From Nemertoderma westbladi (taxonomy: Eukaryota; Animalia; Xenacoelomorpha), in the NCBI GenBank assembly GCA_032718475.1, contig JAUCBJ010000251.1, positions 1 through 64,000 of the forward strand: a stretch of 64,000 nucleotides of DNA, written 5' to 3'. The notes below the pieces were generated by a model. The model had not been told where the DNA came from and ran no database searches. It saw nothing but the letters and a program-made list of their open reading frames with translations. The position numbers were made by a program, and so were the translations under genes. This document shows positions 1 through 64,000 of this stretch, piece by piece. The first letter of the stretch is position 1. Each line of letters starts with the position of its first letter.

Positions 1-397
1 GATAATAGCATGAGAAACAAAATAAAATAATCTGTAGCCGTGTTATGGATATGTGCCAATAATTAATAGTGACTTTAAAATGTTAATAATACTAATAAAC
101 CGTTGATTAATTATTGAGATTTAGATGCAGAACCCTATTATTCTAATATAATTCGATTGTAGAGAACAGATTTTATACTCGCCAGCGCCACTGACTAAAC
201 TGCTACTAGAAGTTTTTTCCAGCTTCGCTTCTAAAAAGGTTAGGCCTATTCATTAAATTTCAAATGTTAAATTAATTTAACAAAAACATAATAATTGGGC
301 ACTAAATATGATGAAAACGAATTAATCTAATATTTCATTGTGTTGGTTAACAATAAGGGGCGTGTATAGTTACTATAGAGTCGTTCAAATAGCTAAC

Positions 398-1111
398 CTG
401 TGTGGCTATACTCCAATAGAACCAACCAACATATGAAGGATGTCTAAACCAGGAATAAATACCGTGGGTCACTAGAATATGTCCTTGCTTCTTGGTACCT
501 TGGACTATATGATCGAAGTTTGAACCAGCTGTGTACATTGCAAACTTCCTAACTAGTTCCCCCAAAACAAGCACGAGGAGGCCGCAATAACGAGGTGCAC
601 GGTAACTTTTAATACCCGGGAAGAAATACAACTCTACAATAAACTCAAGGACACTAGAAGCCATGGCGACATTGTATTCCGGGCTGTGATTTAGGATGAA
701 TGATGACAAGGATAATGATTGCCAGTTAATATTAGCCGTCATTAAATACTCGCTAATATGGAAGAAACTCAGAGCACAAATGTACCAGCCTAAAGGAGAA
801 GCATCAACAGAAGCAACACAGGATACGATGAAACCGCAGGAGAAAATCGCGCCCAAGTTTAATCCACGAACGGCCACGTCGTAATCCGGCGGATGTGAGT
901 AAAACGCGGCGTATAGTAAGGAGTTAGCGAGGAAGGTAAAACTGGCGACGATTGTTAGCAGGGAAGTTGGTTCCGTGGTGAAGAACGGTAGGATTGATAA
1001 GGGAAGTCCAACTAAATAGCAACCGAAGGCCAGTTTGCCGAATTTATGTAATGCCATCATTTGAGCAGTTGAGTCAGTAAGTAGATACCATTTTATCACA
1101 AACTTAGGCAT
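398..1111 (-). CDS. ICMT: Protein-S-isoprenylcysteine O-methyltransferase, first large exon (3' exon lies left of the window)
   Basis: Motifs FFHISEYL, SFILNHS.EY, GELVRKFAM.TAG.NF.H.VQ, HILVT.GIYSWFRHPSYVGWFYWSIATQ. CAG|GTTAGC donor at 398/397, after which similarity is lost. Start may be 1111 or 1060. Confidence 0.93.
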
Positions 1112-2656
1112 AGGCCTACCCTATTTTTGGGTATAATTACTTTGGGGACTGTCCTTTGAGCTTGAACCACTTTTCTGCTTTTATACCGGGTACGCTTATT
1201 TTATGAAACACTTTTTACAATTTTTTTTCATTAACATTTATTTGCATAAATAAGTAACACACATCATAAACCAATTGATTCAGTTCCTGTTCCTTGGAAC
1301 AGTTCCCGAACAGTTCCTGTTTGGGGGCCGGGCCTCCATTTTGAATGTTTTTTAATGTAAATTTAGCAGTTCCCGTGGCAAACCAAATTTGTATTTTTTT
1401 TGTATATTTTTGTATTTTTTGGTCAATTTACCGCTCAGCGCTTCCTAGAGGTAACCACTTTGAAATTTGGTGCGGGGGGGGGGGGGGGGGGAGGAATAGC
1501 TAGGGTTCAACCGGAGCTCCGGCCAGAGTTGGCATGTCCGGCTCCGGTCAAATTAGGTGCAGGAGCTCGACGGCAAAAAGTATTGTGCTGCACGATGCGT
1601 CTGCGAACTGATCAACGTCTACTGCAGTACTGGCAGAATGTACTACTAACGTCAGAACGTAGGCTAAACACTGTAGGGGTACAGGTAGGCCTATTGCTGT
1701 ATTGCTGTGGCATTGTCCTGTTGTCTTGTCGGACTGTCTTCCATGGTACATACTAAAACAGTAAAAGGGTAGAACGATCTATAACGGGCTATAACTTCCT
1801 AAAACAAGCTATAACCACCTATAACGAGCGATAATCTGAAAATTTACAATAAAAAAACGTATTTTAGAATGGATTTATTTTCCTAGTCAGTAATTTAATT
1901 ACGCAATTTGTTTTTTTAGTCCATAATGCTTTCATCTTTGTGGTATCACGAAATCAGTCATTACTGCATTAGTCAGGACATGCAGGATGCCACTACTGCA
2001 TTATCTGACTATCAGAATAAGACAGTGCAGCAGTGGAGAGGTCTCCCATCTCTGGGTCTTCCGGGTCCATCCGGGGTCTAGCTTTGGAGCTACGCGGAGC
2101 CTCCGCGTAGCCTCCGCGTAAATGAAAATAATTATGTTTTGCGTATCTGAAATTTATAAGACGGTAAGCGTAGGTCCATTAGAATAGCAGATATGCAAAT
2201 AAGTGGGAAATTTAAATAAATGAGGCAGCGGACAGATGAGTTACTACAGTACTAGATAAGTCCCTAAAAGGTGCCACCCTGCTCCATAGCGCGGGAAATT
2301 CAAATGATTGAAAGACATGTTATTTGTACTGGAAAGGGTGGCAGACAAGGTGTACTAAATAACAGGTTATGCAGCGAGCTGATTGCTGAAATTAGCGGAG
2401 GCCGATCGTTTCCCTATTTATGACACTATTTTCATAATATTTTCTTAGAAACCCATCTTATGCAACTTTGGTTAGGTGGATATGTTGACTAGGGTTCATA
2501 GATCTGCCACCTATATATTGGCGGTAAATTCAAATCTGTTTTAACATTGAATACATGAATAGAGTAAGACCAATCTGCCAATGTAATTCATTGAATCAGA
2601 ATAAATTATTTATTATGGTTTAACTCACTCATCCGTTAATGTTGTTGATTTATCTA

Positions 2657-2882
2657 TTCTGGGACTTCGAGCACGTGAACAACTAAACCAGCACGCTAAC
2701 TACCGGTAGTCTGGGGCTTCGACTCTTCGAGCACCACGTAAACAACTAAACTGACTGGTTACCTAGTCTGGGACTTCGAGCAGCACGTGAACGACTAAGC
2801 TGCCTGGTTAACAAGTCTGGGACTTCGAGCATCACGTAAACAACTAAGCTGACTGGTTAACTAGTCTGGTACATGTCTGGGA
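2657..2882. repeat. Tandem repeat, about 52-57-bp unit, about 4 copies
   Basis: ctgggacttcgagca(g/t)cacgt(g/a)aac.actaa.ctg.ctggtta recurs. Confidence 0.8.
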
Positions 2883-3130
2883 CAGATATAGCAGTATAGG
2901 CAGAAGCATTATACACCTATTGTTATCACAGTAGACCTACCTGCGAAAGCTGCGATATATTTTACTATCAGTTCCCTGCTATATTGTTATAATTACAATG
3001 TTCTGATGTAATTATAACTGAACTTTGAACTTTTAATTGCAACAAATTATTAACATTAAACATGATGTTAAACAAAGGGGAATTACTGTCGAGGAATAAA
3101 ATAAGATAATAAACTAATAATAATTAAGCA

Positions 3131-3214
3131 AGGTGTTGGTTGGCTAGGTGTTGGTTAGCTAGGTGTTGGTTGGCTAGGTGTTGGTTGGCTGGGTGTTGGT
3201 TGGCTGGGTGTTGG
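3131..3214. repeat. 15-bp tandem repeat (ggtgttggttggcta) x about 5.5
   Basis: Directly visible. Confidence 0.9.
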
Positions 3215-3301
3215 ATAACATTAAATAATAGTAAATTCACAATTTCGTTTCTCGACCCCCATCAACGCATACTTATGCACTGTAAAATACCCTAACGGCT
3301 A

Positions 3302-3334
<33 letters not shown>

Positions 3335-5129
3335 CACCCCTCCTTAATTCAAGGAAAACTAGGCCCTTCAAAATTCAATTTTTTTAATGATTTAATCTAG
3401 AGCAGATTTTTATCAAGATTCCAAATTTGAAAACCGTTTAGCAATTTCTGTCTTACTTCTAAAGATATGGCTGTCTGTCCATTTGACTGTCGGTCTGTCC
3501 GTCAGTATGTCTGTCCGTCAATAAAAAGTATACTGTCTAAAAATTCTCTATATGGGTTTTCGGGGTCGATGACTTCATTTCTGATGTCATTATTCAAATT
3601 TTGCCACGTCGTTTCTGTCTGTATGCATGTCCGTCTGTCCGTCAAAATATAACCGACAGCCTCACTGCCAAACAGACAATTTGGAAGCCATCGAATGTTA
3701 AAACTGACACTCGAAAAGAATTCTGCGACCAGGAAAACCGCTTTAGCAAACGTTTAGCTAGATGGTGTGCCCTTTTATTATATTTGACGGACAGATTGTC
3801 GGATAGTCAGATAGACATACAGACGGATGGTGGGGGATTCCCCCCCCCCCCTTAATATTCGGTTTACAAGTAAGCTAAGATTGACATTTGTAATTAACTT
3901 GAATCCCCGCTGAATTGGGGCCAAGGTATAGTTTCCGCACAAATGCTTTAATGGGACTAACCGGGACGCATATCTGCCTTGGATAGTTAATAGTATGCAA
4001 TCGGTCGGTCAATAAAATTGACCGACTGTGTTAGTCATAATAGGCCGACCGTTTTATCCATCTCAGTATAGATCGGAGTTAGCTCGGTATAGGTCGGTGT
4101 TAGCTCGGTAGGCCAATAGGCCAGTATATTTTGCTTTTTAAGATCGGTATACCTCTGTACTGTATTGCATTGTTATAGCTCAGAATGGGTCGGTATACGT
4201 TTTAGAACGTACTGATTCATCTTTTCTGTACTGGGTACCGGTACCGTACCAGTCTGTTACTGTTAGTCTGTTCTTAAAGAACTTAATTTATATTATTTTC
4301 ATTATGGTATGTTCTGTTTAAGTCAGCATGTCCACTGTATCATTAATTTAAATTTCCCACTGATTTGCATATCAGCTATTGGCTACCTACGCTTACCGTC
4401 TTAAAAATTTCAGATTCGCAAAACATAATTATTTTCACCTACGCGGAGGCTCCGCGTAGGCTCCGCATACGCGTTAAAGCAAGACCCCCCATCTCTCTGT
4501 CAATCCTCCATCCTGTTATCCGCTGTCAGCTTCTGGTCGATATAGAATACAGGAATATAGAGAGCACTATAGGCCAATAAAAAAAACTTACCAGTATCAA
4601 TTAGGCATAGGCAGATCTACCCTAATTTTTACCTGCGGTATTTTTCAGACCACCATGTTAATCCAAAAGTTAAACACACCCGCAAGGGGCGTTTTTTTAA
4701 TGTAAATTATAGATATAGATCGTCTACCTTTTAGTACGTACCGTCTTCCAGCCCTATTGAAATATTTTATTTTCTGTGATGAACGAGGTGCCGGGTGCAA
4801 AAAAAATTTGCACCCGCTCTGTGCAAAACCACACCGGGAGCAAAATGCTGGTCTTGGCGAAAAATCTTACGCCAGCTCTTCAAAGTTGCACCAGGTGACG
4901 GGTATAAAACATAAAATATCAAATCTGCCTGTTACTCTCGGAAATCACAAATTGGAGTCTCAGAATATCGATTCCTATTTATCTTGCTTAATACTGTAAA
5001 TATACTGTGATATTTTATTTGATATTTGATTTACTGTTGTGATATATCGCGTTTATTCACTGCAACTACGATGTTATATTATAATATATGTTCAGCTGCA
5101 CCAACAATGAGTAATTCTTCCGCAGGTGG

Positions 5130-5450
5130 CCGAGACAGGGCGGTGGTGTTGCTCTTTATATTAATTCCTACTTGAATTTCCAAAAAATTAGTCTCCCCAC
5201 TGAAAATGAAACGGAATGCCTAATGGGATCTCTTATCCTCCCAAACACAAAACCTATTTTACTGCTTGTCATTTACAGACCTTCAGACCAGGGATTTCTT
5301 CGAAAGCATTGAGTTATTGATCAGAGACACATCAGAATATAAATAAATTTATATCCTTAGTGATACAAACTCAGATGCATTTAATATCCAAAACCTTCAA
5401 ATTGCCACACTGCGACATAAGCTCAATAACTTTTTTTTAAAACTCAACTG
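5130..5450 (+). pseudogene. Degraded CR1/L2-type LINE, APE endonuclease fragment (left flank of the PLE)
   Basis: Hand translation TECLMGSLILPNTKPILLLVIYRPSDQGF...LYILSDTNSD resembles the APE YRPP and GDFN regions. Confidence 0.6.
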
Positions 5451-5616
5451 GTCTATTATACCAGCTATACCAGTATAGCTATACCAGCTATACAAAACAA
5501 CAATGTTTAAATGGGAAAGAAGTCGAAATGATGCCGTTCGTGGCGTATCCATAATTATAACTTCAGGGATAATGACTGTAGAAAGGGTCTAATGCCACGG
5601 TTAACGAAAACAGTTT

Positions 5617-5662
5617 CTATTTATATGGCCATTTCATCCTCACGGACGTCTTCAGTAAATAA
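5617..5662 (-). ncRNA. Second copy of the hammerhead ribozyme in the inverted 5' pLTR
   Basis: Exact reverse complement of 9071-9116. Confidence 0.85.
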
Positions 5663-5886
5663 ATTAAAATAACATTAAAACACAATTTATAAACCTAAAC
5701 CATAATATTAAATTTAACGTACGGTACAACCAATTATTATGCCACCAAATTCCGATATACACAGTATGACACCACAGCAAACGTTTCAATAATACCCTCC
5801 CTGTAGTTGATAAAATAAACCATACACCAGCCAAGCCCACAATCACCCAGTTCCAAGCAAATAACATAGAAAATGAAACACCACGC

Positions 5887-8331
5887 GTGGCCAGACATAG
5901 ACCACGAGCAATGCTTCCCACAGGCAGACGCTGTCTTTTCCAAACAAATGTAACCCCAACTTCACATACCAATGTAATTAATATTAATACCCAGGGTGCC
6001 AAAGCCACAGCCACAGGGATAACACCAAGCGGTATTTCTTCACCACCCTTACCGCATCACCCGGATGCTACCACAACGCCCCGTAGCAACAACTCCCAAC
6101 CTGCGAAGCAGCCTCTATCAGACACACCTGCATCACGCACACGTGCCAAGACCCGAGACTACTTCGTAACTCAACATCGCCCAACTGCTCTTAACACGAT
6201 CCCAGAGGTTATCGAACCCCCACCTGAACCACCCGACCCACCATATTTTTCGCACGCTCGGTACGTATCCGCTAGGGTTGATGAACCCCAAGTGGAAGCA
6301 CTTATTAGTGATCTGCATCGCGCTATTTACAAAACTAATCCAAACTACATTAACAAACAATATCCACCTAATTTATCAACCCAGCACCAAAAAGCTCTGC
6401 AACAACTGCGCAAGAACAAAAATACTGTATTTCTTAAAGGTGATAAAACAGATAACATCATATTGCTAGATTATGTCGATAAGGAATTCGAAATATCTCG
6501 GATATTAAGCGATACTACCACTTATGAGAAGTTACCCAGAGACCCCACTGCTAAATTCCGCGTAAAATGTAGACAGCTTCTCGACCAGCTTGCAATCACA
6601 AACCCATTCCTACGCCTTTACTTATTCCCCAACACGTTTACCACAGGCTATTTGTTTATAACTCTAAAAGACCACAAACCAAGATCCGAGTGGATTCAAC
6701 ACCCAAACGGCAAACTTATCCCCAAAGGCAGACCTATAATTTCGAATACGGATGCGTTCTTTACTCCCCTATCTAAATTAATGCACCACTACCTGCACCC
6801 ACTTGTTACCACAGCGTCGAACTATTTAAAGAGCTCATTGGACTTAAAAGAAACTTTACCCAGACAAGGATCAACATATCACTACACTTTTGTTACGGTA
6901 GATGTTATCGACATGTTCACAGCCATCCCACACGAACTAGGCATCGAAGCCACTATGCAAGCACTCAGCGAGGACCCTACGTTACCATACCGCTCCAAAT
7001 TCACCGCCGAACAACTTGCAGCAATATTGCGTTTCCTGCTGTTTCACAACTTTTTCCGGTTTTCGGGACACTATTACCTTCAGTTGGCTGGGGCGCCCAT
7101 GGGAGGCAGCCACAGTGGAGATTACGCCATCATAAGTTGTTACAGAGTGCTCAAGAGGGCGATCGCAATCTCGCTACGGGTCCCGTTATACTTTCGAACA
7201 TTAGTGGATGACAGCCTGTGTGTTTACAACGAATGGCTCACTGACACTGATATAAAACAACTAAACTATGCATTCAACTCCGCCTGCTCAGACCTATACA
7301 ATAACAACTCTATACAGTTTACCGTAGACTACTCCAGAAAATCCATAAACTACCTAGATGTTACTATTCAAGCTTCAAACTCAACAAAACTAACAACCAA
7401 AATATATAGGAAACCAATGTCTAATAAACTACCCATCGCATACTCAAGCTTCCACCACAAACCATCCTTGCTAGCCATAGTTCGAGCTGAACTGCTGCGC
7501 ATTCGCCGACTAACGGATTCAACAAATCATTTCAAACAACAAAGGCATTTATATCTCGAAAAGTGTAAACTCAGAGGATACCCCTTGAACTTCCTTTTAA
7601 GTTTGTATGCGTGGGACCCACCCCAATGTTCAACATTCACTGCCGCCGAACACGATCAGGACTTTCCGCATTCACCAAGCCATACCAATCAACAAAACAA
7701 CATAAAACCTCCTACCCAACGTTTCTATCTGTCAACGACACCACAATTTATCCCTACCCTCAGCAAAGTTGTGCGTCGGCATAACAGACGAGTTCAGCAC
7801 CTTGGTGTAACATTACAAACTGTCCCATGAAATGCACCTACTTTGGGAAAGCTTCTAATACGTAAACAGGAACCACAAACAGCCCCAGGTAACCATCCAT
7901 GTTTGCAACCCCGCTGCCTCACCTGCTTGGCAATTACGGATATGAAAGAGACACCATGGGGCGAGCCAATCATCGGGAGGTTTGATTGTAAATCCAGCAA
8001 CATTCTCTATACCATTAAATGTAAAACTCACCCCTATCAATACTACCTCGGTCAAACTGAACAACGTCTGCACAAGAGGCTCAATAAACATCGGGAGAAC
8101 ATCAGCAGCTACAGGAAAGCTCTAGATAAGGCAATAAAGAACAACAAGCCGATATGTACTGTGACAACAACTGACCCGGAGGTGCTATTGCTTCAACATT
8201 TCAGTAGCTGTAATAATTACGAAGTAACATGCGTCCAGCAATTTCGTAACCACCAGCGTCGTATTCATACTGAAGCATTACTCATTAATTGCCACCGCCC
8301 ACCCCTCAATAAACTGGTACCACTTCTATAG
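5887..8331 (+). pseudogene. PLE reverse transcriptase + Cys linker + GIY-YIG endonuclease, one in-frame TGA at 7828-7830
   Basis: KGDK..N, KDHKP, GRPIIS, DVIDMFTAIP, GAPMGG, LVDD, YLDV, YRKP; CLQPRCLTC linker; NILYTIKC...YLGQT...L.KR..KH. ORFs 5887-7830 and 7843-8331 are in the same frame. Confidence 0.92.
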
Positions 8332-9070
8332 AATGAAACTTCGACCCGATGGCTCGCCCCCACCTAACATTTGGATGTAACAAACTCACACCACCTCTAA
8401 TAATTAATTAACTGTGCAGTACACTCTACTTGCTGTAATATACATTGTGTCAGCCAGCTGTAATGTACGTACTATAGCCGAACATATTAGTATTCAATAG
8501 GAAATACCAAAACAAAAACTTTTTTAAAAATTGTAATATGTAATCTTGTAGGGATTCCTTTTATTTAGTAACAGTAATATGTATCCTTTTATCCCCCTCA
8601 ATTTTATGGCTTAGGTATTCTTTCCCTTATTTTAAATATATTTTTTAATGATTTTTTATTTCAGAACCAACATTTTTTTTAGAATTTTTTTTTTACCCTT
8701 TTACCAGCCTCACTTTTATTTGTAAATTTGTAACTCAACGACTTAATATTGGAACCAACAATTTTTAACAATTTTTAATCATTTAATGGTTTTAACGTTA
8801 CCCACCCTTTTTACACCTCTTCATTTAGCACCCTTTTTATTTTTATTTTTAAATTTAATATTGAACGTCTAATACCTTAACAACACTTGTAGCCTACAAT
8901 TATATCTCTAGGCCTACATACAGTATTATGATAAATCTAAATATGTTAATCTAATACATCCTATCATACTGTGTATATCGGAATTTGGTGGCATAATAAT
9001 TGGTTGTACCGTACGTTAAATTTAATATTATGGTTTAGGTTTATAAATTGTGTTTTAATGTTATTTTAAT

Positions 9071-9116
9071 TTATTTACTGAAGACGTCCGTGAGGATGAA
9101 ATGGCCATATAAATAG
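9071..9116 (+). ncRNA. Minimal type I hammerhead ribozyme in the 3' pLTR
   Basis: ttattta-CTGAAGA-c-gtcc(gtga)ggat-GAAA-tggcca-TA-taaatag: core boxes, stem II hairpin, palindromic stem III, stem I pairing. Confidence 0.85.
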
Positions 9117-9176
9117 AAACTGTTTTCGTTAACCGTGGCATTAGAAACCCTTTCTACAGTCATTATCCCTGAAGTT

Positions 9177-9595
9177 AAAACAACAATGTGTTGCCTTCAA
9201 TCCTTGGTGAATCTGACGTCAATAAAACTGCCGAAACACTTTCGAATGAATTAAATAATATATTAAACGACATTGCCCCAATGAAGGAAATTCGAGTAAA
9301 GGCTGCCACTGAACCTTGGATCAACAGCACAATCACAGAATTGATTACAATCGCGAAATATAGCACTTGAAACTTTCCATCACCACAGAAATGCTGAGAA
9401 CCATATCAAGTTCAAAAATCTGAGAAACTGTGTGACATCTAAAATTCGAAATGCGAAAGCTGACTTCTTTAAACAGAAACTGGAAGCAAACAAATCCAAC
9501 CCCAAAGAGCTCTGGAAGACATTAAAATGCATAGGGACACCTTCGAAAAAAGTAAAGAAATCCACTCACATATCAGCCCTAAAAGTTGAATAATT
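9177..9595 (+). pseudogene. Degraded CR1/L2-type LINE ORF2 linker fragment (right flank of the PLE)
   Basis: LNDIAPMKEIRVK...PWINSTI and, in another frame, FKNLRNCVTSKIRNAKADFF...NPKELWKTLK, typical of the region between APE and RT. Confidence 0.75.
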
Positions 9596-10001
9596 CACAA
9601 ATAATTCACAAATCCCGCTATTATAGCGTTTATTATAGCTATTATAGCATTATGTTCCAATACAATAAATTTTAGGCCTATTAACGAATGGCTTGAAACT
9701 GTGTTTCATGTTTTTTTTATGTTTTTTTTTTAATTTTCTAGCTGTCTAGTAGGTCAGTAGGTTGGTATTGGTGATTGGCGCGGTTTCGGACCCGCCACTG
9801 CACTGCTGCACTGGCGCGGTTTAAAGACGCTATCTGGCGCACGTTATGGAAGTATTTCAGTCAGGCTCACCAGTGCTCACAGGCTGTAGCCTGCCTACTG
9901 CTGTACTGCAGTACTACAGTACAGTACTATAGATAGGCCAGTAGGCTTTATTATATACCGGTACGGTCATTCGCATTCATTTCATTTGTCAAATTGCTAA
10001 A

Positions 10002-10154
10002 ATGACTTCGACTTCAACACCTACTTCCAATACGTCACAACTGTTGCCACTAGAACTAGTTGATAAATGTATTGGATCGAGAATCCACATCATAATGAAG
10101 TCGGACAAGGAATTTGTAGGAACGTTACTGGGATTTGACGATTACGTTAATATG
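10002..10154 (+). CDS. LSM5: U6 snRNA-associated Sm-like protein LSm5, exon 1
   Basis: [51 protein letters not shown] followed by a GTAAGT donor (phase 0). Not in the ORF track. Confidence 0.96.
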
Positions 10155-10237
10155 GTAAGTCTGTAGGTAAGTAAGTAGTACTGTAGTAGGCCTCGCTCCT
10201 GCAGCCGTACTCGCTCGGTACTGCTGTCTGGTAGACA

Positions 10238-11296
10238 GTGTTCGCGCTTTCAGACCTTTGGCAGTTTAACCCACCAAATTAAGATGTCTTCTAGATATTA
10301 AATCAGTTTTTAGTCTATGACAAGTATTTGATTCACTACACTAGTCGAAACCAATCCGTGCGCGACCATTCACCCGCTGGAGATTCCCGGGAGATTGGGT
10401 TCGACGGTTTAATTTTATTGCTATGTAAGCCTAATGTATTATTCGACTGACAGTATTATATAATCTCTGACAATATTATTCACCTTCGGGAATATTAACA
10501 GTTCCTTTAGGACGTGGCGCTTTATCTATATAAACACGTGGCGCTTTATCTATATAAACAGAGTTATGACTTAAACTACTCACAACGATATGGCTTAATT
10601 ATAATTCACATATATGGCGCATTCTTTAGGAATTGCTTCTTTAACAGACTCACTCATACACAATGCTGCACAATACTGCACACTAATCTGCCAATCTTCA
10701 CTGATTTTAGTCACATATAAAAGGAACACAGGCTGACTCATGTAGGGTCTATCAAATAACATTGGATTCACTTCAAACCACTTTAACATAAGTCACAATC
10801 GTTATTGGTAACCTTTCTCTCTTACCTTCGGTATATCAAGAATATTGGGTTTCGGGGTTATTTATCGTTATTCCAAATATAATAATTCATCAACCATATT
10901 ATGAAGAACTGACGTAAATAGCAGTATAAAACAACAATGAAAACACTGATTGTTATGAGTTTGCAATGTTTCAGCAGTCAGCATGTATGATCAGTTAGCA
11001 GTGATTCCATGAGTCAGGTAGTTAAAGGATATATGTCCTTGTAATTAAACCTACTAGTGTAAGACTAAAAACAGTAAAGCACAAAATACTTCCAAGCCGT
11101 TCTTTCTTTGGCTCAGGACTGAATGTAAACACTGCACATAGGCATTGCGTCATTTCTCGGAAATTTTCTGTACAAGGAGCCACAAAAACGCTCTAATTGG
11201 CTGACTGAACTGAGAGACGCCGTAGAACAAAGGAAATCAACACGTATGAATGTCAGCTGTTAACCGTAGTCATAGTAACTACTGTTCAAGAGTAGC
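10238..11296 (+). mobile_element. About 1-kb dispersed non-coding repeat in the LSM5 intron, copy A
   Basis: Collinear inverted match to about 21343-22355 (gtgttcgcgcttt, gcgcgaccattcaccc, ttaacagttcctttaggacgtggcgcttta, ctctaattggctga). Confidence 0.75.
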
Positions 11297-11759
11297 TATC
11301 ACCCCTTTGCGTCACGAATTGCCATAGAATCATAAAATATGCCTTTCACAGTACACATACGGAGGAAATAGGTCTTAGATCCTCTAAAAACACCGATACA
11401 GCAATAATACGGTCTCTTACACTTATTAAATCAACTACAGAGTATTTTAATGTAAAAGATAATAAAAATAACGGGGCAATTCAGCAAAGGCTTTTACAGA
11501 CAGTAAACTTGGTAGAGGGCTCCCTCCTGCTCCTGCCTGCCTATACATACAGCTACAGAGCTATACTTATACCTGCAGACCTGTATACAGCTATGCTGGC
11601 TGGCTATCCACTAGCTCCAGGCTATTAGCAGTCAGCCAGCTTCAGTCATCATTTATAAGTATTGATTTAATTATGAAAGTGTATTGCAATTTCTTATTTG
11701 TTTGATTGGAGAAATAAATATAATGATAATGAATGATATGCTATAAGTCTACAGTTTGC

Positions 11760-12119
11760 TGTCGATATTTTTCAACACTCGATATTTTTACCCTCGATAT
11801 TTTTACTTTCCATATTTTTCAACACTCGGTATTTTTACTCTCGATATTTTTCAACACTCGATATTTTTACTCTCGATATTTTTCAACACTCGATATTTTT
11901 ACTCTCGATATTTTTATTCTCGATATTTTTTAACACTCGATATTTTTACTCTCGATATTTTTCAACACTCTATATTTTCACTCTCGATATTTTTACTCTC
12001 GATGTTTTTTGAACTTGCGATATTATGTTATTATCGTTAGTTTTCAACACTCGATATTTTTACTCGCATTATTTTTACTCTCGATATTTTTCATGTCTCG
12101 ATATTTTTCAATATAACCG
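11760..12119. repeat. Array of 15-18-bp ctcgatattttt(act/tcaaca) units, probably one arm of a foldback/MULE-type element
   Basis: Directly visible; ends in aatataaccg. Confidence 0.8.
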
Positions 12120-12262
12120 TGAACAGGCATTCTTTCAATGGCTAAATCATGAGGCTAACGACAAAACGTTATTGGTTTTACTTTATTCAGATATATTAGA
12201 TTATTGTCCAAATGTCAACAGTACGGTGCCAGGTTGGAATTTATGTAGAGTTTGCTCAACAT

Positions 12263-12378
12263 GTGTGGCGCGCATTTAGGATCCTGGCGCGAAGGAACAG
12301 GGGCGTGTGGCGCGCATTTAGGATCCTGGCGCGAAGGAACAGGGGCGTGTGGCGCGCATTGAGGATCCTTGGCGCGGA
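12263..12378. repeat. 42-bp tandem repeat x about 2.7
   Basis: gtgtggcgcgcatttaggatcctggcgcgaaggaacaggggc. Confidence 0.9.
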
Positions 12379-13446
12379 AATGGCTGAATGGATGTCATGC
12401 TGTCATGTACAGTATCAAAATGCACTGGCTGACTGGCAACATATAACTGTATAAAGCCACTCTACTTCTGTACTTGAAATTCTACCAGTCAGCCAATAGA
12501 GCCTATTTATAAAAAGAGTTAGGCTTAGCCTTAAAAATTTTCGCTCGCTTCGCCCTTCATTTGTGTATTATGCCTACTGTATTACGCCCTACTCTTATTG
12601 ACTTATTCACCATTCAAATAACAGAATAACTGTAATACGTAATAATAGGGATAGGGCCTATTTGATTACAGTGATATTTTATCACCCACATTATGGACAA
12701 ACCGACAGATTGAGCATTGAAGGTACCATATCCAATCCACTTTAATCATCATGGCCAATATCAGGCCAAAGTTTTAATGTGTTTAATAATCAAAGTTTAA
12801 TAATGAATTGATTGAAAGGTTTTTCAATTCTTCACACCAATCTGCCAATACTGCAATATAGCCTAAAACAACGATTCAGCAGATTTTCCGTGCTCGCTAC
12901 ACTCCGATTTAATTCATAATCACATCTGTAGGTAAAAAACAGTCGCTTGACCTACCAAAAATGTTAAAATTTTCTTGCTCGCAATTTCAATTTAATCACA
13001 TCTGTATTTGAAAACAGTCGGCTGACCTACTATCTGAATATTACAGTATTACTGTATTAATCTTAACATTTCTGCAAAATTTTCTTGCTCGCTACGCTCG
13101 CATTTCCATGTTAAAATACTGTGTAGGAGTAGGTCTAGGTACTGCAGTATAAACTGGTAAATGATTACAATAATTGCAAAATGTAATGGTCAAGTCAACC
13201 TGTCAATGGTTGGCGTGCATTGAATGTCATGCAGTCATGGCTGGCGCGGTTTTCGTTTAACCAGTACCCGTGTGGCGCGCTTTTTGTCAATATTCCATAT
13301 AGGGTACGGTGTACGGTGTGTTTGATATATTCGTTATTATTATTATATATGTTTATTGTTTATGTGTCCTCTTCCTTCTAGAGTTATAATATTAATTTGT
13401 ATTTGTATGTATTTACGAGTATTTGCACCGGCACCTTTTTTTTTAG

Positions 13447-13572
13447 GTGTTGGAAGATGTTTTAGAGTTTGAGAACACCCCGGAGGGCAGACGTATTACC
13501 AAACTCGATGAGATCCTTCTCAATGGTAACAATGTCACAATGCTGGTACCTGGAGGAGAGGGCCCTGAATAG
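13447..13572 (+). CDS. LSM5: LSm5, exon 2
   Basis: Poly-T AG acceptor, then VLEDVLEFENTPEGRRITKLDEILLNGNNVTMLVPGGEGPE*; spliced product 92 aa; AATAAA at 13672-13677. Confidence 0.96.
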   Translation: MLEDVLEFENTPEGRRITKLDEILLNGNNVTMLVPGGEGPE

Positions 13573-13762
13573 TCTGGATTCAATGCTAAACATTATACAG
13601 TGCAATACAATACGTCTGCGATATATAATTACTCAATATTAATATCACCCTATCATATCACTAGACTGGTGAATAAACATAATACAATTACTTATTTTTC
13701 TTTAAAACAATACTAAAATTTAAGACTATTTTGTTGTCAATGATCACGTTTCCTATTCCAAT

Positions 13763-16642
13763 ATGGAGATGGACGAACAACACGAATGTGAACTATTTAA
13801 TAGTTTCTCGGAAGTCGCAAGACATGGGGAAATTATCAGTCGTATTTTACTGTTATATGAGTTTGATTATCGCGATGACGTCACGGATTGTTTATCTCGA
13901 TTGCAAAGCATTTCTAGCTTAGTTAGAACCAAGATTGACTCAAAACCTTCCAATCTTGCGTCCAGTAATGAAAGCGCAGATTCAAGTAACTGCAAACTCA
14001 ACTCGAGCTTTAAGAGGAGTTCTACTAACGGAGAATTTACTGACTCCCCGGTGGGACTATCAGCTGTTAAAATTAAAACTTCATTGCCTCCTTCTCCTTC
14101 AGCAATTAATGACGGTTGTGGAGTCATTAGTGACCCCCTTGGGGGACAATCAGCTGTTCAACTAGAAACATCATTGTCCTCTTCGACTATTAATGATGAC
14201 GATTGGGGGGATGATTTTGACTGCAGTGTACTAGACGAGCTATGTGACCCAAAACCGCTGAGTAATCCGCCAATGTTAGACAACCAATCACATCTTCCTG
14301 AGTCTCAGGTTGTCCATAAGACTGACCAATCACAGCTGCCCTCGACTCAGGACGATTGTGTAGGCTGTAATGGTATTGACCAATCGGAGTTGATTCCTCC
14401 ATCGGCTCAGGAACTCCGCAAACTCAAACACCACTTCGGACACTCTGGGTTCCGACCTATGCAGTGGCGAGTAATCTCATTGGCTACACGGGAGCGACGC
14501 GACCAGCTGGTAGTCATGGCTACAGGGTACGGTAAGAGTCTATGCTACCAGCTACCCGCGCTACTAGGCCCCGCTATCGTACTAGTGATCTCCCCGCTTA
14601 TATCCTTGATGGAGGACCAGGTGGCCCAACTGTCTCTATGCGAGGTGCCAGCCTGTCTGCTGGGCTCCGCGCAGACTGCCACCGGTCTGTGGGACGCGAT
14701 CCACGCCGGCCGCTACCGACTCGTCTACATGGCCCCCGAGTACGCCGTAGCGAACAAGGAGCGTCTAGCCGCCGCTAGTCGGCGTCCTGGGGTCTCCCTG
14801 GTGGCGGTAGACGAGGCCCATTGCGTGTCCCAATGGGGCCACGACTTCCGGCCGAGTTACCGCGGGTTGGGCGAGTTGCGTCGTTGTCTTCCTTCCGTCC
14901 CATTTCTCGCACTAACCGCAACCGCCACGCCTCCCGTACGCTCCGACATTGTCTCCGCTTTGTCTCTCGGTCGTCCGGTAATCAACTGTTCCAGCTTCGA
15001 TAGACCCAACATTTTCCTTGAGGTGCGGCTCAAATCCTCCAACCCGGAAGCCGATTTGAAATCCGCGATGATTCGCTCCGGTAAATCCGGTAAACTCGAC
15101 TTCCCGGGTCCCACAATAATTTACTGCCAGACGAAGAAACAGACGGAGTCCGTCGGAGAGCTGCTCGTCGGGTTGGGAATCGCAGCTGGCGTCTACCACG
15201 CGGATAAAACCATATTGGAGCGCAAGGGGGCGCAGCGTGACTTCACCCGAGACCGTCTGCGCTGCGTGGTCGCCACGGTCGCTTTCGGTATGGGAATCAA
15301 CAAACCCGACGTGCGTTTAGTGATCCATTACGGGGCCCCTCGTAGTGTCGAGACTTTCTACCAGGAGTTAGGCAGAGCGGGCCGTGACGGACAACCCGCT
15401 CGATGCCTAACTTTCTACTCCAACACGGATTTCAATGTGGCTAAATTCTTTTTGAATGACATCAGCGATGACGCGTTCCGTCGTCACAATCAGCTGATGC
15501 AGCAAAGGATGGAAATATATCTAAGTTCCACTTCTTGTAGGAGGAAGTTTATTCTGGAACATTTCGAAACAGAAAAATCGAGAATAAAAAATAGTAACAT
15601 TATCGGGACAGGGAAGTGTTGCGATAATTGTAGGCGGTTTATTTCCGCGTCTAGCCAAGGAGGTTGGCAGACCGCCGGGGTCGAACCCGCGTCCAAGTCG
15701 GATTTTTTACCTCGGGATTTTACGGCGATGTACCGACTGTTAGTCGGCGCGATCGATCGTCTCCCTTGCGGCTACGGTCTAGCCGTCCCTATTGCGGTGC
15801 TACGCGGCTCCGCGTCTAAACGGGTCCCGCCTGGGGCCTGTCGGACGCCCCCCAGCGGGGGCGGGGTGTTCGCCGCCGGTCGGGCGCACAGCGACGCGTG
15901 GTGGAAGGCGTTGGGTCGGCAGCTGGTGCGGGAGGGACTGCTGGAGGAGCGAGCGGTCCCCGGGGGCGGGTTCGGGGCCACGGTTCACGTGTCCGCCGCT
16001 GGGAGGCGCGTCGAACGCCTCGAGTTGGTCCCCAGCGCGGAGCTCCTCAAGGAAGACAAACTCGAGCGACTCCGTACCCAACCGGTTCAGCGAACCCAAC
16101 GCGACGAGGTTGAAACGACCACAGAAACGTCAGCTAACGGCTCCCTCCTCGAGGCCGAGCTCTTCTCGCTGCTTCTCGATTTACGTCGTCGCGTCGCCGT
16201 TGCTAAGGATGTAGCTGTTTTCTACATAGCAACGGACTCTAACCTCCAGGCTATGGCCTCTGTAAGACCGACCACTGTTGAAGCTATCAGCAACATCGAG
16301 GGTATCTCCGTTGCTAAGGCTGAGTTGCTAAGCGACGCCGTCCCTCTCATACGCGAATTCTGTCGTAACCATGGGAACATCGAGGTCGATCGGTCATCCT
16401 TTAATCCTCGTTCCCATAGCAATGCCATCTATGACGATGTCGACATCGCGACTACTTCCGGTGGGAAAGAGAACCAAAGGGACACCTTATTGGTTGGGTC
16501 GAGTTCTAGCGTTGCCATAGGAACCAGAGCGCCGTCATCGGATTCAAATTCCAGTGGTAATAAACGCAAACTCCCCGCGTGGATGGCAACCATGGCAACA
16601 TCCAGTAAGAAACTGCGCAAGGGTGGATTGTTTAAACCGTAA
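13763..16642 (+). CDS. WRN: Werner syndrome RecQ helicase (helicase, RQC, HRDC; no exonuclease domain), intronless
   Basis: [68 protein letters not shown], Zn motif CRR...CCDNC, HRDC, and C-terminal KRKLPAWM...KKLRKGGLF as in vertebrate WRN. Confidence 0.93.
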
Positions 16643-17418
16643 TATTATTCTCTATGTGTGCCTATCTATCTATATTCTATATTCAGTGAATAGGATACTA
16701 TATTATATACTTTTGATGGATGATATTGTTAGTAAATGCAATTTAATTTAAATTAAAATAAAAATAAGCGTAACTCATGTTTTGAATTGCAGAAGCACCT
16801 AGTCCTGCCATGAACTAGTAGAAGTAATCAACAAAAATCGAAAAAGTTTCTATAATTCTCTGGTATCGTTACGTATTATTATGGCACGTAACACTTTAAG
16901 GAATTAAATATCTAAGATTTTGGTCAAAGTTGTAAAATTTGAACCGCTAAACGGATTTCTGTCATTCAAGTATCGTTCGAAAGCTAATTTTTTGATTTAA
17001 CATATATAAATTGTAAAATTGTAGCACAAATTTAATTACACAACAATAGAAAGTAAATCCCAAAATACATAAAAACGTAGACTTGTCAATAACATTTGAG
17101 TTGTTTTGGAAGAGATGGCGTCATAATATAACAAGAATGAAGTTCCGTTAGCGGTAATTGTTTGTTTGATTTAGGCTAATCAATAATAGTGTAATGAATG
17201 AACTGAACATTAGGTACGTTTAATTTAATTTAATTTTATTTTATTTATATTATTCGGAGACATCACAGTTATAGCAGCGAATTGAAATAAAATAACACGA
17301 CACATAACATATGACAAGTAAATACATAACGGCTTATGCTATGGCTTAATTAAGATATAAAATTAGTAAAAGTTAGGTAGTGTAAATAAAAATCCAAGAA
17401 TAATAATATTCTAAAATA

Positions 17419-17667
17419 TCACATAAAACGATTGAACTTTAAAATACGATTAAAATTTACTGTCGATACACCAGCCTTAAAATGTTGTAAAGAAGTTGAT
17501 GCGATTAAATCGTAGTGCTTAAAGATTAAATACTCTGTACTAATAAGCAAGTTTCCAAGGTTACAATGTAGTCTTGGAAGTTGTACAAGACTACAATATG
17601 TAGTCTCGTCCAGCGTAGGTTGTCTGCGATTTGTAGTCTGGGAGACGGATTTGTAAAAATTTACCAC
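17419..17667 (-). pseudogene. Short 3' remnant of a CR1/L2-like LINE
   Basis: Translation weakly resembles LINE ORF2 C-termini (...DLIASTSLQHFK...). Confidence 0.3.
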
Positions 17668-17833
17668 ATTTTATTTTTTAATTTGTCCTGTCTTAATTAG
17701 CTTAAAAAAAGAGAGAATATTCTGAGTTTTCGAAATATGTGGGGCGAGACACGTATGGCGAGCCATCAGCGAACTGATATAATTATACTATGGCCGTTTT
17801 TCAAAAGTCTGTGTGTGTGTGTGTAGGGGGGGG

Positions 17834-17868
<35 letters not shown>

Positions 17869-18949
17869 GGTGTGTAGGTGAACTGGTTCAAACAGGGGAC
17901 AATTGCATGAATACACAGCCACAAACCGGGGACGATCTACAATCCGGGGACGTCCCCGGAATGAAAAGATATCAAAAATGGAATCTACGTACTAAAATTA
18001 ATGGATTCTGAAAATTTCAGATCATTTCGGCGATGTCCCCTGTTCCACCCAAACCTGTCAAATACGTGTGTAAATTTGTGTTTGAGTTTTGAAAATTTCA
18101 CTGACCCCAGTATAATGCGATAGTTTCAAGTGTCCCCTTTTCCATACAGTTATATAACATTCCAAACACTCGTTGTAGTATGGGTGCTGTTGTTCAATGT
18201 GGGGACTGGAATCTACAATGTAATTAATATGTTGTGATCTAATTTAACATTTTGACCAAACGCAGCAGTATGTGTGGCATGGTTCAAAATGGGGACTAGG
18301 AATTCATTGTCACCTAAAAAGTAGAGATTAATTTTAAGTAAGTAGAATATATATATGTCGAATGTGCCAATTTGGAAATCAAATACTTTAGTAATCGTGT
18401 TTTAAAGCAGAATGGCGAGCCCTCACTGCCTCACTGCCCTATCTATTATTTCAACAAACAATAAGAAATCAAATCGAATATATAATTTTATGACAAATTT
18501 TCCTGATAAACAACTTGATATACATTTGCAATATACAATTAAAAGTGGTTCATGAAGGACATTCATTAAGAACGTTACGTTTCGTTTTCTTGCTATAATT
18601 TGTATAAGCTGATTCTGACTCAAATTCAAATTCAGTTACTTGAAAATACATCCATATCATCTTTACCAGAAACATTTCCCGATTCAGTATCAGAATTGCA
18701 TAGATTGTTTTTATCTTCTTGAGAATCACCAAAGACCATGTCACAGTTACTCAATGCCGGATTGCTGACATGCTGCTCACTGATGCAATCTGCAAGTTCA
18801 GAAGAGTTGCTGCACCATGTAAACTCCTTGACAATATCAAGAACATTGGTGGTAGTTAAATCTGATGTATCAAATAAGTCATGCCATGAACGCATGGTTT
18901 GCATAACAACAACAGACGCAGTTAACCTTGCCCCCAAACCCTATCCTCC

Positions 18950-19505
18950 TCCAACGACCCTGCCCCACCCACTCCTTCAACATCTGACAACCCTGCCCCA
19001 CCCACTCCTTCAACATCCGACAACCCTGCCCCACTCACTCCTTTAAACTCAAATGACTCTGTCCCACCCACTCCTTTTGACCTCCGACAACCCTGCCCCA
19101 CTCACTCCTTTAAACTCCAATGACCCTGTCCCACCCACTCCTTTGACCTCCGACAACCCTGCCCCACTCACTCCTTTAAACTCCAATGACTCTGCCCCAC
19201 CCACTCCTTCAACATCCGACAACCCTGCCCCACTCACTCCTTTAAACTCCAATGACCCTGCCCCACCCACTCCTTCGACATCCGACAACCCTGCCCCACT
19301 CACTACTTAAAACTCCGACAACCCAGCCCCACCCACTCCTTCAACATCCAACGACCTCGTCCCACCCACTCCTTCAACCTCGGACAACCCTGCCTCACCC
19401 ACTCCTTCAACATCCGACAACCCTGCCCCTCTCACACCTTTAAACTCAGACGACCCTGCCCCACTCACTCCTTCGACATCCGACAACCCTGCCCCACTCA
19501 CTCCA
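18950..19505. repeat. C-rich minisatellite, 33-bp unit (66-bp dimer)
   Basis: tccgacaaccctgccccactcactcctttaaac / tccaatgaccctgtcccacccactcctttgacc alternating. Confidence 0.92.
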
Positions 19506-19590
19506 CCCCACCCATAAAAAGAGGGGTAGGCAGCGACGCCCGCTAGCCTAATATAATTAATTATAATATTGATAAACTCATATAGCAACG

Positions 19591-21119
19591 ATGACTGAGT
19601 TGATAGAAGATGATCTTGGTATCAGGGAGCGATATACCCTACCGTTACAAGCGTTTGTTGATAGCTTAATACGCGGCGATGCTAGTCCAGCTACTACGGA
19701 GGACGATGGTCGTTATATCGAACCGCCAATGTCCAAGGAACAACTCACGCGTGAATTGGACTATAGAAAATGCACCGCTCACTATACACATCGTAATGGT
19801 ACGTATATGGACTTCTTAACTACTGGTTATCCTATCGATTTACACGATATGGACAATATAGACACCAAAAGGGAAATGGTTCTATTTAAATATCATACCC
19901 AGTGGAGGCGGAACGATAAACTGAGAATCGAACATGAGAATTCTATTCGAAACCGACTCGAAAGAGAAGACGTTGAAGAGCCGGATAAACGCAGCAACTT
20001 CAATAAATATCTGGAATTCTTGAGAAAACATATCTCAATATTGCCAGCCAACAAAATCTAGAAACTCGATATCCTCAAGGTATACATCATGACCCTATGA
20101 TAGAACCCATACAACTCTATTTCACTATGATGTATCTTACCGCCGATCGACCGCTACCTGTTGTACCGGATAGCTTCGAACAGATGGAGGAATATTGTAA
20201 AACTGGAGAACGATCACTCGCGTTTCCCCTACAAGACGTGCATCTTTGGTATTATTACGATGAATGCCCTAGACCCAACTAACAAACGGAAAGACATAAA
20301 CATCCGCGGAGACATTGCGCTAAACACAGTTTTACTCGTTATACTTACGGGAGTTTCGAGCGAAACTTGTTTGACGTATCACCTACGCTCGCTCGACTCA
20401 GACGATCCTTAAATAAACCGATGATGATCAGAGTTCCGGAATACTCGATCAGACCTCCTCATTCCCTAATGAGACCTCAGACTCTTGATCCTAATAGTAT
20501 GAAGGATCCTCCCGAGTTGTAATCACTGTCCAAAGATCTAATGTTACCCTAAAAATTAGTCGGTGGCACTCCGGTTGTGGGCTCCCTAGATATTAGCCCA
20601 TCCTAGATAGCCGGATTGGGACGCGGACATTTAATATCGCCGTTTAACCCGTATAATCGTCCCGGTTTAACACCGATACAACCCGTCACCAAGGTGGAGG
20701 AGAGCGTTGTACGAAACGCGTTAGACGCTATTCTACAAAAGATCAGAAAGGGAACATACGTTTGTTCAGATAAACGTAAATTGCAGCAGCAAGTCCAAGC
20801 GGTAAACGAATTAGCTTTATCTCAGTTCGATCGGGAAATCCAGAATCTCTAAGAAGTTATCGAACTTGGACGGCCCTATTCTCTGCGAGAGTTTTTTGGA
20901 CGAACGCGTCCAACGACAAGCGGAGGAAAATCAGCTCGAGGAGAAGCATATCAAAATGGACGAGACACCAACCGTAACCCTAAACCTTCTGATGCAATTG
21001 TATTGCACCCTTCACCCAGGAGTTATAGCCCTCCTAGTAAAGTGGCTCGCCCCAAAGAGAAAAGGACTCTTGCTAGCCTCAAAAAACTTCGTAAACGCCG
21101 TTCAAGTAAGAAGGACTAG
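19591..21119 (+). pseudogene. Decayed intronless ORF of unknown family (about 500 codons)
   Basis: ORF fragments join through one frameshift near 20090 and several in-frame stops; ends KEKRTLASLKKLRKRRSSKKD*; TATA-like cataaaaagagggg about 75 bp upstream. Confidence 0.5.
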
Positions 21120-21204
21120 TAGTTTAGAGTATTCTTATGTTTTAGAAACTGTGATTTTGTATATTTTATAGACTCAAATCCCATTTTCTGGGAGCGGTGT
21201 AAAA

Positions 21205-21340
21205 GCTTTTGCGGATATAATCAGCCGTTTTTCTCCGCAATATACCGTGTAGGTATTTTAGCGGACATAAAAAGCCATTTTTTCCCGCTATGTCTGCATG
21301 TGTGCTTTAGCGGATATAACAAGCAATTTTCTCCGCAATT
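21205..21340. repeat. Three about 50-bp units, each with an internal palindrome (gcgga...tccgc)
   Basis: ttt(t/a)gcgga(t/c)ataa..agc..ttttt.tccgc.at x3. Confidence 0.7.
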
Positions 21341-21342
21341 CG

Positions 21343-22355
21343 CTATACTCTAAACCTGGAACTCAAATGACGAAATCTATCAGCTGATTTACTGCCAACG
21401 TGGAACCTGAACCTCTCTTTGTTCTTTGTTCGGCTCAGCCAATCAGAGCGATTTTCACTGTGTTGGACAGGGCCTACAGAAACCCACGCAATTCAGTCAG
21501 TGTGTATCTTTTCTAAGCCAGAACATCGGCTTGGGATTCTTCTGTACTTCTGTAGAAGTTTCAGGCTTTGGCCAGAACATTAGATGTCTTTGATTATCGA
21601 AACATAAACTATTACCTGACTCACTGACGGGTCAACGCATACATCATACCGGTACGGTACCGTACCAAAACAATTACTGCATTATTTCACTGTCTGTTAT
21701 TAATGGTTATATCTGTTGATGGATATATTGTTGTATTTGAAGAATACCGATAAAGAACCCAAAAAACCCCAATCTTATTGATTACTGAAGGTTAGAGGAC
21801 AGGTTACCGGTAGCAATTGCGACTTACATTATAGTGGGTTTTGTGTGAATTAAATGCTATTTCATAATCCCTACGTGTATCATGTTGCTATCCTCCTTAT
21901 ATATGATCAAATTCAGTAACTGTCGGCAGATCAGTGTGAAGCAGTGTGAAGTTGTGTGCGGTGATGTGACTGGTAATAAAGCATCTCCTAAAGAATGCGC
22001 CTTTTATGTAAATCAATAGACATCTAGTTGTGATTAGTATAAGTCATAACTTTGTTTCATACTTAAAGCGCCACGTCCTAAAGGAACTGTTAATATTTCC
22101 CCGAAAGTAAATATATTGTCAGAGATTATATAGTAGAGATCAATCGAATAATACAGTAGGTCTACAACGCAATAATAAGTCAAAGCATCCGAATCCAGTC
22201 TCCCTTAACAGTGGGTGAATGGTCGCGCATAGACTGGCTTCGGCTAATGTTATTTCAGTATAATAATTAATTGTCGTAGGCTAAAGTCGATTTATAAATT
22301 AGAAGAGACCTAAAATTGGCGGGTTAAACTGCCAAAAGTCTAAAAGCGCGAACAC
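21343..22355 (-). mobile_element. About 1-kb dispersed non-coding repeat, copy B
   Basis: Inverted match to 10238-11296. Confidence 0.75.
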
Positions 22356-23716
22356 GATTTGAAAAATTAGAAAGAAAAATACTCAAAATTGAATCTGCTG
22401 AAGGTTTTTGGATCTTTATCCAAAAACTTGCCAATATTTTTCCAAATTTTTGAAAAAATTGAATTTGAATTTTTTTTTATTCATAATTACAAATCTTCCA
22501 TTGACCTTCATACAAAGTTATTGTCGTTTCTGACAATGAGAAGTTGCTCTAACAAGGCAATATAAAAATTATGGCCATGTAGCGCTACCGGGGCCTTAAA
22601 AAAATACCTCTAGGCCAACGTATCGTATGTTTTCATTCTTATGTATTTAGTACTAAAGAATTTAACTTGCTTAGTACCCTATCCTACTTGATACTGTATG
22701 TTCATGCAATCATATGTATTCAAAAATATACATTACATACGGATACGGATTACACAGGATTACGTTGTACCTGATTCATACCGGGGACAATTGCATGAAT
22801 ACACAACGACAAACCGGGGACGATTAACAATCCGGGGACGTCCCCGGAATGAATTGGTAGCTAAAATGAAATCTACATCAACATCATTTTTTCTCCATAT
22901 TCAGTACGAAATAAATGAATCGCTTATTAAAATATAAATTTTAGAAATGAAATAATACATGTATTGTTTTCTTCTTATATATTAAGTAATTCAGAATTAA
23001 AGCATTTAACTATATTATCTGACTGTAATAATGTTACGAACATCATGTAGTCAATAATATGCCTACAATTATTAGGCACTATGCTGCGAAATTAAATGAA
23101 TGTATCTCAGGTTTAGTTAATTATTTATTTCAAGTTCATTGGTTATTTTGATTATTATCACAAATAGTAATAAAAATATTAAAATATTTAGTTAAAATTG
23201 GTAGCAAAAAGGAAATCTACGTATTGTTTCCTCACATCAAAATCATATTGCGGAGTTAGTTACGAATACAAGGATTTTAAGATTATGGCTGCCCATTGAA
23301 CCCTTTCTATTTCTCAAGAATATTCCAGAACATTATTTGTTATCCAATCACATATCGTCTGACACGGCATCACATTGTATAATGTTTAACATTCGGTAGA
23401 GTTAATGATTGTGTATACTCTACCTGAAATGTGCTCAATCACACTGGGGACCGGGTCGTGATTGGACAAAAACTTAAACACACCAGTGAAATGTGTATGT
23501 ATGATGTCCCCACTTCAACCCACGAGTAACAAATAAGCAATCTTTAGAGTTGATAAATTTTGAAACAATAGAATAACGTAAAATGGTCTCCTGAGTCTAA
23601 TGGTGCCAAAATTATTTAATTTAAACCAAGAACAAAGAAGTTATAAGGAAATCAATATCGACCCCAGAACCGACCGATGGAAATAACGGTCCCCAGAATG
23701 GGGGTTGTACAAAGAG

Positions 23717-24110
<394 letters not shown>

Positions 24111-24654
24111 AAACGCGTAATACACCTAACATTTCGCCAGATTCCCACAATCATTGTGCTAACTTCGCAATTGTGCTAACACTTTCCGCTAACAGTTGTC
24201 TCAAATTACGAAAAAAATCATCTCGCGAAGTTTCAAGCTATGTTAGGTGAATTTAATTTGCCAGATAAATTTTCAGTGTGTTTTTTTATCTTGCGCCCCC
24301 ATGCAGCTGCAATGTGAATATATTGTAAATATACATGTTAGGTGTGTCGCTTCCACCCGTTTACTGTTAGGTGTATCGCTTCCACCCGATTACTGTTAGG
24401 TGTAGGTGTACTATTTCCACCCGATTACTGTTAGGTGTGTTGTTTCCATAAGATTACTGTTAGGTGTATCATGTATCATTTCCATGTATTGGATAATAGG
24501 TCTTTTAGATTCCAAAAATTCACATATGTGTGTAACAATTCTAATGTTAGATACATTTCATAAAGTTAATAAAGCTGTAGTCGTATCAAATGGGTGGCAA
24601 ACTATTTTTCATCTAACATCTAAAATTAAATGTATCTATAATAAAACAAATATT

Positions 24655-27055
24655 GACGAGTGTGTACCTATATAATCTGGCTAACTAACATTGTGCTAAC
24701 AACTGAACTATAGTGTAATCAATTATATGACAAGGTGTAACCAATATTAGCGAGTGTGTGTTTATATTATCTGGCTAACTAATATTGTGCTAACAACTAA
24801 ACTACAGCGCAATTAATTATATGACAAGGTGTAACCAATATTAGCGAGTGTGTGTATATTATCTGGCTAACCCTTATTGGGCTAACAACTGAACTACAGT
24901 GTAATCAATTATATGACAAGGTGTAACCAATATTAAGAGCTAGTTCTAGTTCTTTAAAATACCTGAGTGTTTAAAGCTCATCTATCCCATCATAGTAGAC
25001 ATGTACCGAACAACAAGAGTCCCACAAGAAATGAAAACAAATAAGTTGGTGCAGGTCCCAAGAAGGGCAACCTAACACTCTATGGTTCTTTTCGGGGAAT
25101 CTCATTGATCTCGATTGCTGCAAAGCTATACAATAGAATTCTATTTAATCGCATCAGGGATCCCATTGAGAGACTGCTCCGTGGAAATCAGAATGGGTTC
25201 CGTAAAGGTCGTGGGACCATGGAGCCCATTTTGGCACTTAGAAGGATAATTGAAGAGTTATCAAAAAAGAAAGACAGGCATCTGGCTGTTATCTTTGTTG
25301 ACTTCTTCAAGGCCTTTGAATCAGTCTCTCGCTCACGTATGTTCAGCATACTTTCATTATATGGGATTCCTGATGAAATTATTGCAGCAATCCGATCAGT
25401 ATACGATGGTTCGACAACATTTGTGTCTACTGTTGACGGTGACACAGAACCATTTGAAGTGTTATAGGGCGTCCTCCATGGAGACACAATTGCACCATTC
25501 TTGTTAATAATTGTTGTTGACTATGTTCTACGCATGTCCTTAGATCATCATAATGATGATGGGGTGCTGATAACTCCACCTACTGGCTCCAGAAGTCGAG
25601 GAAATCCTGCCAAGTACCTAACTGATCTAGACTTTGCTGATGACTTAGGAGTACTCTCAGAATCACTAGAGGGAGCCCAACGGCTCCTCAGCTCATTAGA
25701 TCATGCTGCTTCTAGTGTCTTTTTATTAACTCCAGAAAGACCAAAATTTTGACAGTTAACTTTGAAAGTCCTCAGCAAGTCTCTGATCGGATGAGCATAA
25801 GCTCAAAAGATGGTATGCTTGAGCATGTGGATGACTTCTGTTACCTGGGATCATGTATCCGGAAGTCAGATGAGGACCTACGAATACGTAAGGGAAAGGC
25901 ATGGGCAACCTTTAATAGGCTTTCCAGGATTTGGAAGTCACCGAGAATTAATCGGACACTTAAGGTCCGATTATTTAGAGCAGCAGTAGTTCCAGTACTC
26001 CTCTATGGGAGTCCATGCTGGGCTCTAACTGCGGAGGACACGAAATCTCTGGATGGCACTTTCACAAGAATGCTACGCCGGGTTCATTGTGTCAAGTACA
26101 ATGCACACATCTCCAACCAGACACTATATAACATTGGAGGTGTCTCATTGGTTCCCCCAAGCTTGACACTAGAACAAAATCGCCTCCGCTTTGCAGGACA
26201 TTGCTATCGCCGTGAGGACCAGCCAGTGCATAATCTTGTACTTTGGCAGCCTCATGGAGTGAATAAGCATGGTGGACAAGCCCATGACTTTCTTGAGACG
26301 CATCTTAAAGGACACTGGCCTTGAAGATGCGGATGATCTAGCAAATGTCATGGGTGATAGGGAGTTGTCGATAAGCCGGCACAGCATTCTTAAAAATGCA
26401 GCTGTAATGCAGCATGCCGATTCTAGTAGTAGTAGTAACCAATATTAGCGAGTGTGGATTTATATTATCTGACTAACTAATATTGTGCTAACAACTAAAC
26501 TACAGCGCAATCAATTATATGACAAGGTGTAACCAATATTAGCGAGTGTGTGTTTATATTATCTGGCTAACCCTTATTGTGCTAACAACTGAACTACAGT
26601 GTAATCAATTATATATCAAGGTGTAACAAATATTGGTGTCTGTGTGTATATTATCTGGCTAAGTAATATTGTGCTAACTGTACTACAGTGTAATCAATTA
26701 TATGATAAGGTGTAACCAATATTGGTGAGTGTGTGTTTATATCATCTGGCTAACTAATATTGTGCTAACAACTGAATTACAGTGTAATCAATTATATAAC
26801 AAGGTGTAACAAATATTGGTGTCTGTGTGTATATCTGGCTAAGTAATATTGTGCTAACTGTACTACAGTGTAATCAATTATATGATAAGGTGTAACCAAT
26901 ATTGGTGAGTGTGTGTTTATATTATCTGGCTAACTAATATTGTGCTAACAACTGAACTACAGTGTAATCAATTATATGGCAAGGTGTAACCAATATTGGT
27001 GAGTGTGTATTTTATCTGGCTAATATTGCGCTTCCTAATAACTGAACTACAGTAC
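24655..27055. repeat. About 92-94-bp tandem satellite (about 9-10 units) interrupted by an RTE LINE
   Basis: gacaaggtgtaaccaatattagcgagtgtgtgtttatattatctggctaactaatattgtgctaacaact.aactacag... on both sides of 24936-26434. Confidence 0.9.
24936..26434 (+). mobile_element. 5'-truncated RTE-clade LINE (RT pseudogene)
   Basis: RGISLISIAAKLYNRIL, NQNGFRKGRGT, FVDFFKAFESV, GVLHGDTIAPFL, LDFADDL, FCYLGS, VLLYGS..W, RLRFAGHCYR; (TAG)n tail; 13-bp TSD GTAACCAATATTA at 24923-24935 and 26435-26447. Confidence 0.9.
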
Positions 27056-28545
27056 AGTGTGAAGAGCGTAAATATAAATTCCAGTGTAGTAAGACCTTCT
27101 GCTTTAAGTCTAGCGCGATGTTTCTGTGTCATAAGGTCATGCAGCGATAGGTCCACCAACATGTTATTCTAACCAAAACAAAAAACGAAAGTCAATAACT
27201 CTGGTTATACTTATTTATACTAGAAATCAGCTGCAAATATACAGTAAGTACAAATTATTTCTGCAAAATACGGCGAAACCTAACGACGCAAGACTTAATG
27301 ACAGGCATTGCAGTGGTATCTAATTCGGTGGGATCTAACGCGCATGGAGCTAACGCGACATTTGTGTCTGTTAGTGCAGCACAGTAGTGCAGCACAGTAG
27401 TGCAGCACAGTGCAGCACCCCACTTCTTTCATTACTTCGGCTAACAGAATAACTGATAATTCCGGTGTCAATCTCGTAGGAAATAAATGTTGCATTAATT
27501 TTGCTATAATGCGATGTGCAGTATTGCATATTATATTACACCGCATTTAGTTGTCAGTAGTTGCTATCAGCATACTACTATTGGTTGTTGTTAGCACAAT
27601 AGTTGTATTCTAGAAATTAAATTATAGTCATATATTCCAGCCAATATTGCTTTTATACAGATTTCCTTAATGAATGTTCAGAAGCCGGCAATTTAAACAC
27701 TAGTTATTACCCTGTTAGGGGAATTGATGTGTGGTGTGCACTACTAGCGGTCATTCATTGAACTGGTTGTGTTAGCACAATTAAATCAGTGTCATTAGGT
27801 GTTAGTACTGTCGCGTAAAAAACGTAAATGTGTTGGTGTTAGGATAATATACGATTTGCAGAAGGGGGTGTGTGTGTGTGTGTGTCGGAAGCCATAAATG
27901 TCGGAAGCCATAATCGAAGTTAATATCTTCAGCTAAATTGTATGGTTGAGTCATTTTGAACGGTCTCTCCATGAAAATTAATTGTTTAGCACCACGATTA
28001 AAGTTATTTTACACAGAAATTAGATATCTGGAATCCATGTACCCCATTCCATTATAGTTTTTATTTTTTCAAGTGATTTGCGTTAATAAATGTATTTTTA
28101 ATGGATTTAATTATAATTAACATTGTAAATTCATACCCTGATTCCATTCTCCCCCATAGAGCCTAAGGCATGCATGGCAAGGGCAGCCGTGCCCAATAAT
28201 ATTTCTTTAAGTTCTACATTACTAACATGGCAAGCTAAAGTCATTGACCAAGCCAGTACCTAGGTTAGTACACAAGGACATAGTAGTCCAGTAGAAGGAA
28301 TAGTGCTCCTTCAATACATCTCAACAGACATCAATTCATTTGCCTGTGCCTACCAACGCGTGCTCCATAACATAACATATATTCTTGATTTCCATCACCT
28401 CTCACCACAATTATTATTAGTAATTAAAAGTTTCAATTCGGTTTGTCTTTCCGATATCTGGTTATTCAGTTATTGCATTATTAATAAATAAATGTTTTAA
28501 AATATATCTTACGAAATATGGTTAATAATTAAAACTTGTCGTTAA

Positions 28546-28935
28546 CATTCTCGCTATGGGGGTTTTAAGGAGTGCTGATTACATTTCTGATGTCAGTTTT
28601 CAGGTTTACATAAATCTAGTCTGTCTGTCTGTCGGTCATTCTGTCAGTCAGTCTGTCAAAACATAAAAGAGAATTCAAATTAACTAACATTCTCGTTATG
28701 GTGGTTTTAATGGGTGCTAATTTTATTTCAGATGTCAGTTTTCACGTTTAAAAAATCTAGTCTGTGTGGCTGTCGGTCTTTCTGTCAGTCAGTCTGTGAA
28801 AACTTAAGAAAGTATACTAACTAACCAACATTCTCGCTATGGGGGTTTTAAGGGTTGCTGATTTCATTTCTGATGTCAGTTTACACGTTTACATAAATCT
28901 AGTCTGTTTGTCTGTCGGTCTCTCTGTCAGTCTGA
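28546..28935. repeat. About 141-bp tandem repeat x about 2.8
   Basis: cattctcg(c/t)tatgg.ggttttaa...ttc.gatgtcagttt...aaatctagtctgt...ctgtcagtc at about 28546, 28688 and 28829. Confidence 0.85.
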
Positions 28936-31644
28936 ACTACTGTACTGTGGTTGGCATTACGCCATATACCTAACACTAATAATACAGTCTACAATACAGC
29001 CTATCTACAGTACAGAATGGATTTTTTGCCACGAAGAGCAATAAATGTCATTAATACTATCCGCCAGTATACCTACTCCAAGAGCCTTCCAATAAAACAT
29101 GTATTCCAGAATGACGTCCACTGCACGTCTTCGTGCTGTCCATGGTGACGTGCAGTGGACGTCATTAGGCTCTAAGGAGTTAAGCAACACGGTCCCTACT
29201 TCGCCCTGTCGACACCCCAGCCATTTTTCACCAATCCTTTTTTAGAGTTTTTTAATTCTTTTGGTATTGGTGAAAGTTCTACAACATTAGTAGATATGTT
29301 TTTTTTGATAGCTAGTGTTTTTTTGCTAGCTAGTATTTTTTGAAATTATAAAAAATGTGAAAGTCCATGATATTTCAGGTTAAACTGTTGAAGAATATAT
29401 TAATGACCAAAATAATTTCCAAAAATTACTAGCTAGTAAAAAATACTAGCTATATACCATAAAAAATCTACTAAGGTTCTAGAACATTCACTAATATAAA
29501 AAAGCACTCAAAATCACAAAAAAATAAAGGTTAAAAAACTCATTCGGGACCCTTTTTCTTAAGGAGTCAAAATTGTAGAACAAATTCCCGAAGTTTGCGA
29601 CGTTTGCGAAATTCGCGACGTTTGCGAAATTCGCGAAGAATTCGTCAGTTTCTGTGCCCTAACGGGTTCGTGCCGAAACAATCAAATCTTACACACTTAA
29701 CACACACGAACTAATTCAATGTGTGTATTACTATGCCTGAATAATTAAATAGAAATTAAATTAATGAACGCTATTTCAACATGAAATCTACGGAATCAAT
29801 ACACAACACACGCACACTACTGAATTTAAAAATTTATATAGATTGCAACTTTTATTTGGCTACCTTTTAGGCCTAATGGGTGACTAATTTAATTATTCAC
29901 CCCTATATATTTGTAGCCTTTTTAATTTCTACCTCTAATTGAATCAAACATTAAACTAAAATATATGTCACAATATTGGTCTGTCGGTAGCTGGTCAATG
30001 AATCTCTCATAAATTTGTTAATTAGTCGCTGTTCAGTCATTGAACATTTGAACACGTGCTGCTCGAAGACCTCACAACGTGTATAATATGTCATGCTTTT
30101 GAAAAATGTTTTGACCACTTTTTCGGCTTAAAGTGTTACGTGCCATTTTTATTATCAGGATGGTCTCCTTGCATGATTATTGAATATAAATATAAAATTG
30201 TATAAAACAAATTTAATGATATTTGGTCTTACAAAATAAATGGACCAATAACTACACAGCATTTACGACGTTGATTCCATAAAGTTAATGCGACCCAAAT
30301 TCTTGGGTAAACTCATCCACTCCACACACTCCTGATGCCAATTTTACTCGTTTAATAATTTCATGTTCTGGAATATTGGCTGTTTTCATTAACGTCGTAT
30401 AGACCCAAAGTTATAATAATTCCTGAATGTGTTTGTGGATATTATTCAAATTACGTTGCAAATTCGAATTTACGGTTGATTACTGAATTTAAAAAAATGT
30501 TTCGATCCGTATTGGGGAAATATCATTTAGGCTATCAATCGAGTGATAATCTAATTATTTCACACAAAATAGAAAGTTATTCGGTATAATTATTTACCTA
30601 GTTCTATTATCATCAATTCGATGTGTTCCTTAATTTAATATTATTTATTGTTATCGGACTTATTTAAATATAAAGAAACTAGAAATTACCAAGTACCATT
30701 GTAGTTGTATTGTAGATCTCTTTGAGACTAACTTTCTGAGTTTTTATTCATTAAAATAATATTTAATTGAACGAAATAATAATTCATTATTCATATTATC
30801 CATAATTAAATTTATTTTTTTTTCATTATTTGATTATATTATTGTTTTGCCGCATTTATATTTAAAATAGTAGAGTATATGAAATTTAATACGTGTGAGC
30901 CATCGCGAATCGCGTATCCTTCATCCAAATGTCAGAGAGACCAAAGTTTTCTTATAAAAGGGGCAGTGGCCGTTAGTTCTCCTTAGCCACCGATAGACGA
31001 ACCAGAAGGCTACCACTTCGCACTATGTACATAAAAAAAAGAAAGGAAAAGAATACCTAAGCCATGAGGTATTTTAAAAAAAGGGGGGGGTGGGGTGGTA
31101 ACGTTTTCGTAATGTTGTTGGTACTGTGCAGAATATAGATTAGATATAAATTAGATTAGATAGGATCTAAGTTCGTATGTCTTTCTGGATATAAATTCGC
31201 CAGGAGCGCAGTATTTTCTAATCTGAGCTTGGGTTAGATTGTTTCAGGTTGTTTTGTGTTTTGTATGTACTGTACTGTACCCCTAATTATTAAAGCTTTG
31301 TACCTGTGGAACCTTCGGTAGAATAGGACTATTTATTGGGATCGGATAATGTGGATGGCCATTAGTACGAAATACTTTGACTGGTTATTTAAACATCTCG
31401 AGTCACTACAATGGACAATTATTCAAAGGCGTCGTCGGCGTTGTATAGATGTATTAAATATCCAACCAGCGAATAATATTTCATATAAAGTTCTTGCTTT
31501 TATCAAAGTATGTACTTGACCCACTCTATTACTCTATGTTTCAGCACTTCTTCTTCATTAAAAACAATTATTCTTTCTGAGAAATATCAGAATTTTTCAA
31601 TTTGTTTTTACAGTAGCCTAAGTGAGATTATATAGATTATATAT

Positions 31645-33150
31645 TATTAAGCGAGCTTAGCATACAGGTACCACTAACTCAATCGGTGTGTCTGTTGATC
31701 TGTCGATCTGTTGTTCTGTCGTGTCCAATTTTAAACGTTAATAACTATATAAACTATATAATAAATGTTAATGAAATTTAACCAAACTTGGTACATGTAC
31801 AATGTAGTCTGGCCAAAGTTTAGAAATTTTCCAAGTTGAATTTTCGCGTGGCCTTCGAGAAGCTAAGATAATAGCACTTAATTAGTTAATTAAGTTGATT
31901 ACGGTAACAACATCAATTTCAACCTGCCTCCTTAAAGGATATTAATTTTTTCTAGTATAAGATTTAAATAATTATACTTAAAAGTTATACAGCTGTAATC
32001 CCCATACAACATTCCATTATAGTTTTTAATTAGTTCAAGTGATTTGCTTTAATAAATGTGTCTTTAATTGATCTAAACGTAATTAAAGCGGCGCAATTAT
32101 TGAGTACAAATTTAATCCTTCCCATTATTGGTCAACATAGTCTCTGCGGGGGTGTAGAGCTGCTAGCTGGCATGGAGATGTTTGTGTAGCCTTACCAGGG
32201 CAGAGGGGAATTGTACTGTAATAGGCAGCCAGTAGTATTGCTATAGCAACACAGACATAACTCCAACCACACTGCCTGTATTTCAATTCCTATTGACTCT
32301 ATACTATAAATGTTGTATTACCTACTATCTCAGGTGACAGAAGATTTAATGACATAAGTACTCATGGCTGTTGTAGGCTTATATCTGAAATAGTTTATTC
32401 CGCAATATATTTGTCTGGTTATTTTTTAATTGAATTTTTGCAAAGTAGTAAAATTAATGTTCTTAAAAATAATATTATTATTTTTTATGTAACCTAGGAA
32501 ATTAACTACATAATATCGCTGCAGCTTTAAGAGTGTACACTGATTTAATATTATTTCAATACCCATATTACTACATCGGCATACGATGCGTTGGCGTTGT
32601 ATCACACATCTCCACATAGATGTATCAGCAGTTACTCGCACAGTTTCGAAACTTCGCATAGATATAACTGTATGAAGATCGTCAGTCTTGGTTTAGGAAA
32701 AATATTTTAATGCAAAACAGGACGAGCGACGAGCGCAACGAGGCATATAATGAAGATCAATACTGCGTAGACTATATTCCTATAAACCATACCTGGCTTC
32801 GCCTATTGAAGGCATCGGTAGTTATAAAGATCGTCCGTCAGTCTGGGTTTAGGAAAAATGTTTAAATACAAAACAGGACGAGCACAACGACGTTTATAAT
32901 AATAAAGACGAGTACTGCCTACAGCGTTGAAGGCATCGGTAGTTATAAATTACTGGTGGGTGGGAAAGGTGGGGGGGGGGGGGGGGGGGGTGCAGATTAA
33001 AAGGGGTGAACACGTACTGTCCCCCTTTCTTTGATTGATTGGTGGTGTGGGTAAATTTCTCAAAACCTGATTTTGTGATACAGTCGCTCAATTTTAATCT
33101 GTATCTGATAACTGAACCTCGTCCTGCGCGATGGCCCCACGAACGTGTTA
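31645..33150 (+). mobile_element. Helentron/DINE-1-like non-autonomous element, copy 1
   Basis: About 1.5-kb collinear match to 52307-53933; 5' ctgtcg microsatellite and 3' GC-rich stem-loop. Confidence 0.75.
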
Positions 33151-33159
33151 CCGGTTATT

Positions 33160-33352
33160 AACAGTTATACAATTTTTGCACAGGCTATCCAACAGTTATC
33201 CAATTTTTGCACAGGCTATCCAACAGTTATCCAATTTTTGCACAGGCTATCCAACAGTTATCCAATTTTTGCACAGGCTATCCAACAGTTATCCAATTTT
33301 TGCACCTATGCAACAGTTATCCAATTTGTGCACAGGCTATCCAACAATTATC
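33160..33352. repeat. 31-bp tandem repeat x about 6
   Basis: aacagttatccaatttttgcacaggctatcc. Confidence 0.92.
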
Positions 33353-33959
33353 GAAAATGTATCGCCCCACCTCCTCACTCAATTTTAAGTTGGATACCGT
33401 TGTCCAATTTCACCGCTTCTTACTCATCTCATTAGTCCCACCATAGGACTGATCCTCCACCCGACTCGCTCACCACACTTTCCCGAATGTTGCACTCCTT
33501 AGCATCCTTCACCCTTCCTGTAACTCTTGTATTTCAACATCACACCCCCTTTTACTCAACCCTTCTATTCTCATTCTCTCACTCCTGTCGGATTCCCACA
33601 ATCTCATTCAAGAGGCCTCACTTGAGAAATGGGATCTGTACAATGTCTCATCCTCCTGTTTCAGTCAGTGAGTCCCACATCCCACTAGCTAATTGAGAAA
33701 GGTTATGTTTGACTATATACTAAATACTTGGTGGTTATATTATCTAATCTACGTAATATATTTCACTTCTGATTAATTGCACTATGTATTAATTTGATTA
33801 TTTATATTTATGGTGGGACTTCTGAGTTCTTGTAAACATTAGTTTGTAGTTCTGATGATGCCTTCCAGGCATATAGATGCCACCATGAATCTAGAACGAA
33901 TCTAGAATCACCCTCCCATCTTCTCCAGAAACCACCATAGTTATTTACCCCTGTCGTCA

Positions 33960-36900
33960 TCCTGTCATGGACGCTTCCAATCATGCCGCTTGTTCTTAAT
34001 CGCGGTCGTATGCACCACCACGGCCTTACTAATCCCTGTGGTTGGTTCCCTGGGCATGGCCGTTATCATAACTCGATAACACTTCACTGGCAGTCCCGTC
34101 GAGTGTTCCTCCTGTCTTCCTCTGTTGGTGTCCCATATGATGATCCTCATCGTGCGGGGTATGTGTTCTCCTCGAAAATCTCCAAACCCTTCTTTGTTCT
34201 CTGTCAACCACCTATTGAGGTATCACTGCGTATTAGTAACCCCTCGGTGCGATGCAGCTGTCGTTACCTCCTGGTAGGTGAACGGTAACCTCCTCCTGGT
34301 CAATTCTCATTGTGTCTCATGGTTGATATTGAAAAAACCAAATCAGAATTCCTGGGCCTTCATTGTCTGTCTGGTCATGAGACCTACGTTGGCCCAGTCT
34401 TTGAAAGTTGGTGGTGGTAGGTTCCAAGCATATTGCTCAGTGAGTCTAATGCTCCTATTTACACGGCGCATTTGTAGATGCTAGCCACTGTTTTGCTATC
34501 TCATAGTTGTAGAGAGCAACTTTAAGATTTTCACAGAAGAGAGCTCTGGTAGTGGCCATTGACGCAGGTGGTGGACCCATTGAGAATTTTCAAAGCAGCC
34601 TGGTTGTCCCAAGAGAGAAATTTAGATGAGTCGGGAAGAGTTCCATGCGACTTGGTGGTCCAGAACCACTGTAACTGTTCGTGGGGGTGGCGTTAGTTTC
34701 CGCAGCTGAAGGGACAATGTGAACCGTGGTGTCCTGGATGACCGTAATGTGAAGCTGTCGTCGTCACCAGTGCCGGAGTCTATGAACTCGACACAAGATT
34801 TGCAGGTCCATCCAAAGTTTGTGAGGACTGCATATAATGAGCAGGGGGGTCCCACATGGTAGCCAAGGGAATGGATAGCTTTGAATACATTGAATACTGA
34901 CTTTACTGGAGTCTCGGAAGGTAGATCCAAATCAGAGAGGTGCTTCCACCTCTCTTTCAGTCGGGGCGCATCGAGGTCATAGGAAGGGATGTTTAGCATA
35001 GGAATGGTATAGGCGATAGGTACCAGAAACTCAGCTCCAGATTTGGAAATGTTTCCAACTGAGATAGATACAGTTCTGGATCGGAATGCGTAGCCATCAG
35101 AGTTTATCGTAGAGAGCCAAATATTCCTGGCTCTACCTGGTAGACCTAGCCATTTAGCCAGACTCTCGAGGATGAGTGTAGCCTGGCTCCCAAGTTCGAT
35201 TAAGGCCAGAGTTTGTAGCAATTTCCTGGCTGGAGAGATGACACGAATCAGGATGATTTGGTGAGAGATGAAGCTTCCACCTCTGTGCGCCGAGGTGGTG
35301 AAGATACCAGATGCTTTGGAGGCTGGATCCGCTGGGGTGTGGGGACCAGGAGTATAGGCAGGGGGGGGGGGGGGGGGGTGAAGGAGTTTGTGGTGTCGTT
35401 TGTTGCAACCATCGAGTTTGCATGGTTTCTTGCAGCCGCAATCGGTAGAGCGATATTTCTTGACTAGGCAAGCAAATCAGTGTCCCTGGTCTTTAGCGAG
35501 GGCGATGCAATCTCTCAGCATTAGTTGCTTGAACCCGGGACAGGATGGAAGCGAGTAATTTTTGCAGCATTTTGGGCAGCCATTTCACTCCCTGATCACT
35601 GGGACTGTGCTCAAATCACCAATGATTGCGCAGATGGTTGACTGGGATGGCCATGGTGGTTTCGAGTTATCTTTATTCCCCTTTGGGCGTCTGGAGTTGT
35701 CCTAGCAAGGCACCGAACCCCGATGAAGAATTTGGGTTGTTTTGTATCAATGTATAAGTTGGGGTTGTTGATCATTTCGGCGACACTGTCTTGAATGAGG
35801 GGCAACTGTGGCTATGACGTTGTGGACCAGCGCTTTGAATGAGATGATGAACGATAGCTATTACTTCATTGACCTGTCGAATTGTTCAATGTCAATCTGG
35901 GGATAGGAGAGAGCAATTAACGGATCATTGAACCTGCCATTAGACCTTGTGGTCCCAGTGGATTGAGTCCGAATGTTGTGGATCTAGTCATTGTGAGTTG
36001 GTCATTGTGGTAGCGGAGCGGGATGGGATCCTGCTCAAAGTTCATTCCAATGAAACTTCACCTCCAGGGAGGACCTGGGAGGAAGCCGGGAACTCTCAGA
36101 GTGGGCCTGGCTGGGGACTCTAATGGGGGCAGTTTCCCAAGGAGTGGCAATTGGCCCTTTGGAATTAGCCATTGTCAATCTGAAGCCGAGCTCTGAAGTC
36201 GGGAAGAACTTTGGCGAGTTTGTGCTGAGAGAGTGTGCAACGGATGGGTAGTTGAGAGGAAAATGAGTCCCAATGGAGGAGGGAAATGGGTTCACAGGAG
36301 CTGAGGTCACCCAACTAGGAGGGGGTAGGAATAATGGGTTTCCAGTCATCGATGGTACCATGAGGGTGGCAGCCGGCGCTCAGAGAGGCTGGCTCATGTA
36401 GGCTGTGGAATGTCAGGATTCTCTCCAATGTTAGACAATGTTGTCCTATGGGAGTGGAGCAAGAAATGAGATGGCAACACTCCACTCTCAGTTTGAGTTC
36501 TTTCCGATTTGTCGCGTTGGCGAGTTTCTGGTGCTCGGACTGCATTCTCGCATCTTGGGCAGCCTGCAGATCAGCCAGCTCATATGCTCAGTTGCGTAGA
36601 GACTGAGTTTTGTCAAAGTGCTCGAGTTCGAGGTTGGCTTTGAGTTCTTGATGGGTTGATCATGCACTCATTCGAGAAGTTGCACCTGAGATAATGGACC
36701 AGATGCCAGAATGGGTGGATAGGTAGGTTTGCGCAGCTGTACGGCATGCATTAGCTGCATCACGCCCTAACCGCATTCTCAAAGTGGCTACCCATTTGGA
36801 GCAATTCCTCTTGAGCATCGACGCACTCCTGAATGGTGTCAGTTAGGTCTTCCAGTCGCAGTTTTAGTGTACTGCGGCTGCCCTGACCTTCGATGTGGTT

Positions 36901-37245
36901 GCTTATTCAGTTTATGAATCTGGTTAAGCGGGATTTCGCTGTCATCTTGTTTTGTTTGAGAAAGTTTATACCGGTATCGGCTGCTTCAGGTTCTACTGAT
37001 ACTATCAGCACTACTGCTTCTCCTTCAATTTCAACTTGATCGAGTTGCGGGGGGTCTTCTTCCACGATGTCAACTAGAGGTGGTTCAATGTTTGATTGCA
37101 TTTCTACGTTGTCCACCAGTTAGCCATGAAACCAATCGAAAGGAATGTTCGGATCGGCATCCGTGTCAGCATTGGAATCCATAGCTAAATTGCAATAATT
37201 TATTACTGTTGGGTGAAGTTGAGTAGATTCCTGGCCAATGCACCA
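33960..37245 (-). mobile_element. Heavily degraded, internally deleted BEL/Pao LTR retrotransposon
   Basis: Gag-like N-terminus, Cys-knuckle remnants at about 35440-35580, protease-like TLALIELGSQATLI and A..T.FGWT, integrase C-terminal remnants at about 34000-34450, PBS at 37228-37245. Confidence 0.75.
37226..37245 (-). promoter_or_regulatory. tRNA-Gly primer-binding site of the LTR element
   Basis: Minus strand reads ...CACCACA|TGGTGCATTGGCCAGGAATC, complementary to the tRNA-Gly 3' end and directly after a CA LTR end. Confidence 0.8.
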
Positions 37246-39094
37246 TGTGGTGAGCATCACAATCTCAACAACAATCAAGTGGGCTTGTGAGGTGTTTAGA
37301 CTTTGGCAAAGGGGGTGAAGTTATAGCGCAGAGAATGGGGGCGATGGTTCTGTGGTATTTATAAATAGAGTTTAGAAGCACCAATTATAATTTATTTAAA
37401 AATAGGGCAGAACAGGCAGCGAAATAAAATCAGATGTAAAATGCGCAGAATATTAGCAGAATAAAATACCTAAGTAAATTAGGCAACAAAGCAACAACTA
37501 TAAACGAAGCAACTGACAACTGAATAAAATACCAATATGTGGTCATATTTATAGGTGGTATGAGCGCAATATGGAATCACCTAATATACCTCAATCAAAT
37601 AAAATAGATTCAGGTGACAACAGGTTGAACAACCAATGACAGCAAAGCAATTATGTATGCATCTGACAATCATCAAATTAATCACATGACCAATAAATGT
37701 AAGGCGAGTCTACAGTAGGCACAGAGAAATCCCAAGGCCGGGGGGGGGGGGGAATTCCATCATAATGTTTGTGACGGGATCAAGGGATCCCGACCGGGTT
37801 AATTGTCCATAGACGTCACCGCAGGCTGGGATCTTAGTAGTTGTTTTGGCCGAGGCCGTAAGAGAAAATCGGATTGAGTTTGTATTGTTGTCCGACGGTC
37901 TGATATAATAAAATTTGAATAACTGGTAATAATGTAGTACAGCAGTAGTAAGTAGATAATGGCGACAGTGACGGTGGAACAATATCGCCCGTCTGCACTG
38001 AAACCAATAACTGAATGACTGGACCGGTAACGGCTTGCATTGATAATATATATCTATAATTACTCCTACATTACCGTGGCCTCTTACTAAGCGGATGCTT
38101 CCCTCGCCCCTATTGGCTAATAATCTACTTCACGCCTCTCCCCTCTCTGGGAGTGTTTCCCCCCTGCTGTTGGCCCCTGCTGGTTGTTTCCTCTCCCGAG
38201 GTGATTTGACCTCTAACCTCCCTTTGTGTGGCTTTGGGGTTTGTGTTCTCCCCAGTGTTGGTTGTGATACGAGATTGGTTATTGCCAATCTCGTATCTCC
38301 AACATATTGCTGAAAAGGTGCCACTTCCCAACTTTGTGAGGGTAATGCGGCGGAATTGAATCCGCTCACAATGTTGATTGTCAATATTGCCGCACGGTAC
38401 AGTAATGAGAGCAATAATGGAGAGAGGACATGCGGCAGCAACAGCCTGTATTGGATGCAAATATCTGCAGTTTTTGAACAGCCATTCTCAGCTATTTCTC
38501 AACGACATTAACATTTATTTACAAATTTGGAAACCTTGTATCAAAACCTTTCCCTTGGTATCAACAAATAAGGAAGAAGAAATAACTGCTTTGCAGTGTT
38601 GCGGCCTATAGGATGGAACGCTGTAAATTAATCAATGACATGGAAACAACTTCAATTACCGTATTCCAGAATGCATTATTTCCATAAATATTAATGGGTG
38701 CTGCTTTATTATCCAGTTTGCAGTGACGGGACAAGCTACTGTATGTAAATAATTGGTTAACGTGTACTGTAATCCATTATGGTGAAACGTCCAATAGAAG
38801 ACACTAAAATAACCAAAAAAAATGGCGACAATGTTCACGGACAGGGCGGATGGTGTCTAAGTTTGCTTTAGTCGATTATTAGTTAAGATGGATTAATGAT
38901 TTATCACATCCAAGCAGGAGATAACTTCCAATAAACTTGAATTAGATTTAAATATATAATTAATACTGTGTACCTGTTAATAAATTTCACTTTTATTCGA
39001 TATAGTACATGATTAAAATGTATAAATGAGTATCCATAAAATCCTTTCTTCACATACTGAACGCTGATAAGTTGACATAATGTAATAAAATTAC

Positions 39095-39690
39095 ATACAT
39101 CATTGCTTGCAAAGGTCACTTTTCAACATTAAAGACCCTTGTTTATTTATGTAATCTTCCCTCACTGCGCTCGCCCGGTACATAAATAAACTAGGGTCAT
39201 AACGCTGCTAGTTTGCACACAATGATGTAAATAGTTACTAATAATTATAATAATAAGGGTGATTTTAAAATAAAATTACATATTGTACGATAAATAAAAC
39301 ACGTTATTTATCTTTTCGCCCCTCGATCTGACTTATTTACCTCCCTCATTGCGCTCGGTTAGTTAATAACTAATCTTGGGACGAACGGTAAATAATGCTT
39401 ATTTTATTTACTGTACAATAAATAGTTATTATTTTTTTGAAAACAAAACTCAAATCCTGTCTACCAAGTTTCTTTTATATGAAAAATATTTAAATATTTT
39501 TCTTATATTAGAGAAAAAGGTAAATAATAATGTTAATCGGGGAGATTAAAATTTGTTGGAAGGCCGAAAAAGGCTGGTAAAGTTCTAATAGAACCATATT
39601 GAAAGATATGGTTCAATAAGTCCTATCTTTCAATTATGGTTATATTTACCAGCGGGTGTCGGCTTTAAATCTTTGATATTAATTTTGTCT
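39095..39690. repeat. Three adjacent foldback (palindromic) mini-elements
   Basis: tacatcattg...gtttatttatgta / tacataaataaac...caatgatgta; tattgtac...gtacaata; accatattgaaagata / tatctttcaattatggt. The first two share the loop ccctca(c/t)tgcgctcg. Confidence 0.65.
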
Positions 39691-39924
39691 TATACATTAA
39701 AATAGTTTTGAAAGGAATATTTGAATCGATTTTTTTTTACTCAAGTAGTAATTATTAGTAGGCCTACACAGTGTATCGAAAAGCTATAAACAATTTATTA
39801 AATAGCCTACTACAATTGGATGATAATACTGTAAACAGGCATATTCTTAATTGGTATTATGACATATTATTGTTCTACAACATTGATATTTATATTAAAT
39901 TTTTTAACTTTTTGGGACACTATT

Positions 39925-41058
39925 ATGGCCAACACAACAAATGCTACAACAGCGAGTAGATTGTATTGGTTTGAAAACGTTACCGATGCAGAAGCTAAAC
40001 CAATATTTGATTCATATGCATCATTTCGAAGTACGATCCAACAATATACAAACCCAATTATCCTTCCCTACTCAGCAATTTACACAATATTCGGAATAAT
40101 TGGATATATTCTAACATTTATTGTCGTTGCCAAGGAAACCAAATTGAATACGTTATTCTACAAGTTGCTTTGTTTGGATGGCGTTACTGAAATATTTGCA
40201 ATGGTTGTTGAGTTTGTGAAAATTCTTAGAAATGGTGATTATTTGTGCTTAGCAGCCCCACAACCAATTGCAGGTTATATTAACTGTAGTACGTCATTCT
40301 TTGCCTTCTTGGCCGCATACCATTGGCCCCTTCTTCGCATTGGTCAAGATTTATCATGCTGGACCGCTATTATGATATCTTTAGATCGTGTATTTGCAGT
40401 CTATCGACCCATAAAATATAAATCTATCAGTCAATATCAATATAAAATATTATGTTTGTCTGCGGGAGTTTTGATCGGAGCAGCGATAATTATCATCATG
40501 GCATTTATCGGTGAATACGATATACACATGAATACAAATATGACAGCTTGGAATTCTTTTAAAATGGATTTAGAGGGATTCCAAAAAATATATTACAAGG
40601 GAATCGTTCATTATTACATTCCGGGTAAACAATTTATCCATTTACTTGTTATAGTTTCTCTGGCTATTGCAGTAGTTATTAAAGTTAAGAAAATATCAAA
40701 AGGTCACCAACAGAATAAGGAAAGATTAGAAAAAGATCGTAGTCTTATTTACATGATGGTACTAATTACCTTTATGACATCTCTCAAGCTATTGGTTTTG
40801 GATATTTACTTCTTGATGAATAACCTCGGTTTATTTCCAGCTTCTCGAAAATTTAACACAGCTGCAGCCTCTTTAAAAGATATCATTAGTTACTATTGGT
40901 GGGCTAAATGCATTACGATATGTTTATTGGTTAATGAAGTCATAACTATTGTTTATGCATTAAATTTTTACGTTATGATGTTATTTGTTGGCAGTTGGAG
41001 GCAAGCTGTTTGTAACATACTCATCGCTCCTATAAAACGATTAGTAACATTTAACTGA
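39925..41058 (+). CDS. Intronless class A (rhodopsin-like) 7TM GPCR, divergent peptide-receptor/chemoreceptor type
   Basis: Seven hydrophobic segments; ISLDRVFAVYRPIKY at TM3; NFYVMML in TM7; N-terminal N-glycosylation sites (NTT, NAT, NVT). Likely start ATG 39925. Confidence 0.88.
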   Translation: MANTTNATTASRLYWFENVTDAEAKPIFDSYASFRSTIQQYTNPIILPYSAIYTIFGIIGYILTFIVVAKETKLNTLFYKLLCLDGVTEIFAMVVEFVKILRNGDYLCLAAPQPIAGYINCSTSFFAFLAAYHWPLLRIGQDLSCWTAIMISLDRVFAVYRPIKYKSISQYQYKILCLSAGVLIGAAIIIIMAFIGEYDIHMNTNMTAWNSFKMDLEGFQKIYYKGIVHYYIPGKQFIHLLVIVSLAIAVVIKVKKISKGHQQNKERLEKDRSLIYMMVLITFMTSLKLLVLDIYFLMNNLGLFPASRKFNTAAASLKDIISYYWWAKCITICLLVNEVITIVYALNFYVMMLFVGSWRQAVCNILIAPIKRLVTFN

Positions 41059-41634
41059 ATTTTTTAAATCGTTATTATTATTTGTCCTTGCTGTTGAATG
41101 TTAGAATTAGCTGTTAGGATTTTAATTCCACAATCCGACGTTCTAAAAATAAAGGTTGGACCCTTTTCACACAAATCCACCTCCCCTTTAATATGGCATC
41201 TTTATTCAAGAACCACCCCCCCACCCCCACCCCCCCAAAAAAACAAATGTTTTTATAAATCTTAAAGAGATTGCATGAAATTTGAAAGAAATAGTTTCAT
41301 CTCCTTCCTCCTCAGTGCGTGAGCCAGAATTTTTACTTTCTCATTTTTTAGCTAGATCATTAAAGAAAGGGTCTCCGGCGATATTTCACCAGTTTCCGAT
41401 TCTATACATGTGGGATAATAAGATATGATAAGATCACCGATAAGATAACCAATTGCATTCATTCGCTGAGAGGAAGTCAGTTTATTGCAACGTAGTCGGT
41501 AGCATCAATATGGATACGGGGTTCAAGACCAAGGCAGAAACGGATACATTTTCTTTGAAGGGCTTTAACACTAGTTCAAAGTTTCTTTGTGGTGGTGCAA
41601 AACCAAGTGGTTGCAGCATAGTCAATATAATATA

Positions 41635-42172
41635 TTGCCATGGCAACTGTTTCAAAAACGAGTTTCAAACGCCGATTTTCAGTAAATATCCGAAAAATAT
41701 AAACCCATTGATTAATAATTATTCCCAATTTGGAAAAATCATCTACCATTATAAATATATTTCCCTGAGACCCTCTTGATTCCTATTAGTTTTTTTCAAT
41801 ATTTTGTCATCATTCCAAATGTTATCAGTTACCATGGCAACAGAGACAACTTGAATGGTCGGAAAGTAATTGTCTGGACTTGGCAACATGTAAGACACTA
41901 GATCCAAAATTAAATTTTTTTAGATAGTTCGGAACTATATTAAATTTGGCAGAATATATATTTTAGTGTCTTGTGACCATAGTTACAGGACTACCACAGG
42001 TCCATTTAAATAGGTCCACTACTAGAAATCAAGAGGGTCTCAGGGAAATATATTTATAATGTTAGATGATTTTTCCAAATTGGGAATAATTATTAATCAA
42101 TGGTTTTATATTTTTCGGATATTTACTGAATATCGGCGTTTGAAACTCGTTTTTGAAACAGTTGCCATGGCA
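41635..42172. repeat. About 150-bp near-perfect inverted repeat with about 230-bp spacer
   Basis: 41635-41790 is the reverse complement of about 42021-42172. Confidence 0.92.
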
Positions 42173-43772
42173 AACGGGTTTTACAAATGACGTCAATGGA
42201 ATCTCTGATGCTGATATATGGTCGGTAGGTCAAGGTTAGAAGACTGTAGGTTTATTGGAAAGTGGACTTTTGTAAATGACCTCCTGTTGTCATGGTAATA
42301 TGGGACCGATAAATCCTGTTGCAAGGTTGGTTCCCCTTAAAAAATGAAAGGTATGGAAATTACCTACATCTGTGAAAATTATGGGAAGTTTGTCCAGAAC
42401 GTACACATTAACTTGCTAAGCGACCTGACCAATAGTATATAGAAGGGCGTCGGCGAAGTTAAGTCAAGGGACCACATAGCTCCAGACCATTGTTAATATC
42501 TAGGATATGTGAAAAATGTATGATTACAGTAAGTGTGCAATGAACAAGTTCAATAATAGTTAGTTTTTATATATATTCTGGATTGTACAGAGTAAAAGTG
42601 TTTGTTGGTAACAAGGCGTTCTATAAATACAATGTACTTATAGATAGCCTTGGTTGATAATAAATAAGCATTGTGGTATAATATAGCAATATTTAGAATA
42701 AACAATCAATGGTAGCAGAGCAGACCGACCAATCTTAATCCATCCTTTTAGCCTTAAACAAAAGAAACAGTGTATTCTGTAAATAAAGATGTATTGCGTA
42801 TTGCGTAGCGTGGCAATGCAAAATTTACTATCTAGTGTGGTGGTGTTTCAATGTTTGATCAGAAATATCAGCGAATAAAGAGATTTGGGATGAGTCTCCC
42901 TCCAGAAATTTTGGCCTTTAAATTATTAAGGAGATTGGCTATTTCTAATGAATAAAAAATGATAGTAGTGAATATTCTCAGAGGGACGTTGGACATTTTG
43001 ATTCAACAAGGCGGTATATTCCTCCCAATTAAATAAAAAAAAAAAGAAGACAATAAAAAAAAAATAAAAAAAAGTTACTAGCTAGTAAGAATTATTTACT
43101 AGCTAGCTACCATAAAAAACACTAGCTACCAGCTACCACATGATCTTATATCAGACTACTATATACTAGAATAATACAATTGTAAAGGGTGCAAAAGACA
43201 CAATACAAATCACAATACAAATCTTCAAAATGCAAAGCCCCCCCTGCCAATTAGGTAATTAAGTAATTAGTTAATTACAAATTAATGGTAGGAGATACGG
43301 CATCAGCGCAACAGACTTTTTTCATTTTTGTGCAGAATAAAATTCTGAACAACTTTGTAATGTTACGTTTTTTCATAGCACTTAGTGTTTTCGAGTTACG
43401 ATGCTAATTAGTTTTCAGCTAATTAGTACTAATTAACAGTAATAGGAGGGCCATAGTGATGATTTAACTTTTTTTAGATCGTACCGAGATGAACAAAAAA
43501 AAACACCGTTGCTATGGGAAAAACCAAATACTTTTCGAAAAATATCAATTAGAAATCTTTAATCGCTAATTACTAATTAATTAATTAACAGATTTTTGCC
43601 AAATATTTCTCTGCTGTACGCGCTCTGGTCCCCTATAAGATCGCGAAACAGAATCATTCTAGCTTTTGCCATTCTCCTGGAAAAATCCTTTAAAGATCCA
43701 CCTAAAAAAGATCAAAGCAAAGTGCCTACTTAACAAGGGGTTTGATATAATGCTGTCTTATGGGGTTTTACT

Positions 43773-43966
43773 TTGGTGTTTATTTTAGTTTGCTAAGTTC
43801 CATTAAAAAAGCTGCATTATTTATTCCTCATAAGACTCTGTCAAGCCTTTGGCTCTCCGTTTGCAGCCTATTGGTGTTTATTTTAGTTTGCTAAGTTCCG
43901 TTAAATAGGCTGCATATTTATTCCTCATAAGACTCTGTCAAGCCTTTGGCTCTCCGTTTGCAGCCG
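43773..43966. repeat. About 98-bp direct tandem duplication
   Basis: ttggtgtttattttagtttgctaagttcc...ctctccgtttgcagcc x2. Confidence 0.9.
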
Positions 43967-44582
43967 TTTGCGAAAACCAGTTTTATACTAACACAGCAAT
44001 ATATACTGAAAATTCTATTTTTGAATTTTTTTTTAAAAACTACAATCCCTATCCCGAAAAACGGCATCCCGAGAGTGATAATTCCGGTCCCGATCCCGGA
44101 AAACCAAAACAGTCAGATTCCATTTAATGACTGCAATATACCATTAAGAACCATCAAACTTTATTTATCTCCGTCGTCCACCCTTGACTATGACTGCAAG
44201 CCACGACGGGGATTTTCCCCACAGACAGCAGGATCCTTCACTCAGGTCAGGTGGATCGACAGAAACCATGGGTTGGCAAACTCACGATAACTGGAATGAA
44301 ATCACAATAGGGTTGAAGAATAACTGCAGTCGAACTGGTGCAATATTGTCGAGACACTTTTTTAAACGCTTGTAGCTAAAGAACGAAAGCAAAAAAGAAA
44401 TTCTGGCTCACCCACTTTAAGATTAAACTATTTCAAGTTTCGAATTTCATGTAATCTCATCAAAAATCCCAACAGATAGTAAACCGACGGAAGACGACTT
44501 CGTTCAGAATGTCTTTCGAGATCGGTAGTGTAAATGCATGCACGTCGTACATTCACGTTATGGTGACTGTGAACCTATGTGA

Positions 44583-46430
44583 TGATGGTGGTTACTGTTC
44601 TCGTATCTGTGGTGATAATGGTTACTGTTATCGTATCTGTGGTGATAATGGTTACTGTTCTCGTATCTGTGGTGGTTACTGTTCTTGCTATCTGTGGTGG
44701 ATACTGTTCTTACTATCTATGGTGGTTACTGTTCTCGCTATCTATGGTGATAATGGTTACTGTTATCGTATCTGTGGTGATAATGGTTACTGTTCTCGTA
44801 TCTGTGGTTGTAACTGTTCTCGTACCTGTGGTGGTAACTGTTCTCGCTATCTGTGGTGGTTACTGTTCTTTCTCTCTGTGGTGGTAACTGTTCTCGCTAT
44901 CTGTGGTGGTTACTGTTCTTTCTATCTGTGGTGGTAACTGTTCTCGCTATCTGTGGTGGTTACTGTTCTTTCTATCTGTGGTGGTAACTGTTCTCGCTAT
45001 CTGTGGTGGTTACTGTTCTTTCTATCTGTGGTGGTAACTGTTCTCGCTATCTGTGGTGGTTACTGTTCTTTCTATCTGTGGTTGTAACTGTTCTCGCTAT
45101 CTGTGGTGATAACTGTTCTCGCTATCTGTGGTGGAGACTGTTCTCGCTATCTGTGGTGGTTGCTGTTCTCGCTATCTGTGGTGGTTACTGTTCTCGTACC
45201 TGTGGTGGTAACTGTTCTCGCTATCTGTGGTGGTTACTGTTCTTTCTATCTGTGGTGGTTACTGTTCTCGCTATCTGTGGTGGTTACTGTTCTTTCTATC
45301 TGTGGTGGTAACTGTTCTCGCTATCTGTGGTGGTTACTGTTCTTTCTATCTGTGGTGGTGACTGTTCTCGCTATCTGTGGTGGTTACTGTTCTTTCTATC
45401 TGTGGTGGTAACTGTTCTCGCTATCTGTGGTGGTTACTGTTCTTTCTATCTGTGGTGGTTACTGTTCTTTCTCTCTGTGGTGGTTACTGATCTCGCTATC
45501 TGTGGTGGTTACTGTTCTCGTACCTGTGGTGGTAATTGTTCTCGCTATCTGTGGTGGTTACTGTTCTTTCTATCTGTGGTGGTTACTGTTCTCGCTATCT
45601 GTGGTGGTTACTGTTCTTTCTATCTGTGGTGGTAACTGTTCTCGCTATCTGTGGTGGTTACTGTTCTTTCTATCTGTGGTGGTGACTGTTCTCGCTATCT
45701 GTGGTGGTTACTGTTCTTTCTATCTGTGGTGGTAACTGTTCTCGCTATCTGTGGTGGTTGCTGTTCTCGCTATCTGTGGTGGTTACTGTTCTCGTACCTG
45801 TGGTGGTAACTGTTCTCGCTATCTGTGGTGGTTACTGTTCTTTCTATCTGTGGTGGTTACTGTTCTCGCTATCTGTGGTGGTTACTGTTCTTTCTATCTG
45901 TGGTGGTAACTGTTCTCGCTATCTGTGGTGGTTACTGTTCTTTCTATCTGTGGTGGTGACTGTTCTCGCTATCTGTGGTGGTTACTGTTCTTTCTATCTG
46001 TGGTGGTAACTGTTCTCGCTATCTGTGGTGGTTACTGTTCTTTCTATCTGTGGTGGTTACTGTTCTTTCTCTCTGTGGTGGTTACTGTTCTCGCTATCTG
46101 TGGTGGTTACTGTTCTCGTACCTGTGGTGGTAACTGTTCTCGCTATCTGTGGTGGTTACTGTTCTTTCTATCTGTGGTGGTTACTGTTCTCGCTATCTGT
46201 GGTGGTTACTGTTCTTTCTATCTGTGGTGGTAACTGTTCTCGCTATCTGTGGTGGTTACTGTTCTTTCTATCTGTGGTGGTGACTGTTCTCGCTATCTGT
46301 GGTGGTTACTGTTCTTTCTATCTGTGGTGGTAACTGTTCTCGCTATCTGTGGTGGTTACTGTTCTTTCTATCTGTGGTGGTTACTGTTCTTTCTATCTGT
46401 GGTGGTTACTTTTCTCGCTATCAGTGGCGG
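44583..46430. repeat. 25-bp satellite array (about 70+ units) with higher-order structure
   Basis: ctatctgtggtggt(t/a)actgttct(cg/tt) repeated. Confidence 0.97.
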
Positions 46431-46499
46431 TTTAAAAAGTGTAGATGTGCAAATAAAAAGCGTGAAATATGCCATTTTAAAAAAATTAACTTTTGTATC

Positions 46500-47270
46500 A
46501 GGCAATTCAAGTGTAGTATTATGTGTAGAAATATATTAATGTTTTATAATAAATGTATAATTATATGTAGTAATTTTGAATAATAGTGTAGTAATTATTA
46601 AGTAATTAAACAATACTAAGGATGATCCAACTAGTGTAGTAATATATTAATGTTTCTGTGTAGTAATTTTGAATAATAGTGTAGTAAAATATAAATGTTT
46701 TATAATAAAAATACGTAAAATTATGTGTAGTATTGCTTATAGTAATATATTAAGGATATATAATAAATGTATAATTATGTGTAGTAATTTTGAATTATAG
46801 TGTAGTAATATATTATTGTTTTTGAGTTATAATAAATGTATAATTATGAGTAGTAATTTTGAATAATAGTGCATTAAAATATAAATGTTTTAAATAAAAA
46901 TATGTAAAATTATGTGTAGTATTACTTATAGTAATATATTAAGGATATATAATAAATGTATAATTATATCAATAGAAATTTTGAGTAATTTATGTGTAGT
47001 AGTAATATATTATTAATGTAATATAATAAAAATAAAATATATATGTATAATTATAATTATGTGTAGTAATTTATGTGTTATAATCTATGTGAAGCAATAT
47101 ATTTATGTCAATACCCCCCAACAAATATATATAATTACGTGAGATATTATGTGTGGTAATATATTAATGTTATGTAATAAAAAATGACATATATCTATAA
47201 AATGAACAAATGAAAATCTCTAAGAAATTGTATTATAATACATATTATTATAACGATTATTATAATAAAT
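46500..47270. repeat. Extremely AT-rich array of degenerate gtgtagtaat repeats with an about 180-bp duplication
   Basis: tagtaattttgaataatagtg...aaaattatgtgtagtatt.cttatagtaatatattaaggatatataataaatgtataattat occurs at about 46660 and 46850. Confidence 0.75.
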
Positions 47271-48007
47271 AAGAGTTCACTATAGTATATCATATATCAT
47301 CGCTAATATATAATCTTTGTTGGTTGTACCACGCATACGCTAGTCACGCTGTACTGCGCGCTATCTATTATACTGAACGTTTTTACGATTATTGATTACA
47401 CAACTCAATGATTCTTATTTCATCCCCCCCCCCCCCCCCCGCAATCAATTGTACACGTATTTCCATCAACCAACCACATTTAAGATATTTTCTTATTCGC
47501 TGTTTAAGTCTGCTGTCTATGCCACATATTCTAACTTGCATTTGTTCCTAAGGACCACCCTCTTTACAACGATAAAAATAAATCAAGACTCTATTACTGT
47601 AAAGAGGGTGATCTTTAGGGAACAATTGAAAGTTAGTACTAAAAAACGGTGTCAATTTATTACAGCGATACAGTTTAAAATTTTTATCACTTGTAATTTC
47701 ATGGTAATAAATTGACTCCATATATAATTTTTTTAGTTCTCAGTCTGAAATTGTTGTAATTCTTTAGTTATTTCCTTGTTATCCTTATAATTTAATGATA
47801 ACATTAAAATTACTAAGGAAATATCACAATTTAGATCCAACTATGGGGTCAATTGATTACAGCGATACGGTTTAAAATTTATCACTTGTAATATTTTTTG
47901 TATTTATTTATTATTATGGCTTTAACATAAAAAATAGCTGGAAATTTACTTACAATAAATATACTTGCACTGTCATTCACAGCAAGTATTTTATTGTCAA
48001 TTCTCAG

Positions 48008-48978
48008 GATGACAACGAAACAATCTGTTTTTCTCATCAAGATACCCGCTATTTGCTGGACATTCTAGAAACAACAAACAATCAACATAAATCCAGACCA
48101 CCAATTATACCAGGTAGGATATATCCCACTCTTCGTTTTGCGCGAGGAAATTTGAATATATCGATCAATCCCACATCGGGTGATGTTTACATTCAGAAAC
48201 ATGGCAAATGTAAACTTCTAAACAAAGCTTTTACCGAAGTTCTCATTCAATACAGGGGGAAATTATTGCAATTTCTCTCTCTCATCCGCTAGAGATTATT
48301 GGCAATCAGTTTTACATTGAATTATCAAATCCAGAGTTTATTGGATTTGTAACAGCTTTTAAAGGAACCAACTATGTCGGCTTATGGTAAATCACCCTCA
48401 GATATGTTGATAGTGTAGGTTTTAGTTATTATACGGGTTTCAATTTGACAAATCAGGAACTAACCGCTTTGTTGAATGAGTGGGATACGCAAATCAATGA
48501 AACAAACAAGCATCTTTTTGAAGATTTTAAAAATATCATTCAACTATGAGACCGTCTCAAAATGATTAAATCTGATAAAAAAATTATTATTACCAACACC
48601 GATAATCCTACAGAAGTGGGAGCAGCCAGAAATTCTATTGAGATGCATTACTTGAATGATAAAGCCCATATTAGATTTCTCAAAGAAGCAATGGATGGTG
48701 TTTCTCTTACTGAGGCTAATGTGGATGGTTTTGTCATTTTGGATAAACCTAAAGCATTCGTTGAGATTCCATCACCAAAACCAGATGTTGAAGAGAGTTG
48801 TTCTCAACCGCAACATGTCTTTCCTGAAATATTACCACGGAAGCCGAGATCGTCAAGTAAATTAACCAACGCAACAGCTGCAAAGAAACAGAAAGTTGTT
48901 GTTACCTCATTTCCAGTATATGAGGCTAATAACTTTACTTCGAAACCTGAGTTCATGCCTGGATACCCTTATTGGTGA
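48008..48978 (+). pseudogene. PC4/Sub1-like ssDNA-binding protein gene, decayed (frameshift near 48290, two stops)
   Basis: Hand translation FIGFVTAFKGTNYVGLW*...YYTGFNLTNQELTALLNEWDTQINE resembles the PC4 core; it reads in frame into ORF 48562-48978 (basic AKKQK tail). Confidence 0.5.
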
Positions 48979-49106
48979 TTGGCAATTGATTTAAAGTTAT
49001 TTCGCTCGGTAGCATATAAATGTTTAGATATAGTCAATAACATTTCATTTTATTTTAATCTTTTGTGATATTTTATTATTATTATATAATCTAAACAAAC
49101 TTCAAC

Positions 49107-52100
49107 ATGGATAAAATAGTATTGTGTTGTTCATTCTGTCATATGAATATAACTAGACATAATTATTTACGATGCCTAAAGTCACATTTTGAAGTTTATT
49201 CTTGTTTTAATTGTCATGTTACGACTTCATGCAGTGAAATTTGTAAACGACATGAATCAACTATGGGTTGTAAAGAAATGAAGTTTCGCACCTATCAATT
49301 GACTTGTCCTACTTGTAATAAAGGATATTCATCTGAGAATTATTTACCTCACGACTGTCACTTGAAATGTTAATACACAAGAAAGCATAAATCACCGCAA
49401 CATAAGAATATAATATCTAGAAAAAACTTAAGACTGGTTCTTGGCACATGTGCAACAATTTTTACATGGGAACAAGCCGCTCACGATAATCGTCTTGAAA
49501 TTTATGTCCACGACCTCCCAACTTCTAGAGATTCAGTTAATATTAGACAGATTGAAAGAAATGAATGTTCTTAGACTGTGGTTAGGTCTAAATGAATTAA
49601 TGTACAGAACACATTTTTCAGAAGGTGAGCAATTAGAAACCTTTTATTTTAATTCTTCCAGTGGTGCTATTAATACTGTAGATTCATCATCAGAAAGTTT
49701 TGATATTTGGTTTGAGTATATATGTTTTAGAAAATATATTACAAAAAATAGACATGTTTAACATACGTGGTTCAGGGTGGCGCATTAAATCTTTATTAAG
49801 AGTTGAAATTAAATTAGCTGATTCTAAGTGTAGGTCGTTACTATATAAGGGACATGGATATATGGAATTACCTAAGGTTCTATCGAGTAAACGATGTACA
49901 ATATATATACAAACGGCTGATAATGACTGTTTCAAATGGGCTATTATAACTGCAAAATTTAGTAGCAAAGTGAAAAACTACAAAAACCATTCTTCGTCGT
50001 ACAAAAATTATATGAGTCATTTCATTTTTGACAACGGGAAAAATGATTATCCAACAGAGTGGCAGCTAGCGATTAAACTTTTTGAAAAACAAAATTCTAA
50101 ATATATAATTAATTTACTATGTTGGAATAACAACAATAAACGGACCCCCGTATCTATATTAAGACAACCTCTGTTTAGTAAAATTACACCAGATAAAGAG
50201 TTATTAAATATATTACTTATAGTAAAAAATAACAATGTACCTAAACTGAATCATTATGTTTGCATAACTAACTTGAATCGATTGCTGAATACGAGAGCTC
50301 TTCATATCCACAATAGCCAATATTGTGAACGATGTTTAGGGCATTTTTTTCGAATGGAAGTTCTCCAACGACACCGTCTCGCCTGCTACCAAGGAAGAAG
50401 TCAACGAGAGAAACTACCTAATAAAAAAAGAACACACATAAGTTTTACAAATTTAGATAGAACCTTATCCCCATTGTTTGTCACCTACTTTGATATAGAA
50501 TGTATCTTACAACCCTCAGTTAATAATCAATTTATACAGGAGCATATACCGTGTGCTGTGAGTTATTTAATTGTTCCCAATAGTGAATTAATTGATCCTC
50601 CAAAATGTCATTTGAAAACATTCGTATAGTCAAATAATAATAATAATTGTATTCAAGATTTCTTAGATTCATTAAATTCAAGAATAGATTAAAGAAGATT
50701 CAAGAAATACACGGATTGGGATATAAAGGTTATACCGAGAAATACAGAACGATATATTTCACTGAGCGCATTTATCCCAATTAAAAACACTTCTAAAAAA
50801 AATTGAGTTATGTGTCTTAGACACATATCAATTTTTAAGCTTTTCCCTAAGTAATTTAGTTGAGTGTTCAACAAAAGATGTAGCGAGTCATGATATAAGC
50901 TCAATTTTACCTATTACTCTACAAGAAATGAAATATTTTTATCCAAACTTGAATAACTCAACAATTAATCGGAAAGGAGTATTTCCAAACAAGTACTTGA
51001 CAAATATAAATAAATTTAATGATACAGGTTTGCCATCTATAAATAATTTTTTTAGTAACTTAAGTCAAAAAACATGTACAATTGAAGATTATAGGTTTGA
51101 TGGATTATCATGGGTAGAATTCGACTGTGTGAATCTCAAAGATTATCTTTTAGCCTATTTAAAACTCAATGTTTGTTTGCTTGCCGATATATTTGAGAAT
51201 TTTAGGAATGTTTGTAAACAAAATTATGATTTAGAAGTGGTTTTTTACTGTAGTATCGCATCATTTACCTATGATTGCGCTCTAAAATATAATAAATGTA
51301 AAATAGAATTAATAAAGGATTAGCAGACATACAGAGATTTTGAAAAATCAATTAGGGGTGGTGTTTCATTTTGTCGAAAGCATTATATAGAATCAAATAT
51401 ACCCGAAACAAGCACATATGATTCTACTAAGGAAGAATGCCATATTTTTAATATTGATTTCAACTCTTTATATTCTGGGAATTTAAGTAAAAAACTACCC
51501 ACCTCATAATTCAAAGAAGTAAGTATTAAACATTTAGAGAATGCAATTCCAGAAAAACTAATCGAGTACTTGGTAGATTTAGTCAATGACGGATCTACTG
51601 GATATTTTTTAATATGTGATTTAAATTACCCCAAAGCTATTCACGATCAAACATTACAATTACTGTTAGCCCCAGAGGATTTAAGTATAAATGAATCAAT
51701 GCTTTCACCTTATATGAGGGAACAATTTAATAACTTATCGATACAAAGAGGCACCACCGGTAAATATAAGATGTCTACTCCAAAACTCTTGCTGACACAA
51801 TTTGATAAAGAATTTTATCATTTACACTTAGAAACTGTTAAAATTTTATATAAAACAAGGATTAATTGTTACTAAACTACATAAATTATATTCTTTTCAA
51901 CAAGAATTTATATTTAAAAATTACATAGATTTTAACATTAATCAAAGGCGACTAGCAAAAAGTTACATTGAAACGGCTGTCGCAAAGCTGCTTAATAACT
52001 CTTTATTTGGTAAGTCAATAGAAAAGATACGGGACCGATGTAACTTTCGTATCGCAAATAGCAATGATAAATGCGACCAATTGGTGAATCGTATTAATCA

Positions 52101-54463
52101 TGAACAATTTATAATATACAATAATACATTATCGGGTCATTTATTAGTGAAAGACTCAGTAACTCTCGATAAGCCTATATTTATTGGTAGCGCGGTGTTG
52201 GATTTGGCTAAACTTGATATGTATGAACTGTATTACAATAGATTACTACCTATTGAGAAAGAATTAAACTGCCGTATTGAAATTGCTGCATCAGATACAG
52301 ACTCATTAATAGGTTGTGGGGCGAGCCACGAAGTGAGTGAGCCTTAGCGTAGTGGTACCATTAATCAACCTGTCGTTCTGTCGTTCTGTCGTTCTGTCGT
52401 TCTGTCGCGTTCAATTTTAAACGTTAATAACTCGGCCAATCTTTTATGAAATCTATCCAAACTTGGTACACATGTTGTTTTGCAAAAGTTTATAAATTTT
52501 CCAAGTAGAATTTCCGTGTGGCCTTCGAGAAGCTAAGATAATAGCAGTTAATTAGTTAATTAAGTTGATTATGGTAAAAACACCATTTTCAACCTGCCTT
52601 TTAAAGGAAATTAATTGTTTTACAGTATAAGATTTAAATAATTATACTTAAAAATTATACAGATGTAATCCACATACGCCATTCTATTATAGTTTTAATT
52701 AGTTCAAGTGATTTGCTTTAATAATTGTGTCCTTAATTGATCTAAAGTATTTAAAATGGCGTAAAAAATTGATTCTCATTAAATACTGCTCATTTATTGG
52801 CCAACATGCTGGTACATAGATGGAAGGATGTGTGTTAAGGCAGCCAGTTGCTGGGAATGATTATTGGTCAAGTCTCTGCTGGTGTGGACTAGCTGGGAGT
52901 TGTGGCTGTAGACTAACCAGAGAGGAATTGTAATAGGCAACCAGTATTGCTATTCCAGCCCAGACAGCATTCTTTAAATCCAACATCCCAACATTGACTC
53001 TACTATAAGTGTTGTATTGCTATCTCAGGTAAATGACAGATATAATAACATAAATACCATCCATGGCATGGCTGTTGTAGGCTTCTGAAATAGTTTATTC
53101 CACAATGTATATGTCTGGTTATTTTTTAATTGAATTTTTGCAAAGTAGTAAAATTAATGTTCTTAAAAATAATATTATTATTTTATATGTAACCTGGGAA
53201 ATTAGCTACATTTTTTCGCTGCAGCTTTAAGAGTGTACATTGATTTAATATTATTTCAATACCCATATTACTACATCGGCATAAGATGCATTGGCGTTGT
53301 ATCACACATCTCCACATATCACACATCTCCACATAGATGTATCAACAGTTACTCGCACAGTTTCGAAACTTCGCATAGTTATAACTGTATAAAGATCGTC
53401 AGTCTGCGTTTAGGAAAAATATTTTATGACAAAACAGGACAAGCGACGAGCGCAACGAGGCATATAATGAAGACGAGTACTGCGTTGACTAAATTATTAT
53501 ATAAACCACCTGGCTTCACATATTGATCGCATCCCTAGTTATTATTATTATAAAGATCGTCCTAGCCTGCGTTTAAGAAATATATTTAAATACAAAACAG
53601 GACGAACGCAAAGAGGCTTATAATGAAAACGAGTACTGCGTTTATTATATTCCTATAAACCACCTGGCTTTGCATATTTAACATGCGATTGGAAATAAGT
53701 TCGTGCTACCCTTCCGTGGGTGGTAGATGTCGCGGTTATGTATTGGTGGTTGGGAAGGGTGGGGGGGGGGGGGGAGAGATTAAAAGGGGTGAACACATAC
53801 TGTCCCCCTTTCTTTGATTGATTGGCGGTGTGGGTAAATTTCTCAAAACCTGATTTTGTGATACAGTCACTCAATTTTAATTTGTATCTAATAACTGGGC
53901 CTCGTGCTGCGCGAAGGCCCCACGAACGAGTTATTATAATACATCGCAGAGTAATTTTTAAAAGCATTAATTAAAAATAATATTTTAGATATATCCAATT
54001 ACCCTCAGGATCACCTGCTTTATAGTAATAAAAATAAATCGAGACTTTATTACTGTAAATATGAACTAGCCTCACGTGAAATTAAACAAGCAGTATTTTT
54101 AAGACCAAAATTATATTCAATTTTGGAATGGAATAACAGAAATATTCGCAGAGCAAAAGGTATTACAAGAGCTGTTGTGGAAACGAATATTACTCATGAA
54201 GAATATTTAAAAGCATATAACTCAAATGAAGAAATAAAAAAAAAAACATACACAGATTTCAATCTAAATTACATCGTATTTATACCTTAAAGCAAAATAA
54301 ATTTGCACTCAGTAGCTTTGATGATAAACTTTATTGGCTTAATAAAAATCAATCACTTCCTTGAGGACACTATAAAACAAACCTCAAAAAACCTATAAAA
54401 ATATCAAATATACCAATTTATGAAGAACCGAAAGATGATGGTGAATTATCAAATAGTAAATAA
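49107..54463 (+). pseudogene. Protein-primed DNA polymerase B (Polinton/Maverick/adintovirus type) with N-terminal C2H2 Zn fingers; disrupted
   Basis: GSGW, GYMELP, DNDCFKWAI, HYVCITNLNRLL, YCERCLGHF, YFDIEC (ExoI), IKVIPRNTERYIS, RKGVFP, LLADIFENFR, SIRGGVS, DFNSLY (motif A), KLLNNSLFGK (motif B), SDTDSL (motif C), LRPKLYS, RAKGI, LSSFDDK. Confidence 0.93.
52307..53933 (+). mobile_element. Helentron/DINE-1-like non-autonomous element, copy 2, inserted just after the polymerase DTDS motif
   Basis: (ctgtcgtt)n near the 5' end, subterminal inverted gtggggc/gccccac, 3' stem-loop gggcctcgtgc..gcgaaggccc; polymerase sequence resumes after it. Confidence 0.8.
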
Positions 54464-54941
54464 AAATATAAGTTGTAAGCAGATCATTTCTGGACTTAAT
54501 TTAAAAGAATTAAAAAATCAATTGACAGGTAAAATTATACTCAAACCTAATCAGTTTATATATAAGGTATTTGGTGCAACCTTATTAATGTTTACAAATG
54601 GACAAATAACAATTCTTGGTAGAAAATATAATTTTAATAAAGTTAAAAAGCATATATTTGAAAAAACAAACATTAATTTGATTTTTAAATCTATCAATTT
54701 GTGTACTTATATTTTTAGTATTGACACCGTAATCTATAGGTTACTTATAAACAATATCGGGTTTTATGTTATATTTGATAATGTTAAACTAGAAATTTCA
54801 TATGAGCCAGAAATATTCAATAACTGTAAAGTCAGAATAAATAATATTGTTGTTATTTGCTGTTTCTACACCGGTAAATGTACATTAATGTGTTCTCCGT
54901 TTAAATTTCAAATATATATTATCCTATATTCAACAAACTGA
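54435..54941 (+). CDS. Divergent TATA-box-binding-protein-like ORF
   Basis: Two TBP-like half repeats: IVN...LNLKEL...ATLLMFTNGQITILG and SYEPEIF...VICCFYTGKCTL; about 168 aa, the size of a TBP core. Confidence 0.72.
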   Translation: MMVNYQIVNKNISCKQIISGLNLKELKNQLTGKIILKPNQFIYKVFGATLLMFTNGQITILGRKYNFNKVKKHIFEKTNINLIFKSINLCTYIFSIDTVIYRLLINNIGFYVIFDNVKLEISYEPEIFNNCKVRINNIVVICCFYTGKCTLMCSPFKFQIYIILYSTN

Positions 54942-55977
54942 TTAATAATTTATTATTGTTTGGTGGAGGGTTTTTGATGTAAAATATAATTAGAAAGAGT
55001 GAAATTTATTGTTGTTGTTTGGTGGTGGAGATTTTTTACTGTAAAATATATATATATTAAATTGAGGGAGAAGAAATTTATGAATATTTTTTAAATCAAC
55101 AACTAGTTGGGGAAACTAACTAACTTCAGCAGAGCGATTGCTTGTAACAGCCTAGTATGCATAGTATACCCAGAGACAGTAGCTAGCTAGCTAAGCATCG
55201 CACGAGTGAGCTACAGTTGCGCACGCATCTGTTACTTATGACTGTGTGCAGCGAGCATCGCTAAGCTCGTTGAGAAAAGTTTAGGGCTATGTACTGGTAT
55301 TCATAGTCAAAGTCGAAGCCCTCCTATCTGTTACTAGCCCGTATACATATTATTAAAACATCGGCTATGCATTTCCCTACATTCAGAATAGAATAGAATA
55401 GAATAGAATAATGAACAGAGCATATATCACTAATCCGCATGGGAAAAGTTTATGTTAGGCATTTTGTTAACTATGTGAATTTTGTAATGTAAACATCTGC
55501 GACCCTCTACAAAAATATATATAAACTCAATTTTTCTAACAGTGAACTATAATTTTGTTAACCAAAATAAGAAAAAAAAAATACCGGTATACTCTAGCCT
55601 ATACTATACTATATTATAATCATAACCAACCTGTAACAGTAAAATGACAGCAAGTGTGACAAGTTGTTCTATGAAATTCGATCTTGAAGCTGGTGATGTA
55701 TACCTTCAAGCGGCAAATATAGTCGACATTAGTAGGTCAGTCAGTCAGTTAGTCAGTATCGATAAATCTCTCTCATTACCGGTACCATTTATAAATTGGT
55801 TGCTGTTGCGGTTGTGGTTATGAATGTGTCACAACAACATCATTATCATCTTCTTCCCATGGGTTGTTTGGGGGTAACATTGGATTTGTTATACCATCCT
55901 CCCAATTTTCTTGAGAAATTATACCGGTATCGCATGTATGAATTTCGCTATCGCCGGGTTGAATTCTCACATTTAAT

Positions 55978-58175
55978 GTGAAATTTTTCATTGTTTTAAA
56001 ATCCATTATTTCGTTTCCTCTTAAAATTAATACCGGCTTACCTGGAAACGTAACCACTGACAGTAGATCCATTGCAAATATTCTAAACAAACATTTCTCT
56101 ACCATTGGACCCCAATTAGCTGAGCAAATTCCGAAAACTAATAGAAATCCAACACGCTTCATAAAAAATTGTAATTACAAATCGTTTTGTTTAATAGAAC
56201 CATGTGAGACCGAAATTCTCTATTTTTTACTTGATACAGACAACCACGTTTCAACATATGATGAATTTCCGGTCTACCTGGTAAAATTAGCAGCTCATAC
56301 GATAGCCCCCCACTTAACTCATTTAATTCAATTATCCGTCATAAATGGTTTTTTTCCAGATTTACTTAAAATTGCAAAAATAATCCCAGTTTTTAAAACT
56401 GGCGATCCCACGGATAAAAATAATTACCGCCCCATTTCGATATTACCGCCTTTCACTAAAATATACGAGCGTGTTATCAACTCTCAACTACTGGCATATC
56501 TAAACAAGTTCGATTTACTTTCCCCTGCACAACACGGATTCCGAAAACATATAACGACTACAGATGCTATACTAACAGTTACGGAACAAATACAGGAAAC
56601 ACTAGACAACCAGAGCTCCGCCTGCTTAGTTTCAGTAGATCTCAAGAAAGCATTCGATACCTTAGATCACTCCATATTACTGCAAAAATTAGAATGTTAT
56701 GGTATACGCGGCCTCCCACTTAAATTGTTAGCCAGTTTCCTTGACAACCGATCACAAGTAGTTAATATTAACGGTTTTAATTCAGACTCCGTTAAGTACA
56801 CCCTGTGGAACCCCACAGGGTGGAATATTATCACCGCTTCTATTTTTAATTTATATTAATGATTTACCGAACTGCACAAAATTAATATCAACACTTTTTG
56901 CGGATGACACTACACTACTATTCTGCCACAAAAATACAAACACACTTATTTCTACAGTTAACACGGAATTACAGAAACTAGACAGCTGGTTAACAGACAA
57001 CAAACTATCTTTAAACTTAAAGAAAACGGAATATATCATCTTTGACAATCACAACACCACTACCACAATTCCCACAGTCAACATCCGTTCTATACCATTA
57101 ACGAAAACAACATCAACTAAATTCTTAGGAGTCTACATCGATAACCATGTAAATTGGATGGTTCACTGTAAATATATTTTGTCAAAAATCTCGAAACTAA
57201 CCGGCATCTTCTATAAATTACGTCATATACTACCACTTTATATACTTAGAACCCTATATTTTGCACTCGTACACCCACACATTCTTTACGGTATTATACT
57301 TTGGGGTAACAGCTACAATTCCTACACTAATAAAATTAAAATAAAATTAAATAAGATACTCCGAGCAATAACGTTTAGCCACTTCCAATCCCATGCACCC
57401 CCGATATATAAATCCTTAAAAGTTTTGCCACTAGATAAACTATTTGAGCTGGAAGTTGCGAAATTTATGTTTGATGTTAAAAAATGCAATAAAACAGACG
57501 CACTAATAAATATGTTCAAACCAATATCTGCAGTCCATCGGTATAATACTCGTTCGGCATTAACTCAAAAATTTTTCATCCCCCGTGTCCGATTACAAAT
57601 ATCCCAACAATCAATAAAATTCTCTGGCCCAAAAATATGGAACGATCTACCCCAGGAAATAAAAAATTCGAAGTCCAGAAAATCCTTAGCTACTACGTTA
57701 AAAAAATATTATCTAGATAATATATAATGTTATAACAATAAAGTATTTATAGAATCTTATCCGGCAAGTCAAGTCAGTTTCCCCACCACCAGTACATCAA
57801 CAACACGTTTTCATGATATCTCATTAAAATTAAACAAATTCACGCTGAAAATTTATTCTACCGAGTATCCCCCGCACCCCCCCCCCCCCCCCCCCCACCC
57901 CCGCACCCCCCCCCCCCCCAATCACCAGATAATATGTGTACAATTTATTTAGCACATAACGGGTGCCAAACTAGCTTCGCTACGGCAATCCGCTGGTGCA
58001 ATTCAATTTATATCATTCAAACTTATCCTGTTGTAATAATATCTGTATATTGTGTATTGATAAAAGACATTGTATTGTTAATCGTGATAATTGTAAGTAT
58101 AATATTGTATTGTCATCATAATATTGTCTGCTGTGAGATTAAATAAAGGGCCGGGCCTTCCCGGATTGAAATTGA
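55978..58175 (+). mobile_element. 5'-truncated CR1/L2-clade LINE (RT, frameshift near 56800)
   Basis: KIAKIIPVFKTGD...NYRPISILPPFTKIYE, QHGFRK, DLKKAFDT, GTPQGGILSPLLFLIYINDL, LFADDT, KFLGVYID, YGIILWG, HRYNTR, GPKIWNDLP; stop at 57727; (ttgaaa) tail. Confidence 0.92.
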
Positions 58176-58565
58176 AAAAATAGACCTATCTATACACGAA
58201 TATATTTCGTACACTCCCGCGCGCCAAAAATTTTTTTTACACAATTAAAAATATTACAGAATTAACTATTAACCTTCATACGTACCTGATATATATTATA
58301 CATACCATAAATTAAAGGGGGTAAAGTAAAATATTTCAATTATAACAATAACGAGGTCAAAAATAACAAATATACATATAGTTATTAACATGTACTGTTT
58401 GATCAAAAAAAAATTCACTATAAATATTTCATATAGGTTTTTACAAAATTTTGCACATAAATTGGTCATACGTAAATAGGGGCTTACTTAATAAAAACTT
58501 CCAGTGCGACTATTATTTTATTTTATATTTTATTTTATTACATACGTTATGGTTTGATATACTAC

Positions 58566-60572
58566 TTATTCTGATTCGTAGTCTGAACTTGAATCATTTG
58601 TGGACATTATTTTGATTTTTTGTTTAGCCTCTTTAGCTGCTAAACGCTGAGGTCGTTCCATTGTTTTGATATCAGTCGGGGAAGCAGCTGGTTTTGGTGT
58701 AACATTCGCCGCTGTTATTTCACTCTCTTTAGCCGTAATTTCTAAAGGGTATAATCGTTTAACTGGTCTGGTTGTCCGCCCTTTATTGGTTCTAATGGTA
58801 ACGTAACGAGTCTGGCCGTCGTTTCCAGGATGAAGTTCTAGAACCTTGGCTAATCTCCACTGTAGTCGAGGGGTGTGTTTGCTTCCTTCCACAAGAACAA
58901 TGTCACCCTCTTTTACTTGGGGTCCCTTTTTCTCGTTCCATCTATGCTGTTCACGTAATGCCAATAAATACTCGGCAGACCAACGATTTCTGAAATCCCG
59001 CAATATCTTCTGTAAACGGTTTAGACGATCGTTTATATTGGAGGTATTAATATAATCAGGATCCAAAAGATCGCCAATATCTGGATTACTGTCCGGAATA
59101 TCAGTTAACCTATAACCACATAGTAATTGAGATGGTGTAATTGGTAGTAGGTCTTTGATATCGGAAGATACATAGGTTAGAGGTCTGTCATTGAGTATCG
59201 CCTCAACCCCTATAAGAAACGTTCTGAGTTCGCTAATAGTAAGTAACGCCTTTCCAATTACGCGTTTTATTGTAAGTTTTGTACAACGAATCATCCTTTC
59301 CCACATACCGCCCATCCAAGGGCTGGCCTTAGGAATAAGATCCCATTTTAACCGCTTTTCCAGCAGGTAGTCGCGAACCATAGGATCTTGTTGAATATTT
59401 AGTAGAATTTGTCTGGAAGAAGTGAAGGTGGTTGAATTATCACTTATTAGAATGGATGGGTAACCTCTTCTTCCAACAAAGGAACGGAAGGCTAAAAGAA
59501 ATTCCAATGTTGAATTATCGAGAACCAATTCAAGATGAATAGCTCTGGAAACAGTGCATGTAAATAGGGCAATATAAACCTTGAATACTTCTCCATTTTG
59601 TTTTGCTGCTAAACTTCCTGTATAATCAACACCTACAGCTGAGAAAGGACGTTGAAATTGGACTCTGTAGTTAGGAAGTGGAGGAGGTAATGGAGACGCG
59701 TAAGGTTTACCTTGAATCCTAAGGCATTGTTCACATTTGCGAATCATAATTTTCACGCGTTGTCTACTAGATGGTATCCACCATCTTTGTCGAAGATATG
59801 CAACAGTACTAGACGTACCCTCATGACCATTCCTACTGTGAGCATCTCGGATAATAAGATCTGTAAGATAGTGTTTCTTCGGTAATAATATGGGCTGCTT
59901 GGAATTCCAATCCAAATCAGCATTGGATAATCTCCCATTGCTCTTTATAATATCGTCACTTAGAAATAACTGTAACTGTCTTACAAGAGTTGGAGTGTTA
60001 AATTTATTTTTGCTCAACAAAAATTCGATTTCCTCCCCAAAACTTTCCCGCTGAACTTTACGAATCCACCAATGCTCAGCTGTTTTGATGTCTTTCACTA
60101 ACAAATATGGCTTCTGTTTGGTAATTCTCGTATCAGAATTACTATGCATAAGAATGCTGCCAACTTGTTGATGTTTTAATAAAATACTTTTTCGAATGTT
60201 GTCGATGTATTTCAAAATCCATGCAGTTACCTTCAACAGACGACTGTAACTGCTAAATAATTCCAAATTTATTGCTACTGGTTCAACTTCCGGAGGGTTA
60301 GAAGATTCTCCAACTCCGCATACTACATCAACATCATTGTCCATAGTCTTGCATTGGAGAGACAACACCTTCTGTTGTGGCCAACTGGAATGATTCATTA
60401 ACCATGGCGGACCGTGCCACCACTGGTCAGAAGATAACAAATTGTTAGCTGTTGTCCCCCTTGAAATAAGATCAGCTGGATTTTCAATCCCTTTAACATG
60501 AAATACCTTTGCCTCAAACTCAGAGATAATATGATTACATTCTGTTACCCTCGCCTGTACAAAAGAATTCAA
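58566..60572 (-). CDS. BEL/Pao pol, RNase H tail and integrase portion
   Basis: NPADLISRG, HSRNGH...CEQC, PFSAVGVDYTG, RAIHLELV, SDNSTTF, SPWMGGMWERMI, LNDRPL, GRTTRPVKRLYPLE. Confidence 0.9.
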   Translation of the reverse strand: MNSFVQARVTECNHIISEFEAKVFHVKGIENPADLISRGTTANNLLSSDQWWHGPPWLMNHSSWPQQKVLSLQCKTMDNDVDVVCGVGESSNPPEVEPVAINLELFSSYSRLLKVTAWILKYIDNIRKSILLKHQQVGSILMHSNSDTRITKQKPYLLVKDIKTAEHWWIRKVQRESFGEEIEFLLSKNKFNTPTLVRQLQLFLSDDIIKSNGRLSNADLDWNSKQPILLPKKHYLTDLIIRDAHSRNGHEGTSSTVAYLRQRWWIPSSRQRVKIMIRKCEQCLRIQGKPYASPLPPPLPNYRVQFQRPFSAVGVDYTGSLAAKQNGEVFKVYIALFTCTVSRAIHLELVLDNSTLEFLLAFRSFVGRRGYPSILISDNSTTFTSSRQILLNIQQDPMVRDYLLEKRLKWDLIPKASPWMGGMWERMIRCTKLTIKRVIGKALLTISELRTFLIGVEAILNDRPLTYVSSDIKDLLPITPSQLLCGYRLTDIPDSNPDIGDLLDPDYINTSNINDRLNRLQKILRDFRNRWSAEYLLALREQHRWNEKKGPQVKEGDIVLVEGSKHTPRLQWRLAKVLELHPGNDGQTRYVTIRTNKGRTTRPVKRLYPLEITAKESEITAANVTPKPAASPTDIKTMERPQRLAAKEAKQKIKIMSTNDSSSDYESE

Positions 60573-60623
60573 GGGTTTTAAAGATAAAAGCCAGCGTTGA
60601 GATATCTCGCTATCAGTACAAAG

Positions 60624-62936
60624 TTAAAACTTTGGTAATAATCGCATGTGTCCATAAACATTGGATACATATGATAATAACCGCAATCCTAAGTTAAGTG
60701 CTGTTAGTTCCATTTGCGACAAAGTTAATGACTCCATAGATGATTTTATCGACTTTTCAATTAAAGCTTGTTTCTTTATAGGAACCACTTTCGATTTCGA
60801 TATGACTAATTCCGGTTTATGAATATCATCGACAATATAAATAACGGAACCATAGGCTTTACTTGAAGCATCTGTAAAAGCATGAAATGAAGACTGAGGC
60901 GAAACCGAAAGCAATTGGCGTTTAATATTGCAATTAAAAATTGCGTGAAGATCGTTGGAAATTATTTCCCATTCATCCCTGAAACTGCCGTGTAGATTTT
61001 CGTCCCACATAACCTTTGCTTTCCATAGCCCTTGAATAAAAATTCTCGATTTTATTCCAATAGGACCAAAAATTCCGAGAGGATCGAAATACTGTGCAAC
61101 ATGGCTAACTATGATACGTTTTGTTAATACATCCGATTTCATAAATGGATGAGATTTGAATTCTAGAATGTCTTGCGAAAAATTACATTTCAATCCAAGG
61201 AACTTTATGACTGGTTTAGAATGTTTCGGAGTATCACCATTGTCTATTATGACCTTTGATAATTTGGGACTGTTAGTGACCCATTCTCTTAGAGGTAGAT
61301 TAGCATCGGTAAATATTCTCTTACAGTCATAATAGTATTGAATTAGATTGGTTTCAGAGTCAAATGTTCCCTGTAAGTTATCAATATATAAATTTCTCAA
61401 AATCTCATCTATTATGGGATGAGAATAATTGTTTAAATGTTCACGAATTGTTGCACCCAAAAGGTAAGAACTACAAGTCGCACCAAAAAGGACAACCATG
61501 AAACGATAAGTGTTGAATTTACTTTTTGGATCGATAGGATTTGCAGGCCACAAAAACCGGGTAACATCTCTATCAGTTTCATTTAGGCGAATCTGTAAAA
61601 ATGCATTTTCAATGTCTGCAACAACTGCAAATGAACCAGTACGAAATTGCAAAATGCACGAAATAATGTTCGGTGTAAAACAGGGACCGCTGTATAAACA
61701 ATCATTCAAACTAGCACATTTTGGACCAGCTTTTGCAGAACAGTCATAAACTATACGCAATGGAGTTGTAGTTGATTCTGGTTTAGCTACACCATGGTGT
61801 GCTAAATAATGTACTTTATCAGGTAAAATATTATTATCACACGGAACCAGTTCAATAAATTTACGTTGCAATTGGTCTGTAATAATATTATTGTAAACTG
61901 AAAGTAGTTTCGGTGTCTTACGTAATTTAGCCAAGGTACTTGCTAATCTACGTAATGCTAAATTATAGTTTGATGATAATTTCGGATGATTTGGACGCCA
62001 TGGAAGTCCTACACAATATCTACCATCAACGAATTGTAAAGATTTAATAAAGTTTGTATGCACATACTCATCTATAGGACGATTGATATTTTCTGTACTT
62101 ATACCGATACTGTCTAAATCCCACAATCTACTCAACATGTTATCTAGTTTGGTTTCACTATCATTATCTACATTATAATTTGCACCAATGGAAATTAAAC
62201 ACATAGTGGTTGTGTTTACCGTAGTGCTAGTATTCACACTAGAATATGGAATTCTACCTGCGATGACATCACCTAGCACAGATGGTACGCAATATAAACC
62301 ACTAGATAATTGCTGTGCGGGTACAAATTCAAAATAATAATCAATGCCAATAATAATCCCGATATCTCTTAAATCATCACCAATAATTGGATCGGCCAAT
62401 AGTAATCCTTTAATATCTGCCCCTTTCAAACTACGTGTGCGACCAGGTATAAAAAAGCGTGGAGGTAATCTATCTACTATAAGCGCACGGACTTCTATAT
62501 CTCCTACCTTTGTGGATACTACAAATTGCACAATATCATACCATTCTAATTTACCGTCAGTATTAATGCCATCAATACCAGTACATTTTTTACCCACTAT
62601 AGGTAGTTTGAGCAACGCAGCTAAATCTCTTTTAATTAGACTACGTTGGGAGCCGGTATCTAATAAACTTCTATGTTTACTAGTAGTTTTATTTTCACAT
62701 ATTATAGGCATATATGTTGTTGGTATAAGAGAAGCATATTTATCGTCATTAGTTATTACACTTATCTTATTAGTAGCTACAGTAGAAGATACAACTTGTG
62801 GATCAGAATCTGAATTAACAGTTTCGTTTGATGTCGCAACATTACACGTATAATTTTGTTTGTCACTAGAATGATTTTGAGATCCTTTTACCTCGGTTGT
62901 AATTGCTGGAAGAATTACCTTTAGAATGGTGATCAA
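60624..62936 (-). CDS. BEL/Pao pol, protease, RT and RNase H portion
   Basis: LLDTGSQ, GRYCVGLPW, SLNDCLYSGP, DRDVTRFLW, FGATCSSYLL, FDPLG, FTDAS. Confidence 0.9.
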   Translation of the reverse strand: MITILKVILPAITTEVKGSQNHSSDKQNYTCNVATSNETVNSDSDPQVVSSTVATNKISVITNDDKYASLIPTTYMPIICENKTTSKHRSLLDTGSQRSLIKRDLAALLKLPIVGKKCTGIDGINTDGKLEWYDIVQFVVSTKVGDIEVRALIVDRLPPRFFIPGRTRSLKGADIKGLLLADPIIGDDLRDIGIIIGIDYYFEFVPAQQLSSGLYCVPSVLGDVIAGRIPYSSVNTSTTVNTTTMCLISIGANYNVDNDSETKLDNMLSRLWDLDSIGISTENINRPIDEYVHTNFIKSLQFVDGRYCVGLPWRPNHPKLSSNYNLALRRLASTLAKLRKTPKLLSVYNNIITDQLQRKFIELVPCDNNILPDKVHYLAHHGVAKPESTTTPLRIVYDCSAKAGPKCASLNDCLYSGPCFTPNIISCILQFRTGSFAVVADIENAFLQIRLNETDRDVTRFLWPANPIDPKSKFNTYRFMVVLFGATCSSYLLGATIREHLNNYSHPIIDEILRNLYIDNLQGTFDSETNLIQYYYDCKRIFTDANLPLREWVTNSPKLSKVIIDNGDTPKHSKPVIKFLGLKCNFSQDILEFKSHPFMKSDVLTKRIIVSHVAQYFDPLGIFGPIGIKSRIFIQGLWKAKVMWDENLHGSFRDEWEIISNDLHAIFNCNIKRQLLSVSPQSSFHAFTDASSKAYGSVIYIVDDIHKPELVISKSKVVPIKKQALIEKSIKSSMESLTLSQMELTALNLGLRLLSYVSNVYGHMRLLPKF

Positions 62937-64000
62937 AGTTACTACTTTTAGTACTTTGATCTAAATGTAATAACGTGTGATGTTTTTTGCGACATACAGA
63001 ACATACACCAGAACTAGGACAAATCTCACCATTTGCATGTTTACGAAAACAATTTCTGCACAAATGTAATTGTTTAGTACGCATAAACTTATCATAGGGC
63101 AAAATATATTTATCACAATTACGCACTACATGATTACCTTGACATAAGTAACATTTAAAGGCCGGTTTCTGTTACTCACACTTTGAGCTACGGGTATTGA
63201 TGTTGCAGTGCCACCGTGACGCAGCGCAACACTTTACTATTAGAGCAGATTATCTCGTCATCAGAATCTGCGTTGGCGCGTAACTGTTCAATTTCTTTCT
63301 GCAAGGCAGCGCGCAATGAATCCAGCTGCCAATATGTGCAATTGGCAGCTCTGTTAATGTTGTTCCGCACATCAGCAGGCAGCTTACGCATTAACAATGC
63401 GGCGTAAACGTAGCCGGCCGCATCGACGTCAGCGCCCAAATTCTTTAGAGCCCGTAAATGCGACTCGTACGAAGCCCGAAAGGTTGATAAACCTTGAACA
63501 GTTCCTGCAGGTTAATCCATGTCGAAAAACGCATGTAACCGAGCCTGTACCAGTGACTCAGTATTCCCGTAAGTTTCAATTAATAGTTTGACAGCATCTG
63601 CATAATCAGAGTCTGTTCGATGAAAACCGCCTAATAATTCGGACGCTTGGTCACTAAGACAACCGGTTAGGTAATTAAATTTCGTGGCATTACCAAGATC
63701 AGTTCGATCGTGAACAGCGTCACGAAAACGATCCCAGAATTCGGACCACTCGAACACCTTACCTGAAAATTGTGGCAAGTTGAGGTTGGGTAGTTTATAC
63801 TGTTTCGTTGGAGTTAGCTGATACCCGCCATGGCTGTTGTTTGGGTTTGTAAATATGGCACCATGCTGTCCATAACCACCAACGTCATCAATAACGGAAG
63901 ATGTATTCGTAGCACCTACAGCAACCAGTTGTGCTGTTTGGAGCAGTTTTGCGATGTTTTCGTCATAGCGACTGACTTCATCGTCCCCGGTTTCTGTCAC

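Follow-up and report, generated by a model that had tools for sequence, protein, structure and literature searches.

The window, i.e. the whole 64-kb stretch of DNA analyzed, contains a block of three AT-rich coding regions that all run in one direction (GC 0.36, 0.30 and 0.25), as the sequence-only reading had described. These are a broken ORF, the gene of a protein-primed PolB (pPolB) split by a 1.6-kb insertion, and a TBP-like ORF whose in-frame ATG codons (54,420, 54,435 and 54,438) all precede the pPolB stop codon, so that the two genes overlap (Table 1). The locus abuts a LINE fragment and has retroelements on its flanks.

Table 1. Features of the block and of its immediate surroundings
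Feature	Positions	Strand	Basis
Fold-back hairpin, arms of pPolB-like coding sequence	47,531–47,636		Sequence match, DNA folding
Broken ORF upstream of pPolB, PC4-like by motif resemblance alone	48,008–48,978	+	Translation
pPolB 5' part, decayed, Alpha class	49,107–52,315	+	Translation, Pfam, homologues, tblastn cover
1.6-kb non-coding host repeat, directly after the DTDS motif	52,316–53,929		Second copy, insertion-free joint; ends uncertain by up to ~10 bases
pPolB 3' part (thumb region), interrupted by frame changes and by a stop ahead of the terminal one (54,461–54,463)	53,930–54,463	+	tblastn to reference pPolBs, translation
TBP-like ORF, ~170 aa, two TBP half-repeats	54,420–54,941	+	Pfam, Atlas, blastp, alignment, model
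Multicopy stretch 3' of TBP, short ORF from ATG 55,646	55,432–55,731		Depth 0.44–0.94 of cassette

The pPolB gene and the ORF upstream of it

The protein-primed nature of the polymerase is confirmed by a match to Pfam DNA_pol_B_2 (PF03175) at 51,835–52,344 (E = 4.6e-6); 29 homologues were found with identities of about 30–45%, and five reference pPolBs align collinearly to the window from ~49,730 to 54,390 (tblastn). The 5' part comprises, in this order, (i) a Cys/His finger region, (ii) an OTU-like region, (iii) exonuclease I, (iv) a deletion, (v) exonuclease III and (vi) the Pol I–III motifs. The finger region (49,107–49,370) matches the N-terminus of the pPolB of a relative, L036 (E = 0.009), in agreement with the N-terminal zinc finger noted at first sight, and such fingers are normal within the clade of the window pPolB; the N-terminal piece matched none of 1,445 longer candidates in the homologue search. 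The OTU-like region was recognized by eye from its Cys and His motifs, the assignment being based on motif positions and on the relevant parts of PMC11161782 and PMC8502044 (section 7).

Several stops and frame changes interrupt the 5' part. Moreover, ~105–135 reference residues, corresponding to the endonuclease-VII insert and the exonuclease II region, are absent at ~50,680–50,710 (tblastn), where a public-run contig goes on with a different sequence. The 1.6-kb insertion is real, since the window contains a second copy of it at 31,656–33,150 (79–88% identity) and the insertion-free joint (52,315 to 53,930) is present in all four public runs. It contains an 8-bp microsatellite in tandem array (52,370–52,407) and 10-bp inverted repeats (52,425–52,434 and 53,927–53,936), and by its anatomy is presumably Helentron/DINE-1-like. 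The view that this is an endogenised, virus-like pPolB element with a TBP-like gene, and that the copy is dead, holds.

The upstream ORF, which has a high read depth in the public runs, shifts frame once, near 48,280, and is broken by in-frame stops at 48,388 and 48,547. The PC4 identity proposed for it was not confirmed: Pfam PC4 (PF02229) does not match, and three profile tests were not significant. With our own PC4 profile, the region ranks third of 3,079 chunks (E = 0.81); with a second profile, 62 of 1,000 shuffles score as well as the region; a two-sequence profile found nothing. A Pfam-positive PC4 gene (E = 1.2e-14) adjoins a more distant pPolB, in locus L041. The PDB matches of the upstream ORF (phmmer, E 0.012–0.24 over ~65 residues) were weak and redundant, all to a C-terminal stretch in a single bacterial neurotoxin chain, and were put down to chance.

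The TBP-like ORF

The identification of the last gene as TBP is upheld by Pfam TBP (PF00352), which matches it in two stretches (E = 3e-6, 27.4 bits for a cut-off of 22.9). The ORF has no N-terminal extension, and the last helix of its second repeat is unrecognizable. It is assigned at 0.95 to TBP clusters in the ESM Atlas, blastp against a local set aligns it with the TBPs of four related loci (L008, L010, L011 and L012; E 7.5e-6 to 1e-4), and its best PDB match to cellular TBPs has an E-value of 0.077. A model built from an alignment, whose fold match depends in part on the TBP-like homologues used to build it, retrieved TBPs as the top three VIA-align rows with middling Z-scores (6.5, 6.2 and 5.7 over ~75 residues); its first repeat has a pLDDT of 60–80 and its second repeat is not confidently modelled. 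Foldseek gave no match to this model at E ≤ 0.001, the highest probability (0.63) going to an archaeal TBP, and the single-sequence AlphaFold model has a pLDDT of 33. Altogether, the profile and model comparisons support a TBP fold, with two repeats and saddle topology, in this ORF. Note that searches of large databases were blank (none of 35 candidates; nothing at E ≤ 0.001 in a set of 1.84 billion representatives), which we ascribe to a limit of sensitivity because small local searches recover the relatives.

The window TBP and all six TBPs of related Polintons have in common a short, headless form and the loss of the first-repeat 'KRF' phenylalanine of microsporidian TBP; in the alignment, the other three phenylalanine positions keep Phe. 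The phenylalanines at these positions are the DNA-intercalating ones of TBP.

Affinities with Polintons and the putative role of TBP

In a quick tree, from which 11 matches with fewer than 250 aligned residues were left out, the window pPolB lies on a long branch within a clade of 38 rows (SH-aLRT 99) that includes elements with TBP and integrase and a sea-spider pPolB. It groups, long branches being flagged, with integrase-bearing Polintons and not with L001, a bidnavirus-like contig carrying PolB and Parvo_NS1. According to section 7 of Starrett et al. 2021 (PMC8502044), Alpha PolBs are recognized by their strong similarity to bidnavirus PolB, and section 8 gives PLA2 as a hallmark of the Alpha virion module. 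In pairwise comparisons with the L001 PolB, the window pieces gave E-values of 1e-19 and 1e-21 and the in-clade relatives E-values of 1e-35 to 1e-70; PLA2 genes were found in the relatives. A Beta-class label was dropped on these two tests, and the similarity to bidnavirus PolB, together with the N-terminal OTU-like region, places the window pPolB in the Alpha class.

TBP genes were found in six of the 63 related loci. All four in-clade loci that reach an rve-chromodomain integrase (L010, L011, L026 and L036) contain both TBP and a packaging ATPase, and three of the four have a capsid-like cluster, the capsid label being a weak Pfam Capsid_N match below the cut-off (E 0.007 and 0.033). The relatives also display an endonuclease-VII insert in pPolB and an ATPase of the FtsK/A32 type, and L036 has a C48-type protease. 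In L008, L010, L011 and L012, PLA2 and a small ORF lie between pPolB and TBP, whereas in the window TBP overlaps the pPolB stop. When searched against the viral contig collection, the window pieces gave no match, and in the genome contig collection they found only two short pPolB contigs.

The sequence-only reading had taken TBP, together with PC4, as the mark of a separate capsid-less family. This idea is not supported, the closest pPolB clade holding ordinary Polintons with TBP; what that reading had itself named as contrary evidence, a normal Polinton gene set, is largely borne out by the four loci with integrase. In these clade relatives, TBP occurs alongside an rve-chromodomain integrase, a packaging ATPase, PLA2 and genes of capsid-like type. 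The reading as an undescribed capsid-less replicon is unsupported, and a truncated Polinton piece, rather than a novel plasmid devoid of capsid, is the likely reading. We conclude that the locus, a decayed cassette of pPolB and TBP-like genes from a multicopy element family, is probably what is left of the early genes of an Alpha-class Polinton/adintovirus, the integrase and virion genes having been cut off here. It adds a far-diverged, dead and truncated member, and no new class. Note that the window element is far from every relative (34–45% identity), on a long branch, and that the gene set of the relatives need not apply to it.

In three of the loci with TBP, the motif ATAAAC occurs on the sense strand at most 90 bases upstream of many genes (8 of 12 in L010, 7 of 13 in L011 and 7 of 10 in L026, for antisense counts of 0, 2 and 0, respectively), an enrichment reached by none of 300 dinucleotide shuffles in each locus, with the proviso that the boxes were found post hoc and that L008, L010 and L012 are close kin. 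ATAAAC precedes the integrase gene in all three loci, the ATPase gene in two, the capsid-like gene in both loci that reach one, and also the TBP gene of L010; it is absent upstream of the L011 pPolB. L036 has a box of its own, A(C/T)GCAAA, before 5 of 12 genes. TAAGA did not emerge as the enriched motif in the loci analyzed. In two TBP-less controls, both incomplete contigs, ATAAAC precedes none of eight genes (L043) and one of seven (L052). In the window, it precedes none of the three genes, and a copy at 55,521 stands 125 bases ahead of a further ORF. The combination of TBP with a lineage-specific box suggests that, in the relatives, TBP may drive a late-gene switch.

To our knowledge, Polintons have no RNA polymerase. 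The pPolB family copies linear genomes by protein priming, and in an intact element the pPolB would do so, perhaps with the PC4-like protein encoded upstream serving as a putative single-strand binder. With TATAAAA at −64 and −41 as a canonical TATA-like site, TBP would be expressed early. Judging from the relatives, we slightly favour the view that TBP would next bring host polymerase II to a box, specific to the element, before the ATPase, integrase and capsid genes. Since its integration, the present copy has acquired the 1.6-kb host repeat, the internal deletion, the stops and the frame changes. A comparable case is KSHV ORF24, a beta/gamma-herpesvirus TBP mimic, which has a virus-encoded TBP fold with TBP-like phenylalanines and steers host Pol II towards a variant late box (PMC12529657). 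This activity resembles the role that we only infer for the Polinton TBP; ORF24 is large, has several domains and acts together with further viral factors, whereas the Polinton TBP consists of a bare ~170-aa saddle. With a bare TBP and a lineage-specific box before late-type genes, the clade would offer a one-protein switch that lends itself to direct tests and has its counterpart in the herpesvirus TBP mimics.

Alternatively, the TBP-like gene could be a passenger or a general helper, i.e. a host or giant-virus TBP that was captured and acts through ordinary TATA boxes, or else a decoy, with host factors reading ATAAAC. This is possible but rather doubtful. ATAAAC is indeed close to TATAAA and is missing upstream of the window genes, and TBP is common in giant viruses: a TBP profile found four loci in the viral contig collection, including one with TBP beside an NCLDV capsid gene (L064); none of the four matched the pPolB, integrase or capsid-like probes, and they were left out of the count of relatives. 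However, one type of TBP, headless and Phe-altered, is found again in various members of a diverse clade, the box varies with the TBP lineage, and the herpesvirus TBP mimics work on late promoters (PMC12529657).

Copy number and extent of the element

The block belongs to a multicopy family in the host. It is covered by thousands of contigs at 90–99% identity (three DNA runs, two samples), and single contigs reach depths of ~8,000–12,000, versus 15–45 for the lowest-depth contigs, bearing in mind that summed depth does not equal copy number. An episomal-only explanation of this depth was set aside, many variants being less than 95% identical and levels being similar in the two samples. Depth falls at ~47.9 kb and at 55.1/55.7 kb (relative to the median, it is 0.3–7% in bin 47,200 and 1–2% at 55,726), edges that fit a terminus or a truncation alike. 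Terminal inverted repeats and a target-site duplication of 5–8 bp were not found around the block, as expected if the copy is truncated, nor in the clipped relatives. The multicopy stretch 3' of TBP matches none of the relatives' profiles and may be another part of the element that the neighbouring LINE has severed.

The same data could reflect a host family that is itself a reduced, high-copy derivative of ~6–8 kb (PC4-like, pPolB, TBP), which would have lost integrase and virion genes family-wide and would replicate as a linear pPolB element, full Polintons providing integration or packaging in trans. The thousands of similar contigs cover exactly the block, depth dropping on both sides, and its three early-type genes form one tight block, unlike in the relatives. 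As first noted, no integrase or capsid is in view: when the six frames of the window were searched with profiles built from the integrase, ATPase, capsid-like and PLA2 proteins of the relatives, nothing was found, while the TBP profile matches 54,480–54,887 (iE 1.8e-6). Integrated PLVs without detectable integrase are described in PMC11296320. We nevertheless consider such a family unlikely: a truncated copy would produce the same drop in depth, terminal repeats and a target duplication were not detected at the block, the segment 55,432–55,725 is back at cassette-like depth, a TBP serving late virion genes in the relatives would be of little use once those genes are lost, and TBP accompanies the integrase in every in-clade locus that reaches one. 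It is equally improbable that a Polinton family has shrunk in this host to an early module of a single-strand binder, a protein-primed polymerase and a private TBP, present in hundreds of near-identical copies that lack an integrase or capsid of their own, self-replicating, helper-dependent or plasmid-like, and still steering host transcription. If the host family were truly capsid- and integrase-free, and only then, it would be a new kind of element. Finally, the chance juxtaposition of a Polinton pPolB remnant and an unrelated host TBP retrocopy, for which the flanking retroelements might speak, is very improbable and already largely refuted by the common depth profile and by the relatives: the TBP-like ORF overlaps the pPolB stop, both share an AT-rich composition and a depth that is uniformly high across their junction, and this TBP is distant from those of cells and can be aligned with those of Polintons.

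Alpha adintoviruses, or Polinton group 2 (PMC8502044; see Jeong et al. 2023, PMC10748475, for the pPolB2-type with an HNH insert), have, like the window, an OTU-type pPolB related to bidnavirus PolB. The window copy differs from them in showing no integrase, ATPase, protease, capsid or terminal repeats, in the deletion of the endonuclease-VII region, and in its overlapping TBP-like gene, TBP not being given as a family trait in these two papers. The legend of Fig. 5 in PMC8502044 places a TBP label in a 'MELD virus or related element' with an adintovirus-like PolB; this element, known from the legend label alone, resembles the window in combining pPolB and a TBP-like gene. That label is the only mention of TBP in such elements that we found in the published literature, and the examined text of PMC8502044 gives neither a function nor a promoter box for it. 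Bidnaviruses and linear pPolB plasmids share with the window a protein-primed PolB that sits on a short unit of linear type lacking integrase, but neither parvovirus NS1 or VP nor an RNA polymerase or terminal repeats turned up in the window.

Lastly, in the arms of the hairpin located 5' of the block, 57 bases are 82% identical to 54,003–54,059, and the predicted DNA folding of this hairpin (z = −7.3) was equalled by none of 200 shuffles.

The cassette genes

The cassette holds three AT-rich coding regions, all co-directional. The middle one encodes a protein-primed PolB (pPolB; Pfam DNA_pol_B_2, E = 4.6e-6) with 29 homologues at 30–45% identity, and five reference pPolBs cover it collinearly in tblastn. 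It is broken by frame changes and stops, has lost ~105–135 residues at ~50,680–50,710 (the endonuclease-VII insert and the exonuclease II region) and carries a 1.6-kb insertion 3' of the DTDS motif, in agreement with the sequence-only reading of a virus-like polymerase gene in a dead copy. The inserted sequence is a host repeat in its own right: a second copy, 79–88% identical, lies elsewhere in the window and the insertion-free joint is present in all four sequencing runs.

The last ORF, whose start overlaps the pPolB stop, had been read as TBP-like, and this is borne out by a Pfam TBP match over the cut-off in two stretches (E = 3e-6), an Atlas score of 0.95 and an alignment-based model: the first repeat is confident and its best three VIA-align matches are all TBPs (Z 6.5, 6.2 and 5.7), with no firm fold assignment by Foldseek on the model. 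Canonical TATAAAA sequences lie at –64 and –41 of the TBP start, a placement that would be expected of an early gene.

The first ORF resembles a tandem PC4 by eye. It has no Pfam PC4 match and failed three profile tests for PC4, so that its proposed identity as a PC4-like SSB stays tentative. PC4 does occur near a related polymerase: L041, a locus outside the clade of the window pPolB, carries a two-domain PC4 gene (E = 1.2e-14), and the model of a Nymphon striatum pPolB has a weak N-terminal PC4 match (E = 0.023). In L041 the two-domain gene lies with a Bcl-2 homologue (E = 6e-15) downstream of the pPolB (4778–6849). A 252-aa ORF of PC4-like look, lacking a Pfam match, lies directly upstream of the L036 TBP gene and overlaps it (L036:8810–9743). 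A conserved family of 150–175 aa, nameless in Pfam and OB-fold/SSB-like by eye, occurs twice in L011 (13037–13486, 17674–18138) and in L018 (4609–5133) and L019 (4920–5366).

Relatives and class of the element

Searching with an alignment of 13 close pPolBs yielded 61 metagenomic and two viral loci. TBP genes are found in 6 of the 63 (L008, L010, L011, L012, L026 and L036) and encode 167–205 aa; the four that were scanned have Pfam E-values from 1e-13 to 1e-23. The L008 and L012 contigs end directly after TBP; in L010, L011, L026 and L036 it is accompanied by genes for a packaging-type ATPase and an rve-chromodomain integrase. A 418–428-aa cluster is common to three of these four; it is a candidate major capsid, to which Capsid_N matches below the cut-off point weakly (E = 0.007 in L010, 0.033 in the L018 member). 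L036 also encodes a C48-type protease. TBP thus accompanies the integrase in four of seven loci overall and in four of four within the clade; it was not found in the out-of-clade integrase loci L043, L044 and L052, which are incomplete contigs. The Polinton-like L043 also carries cargo deoxynucleoside kinase and NADAR/DUF4326 genes (5925–6593 and 9840–11387).

In a quick IQ-TREE analysis using one unjoined window frame (54 rows, 11 hits left out), the pPolB of the window sits on a long branch within a 38-row clade (SH-aLRT 99), which also holds the TBP-bearing relatives and the Nymphon pPolB. Alpha-class adintoviruses are defined in PMC8502044 (Starrett) by bidnavirus-PolB similarity and PLA2 genes; by these criteria the clade classes as Alpha, judging from strong matches to the PolB of a bidnavirus-like contig and from its PLA2 genes. 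C2H2 fingers at the pPolB N-terminus are common across it, and the relatives' endonuclease-VII inserts recall the HNH insert of pPolB2 (Jeong et al., PMC10748475). PC4, TBP and fingered pPolBs all occur among the related loci, so none of the three cassette genes marks a separate family, contrary to what had been suggested for TBP and PC4.

When the six frames of the window were searched with profiles built from the integrase, ATPase, capsid-like and PLA2 proteins of the relatives, none matched, whereas the TBP profile did find the TBP-like ORF; the absence of integrase and capsid noted earlier is therefore upheld. It would suit an endogenised capsid-less replicon, as first proposed. The polymerase clade and the relatives joining TBP to integrase and ATPase point instead to a Polinton, and we consider such a replicon unlikely. 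The element works as Polintons do and is probably one of them; this membership rests on the polymerase clade and the relatives, the window copy itself showing no integrase, capsid gene or termini. The locus is a dead and probably truncated member of the TBP-bearing Alpha-class Polintons.

A TBP label for a gene of such an element appears in PMC8502044 (Fig. 5 legend) and its bioRxiv version. The available parts of PMC11161782, PMC11071296, PMC11296320, PMC11131425 (including section 8 and the small supplement), PMC10748475, PMC13215967 and the main text of bioRxiv 10.64898/2026.10.13.758929 do not mention TBP or PC4, and titles and abstract openings outside subscription journals yielded no paper on a Polinton TBP or PC4.

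Three of seven pPolBs of 1,050–1,099 aa (P0022, P0023, P0025, P0026, P0043–P0045) were placed in the tree and group with the bidnavirus-like L001 (SH-aLRT 100); the Logan contigs that carry the seven are of nearly equal length (6,275–6,539 bases) and may be complete segments from a bidnavirus-like group not yet described. Two IMG/VR contigs of 47–49 kb encode ~875-aa viral proteins with one weak TBP domain each (L066:9446–12073, Pfam E = 7e-6; L067:9488–12112), reminiscent of herpes-type TBP mimics.

Promoter boxes and a proposed late-gene switch

De novo counting in the relatives, with motifs chosen post hoc, gave ATAAAC, which lies on the sense strand within 90 bases upstream of 8 of 12 genes in L010, 7 of 13 in L011 and 7 of 10 in L026 (antisense: 0, 2 and 0), an enrichment matched in none of 300 shuffles for each locus. 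It precedes the integrase and PLA2 genes in all three loci, the ATPase gene in two and the capsid-like gene in both loci that reach it; in L011 it is not upstream of pPolB. L036 has ATAAAC before none of 12 genes and A(C/T)GCAAA before five, including the capsid-like and integrase genes. In the control loci L043 and L052, both incomplete contigs, ATAAAC precedes 0 of 8 and 1 of 7 genes.

All seven element TBPs (window and six relatives) are headless and lack the first-repeat Phe of the cellular 'KRF' motif, keeping the other three Phe. This would suit a changed box. Intact elements replicate by protein priming, insert by means of the integrase and form particles. An early block of SSB-like protein, pPolB and TBP would be followed by late genes that TBP switches on via a private box, much as with the KSHV TBP mimic (PMC12529657), the role of the element TBP being an inference. 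This is the most likely model; its TBP-driven step is given slightly better than even chances, and such a switch would speak for a virion module in the family. The value of the finding lies in this testable TBP/box switch more than in the locus itself.

Copy number and surroundings

Coverage was taken from three DNA runs (two samples, one organism) and a fourth, low-depth run with another label. The block is covered by thousands of run contigs, many 90–99% alike, and single-contig depth reaches ~8,000–12,000 in two runs against 15–45 in the lowest-depth contigs, depth not being copy number. In the simplest reading, the cassette belongs to a large multicopy family. At several of the breaks in the window copy, or close to them, high-depth contigs read differently; the lesions are therefore likely not shared by the whole family. 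Relative to the cassette median, depth is 0.3–7% at 47,200–47,493 and 10–27% at 55,138–55,431, returns to 44–94% at 55,432–55,725 and is then 1–2% at the LINE start. Neither terminal inverted repeats nor a target duplication could be found around the block, and its depth edges agree equally well with truncation of this copy and with a short family.

The window comes from an animal-like genome rich in repeats. Upstream of the cassette it has a minisatellite and degenerate AT-rich repeats; L011 likewise has AT-rich 72-bp repeats, a few kilobases before its pPolB. The run contigs point to a second pPolB subfamily in N. westbladi that has diverged from the first. The first hairpin upstream of the cassette may be a fold-back product, or else a source of small RNAs.

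Features of the window and the basis of their labels
Feature	Position	Basis or remark
Penelope-like RT + GIY-YIG element	5,770–8,331	By eye from translation
RecQ/WRN-like helicase ORF	13,724–16,642	GC-rich, intronless; by eye from translation
Second copy of 1.6-kb insertion	31,656–33,150	
Srg/7TM receptor	39,835–41,058	Intronless; Pfam
MITE-like repeat	41,635–42,173	156-bp inverted repeats, 97% complementary, 227 bases between arms
25-bp minisatellite	44,649–46,432	71 copies; 324-bp higher-order period
Degenerate AT-rich repeats	46,495–47,200	After the minisatellite
Imperfect hairpin, first	47,531–47,636	DNA z –7.3; both arms pPolB-like coding sequence
50-bp repeat copy	47,648–47,697	After first hairpin
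Imperfect hairpin, second	47,748–47,832	DNA z –4.2
50-bp repeat copy	47,845–47,892	After second hairpin
Cassette	48,008–54,941	
LINE RT pieces	55,963–57,727	Pfam
BEL/Pao-like LTR element	58,566–63,511	By eye from translation

Follow-up and report, generated by a model that had tools for sequence, protein, structure and literature searches.

A divergent TBP-like gene on a multicopy element with a Polinton-type DNA polymerase

The element and its surroundings

The window, that is the whole 64,000-nucleotide stretch of DNA that was analysed, consists of animal-like, repeat-rich DNA with a GPCR-type ORF and LINE and Bel/Pao-like retroelements, the retroelement labels having been given by eye. It also holds an element, at most ~6–8 kb in extent as seen, in which an ORF resembling the TATA-binding protein (TBP) follows a broken DNA polymerase gene. 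The following features were identified in the element and at its left flank.

46500..47270 (unstranded): AT-rich (17% GC) degenerate repeats, of single-locus depth (including the bin 46721-47041) and outside the multicopy family
47520..47900 (unstranded): rearranged left edge, folding as ssDNA into three stacked hairpins (z=-7.45)
47912..48549 (+): broken ORF, PC4-like by eye only, with a frame change near 48274 and a stop at 48388
48550..48978 (+): open frame of 142 codons, acidic and then basic/proline-rich, of no family
49107..49373 (+): Cys/His-rich ORF of 88 aa, zinc-finger-like by eye, with no Pfam family over the cut-off
49374..49702 (+): broken coding-like stretch, possibly the N-terminal region of the polymerase, with no database match
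49703..52314 (+): 5' part of a protein-primed family B DNA polymerase (PF03175, tblastn), with stops at 50627, 50690, 51321 and 51507 and frame changes near 50770 and 51830
52315..53929 (unstranded): insertion of host repeats splitting the polymerase, the joint of 52315 to 53930 being seen in 4/4 runs
53930..54463 (+): 3' part of the polymerase, with a frame change near 54240 and a stop at 54362
54435..54941 (+): TBP-like ORF of 168 aa in two lobes (Pfam, profiles, alignments, copy comparison)
54905..54982 (+): segment in another frame resembling the final TBP helix by eye, with a length difference in other copies
55067..55730 (unstranded): non-coding right arm, sharing the depth signature of the family and likely part of the element

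The polymerase scored 26.2 bits against PF03175 (cut-off 25.8) and is 27–44% identical, in pieces, to Polinton-type polymerases, over a span of 49703–54382, while full-length relatives aligned by tblastn over residues 253–1307 with E-values down to 3e-57. On these similarities it is classed as an Alpha / Polinton group 2 type, protein-primed polymerase. It carries eight lesions (5 stops and 3 frame changes) in ~1021 codons, in addition to the 1.6-kb insertion, which is absent from other copies and partly repeated at 31656–33150. On the same strand, the TBP-like ORF starts within the last codons of the polymerase. Pfam searches with pieces of the broken N-terminal region gave no match. By eye, the stretch 47912–48549 contains one or two segments resembling PC4, and its tblastn match at E 1.0 is the PC4 protein of one of the related polymerase loci (L061); it passed no test for PC4, there being no Pfam match, a best Atlas value of 0.77 (for the first part) and nothing better by tblastn.

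The left edge of the element is rearranged. The first of its hairpins is made up of a duplicate of polymerase sequence 54003–54059 and the mirror image of that duplicate, and a 50-nt duplication is also present (47648–47697/47845–47892). The structure at 47520–47900 looks like the outcome of template switching. Because the left edge consists of hairpins, one of them built on duplicated polymerase sequence, this copy may be truncated at its left end. No left arm matching 55067–55730 was found, nor any inverted match between left and right that would represent terminal inverted repeats in this copy, whose left end is rearranged. Directly after the TBP stop, and within the high-depth part, lies a 39-nt direct repeat (77%; 54950–54988 and 55012–55050), which may serve as a terminator, an origin or a binding site.

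A search of the window at E<=1e-4 with 2761 ORFs taken from 95 related polymerase loci, many of these ORFs being integrases, gave no integrase, packaging ATPase, capsid or protease. As the left end of this copy is rearranged, other copies may carry such genes. A Pfam search of 17 ORF pieces of the element (E<=1), which is possibly truncated, gave no match to TFIIB. Words of the TATAAA type occur nine times in the element against 12 expected, that is without enrichment and without a shared promoter box, and chance would account for the TATAAAA at 54394.

Elsewhere in the window, a very regular tandem array occupies 44649–46432. Its 25-nt unit is present 71 times, a higher-order period of 324 nt is superimposed, and one strand has a strong T/G bias. 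An uninterrupted 972-codon RecQ helicase frame (13724–16639, +; DEAD, Helicase_C, RecQ Zn, RQC and HRDC domains) lies in a GC-richer stretch and is intronless and perhaps mobile. There are also an intronless 7TM receptor ORF (39835–41055, +) and an ICMT-family methyltransferase ORF (350–1120, −). To the right of the element are a LINE-type reverse transcriptase remnant (55963–57727, +) and an LTR retroelement (58566–63511, −) that is Bel/Pao-like and has long open frames, both labelled by eye.

Homology and conserved residues of the TBP-like protein

The 168-codon frame at 54435–54941 (+) contains the motifs YEPEIF, FTNGQ and FYTGK on which the first-pass annotation had based its comparison with TBP. 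A random sequence of the same composition would stay open over this interval with P ~5e-8, and the remaining five frames have 9–26 stops each; it is not a chance frame. Its likeness to TBP was likewise beyond chance. The ORF matched the Pfam TBP family (PF00352) in two stretches at 27.6 bits, against a curated cut-off of 22.9, and a profile built from 75 archaeal TBPs, which had been collected by a motif scan, aligned its residues 13–149 across both repeats at 17.9 bits. With the same profile, no score above 8.9 bits was obtained from 5000 shuffles, of which 4693 were scored, the reversed protein had 3.2 bits, and among all frames of the window the ORF was the sole match. Comparison with 43 TBP-like sequences using hhalign gave a probability of 92% (E 5.7e-7) over 113 columns and residues 20–148.

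Other searches pointed in the same direction. The top matches of a PDB sequence search were full-length ones to a microsporidian TBP, with a weak E-value of 0.08, and TBP clusters made up 29 of the 30 Atlas matches (up to 0.95), with a recognition value of 1714 that is under the level counted strong. Identity is 20–37% to archaeal TBPs and 26–29% to two eukaryote-like TBPs, and blastp detected no self-similarity between the two halves of the protein. Structure prediction, which had been proposed as a check, gave a divided result. With a model guided by a TBP alignment (pLDDT 65), Foldseek gave 44 matches at E<=0.001, of which every one listed contains TBP, and the model superposed on TBP with Z 9.6 and an rmsd of 4.4 over 155 aligned residues; this agreement is circular and no independent support, because the model was built on the TBP alignment. 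The single-sequence model (pLDDT 30), on the other hand, matched nothing at E<=0.001. Judged from the profile matches, the ORF is a real, two-lobed and highly divergent TBP homologue.

Closer relatives were not detected. None of 47 candidates from 5.8 billion proteins was confirmed, 1.84 billion representatives yielded none, and none of 27 stretches in viral contigs was confirmed. The search of phages found no relative, that of plasmids gave a single chance match (E 5), and in an alignment-based profile search the 120 matches listed were all canonical TBPs, most of them archaeal. By these comparisons the TBP lineage of this ORF is without a detectable sequence relative in the collections searched.

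All four DNA-intercalating phenylalanines, the residues that the earlier annotation had singled out for checking, are kept: F41, F53, F128 and F144 align with the conserved Phe of TBP by profile, hhalign and alignments, the MAFFT alignment misplacing the first of them. These four Phe are described as DNA-intercalating, and as required in the herpesviral TBP mimic KSHV ORF24, in PMC12529657. G56, G62 and G147 are also kept, as is the acidic C-terminal stirrup (E124 and E126), whose two residues would correspond to positions C.L3.2 and C.L3.4 of PMC7221094. According to that source, the two stirrup Glu are the TFIIB contact and variable in viral TBPs. It also describes the DNA-binding Phe as kept in viral TBPs, for which a role at viral promoters is proposed. 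Two residues of TBP have been lost: N129 stands in place of the Pro that follows the third Phe, and C153 in place of the last Gly. As for the base-contacting Asn, N9 and N88 would fit when judged by eye, whereas other residues occupy these positions in the MAFFT and hmmalign alignments.

Copies of the element and selection on the TBP-like protein

The stretch is present, in whole or in part, in 5/7 public runs, and contigs were compared for four runs from three samples, so that the copies were seen through short contigs. In run X1 the summed contig depth, which is not a copy number, was 11,000–63,000 over 47684–52177 and 54104–55066, the TBP ORF included. In X2, single unbranched contigs inside the ORF had depths of 10,833 and 11,383, with the flank at 55–60 (~190 times). 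The left flank and the AT-rich repeats had contig depths of 55–92. The TBP-like ORF and the polymerase are co-amplified as parts of one high-copy family. Because depth exceeds 10,000 in the ORF and is 55–92 in the repeats at 46500–47270, the former belongs to this family and the latter do not. The description of the gene as an element-borne, highly divergent TBP is therefore upheld by the depth signature of the family, the overlap with the polymerase and the TBP profile matches, whereas the earlier suggestion that the AT-rich repeats belong to the element and are a target of its TBP is not supported, their depth (~55–92) being that of a single locus and not common to the family.

The ratio of depth in X3 to that in X1, two runs with one sample label, was 2.0–11.5 in element bins over 47363–55708, ~1.2 in single-locus DNA and 0.4–1.0 where the insertion consists of host repeats, a mixed bin having 1.55, with no evident link to GC content. 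Possible reasons for the excess are extrachromosomal replication, a different individual or library, and fragmented contigs. The element is taken to reach ~55730 because this depth signature extends that far. Run X5, guessed to be RNA and bearing another organism label, contributed four low-depth contigs on the stretch, which were not counted as expression.

The copy in the window is itself a dead, interrupted integrant. Contigs of other copies span the insertion joint in 4/4 runs and are without two of the polymerase stops, so the insertion and these two stops are private to this copy. The first-pass annotation had drawn attention to a TBP frame that was still open while its polymerase neighbour was riddled with stops. 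The frame is open and the polymerase is broken, but the contrast is not significant. At the lesion rate of the polymerase, 1.3 lesions are expected in 168 codons, with P(0)=0.27 and P(at most 1)=0.62, so that the accompanying caveat that short length may explain the open frame was right. In addition, runs X1, X2 and X3 show a length difference at 54910 between this copy and the contigs of others; because of this difference, and of residues resembling the last helix in another frame, this copy probably has one lesion near 54910 that leaves the last ~10 codons of 54435–54941 out of frame. Since P(0) is 0.27 and one lesion is likely near the end of the ORF, the open TBP frame beside a broken polymerase is evidence of nothing; the frame is nearly intact by chance.

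Among 23 best-supported differences in the polymerase, drawn from the best 40 of ~640 rows, 16 are non-synonymous, four synonymous and two on stops (one at a frame change was excluded), as expected of neutral decay. The TBP ORF has 29 substitutions relative to other copies at a listing threshold of 5 in 100, comprising 18 synonymous and 11 non-synonymous changes and no stops; 20 of the 29 fall at third positions, none at the four Phe, and the one difference in the E124/E126 stirrup is acidic-to-acidic. The synonymous excess has a P of 4e-7 to 1e-4 and omega is 0.14–0.23, depending on the transition bias assumed, omega being a count of contig sites rather than tree-based and two sites lying inside the polymerase overlap. 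Because the differences among copies are mostly synonymous (18/29), this count shows that the element family diverged under selection on the TBP-like protein.

Possible roles and comparison with known TBPs

The reading that we favour, and regard as probable, is that the ORF encodes the TBP of a multicopy Polinton/adintovirus-type element, whose product would bind and bend the promoters of the element and recruit host TFIIB and RNA polymerase II. The retained phenylalanines suggest that the element TBP would bind and bend AT-rich promoter DNA of the element. Its acidic stirrup (E124/E126) would then be presented to TFIIB, which would be that of the host as far as this copy shows, and host RNA polymerase II would be brought to the element's own genes rather than to host genes. 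Redirection of host transcription, as first suggested, is plausible and is the best reading. Against a role as a promoter factor are the argument in PMC7221094 that most viral TBPs use viral TFIIB, none having been detected here, as well as the absence of a shared promoter box and of late (virion) genes in the window that could be switched on. The loss of the Pro after the third Phe and of the last Gly, and the inconsistent placement of the Asn, would also speak against it.

A bolder version, which we think unlikely, is that the element is a complete replicon of ~6–8 kb, capsid-less and integrase-less, that amplifies outside the chromosomes and has its promoters served by a stand-alone TBP and host TFIIB. 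The gene set proposed for it comprises an ssDNA-binding protein, a zinc finger, the protein-primed polymerase and the TBP. Hints in this direction are that all genes lie on one strand with overlaps, that X2 has ~190 times the depth of the flank and that the element is 2–11 times deeper in X3 than in X1. If true, no smaller genome that encodes a TATA-binding protein of its own would be known.

Host factors assist the start of replication at adenovirus origins. It is conceivable, if improbable, that the TBP fold has here been co-opted for replication, binding and bending AT-rich termini or hairpins and aiding the protein-primed polymerase to start. The overlap of the TBP gene with the end of the polymerase on the same strand, the strong hairpins at the left edge, the retention of the DNA-bending Phe and the failure to find virion genes or a shared promoter box would all suit such a role. 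However, the hairpins, which include part of the polymerase sequence, seem to have arisen by rearrangement in this copy, and the acidic stirrup, the TFIIB-contact site in PMC7221094, stays acidic among copies. Furthermore, with TBP at 0/95 related polymerase loci, this polymerase class does not need a TBP. No TBP was found in the 284 of 363 accessory ORFs beside related polymerases that were scanned against Pfam (the other 79 being for the most part pieces of polymerase, loci nearly identical to others and the smallest ORFs), in a TBP profile search of all 2761 ORFs of the 95 loci (E<0.1), or in the two of 15 whole records of related polymerases that were covered. These searches indicate that TBP is not general in this class of polymerase.

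With a similarly low probability, the protein could be directed against the host, competing for TATA boxes or soaking up TFIIB or TBP regulators and so dampening host transcription without serving element promoters. The retention of the DNA face and the acidic stirrup in a protein otherwise only 20–37% identical to archaeal and 26–29% to two eukaryote-like TBPs would suit such a decoy, as would the failure to find a promoter box in the element, but a general host shut-off would presumably be of little gain to an integrating, high-copy element. That the ORF is a functionless passenger, whether a degenerate host TBP/TRF copy or a chance match beside the polymerase, is highly improbable: the decay of this copy would fit, as would the failure to find a sequence relative among 5.8 billion proteins and among 1.84 billion representatives, but this is largely refuted by the synonymous excess among copies, the co-amplification and overlap with the polymerase, the shuffle control and the retention of four Phe at an overall identity of 20–37%.

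If the favoured reading of an element TBP acting at element promoters holds, its binding site would define those promoters and show whether host TFIIB is called in. A selected, bare TBP core with intact DNA-bending residues would offer a handle on the timing of Polinton genes in animal cells, and a lineage without a detectable sequence relative widens the range of viral TBPs. This significance is tempered by the fact that TBP has been annotated on adinto-like elements before and that this copy is dead.

Compared with cellular TBP/TRF, the protein has the same two-lobe layout, YEPExF stirrup and two F-x-x-G-K/Q strands, but it is only 20–37% identical, has lost a Pro and one Gly and is borne by a mobile element. 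Its nearest Atlas clusters and BFVD folds are Nucleocytoviricota/mirusvirus-type TBPs. Nucleocytoviricota and mirusviruses usually carry their own RNA polymerase; no RNA polymerase was found beside the element TBP, and to our knowledge Polintons have none. The TBPs of these viruses, including poxvirus VITF-3, are likewise described (PMC7221094 and PMC12917281) as single chains of two lobes with the Phe kept and the surface diverged. PMC7221094 reports TBP-like genes from 107 viral genomes, and most viral genomes bearing a TBP also have a viral TFIIB; Nucleocytoviricota and mirusviruses mostly have a TFIIB homologue, whereas none was found in this element of at most ~6–8 kb as seen. When viral contigs were scanned with a motif, 23 loci were obtained, and the profile recognised TBP-like proteins at 12 of these. 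In ten viral contigs (L099, L102, L104-L106, L108, L111, L114, L117 and L118) the encoded proteins are 550–880 aa long and have an N-terminal TBP-like domain (profile E-values of 6e-16 to 4e-8) joined to repeats of the unit 'GFYVxPG..G.P.FY'.

The beta/gamma-herpesvirus TBP mimics (KSHV ORF24, EBV BcRF1 and CMV UL87) are also TBP-like factors with the four Phe kept, encoded by genomes without an RNA polymerase (PMC12529657). According to the same source, ORF24 is large and multidomain, is without the acidic TFIIB-contact residues and needs its Pro, whereas the element TBP is a bare core of 170–180 aa that has kept the acidic residues and lost the Pro.

A further comparison is with the Polintons/Mavericks (adintoviruses) that have an Alpha-type PolB. 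They share the PF03175-type polymerase (27–44% identical), and the present element too is multicopy and integrated in an animal-like genome, but the integrase, ATPase, capsid, protease and terminal inverted repeats were not found in this copy. In a search with most subscription journals outside its range, no study of Polinton TBPs was found beyond a figure legend in PMC8502044 and its preprint. That legend (Starrett et al., 2021; Fig. 5) lists TBP among the genes of elements with an adintovirus-like PolB (MELD). Going by this legend, a TBP on such an element is less unprecedented than the first-pass annotation had implied. The element TBP is a real, distant and previously unseen example of the kind of gene already annotated on adinto-like elements.
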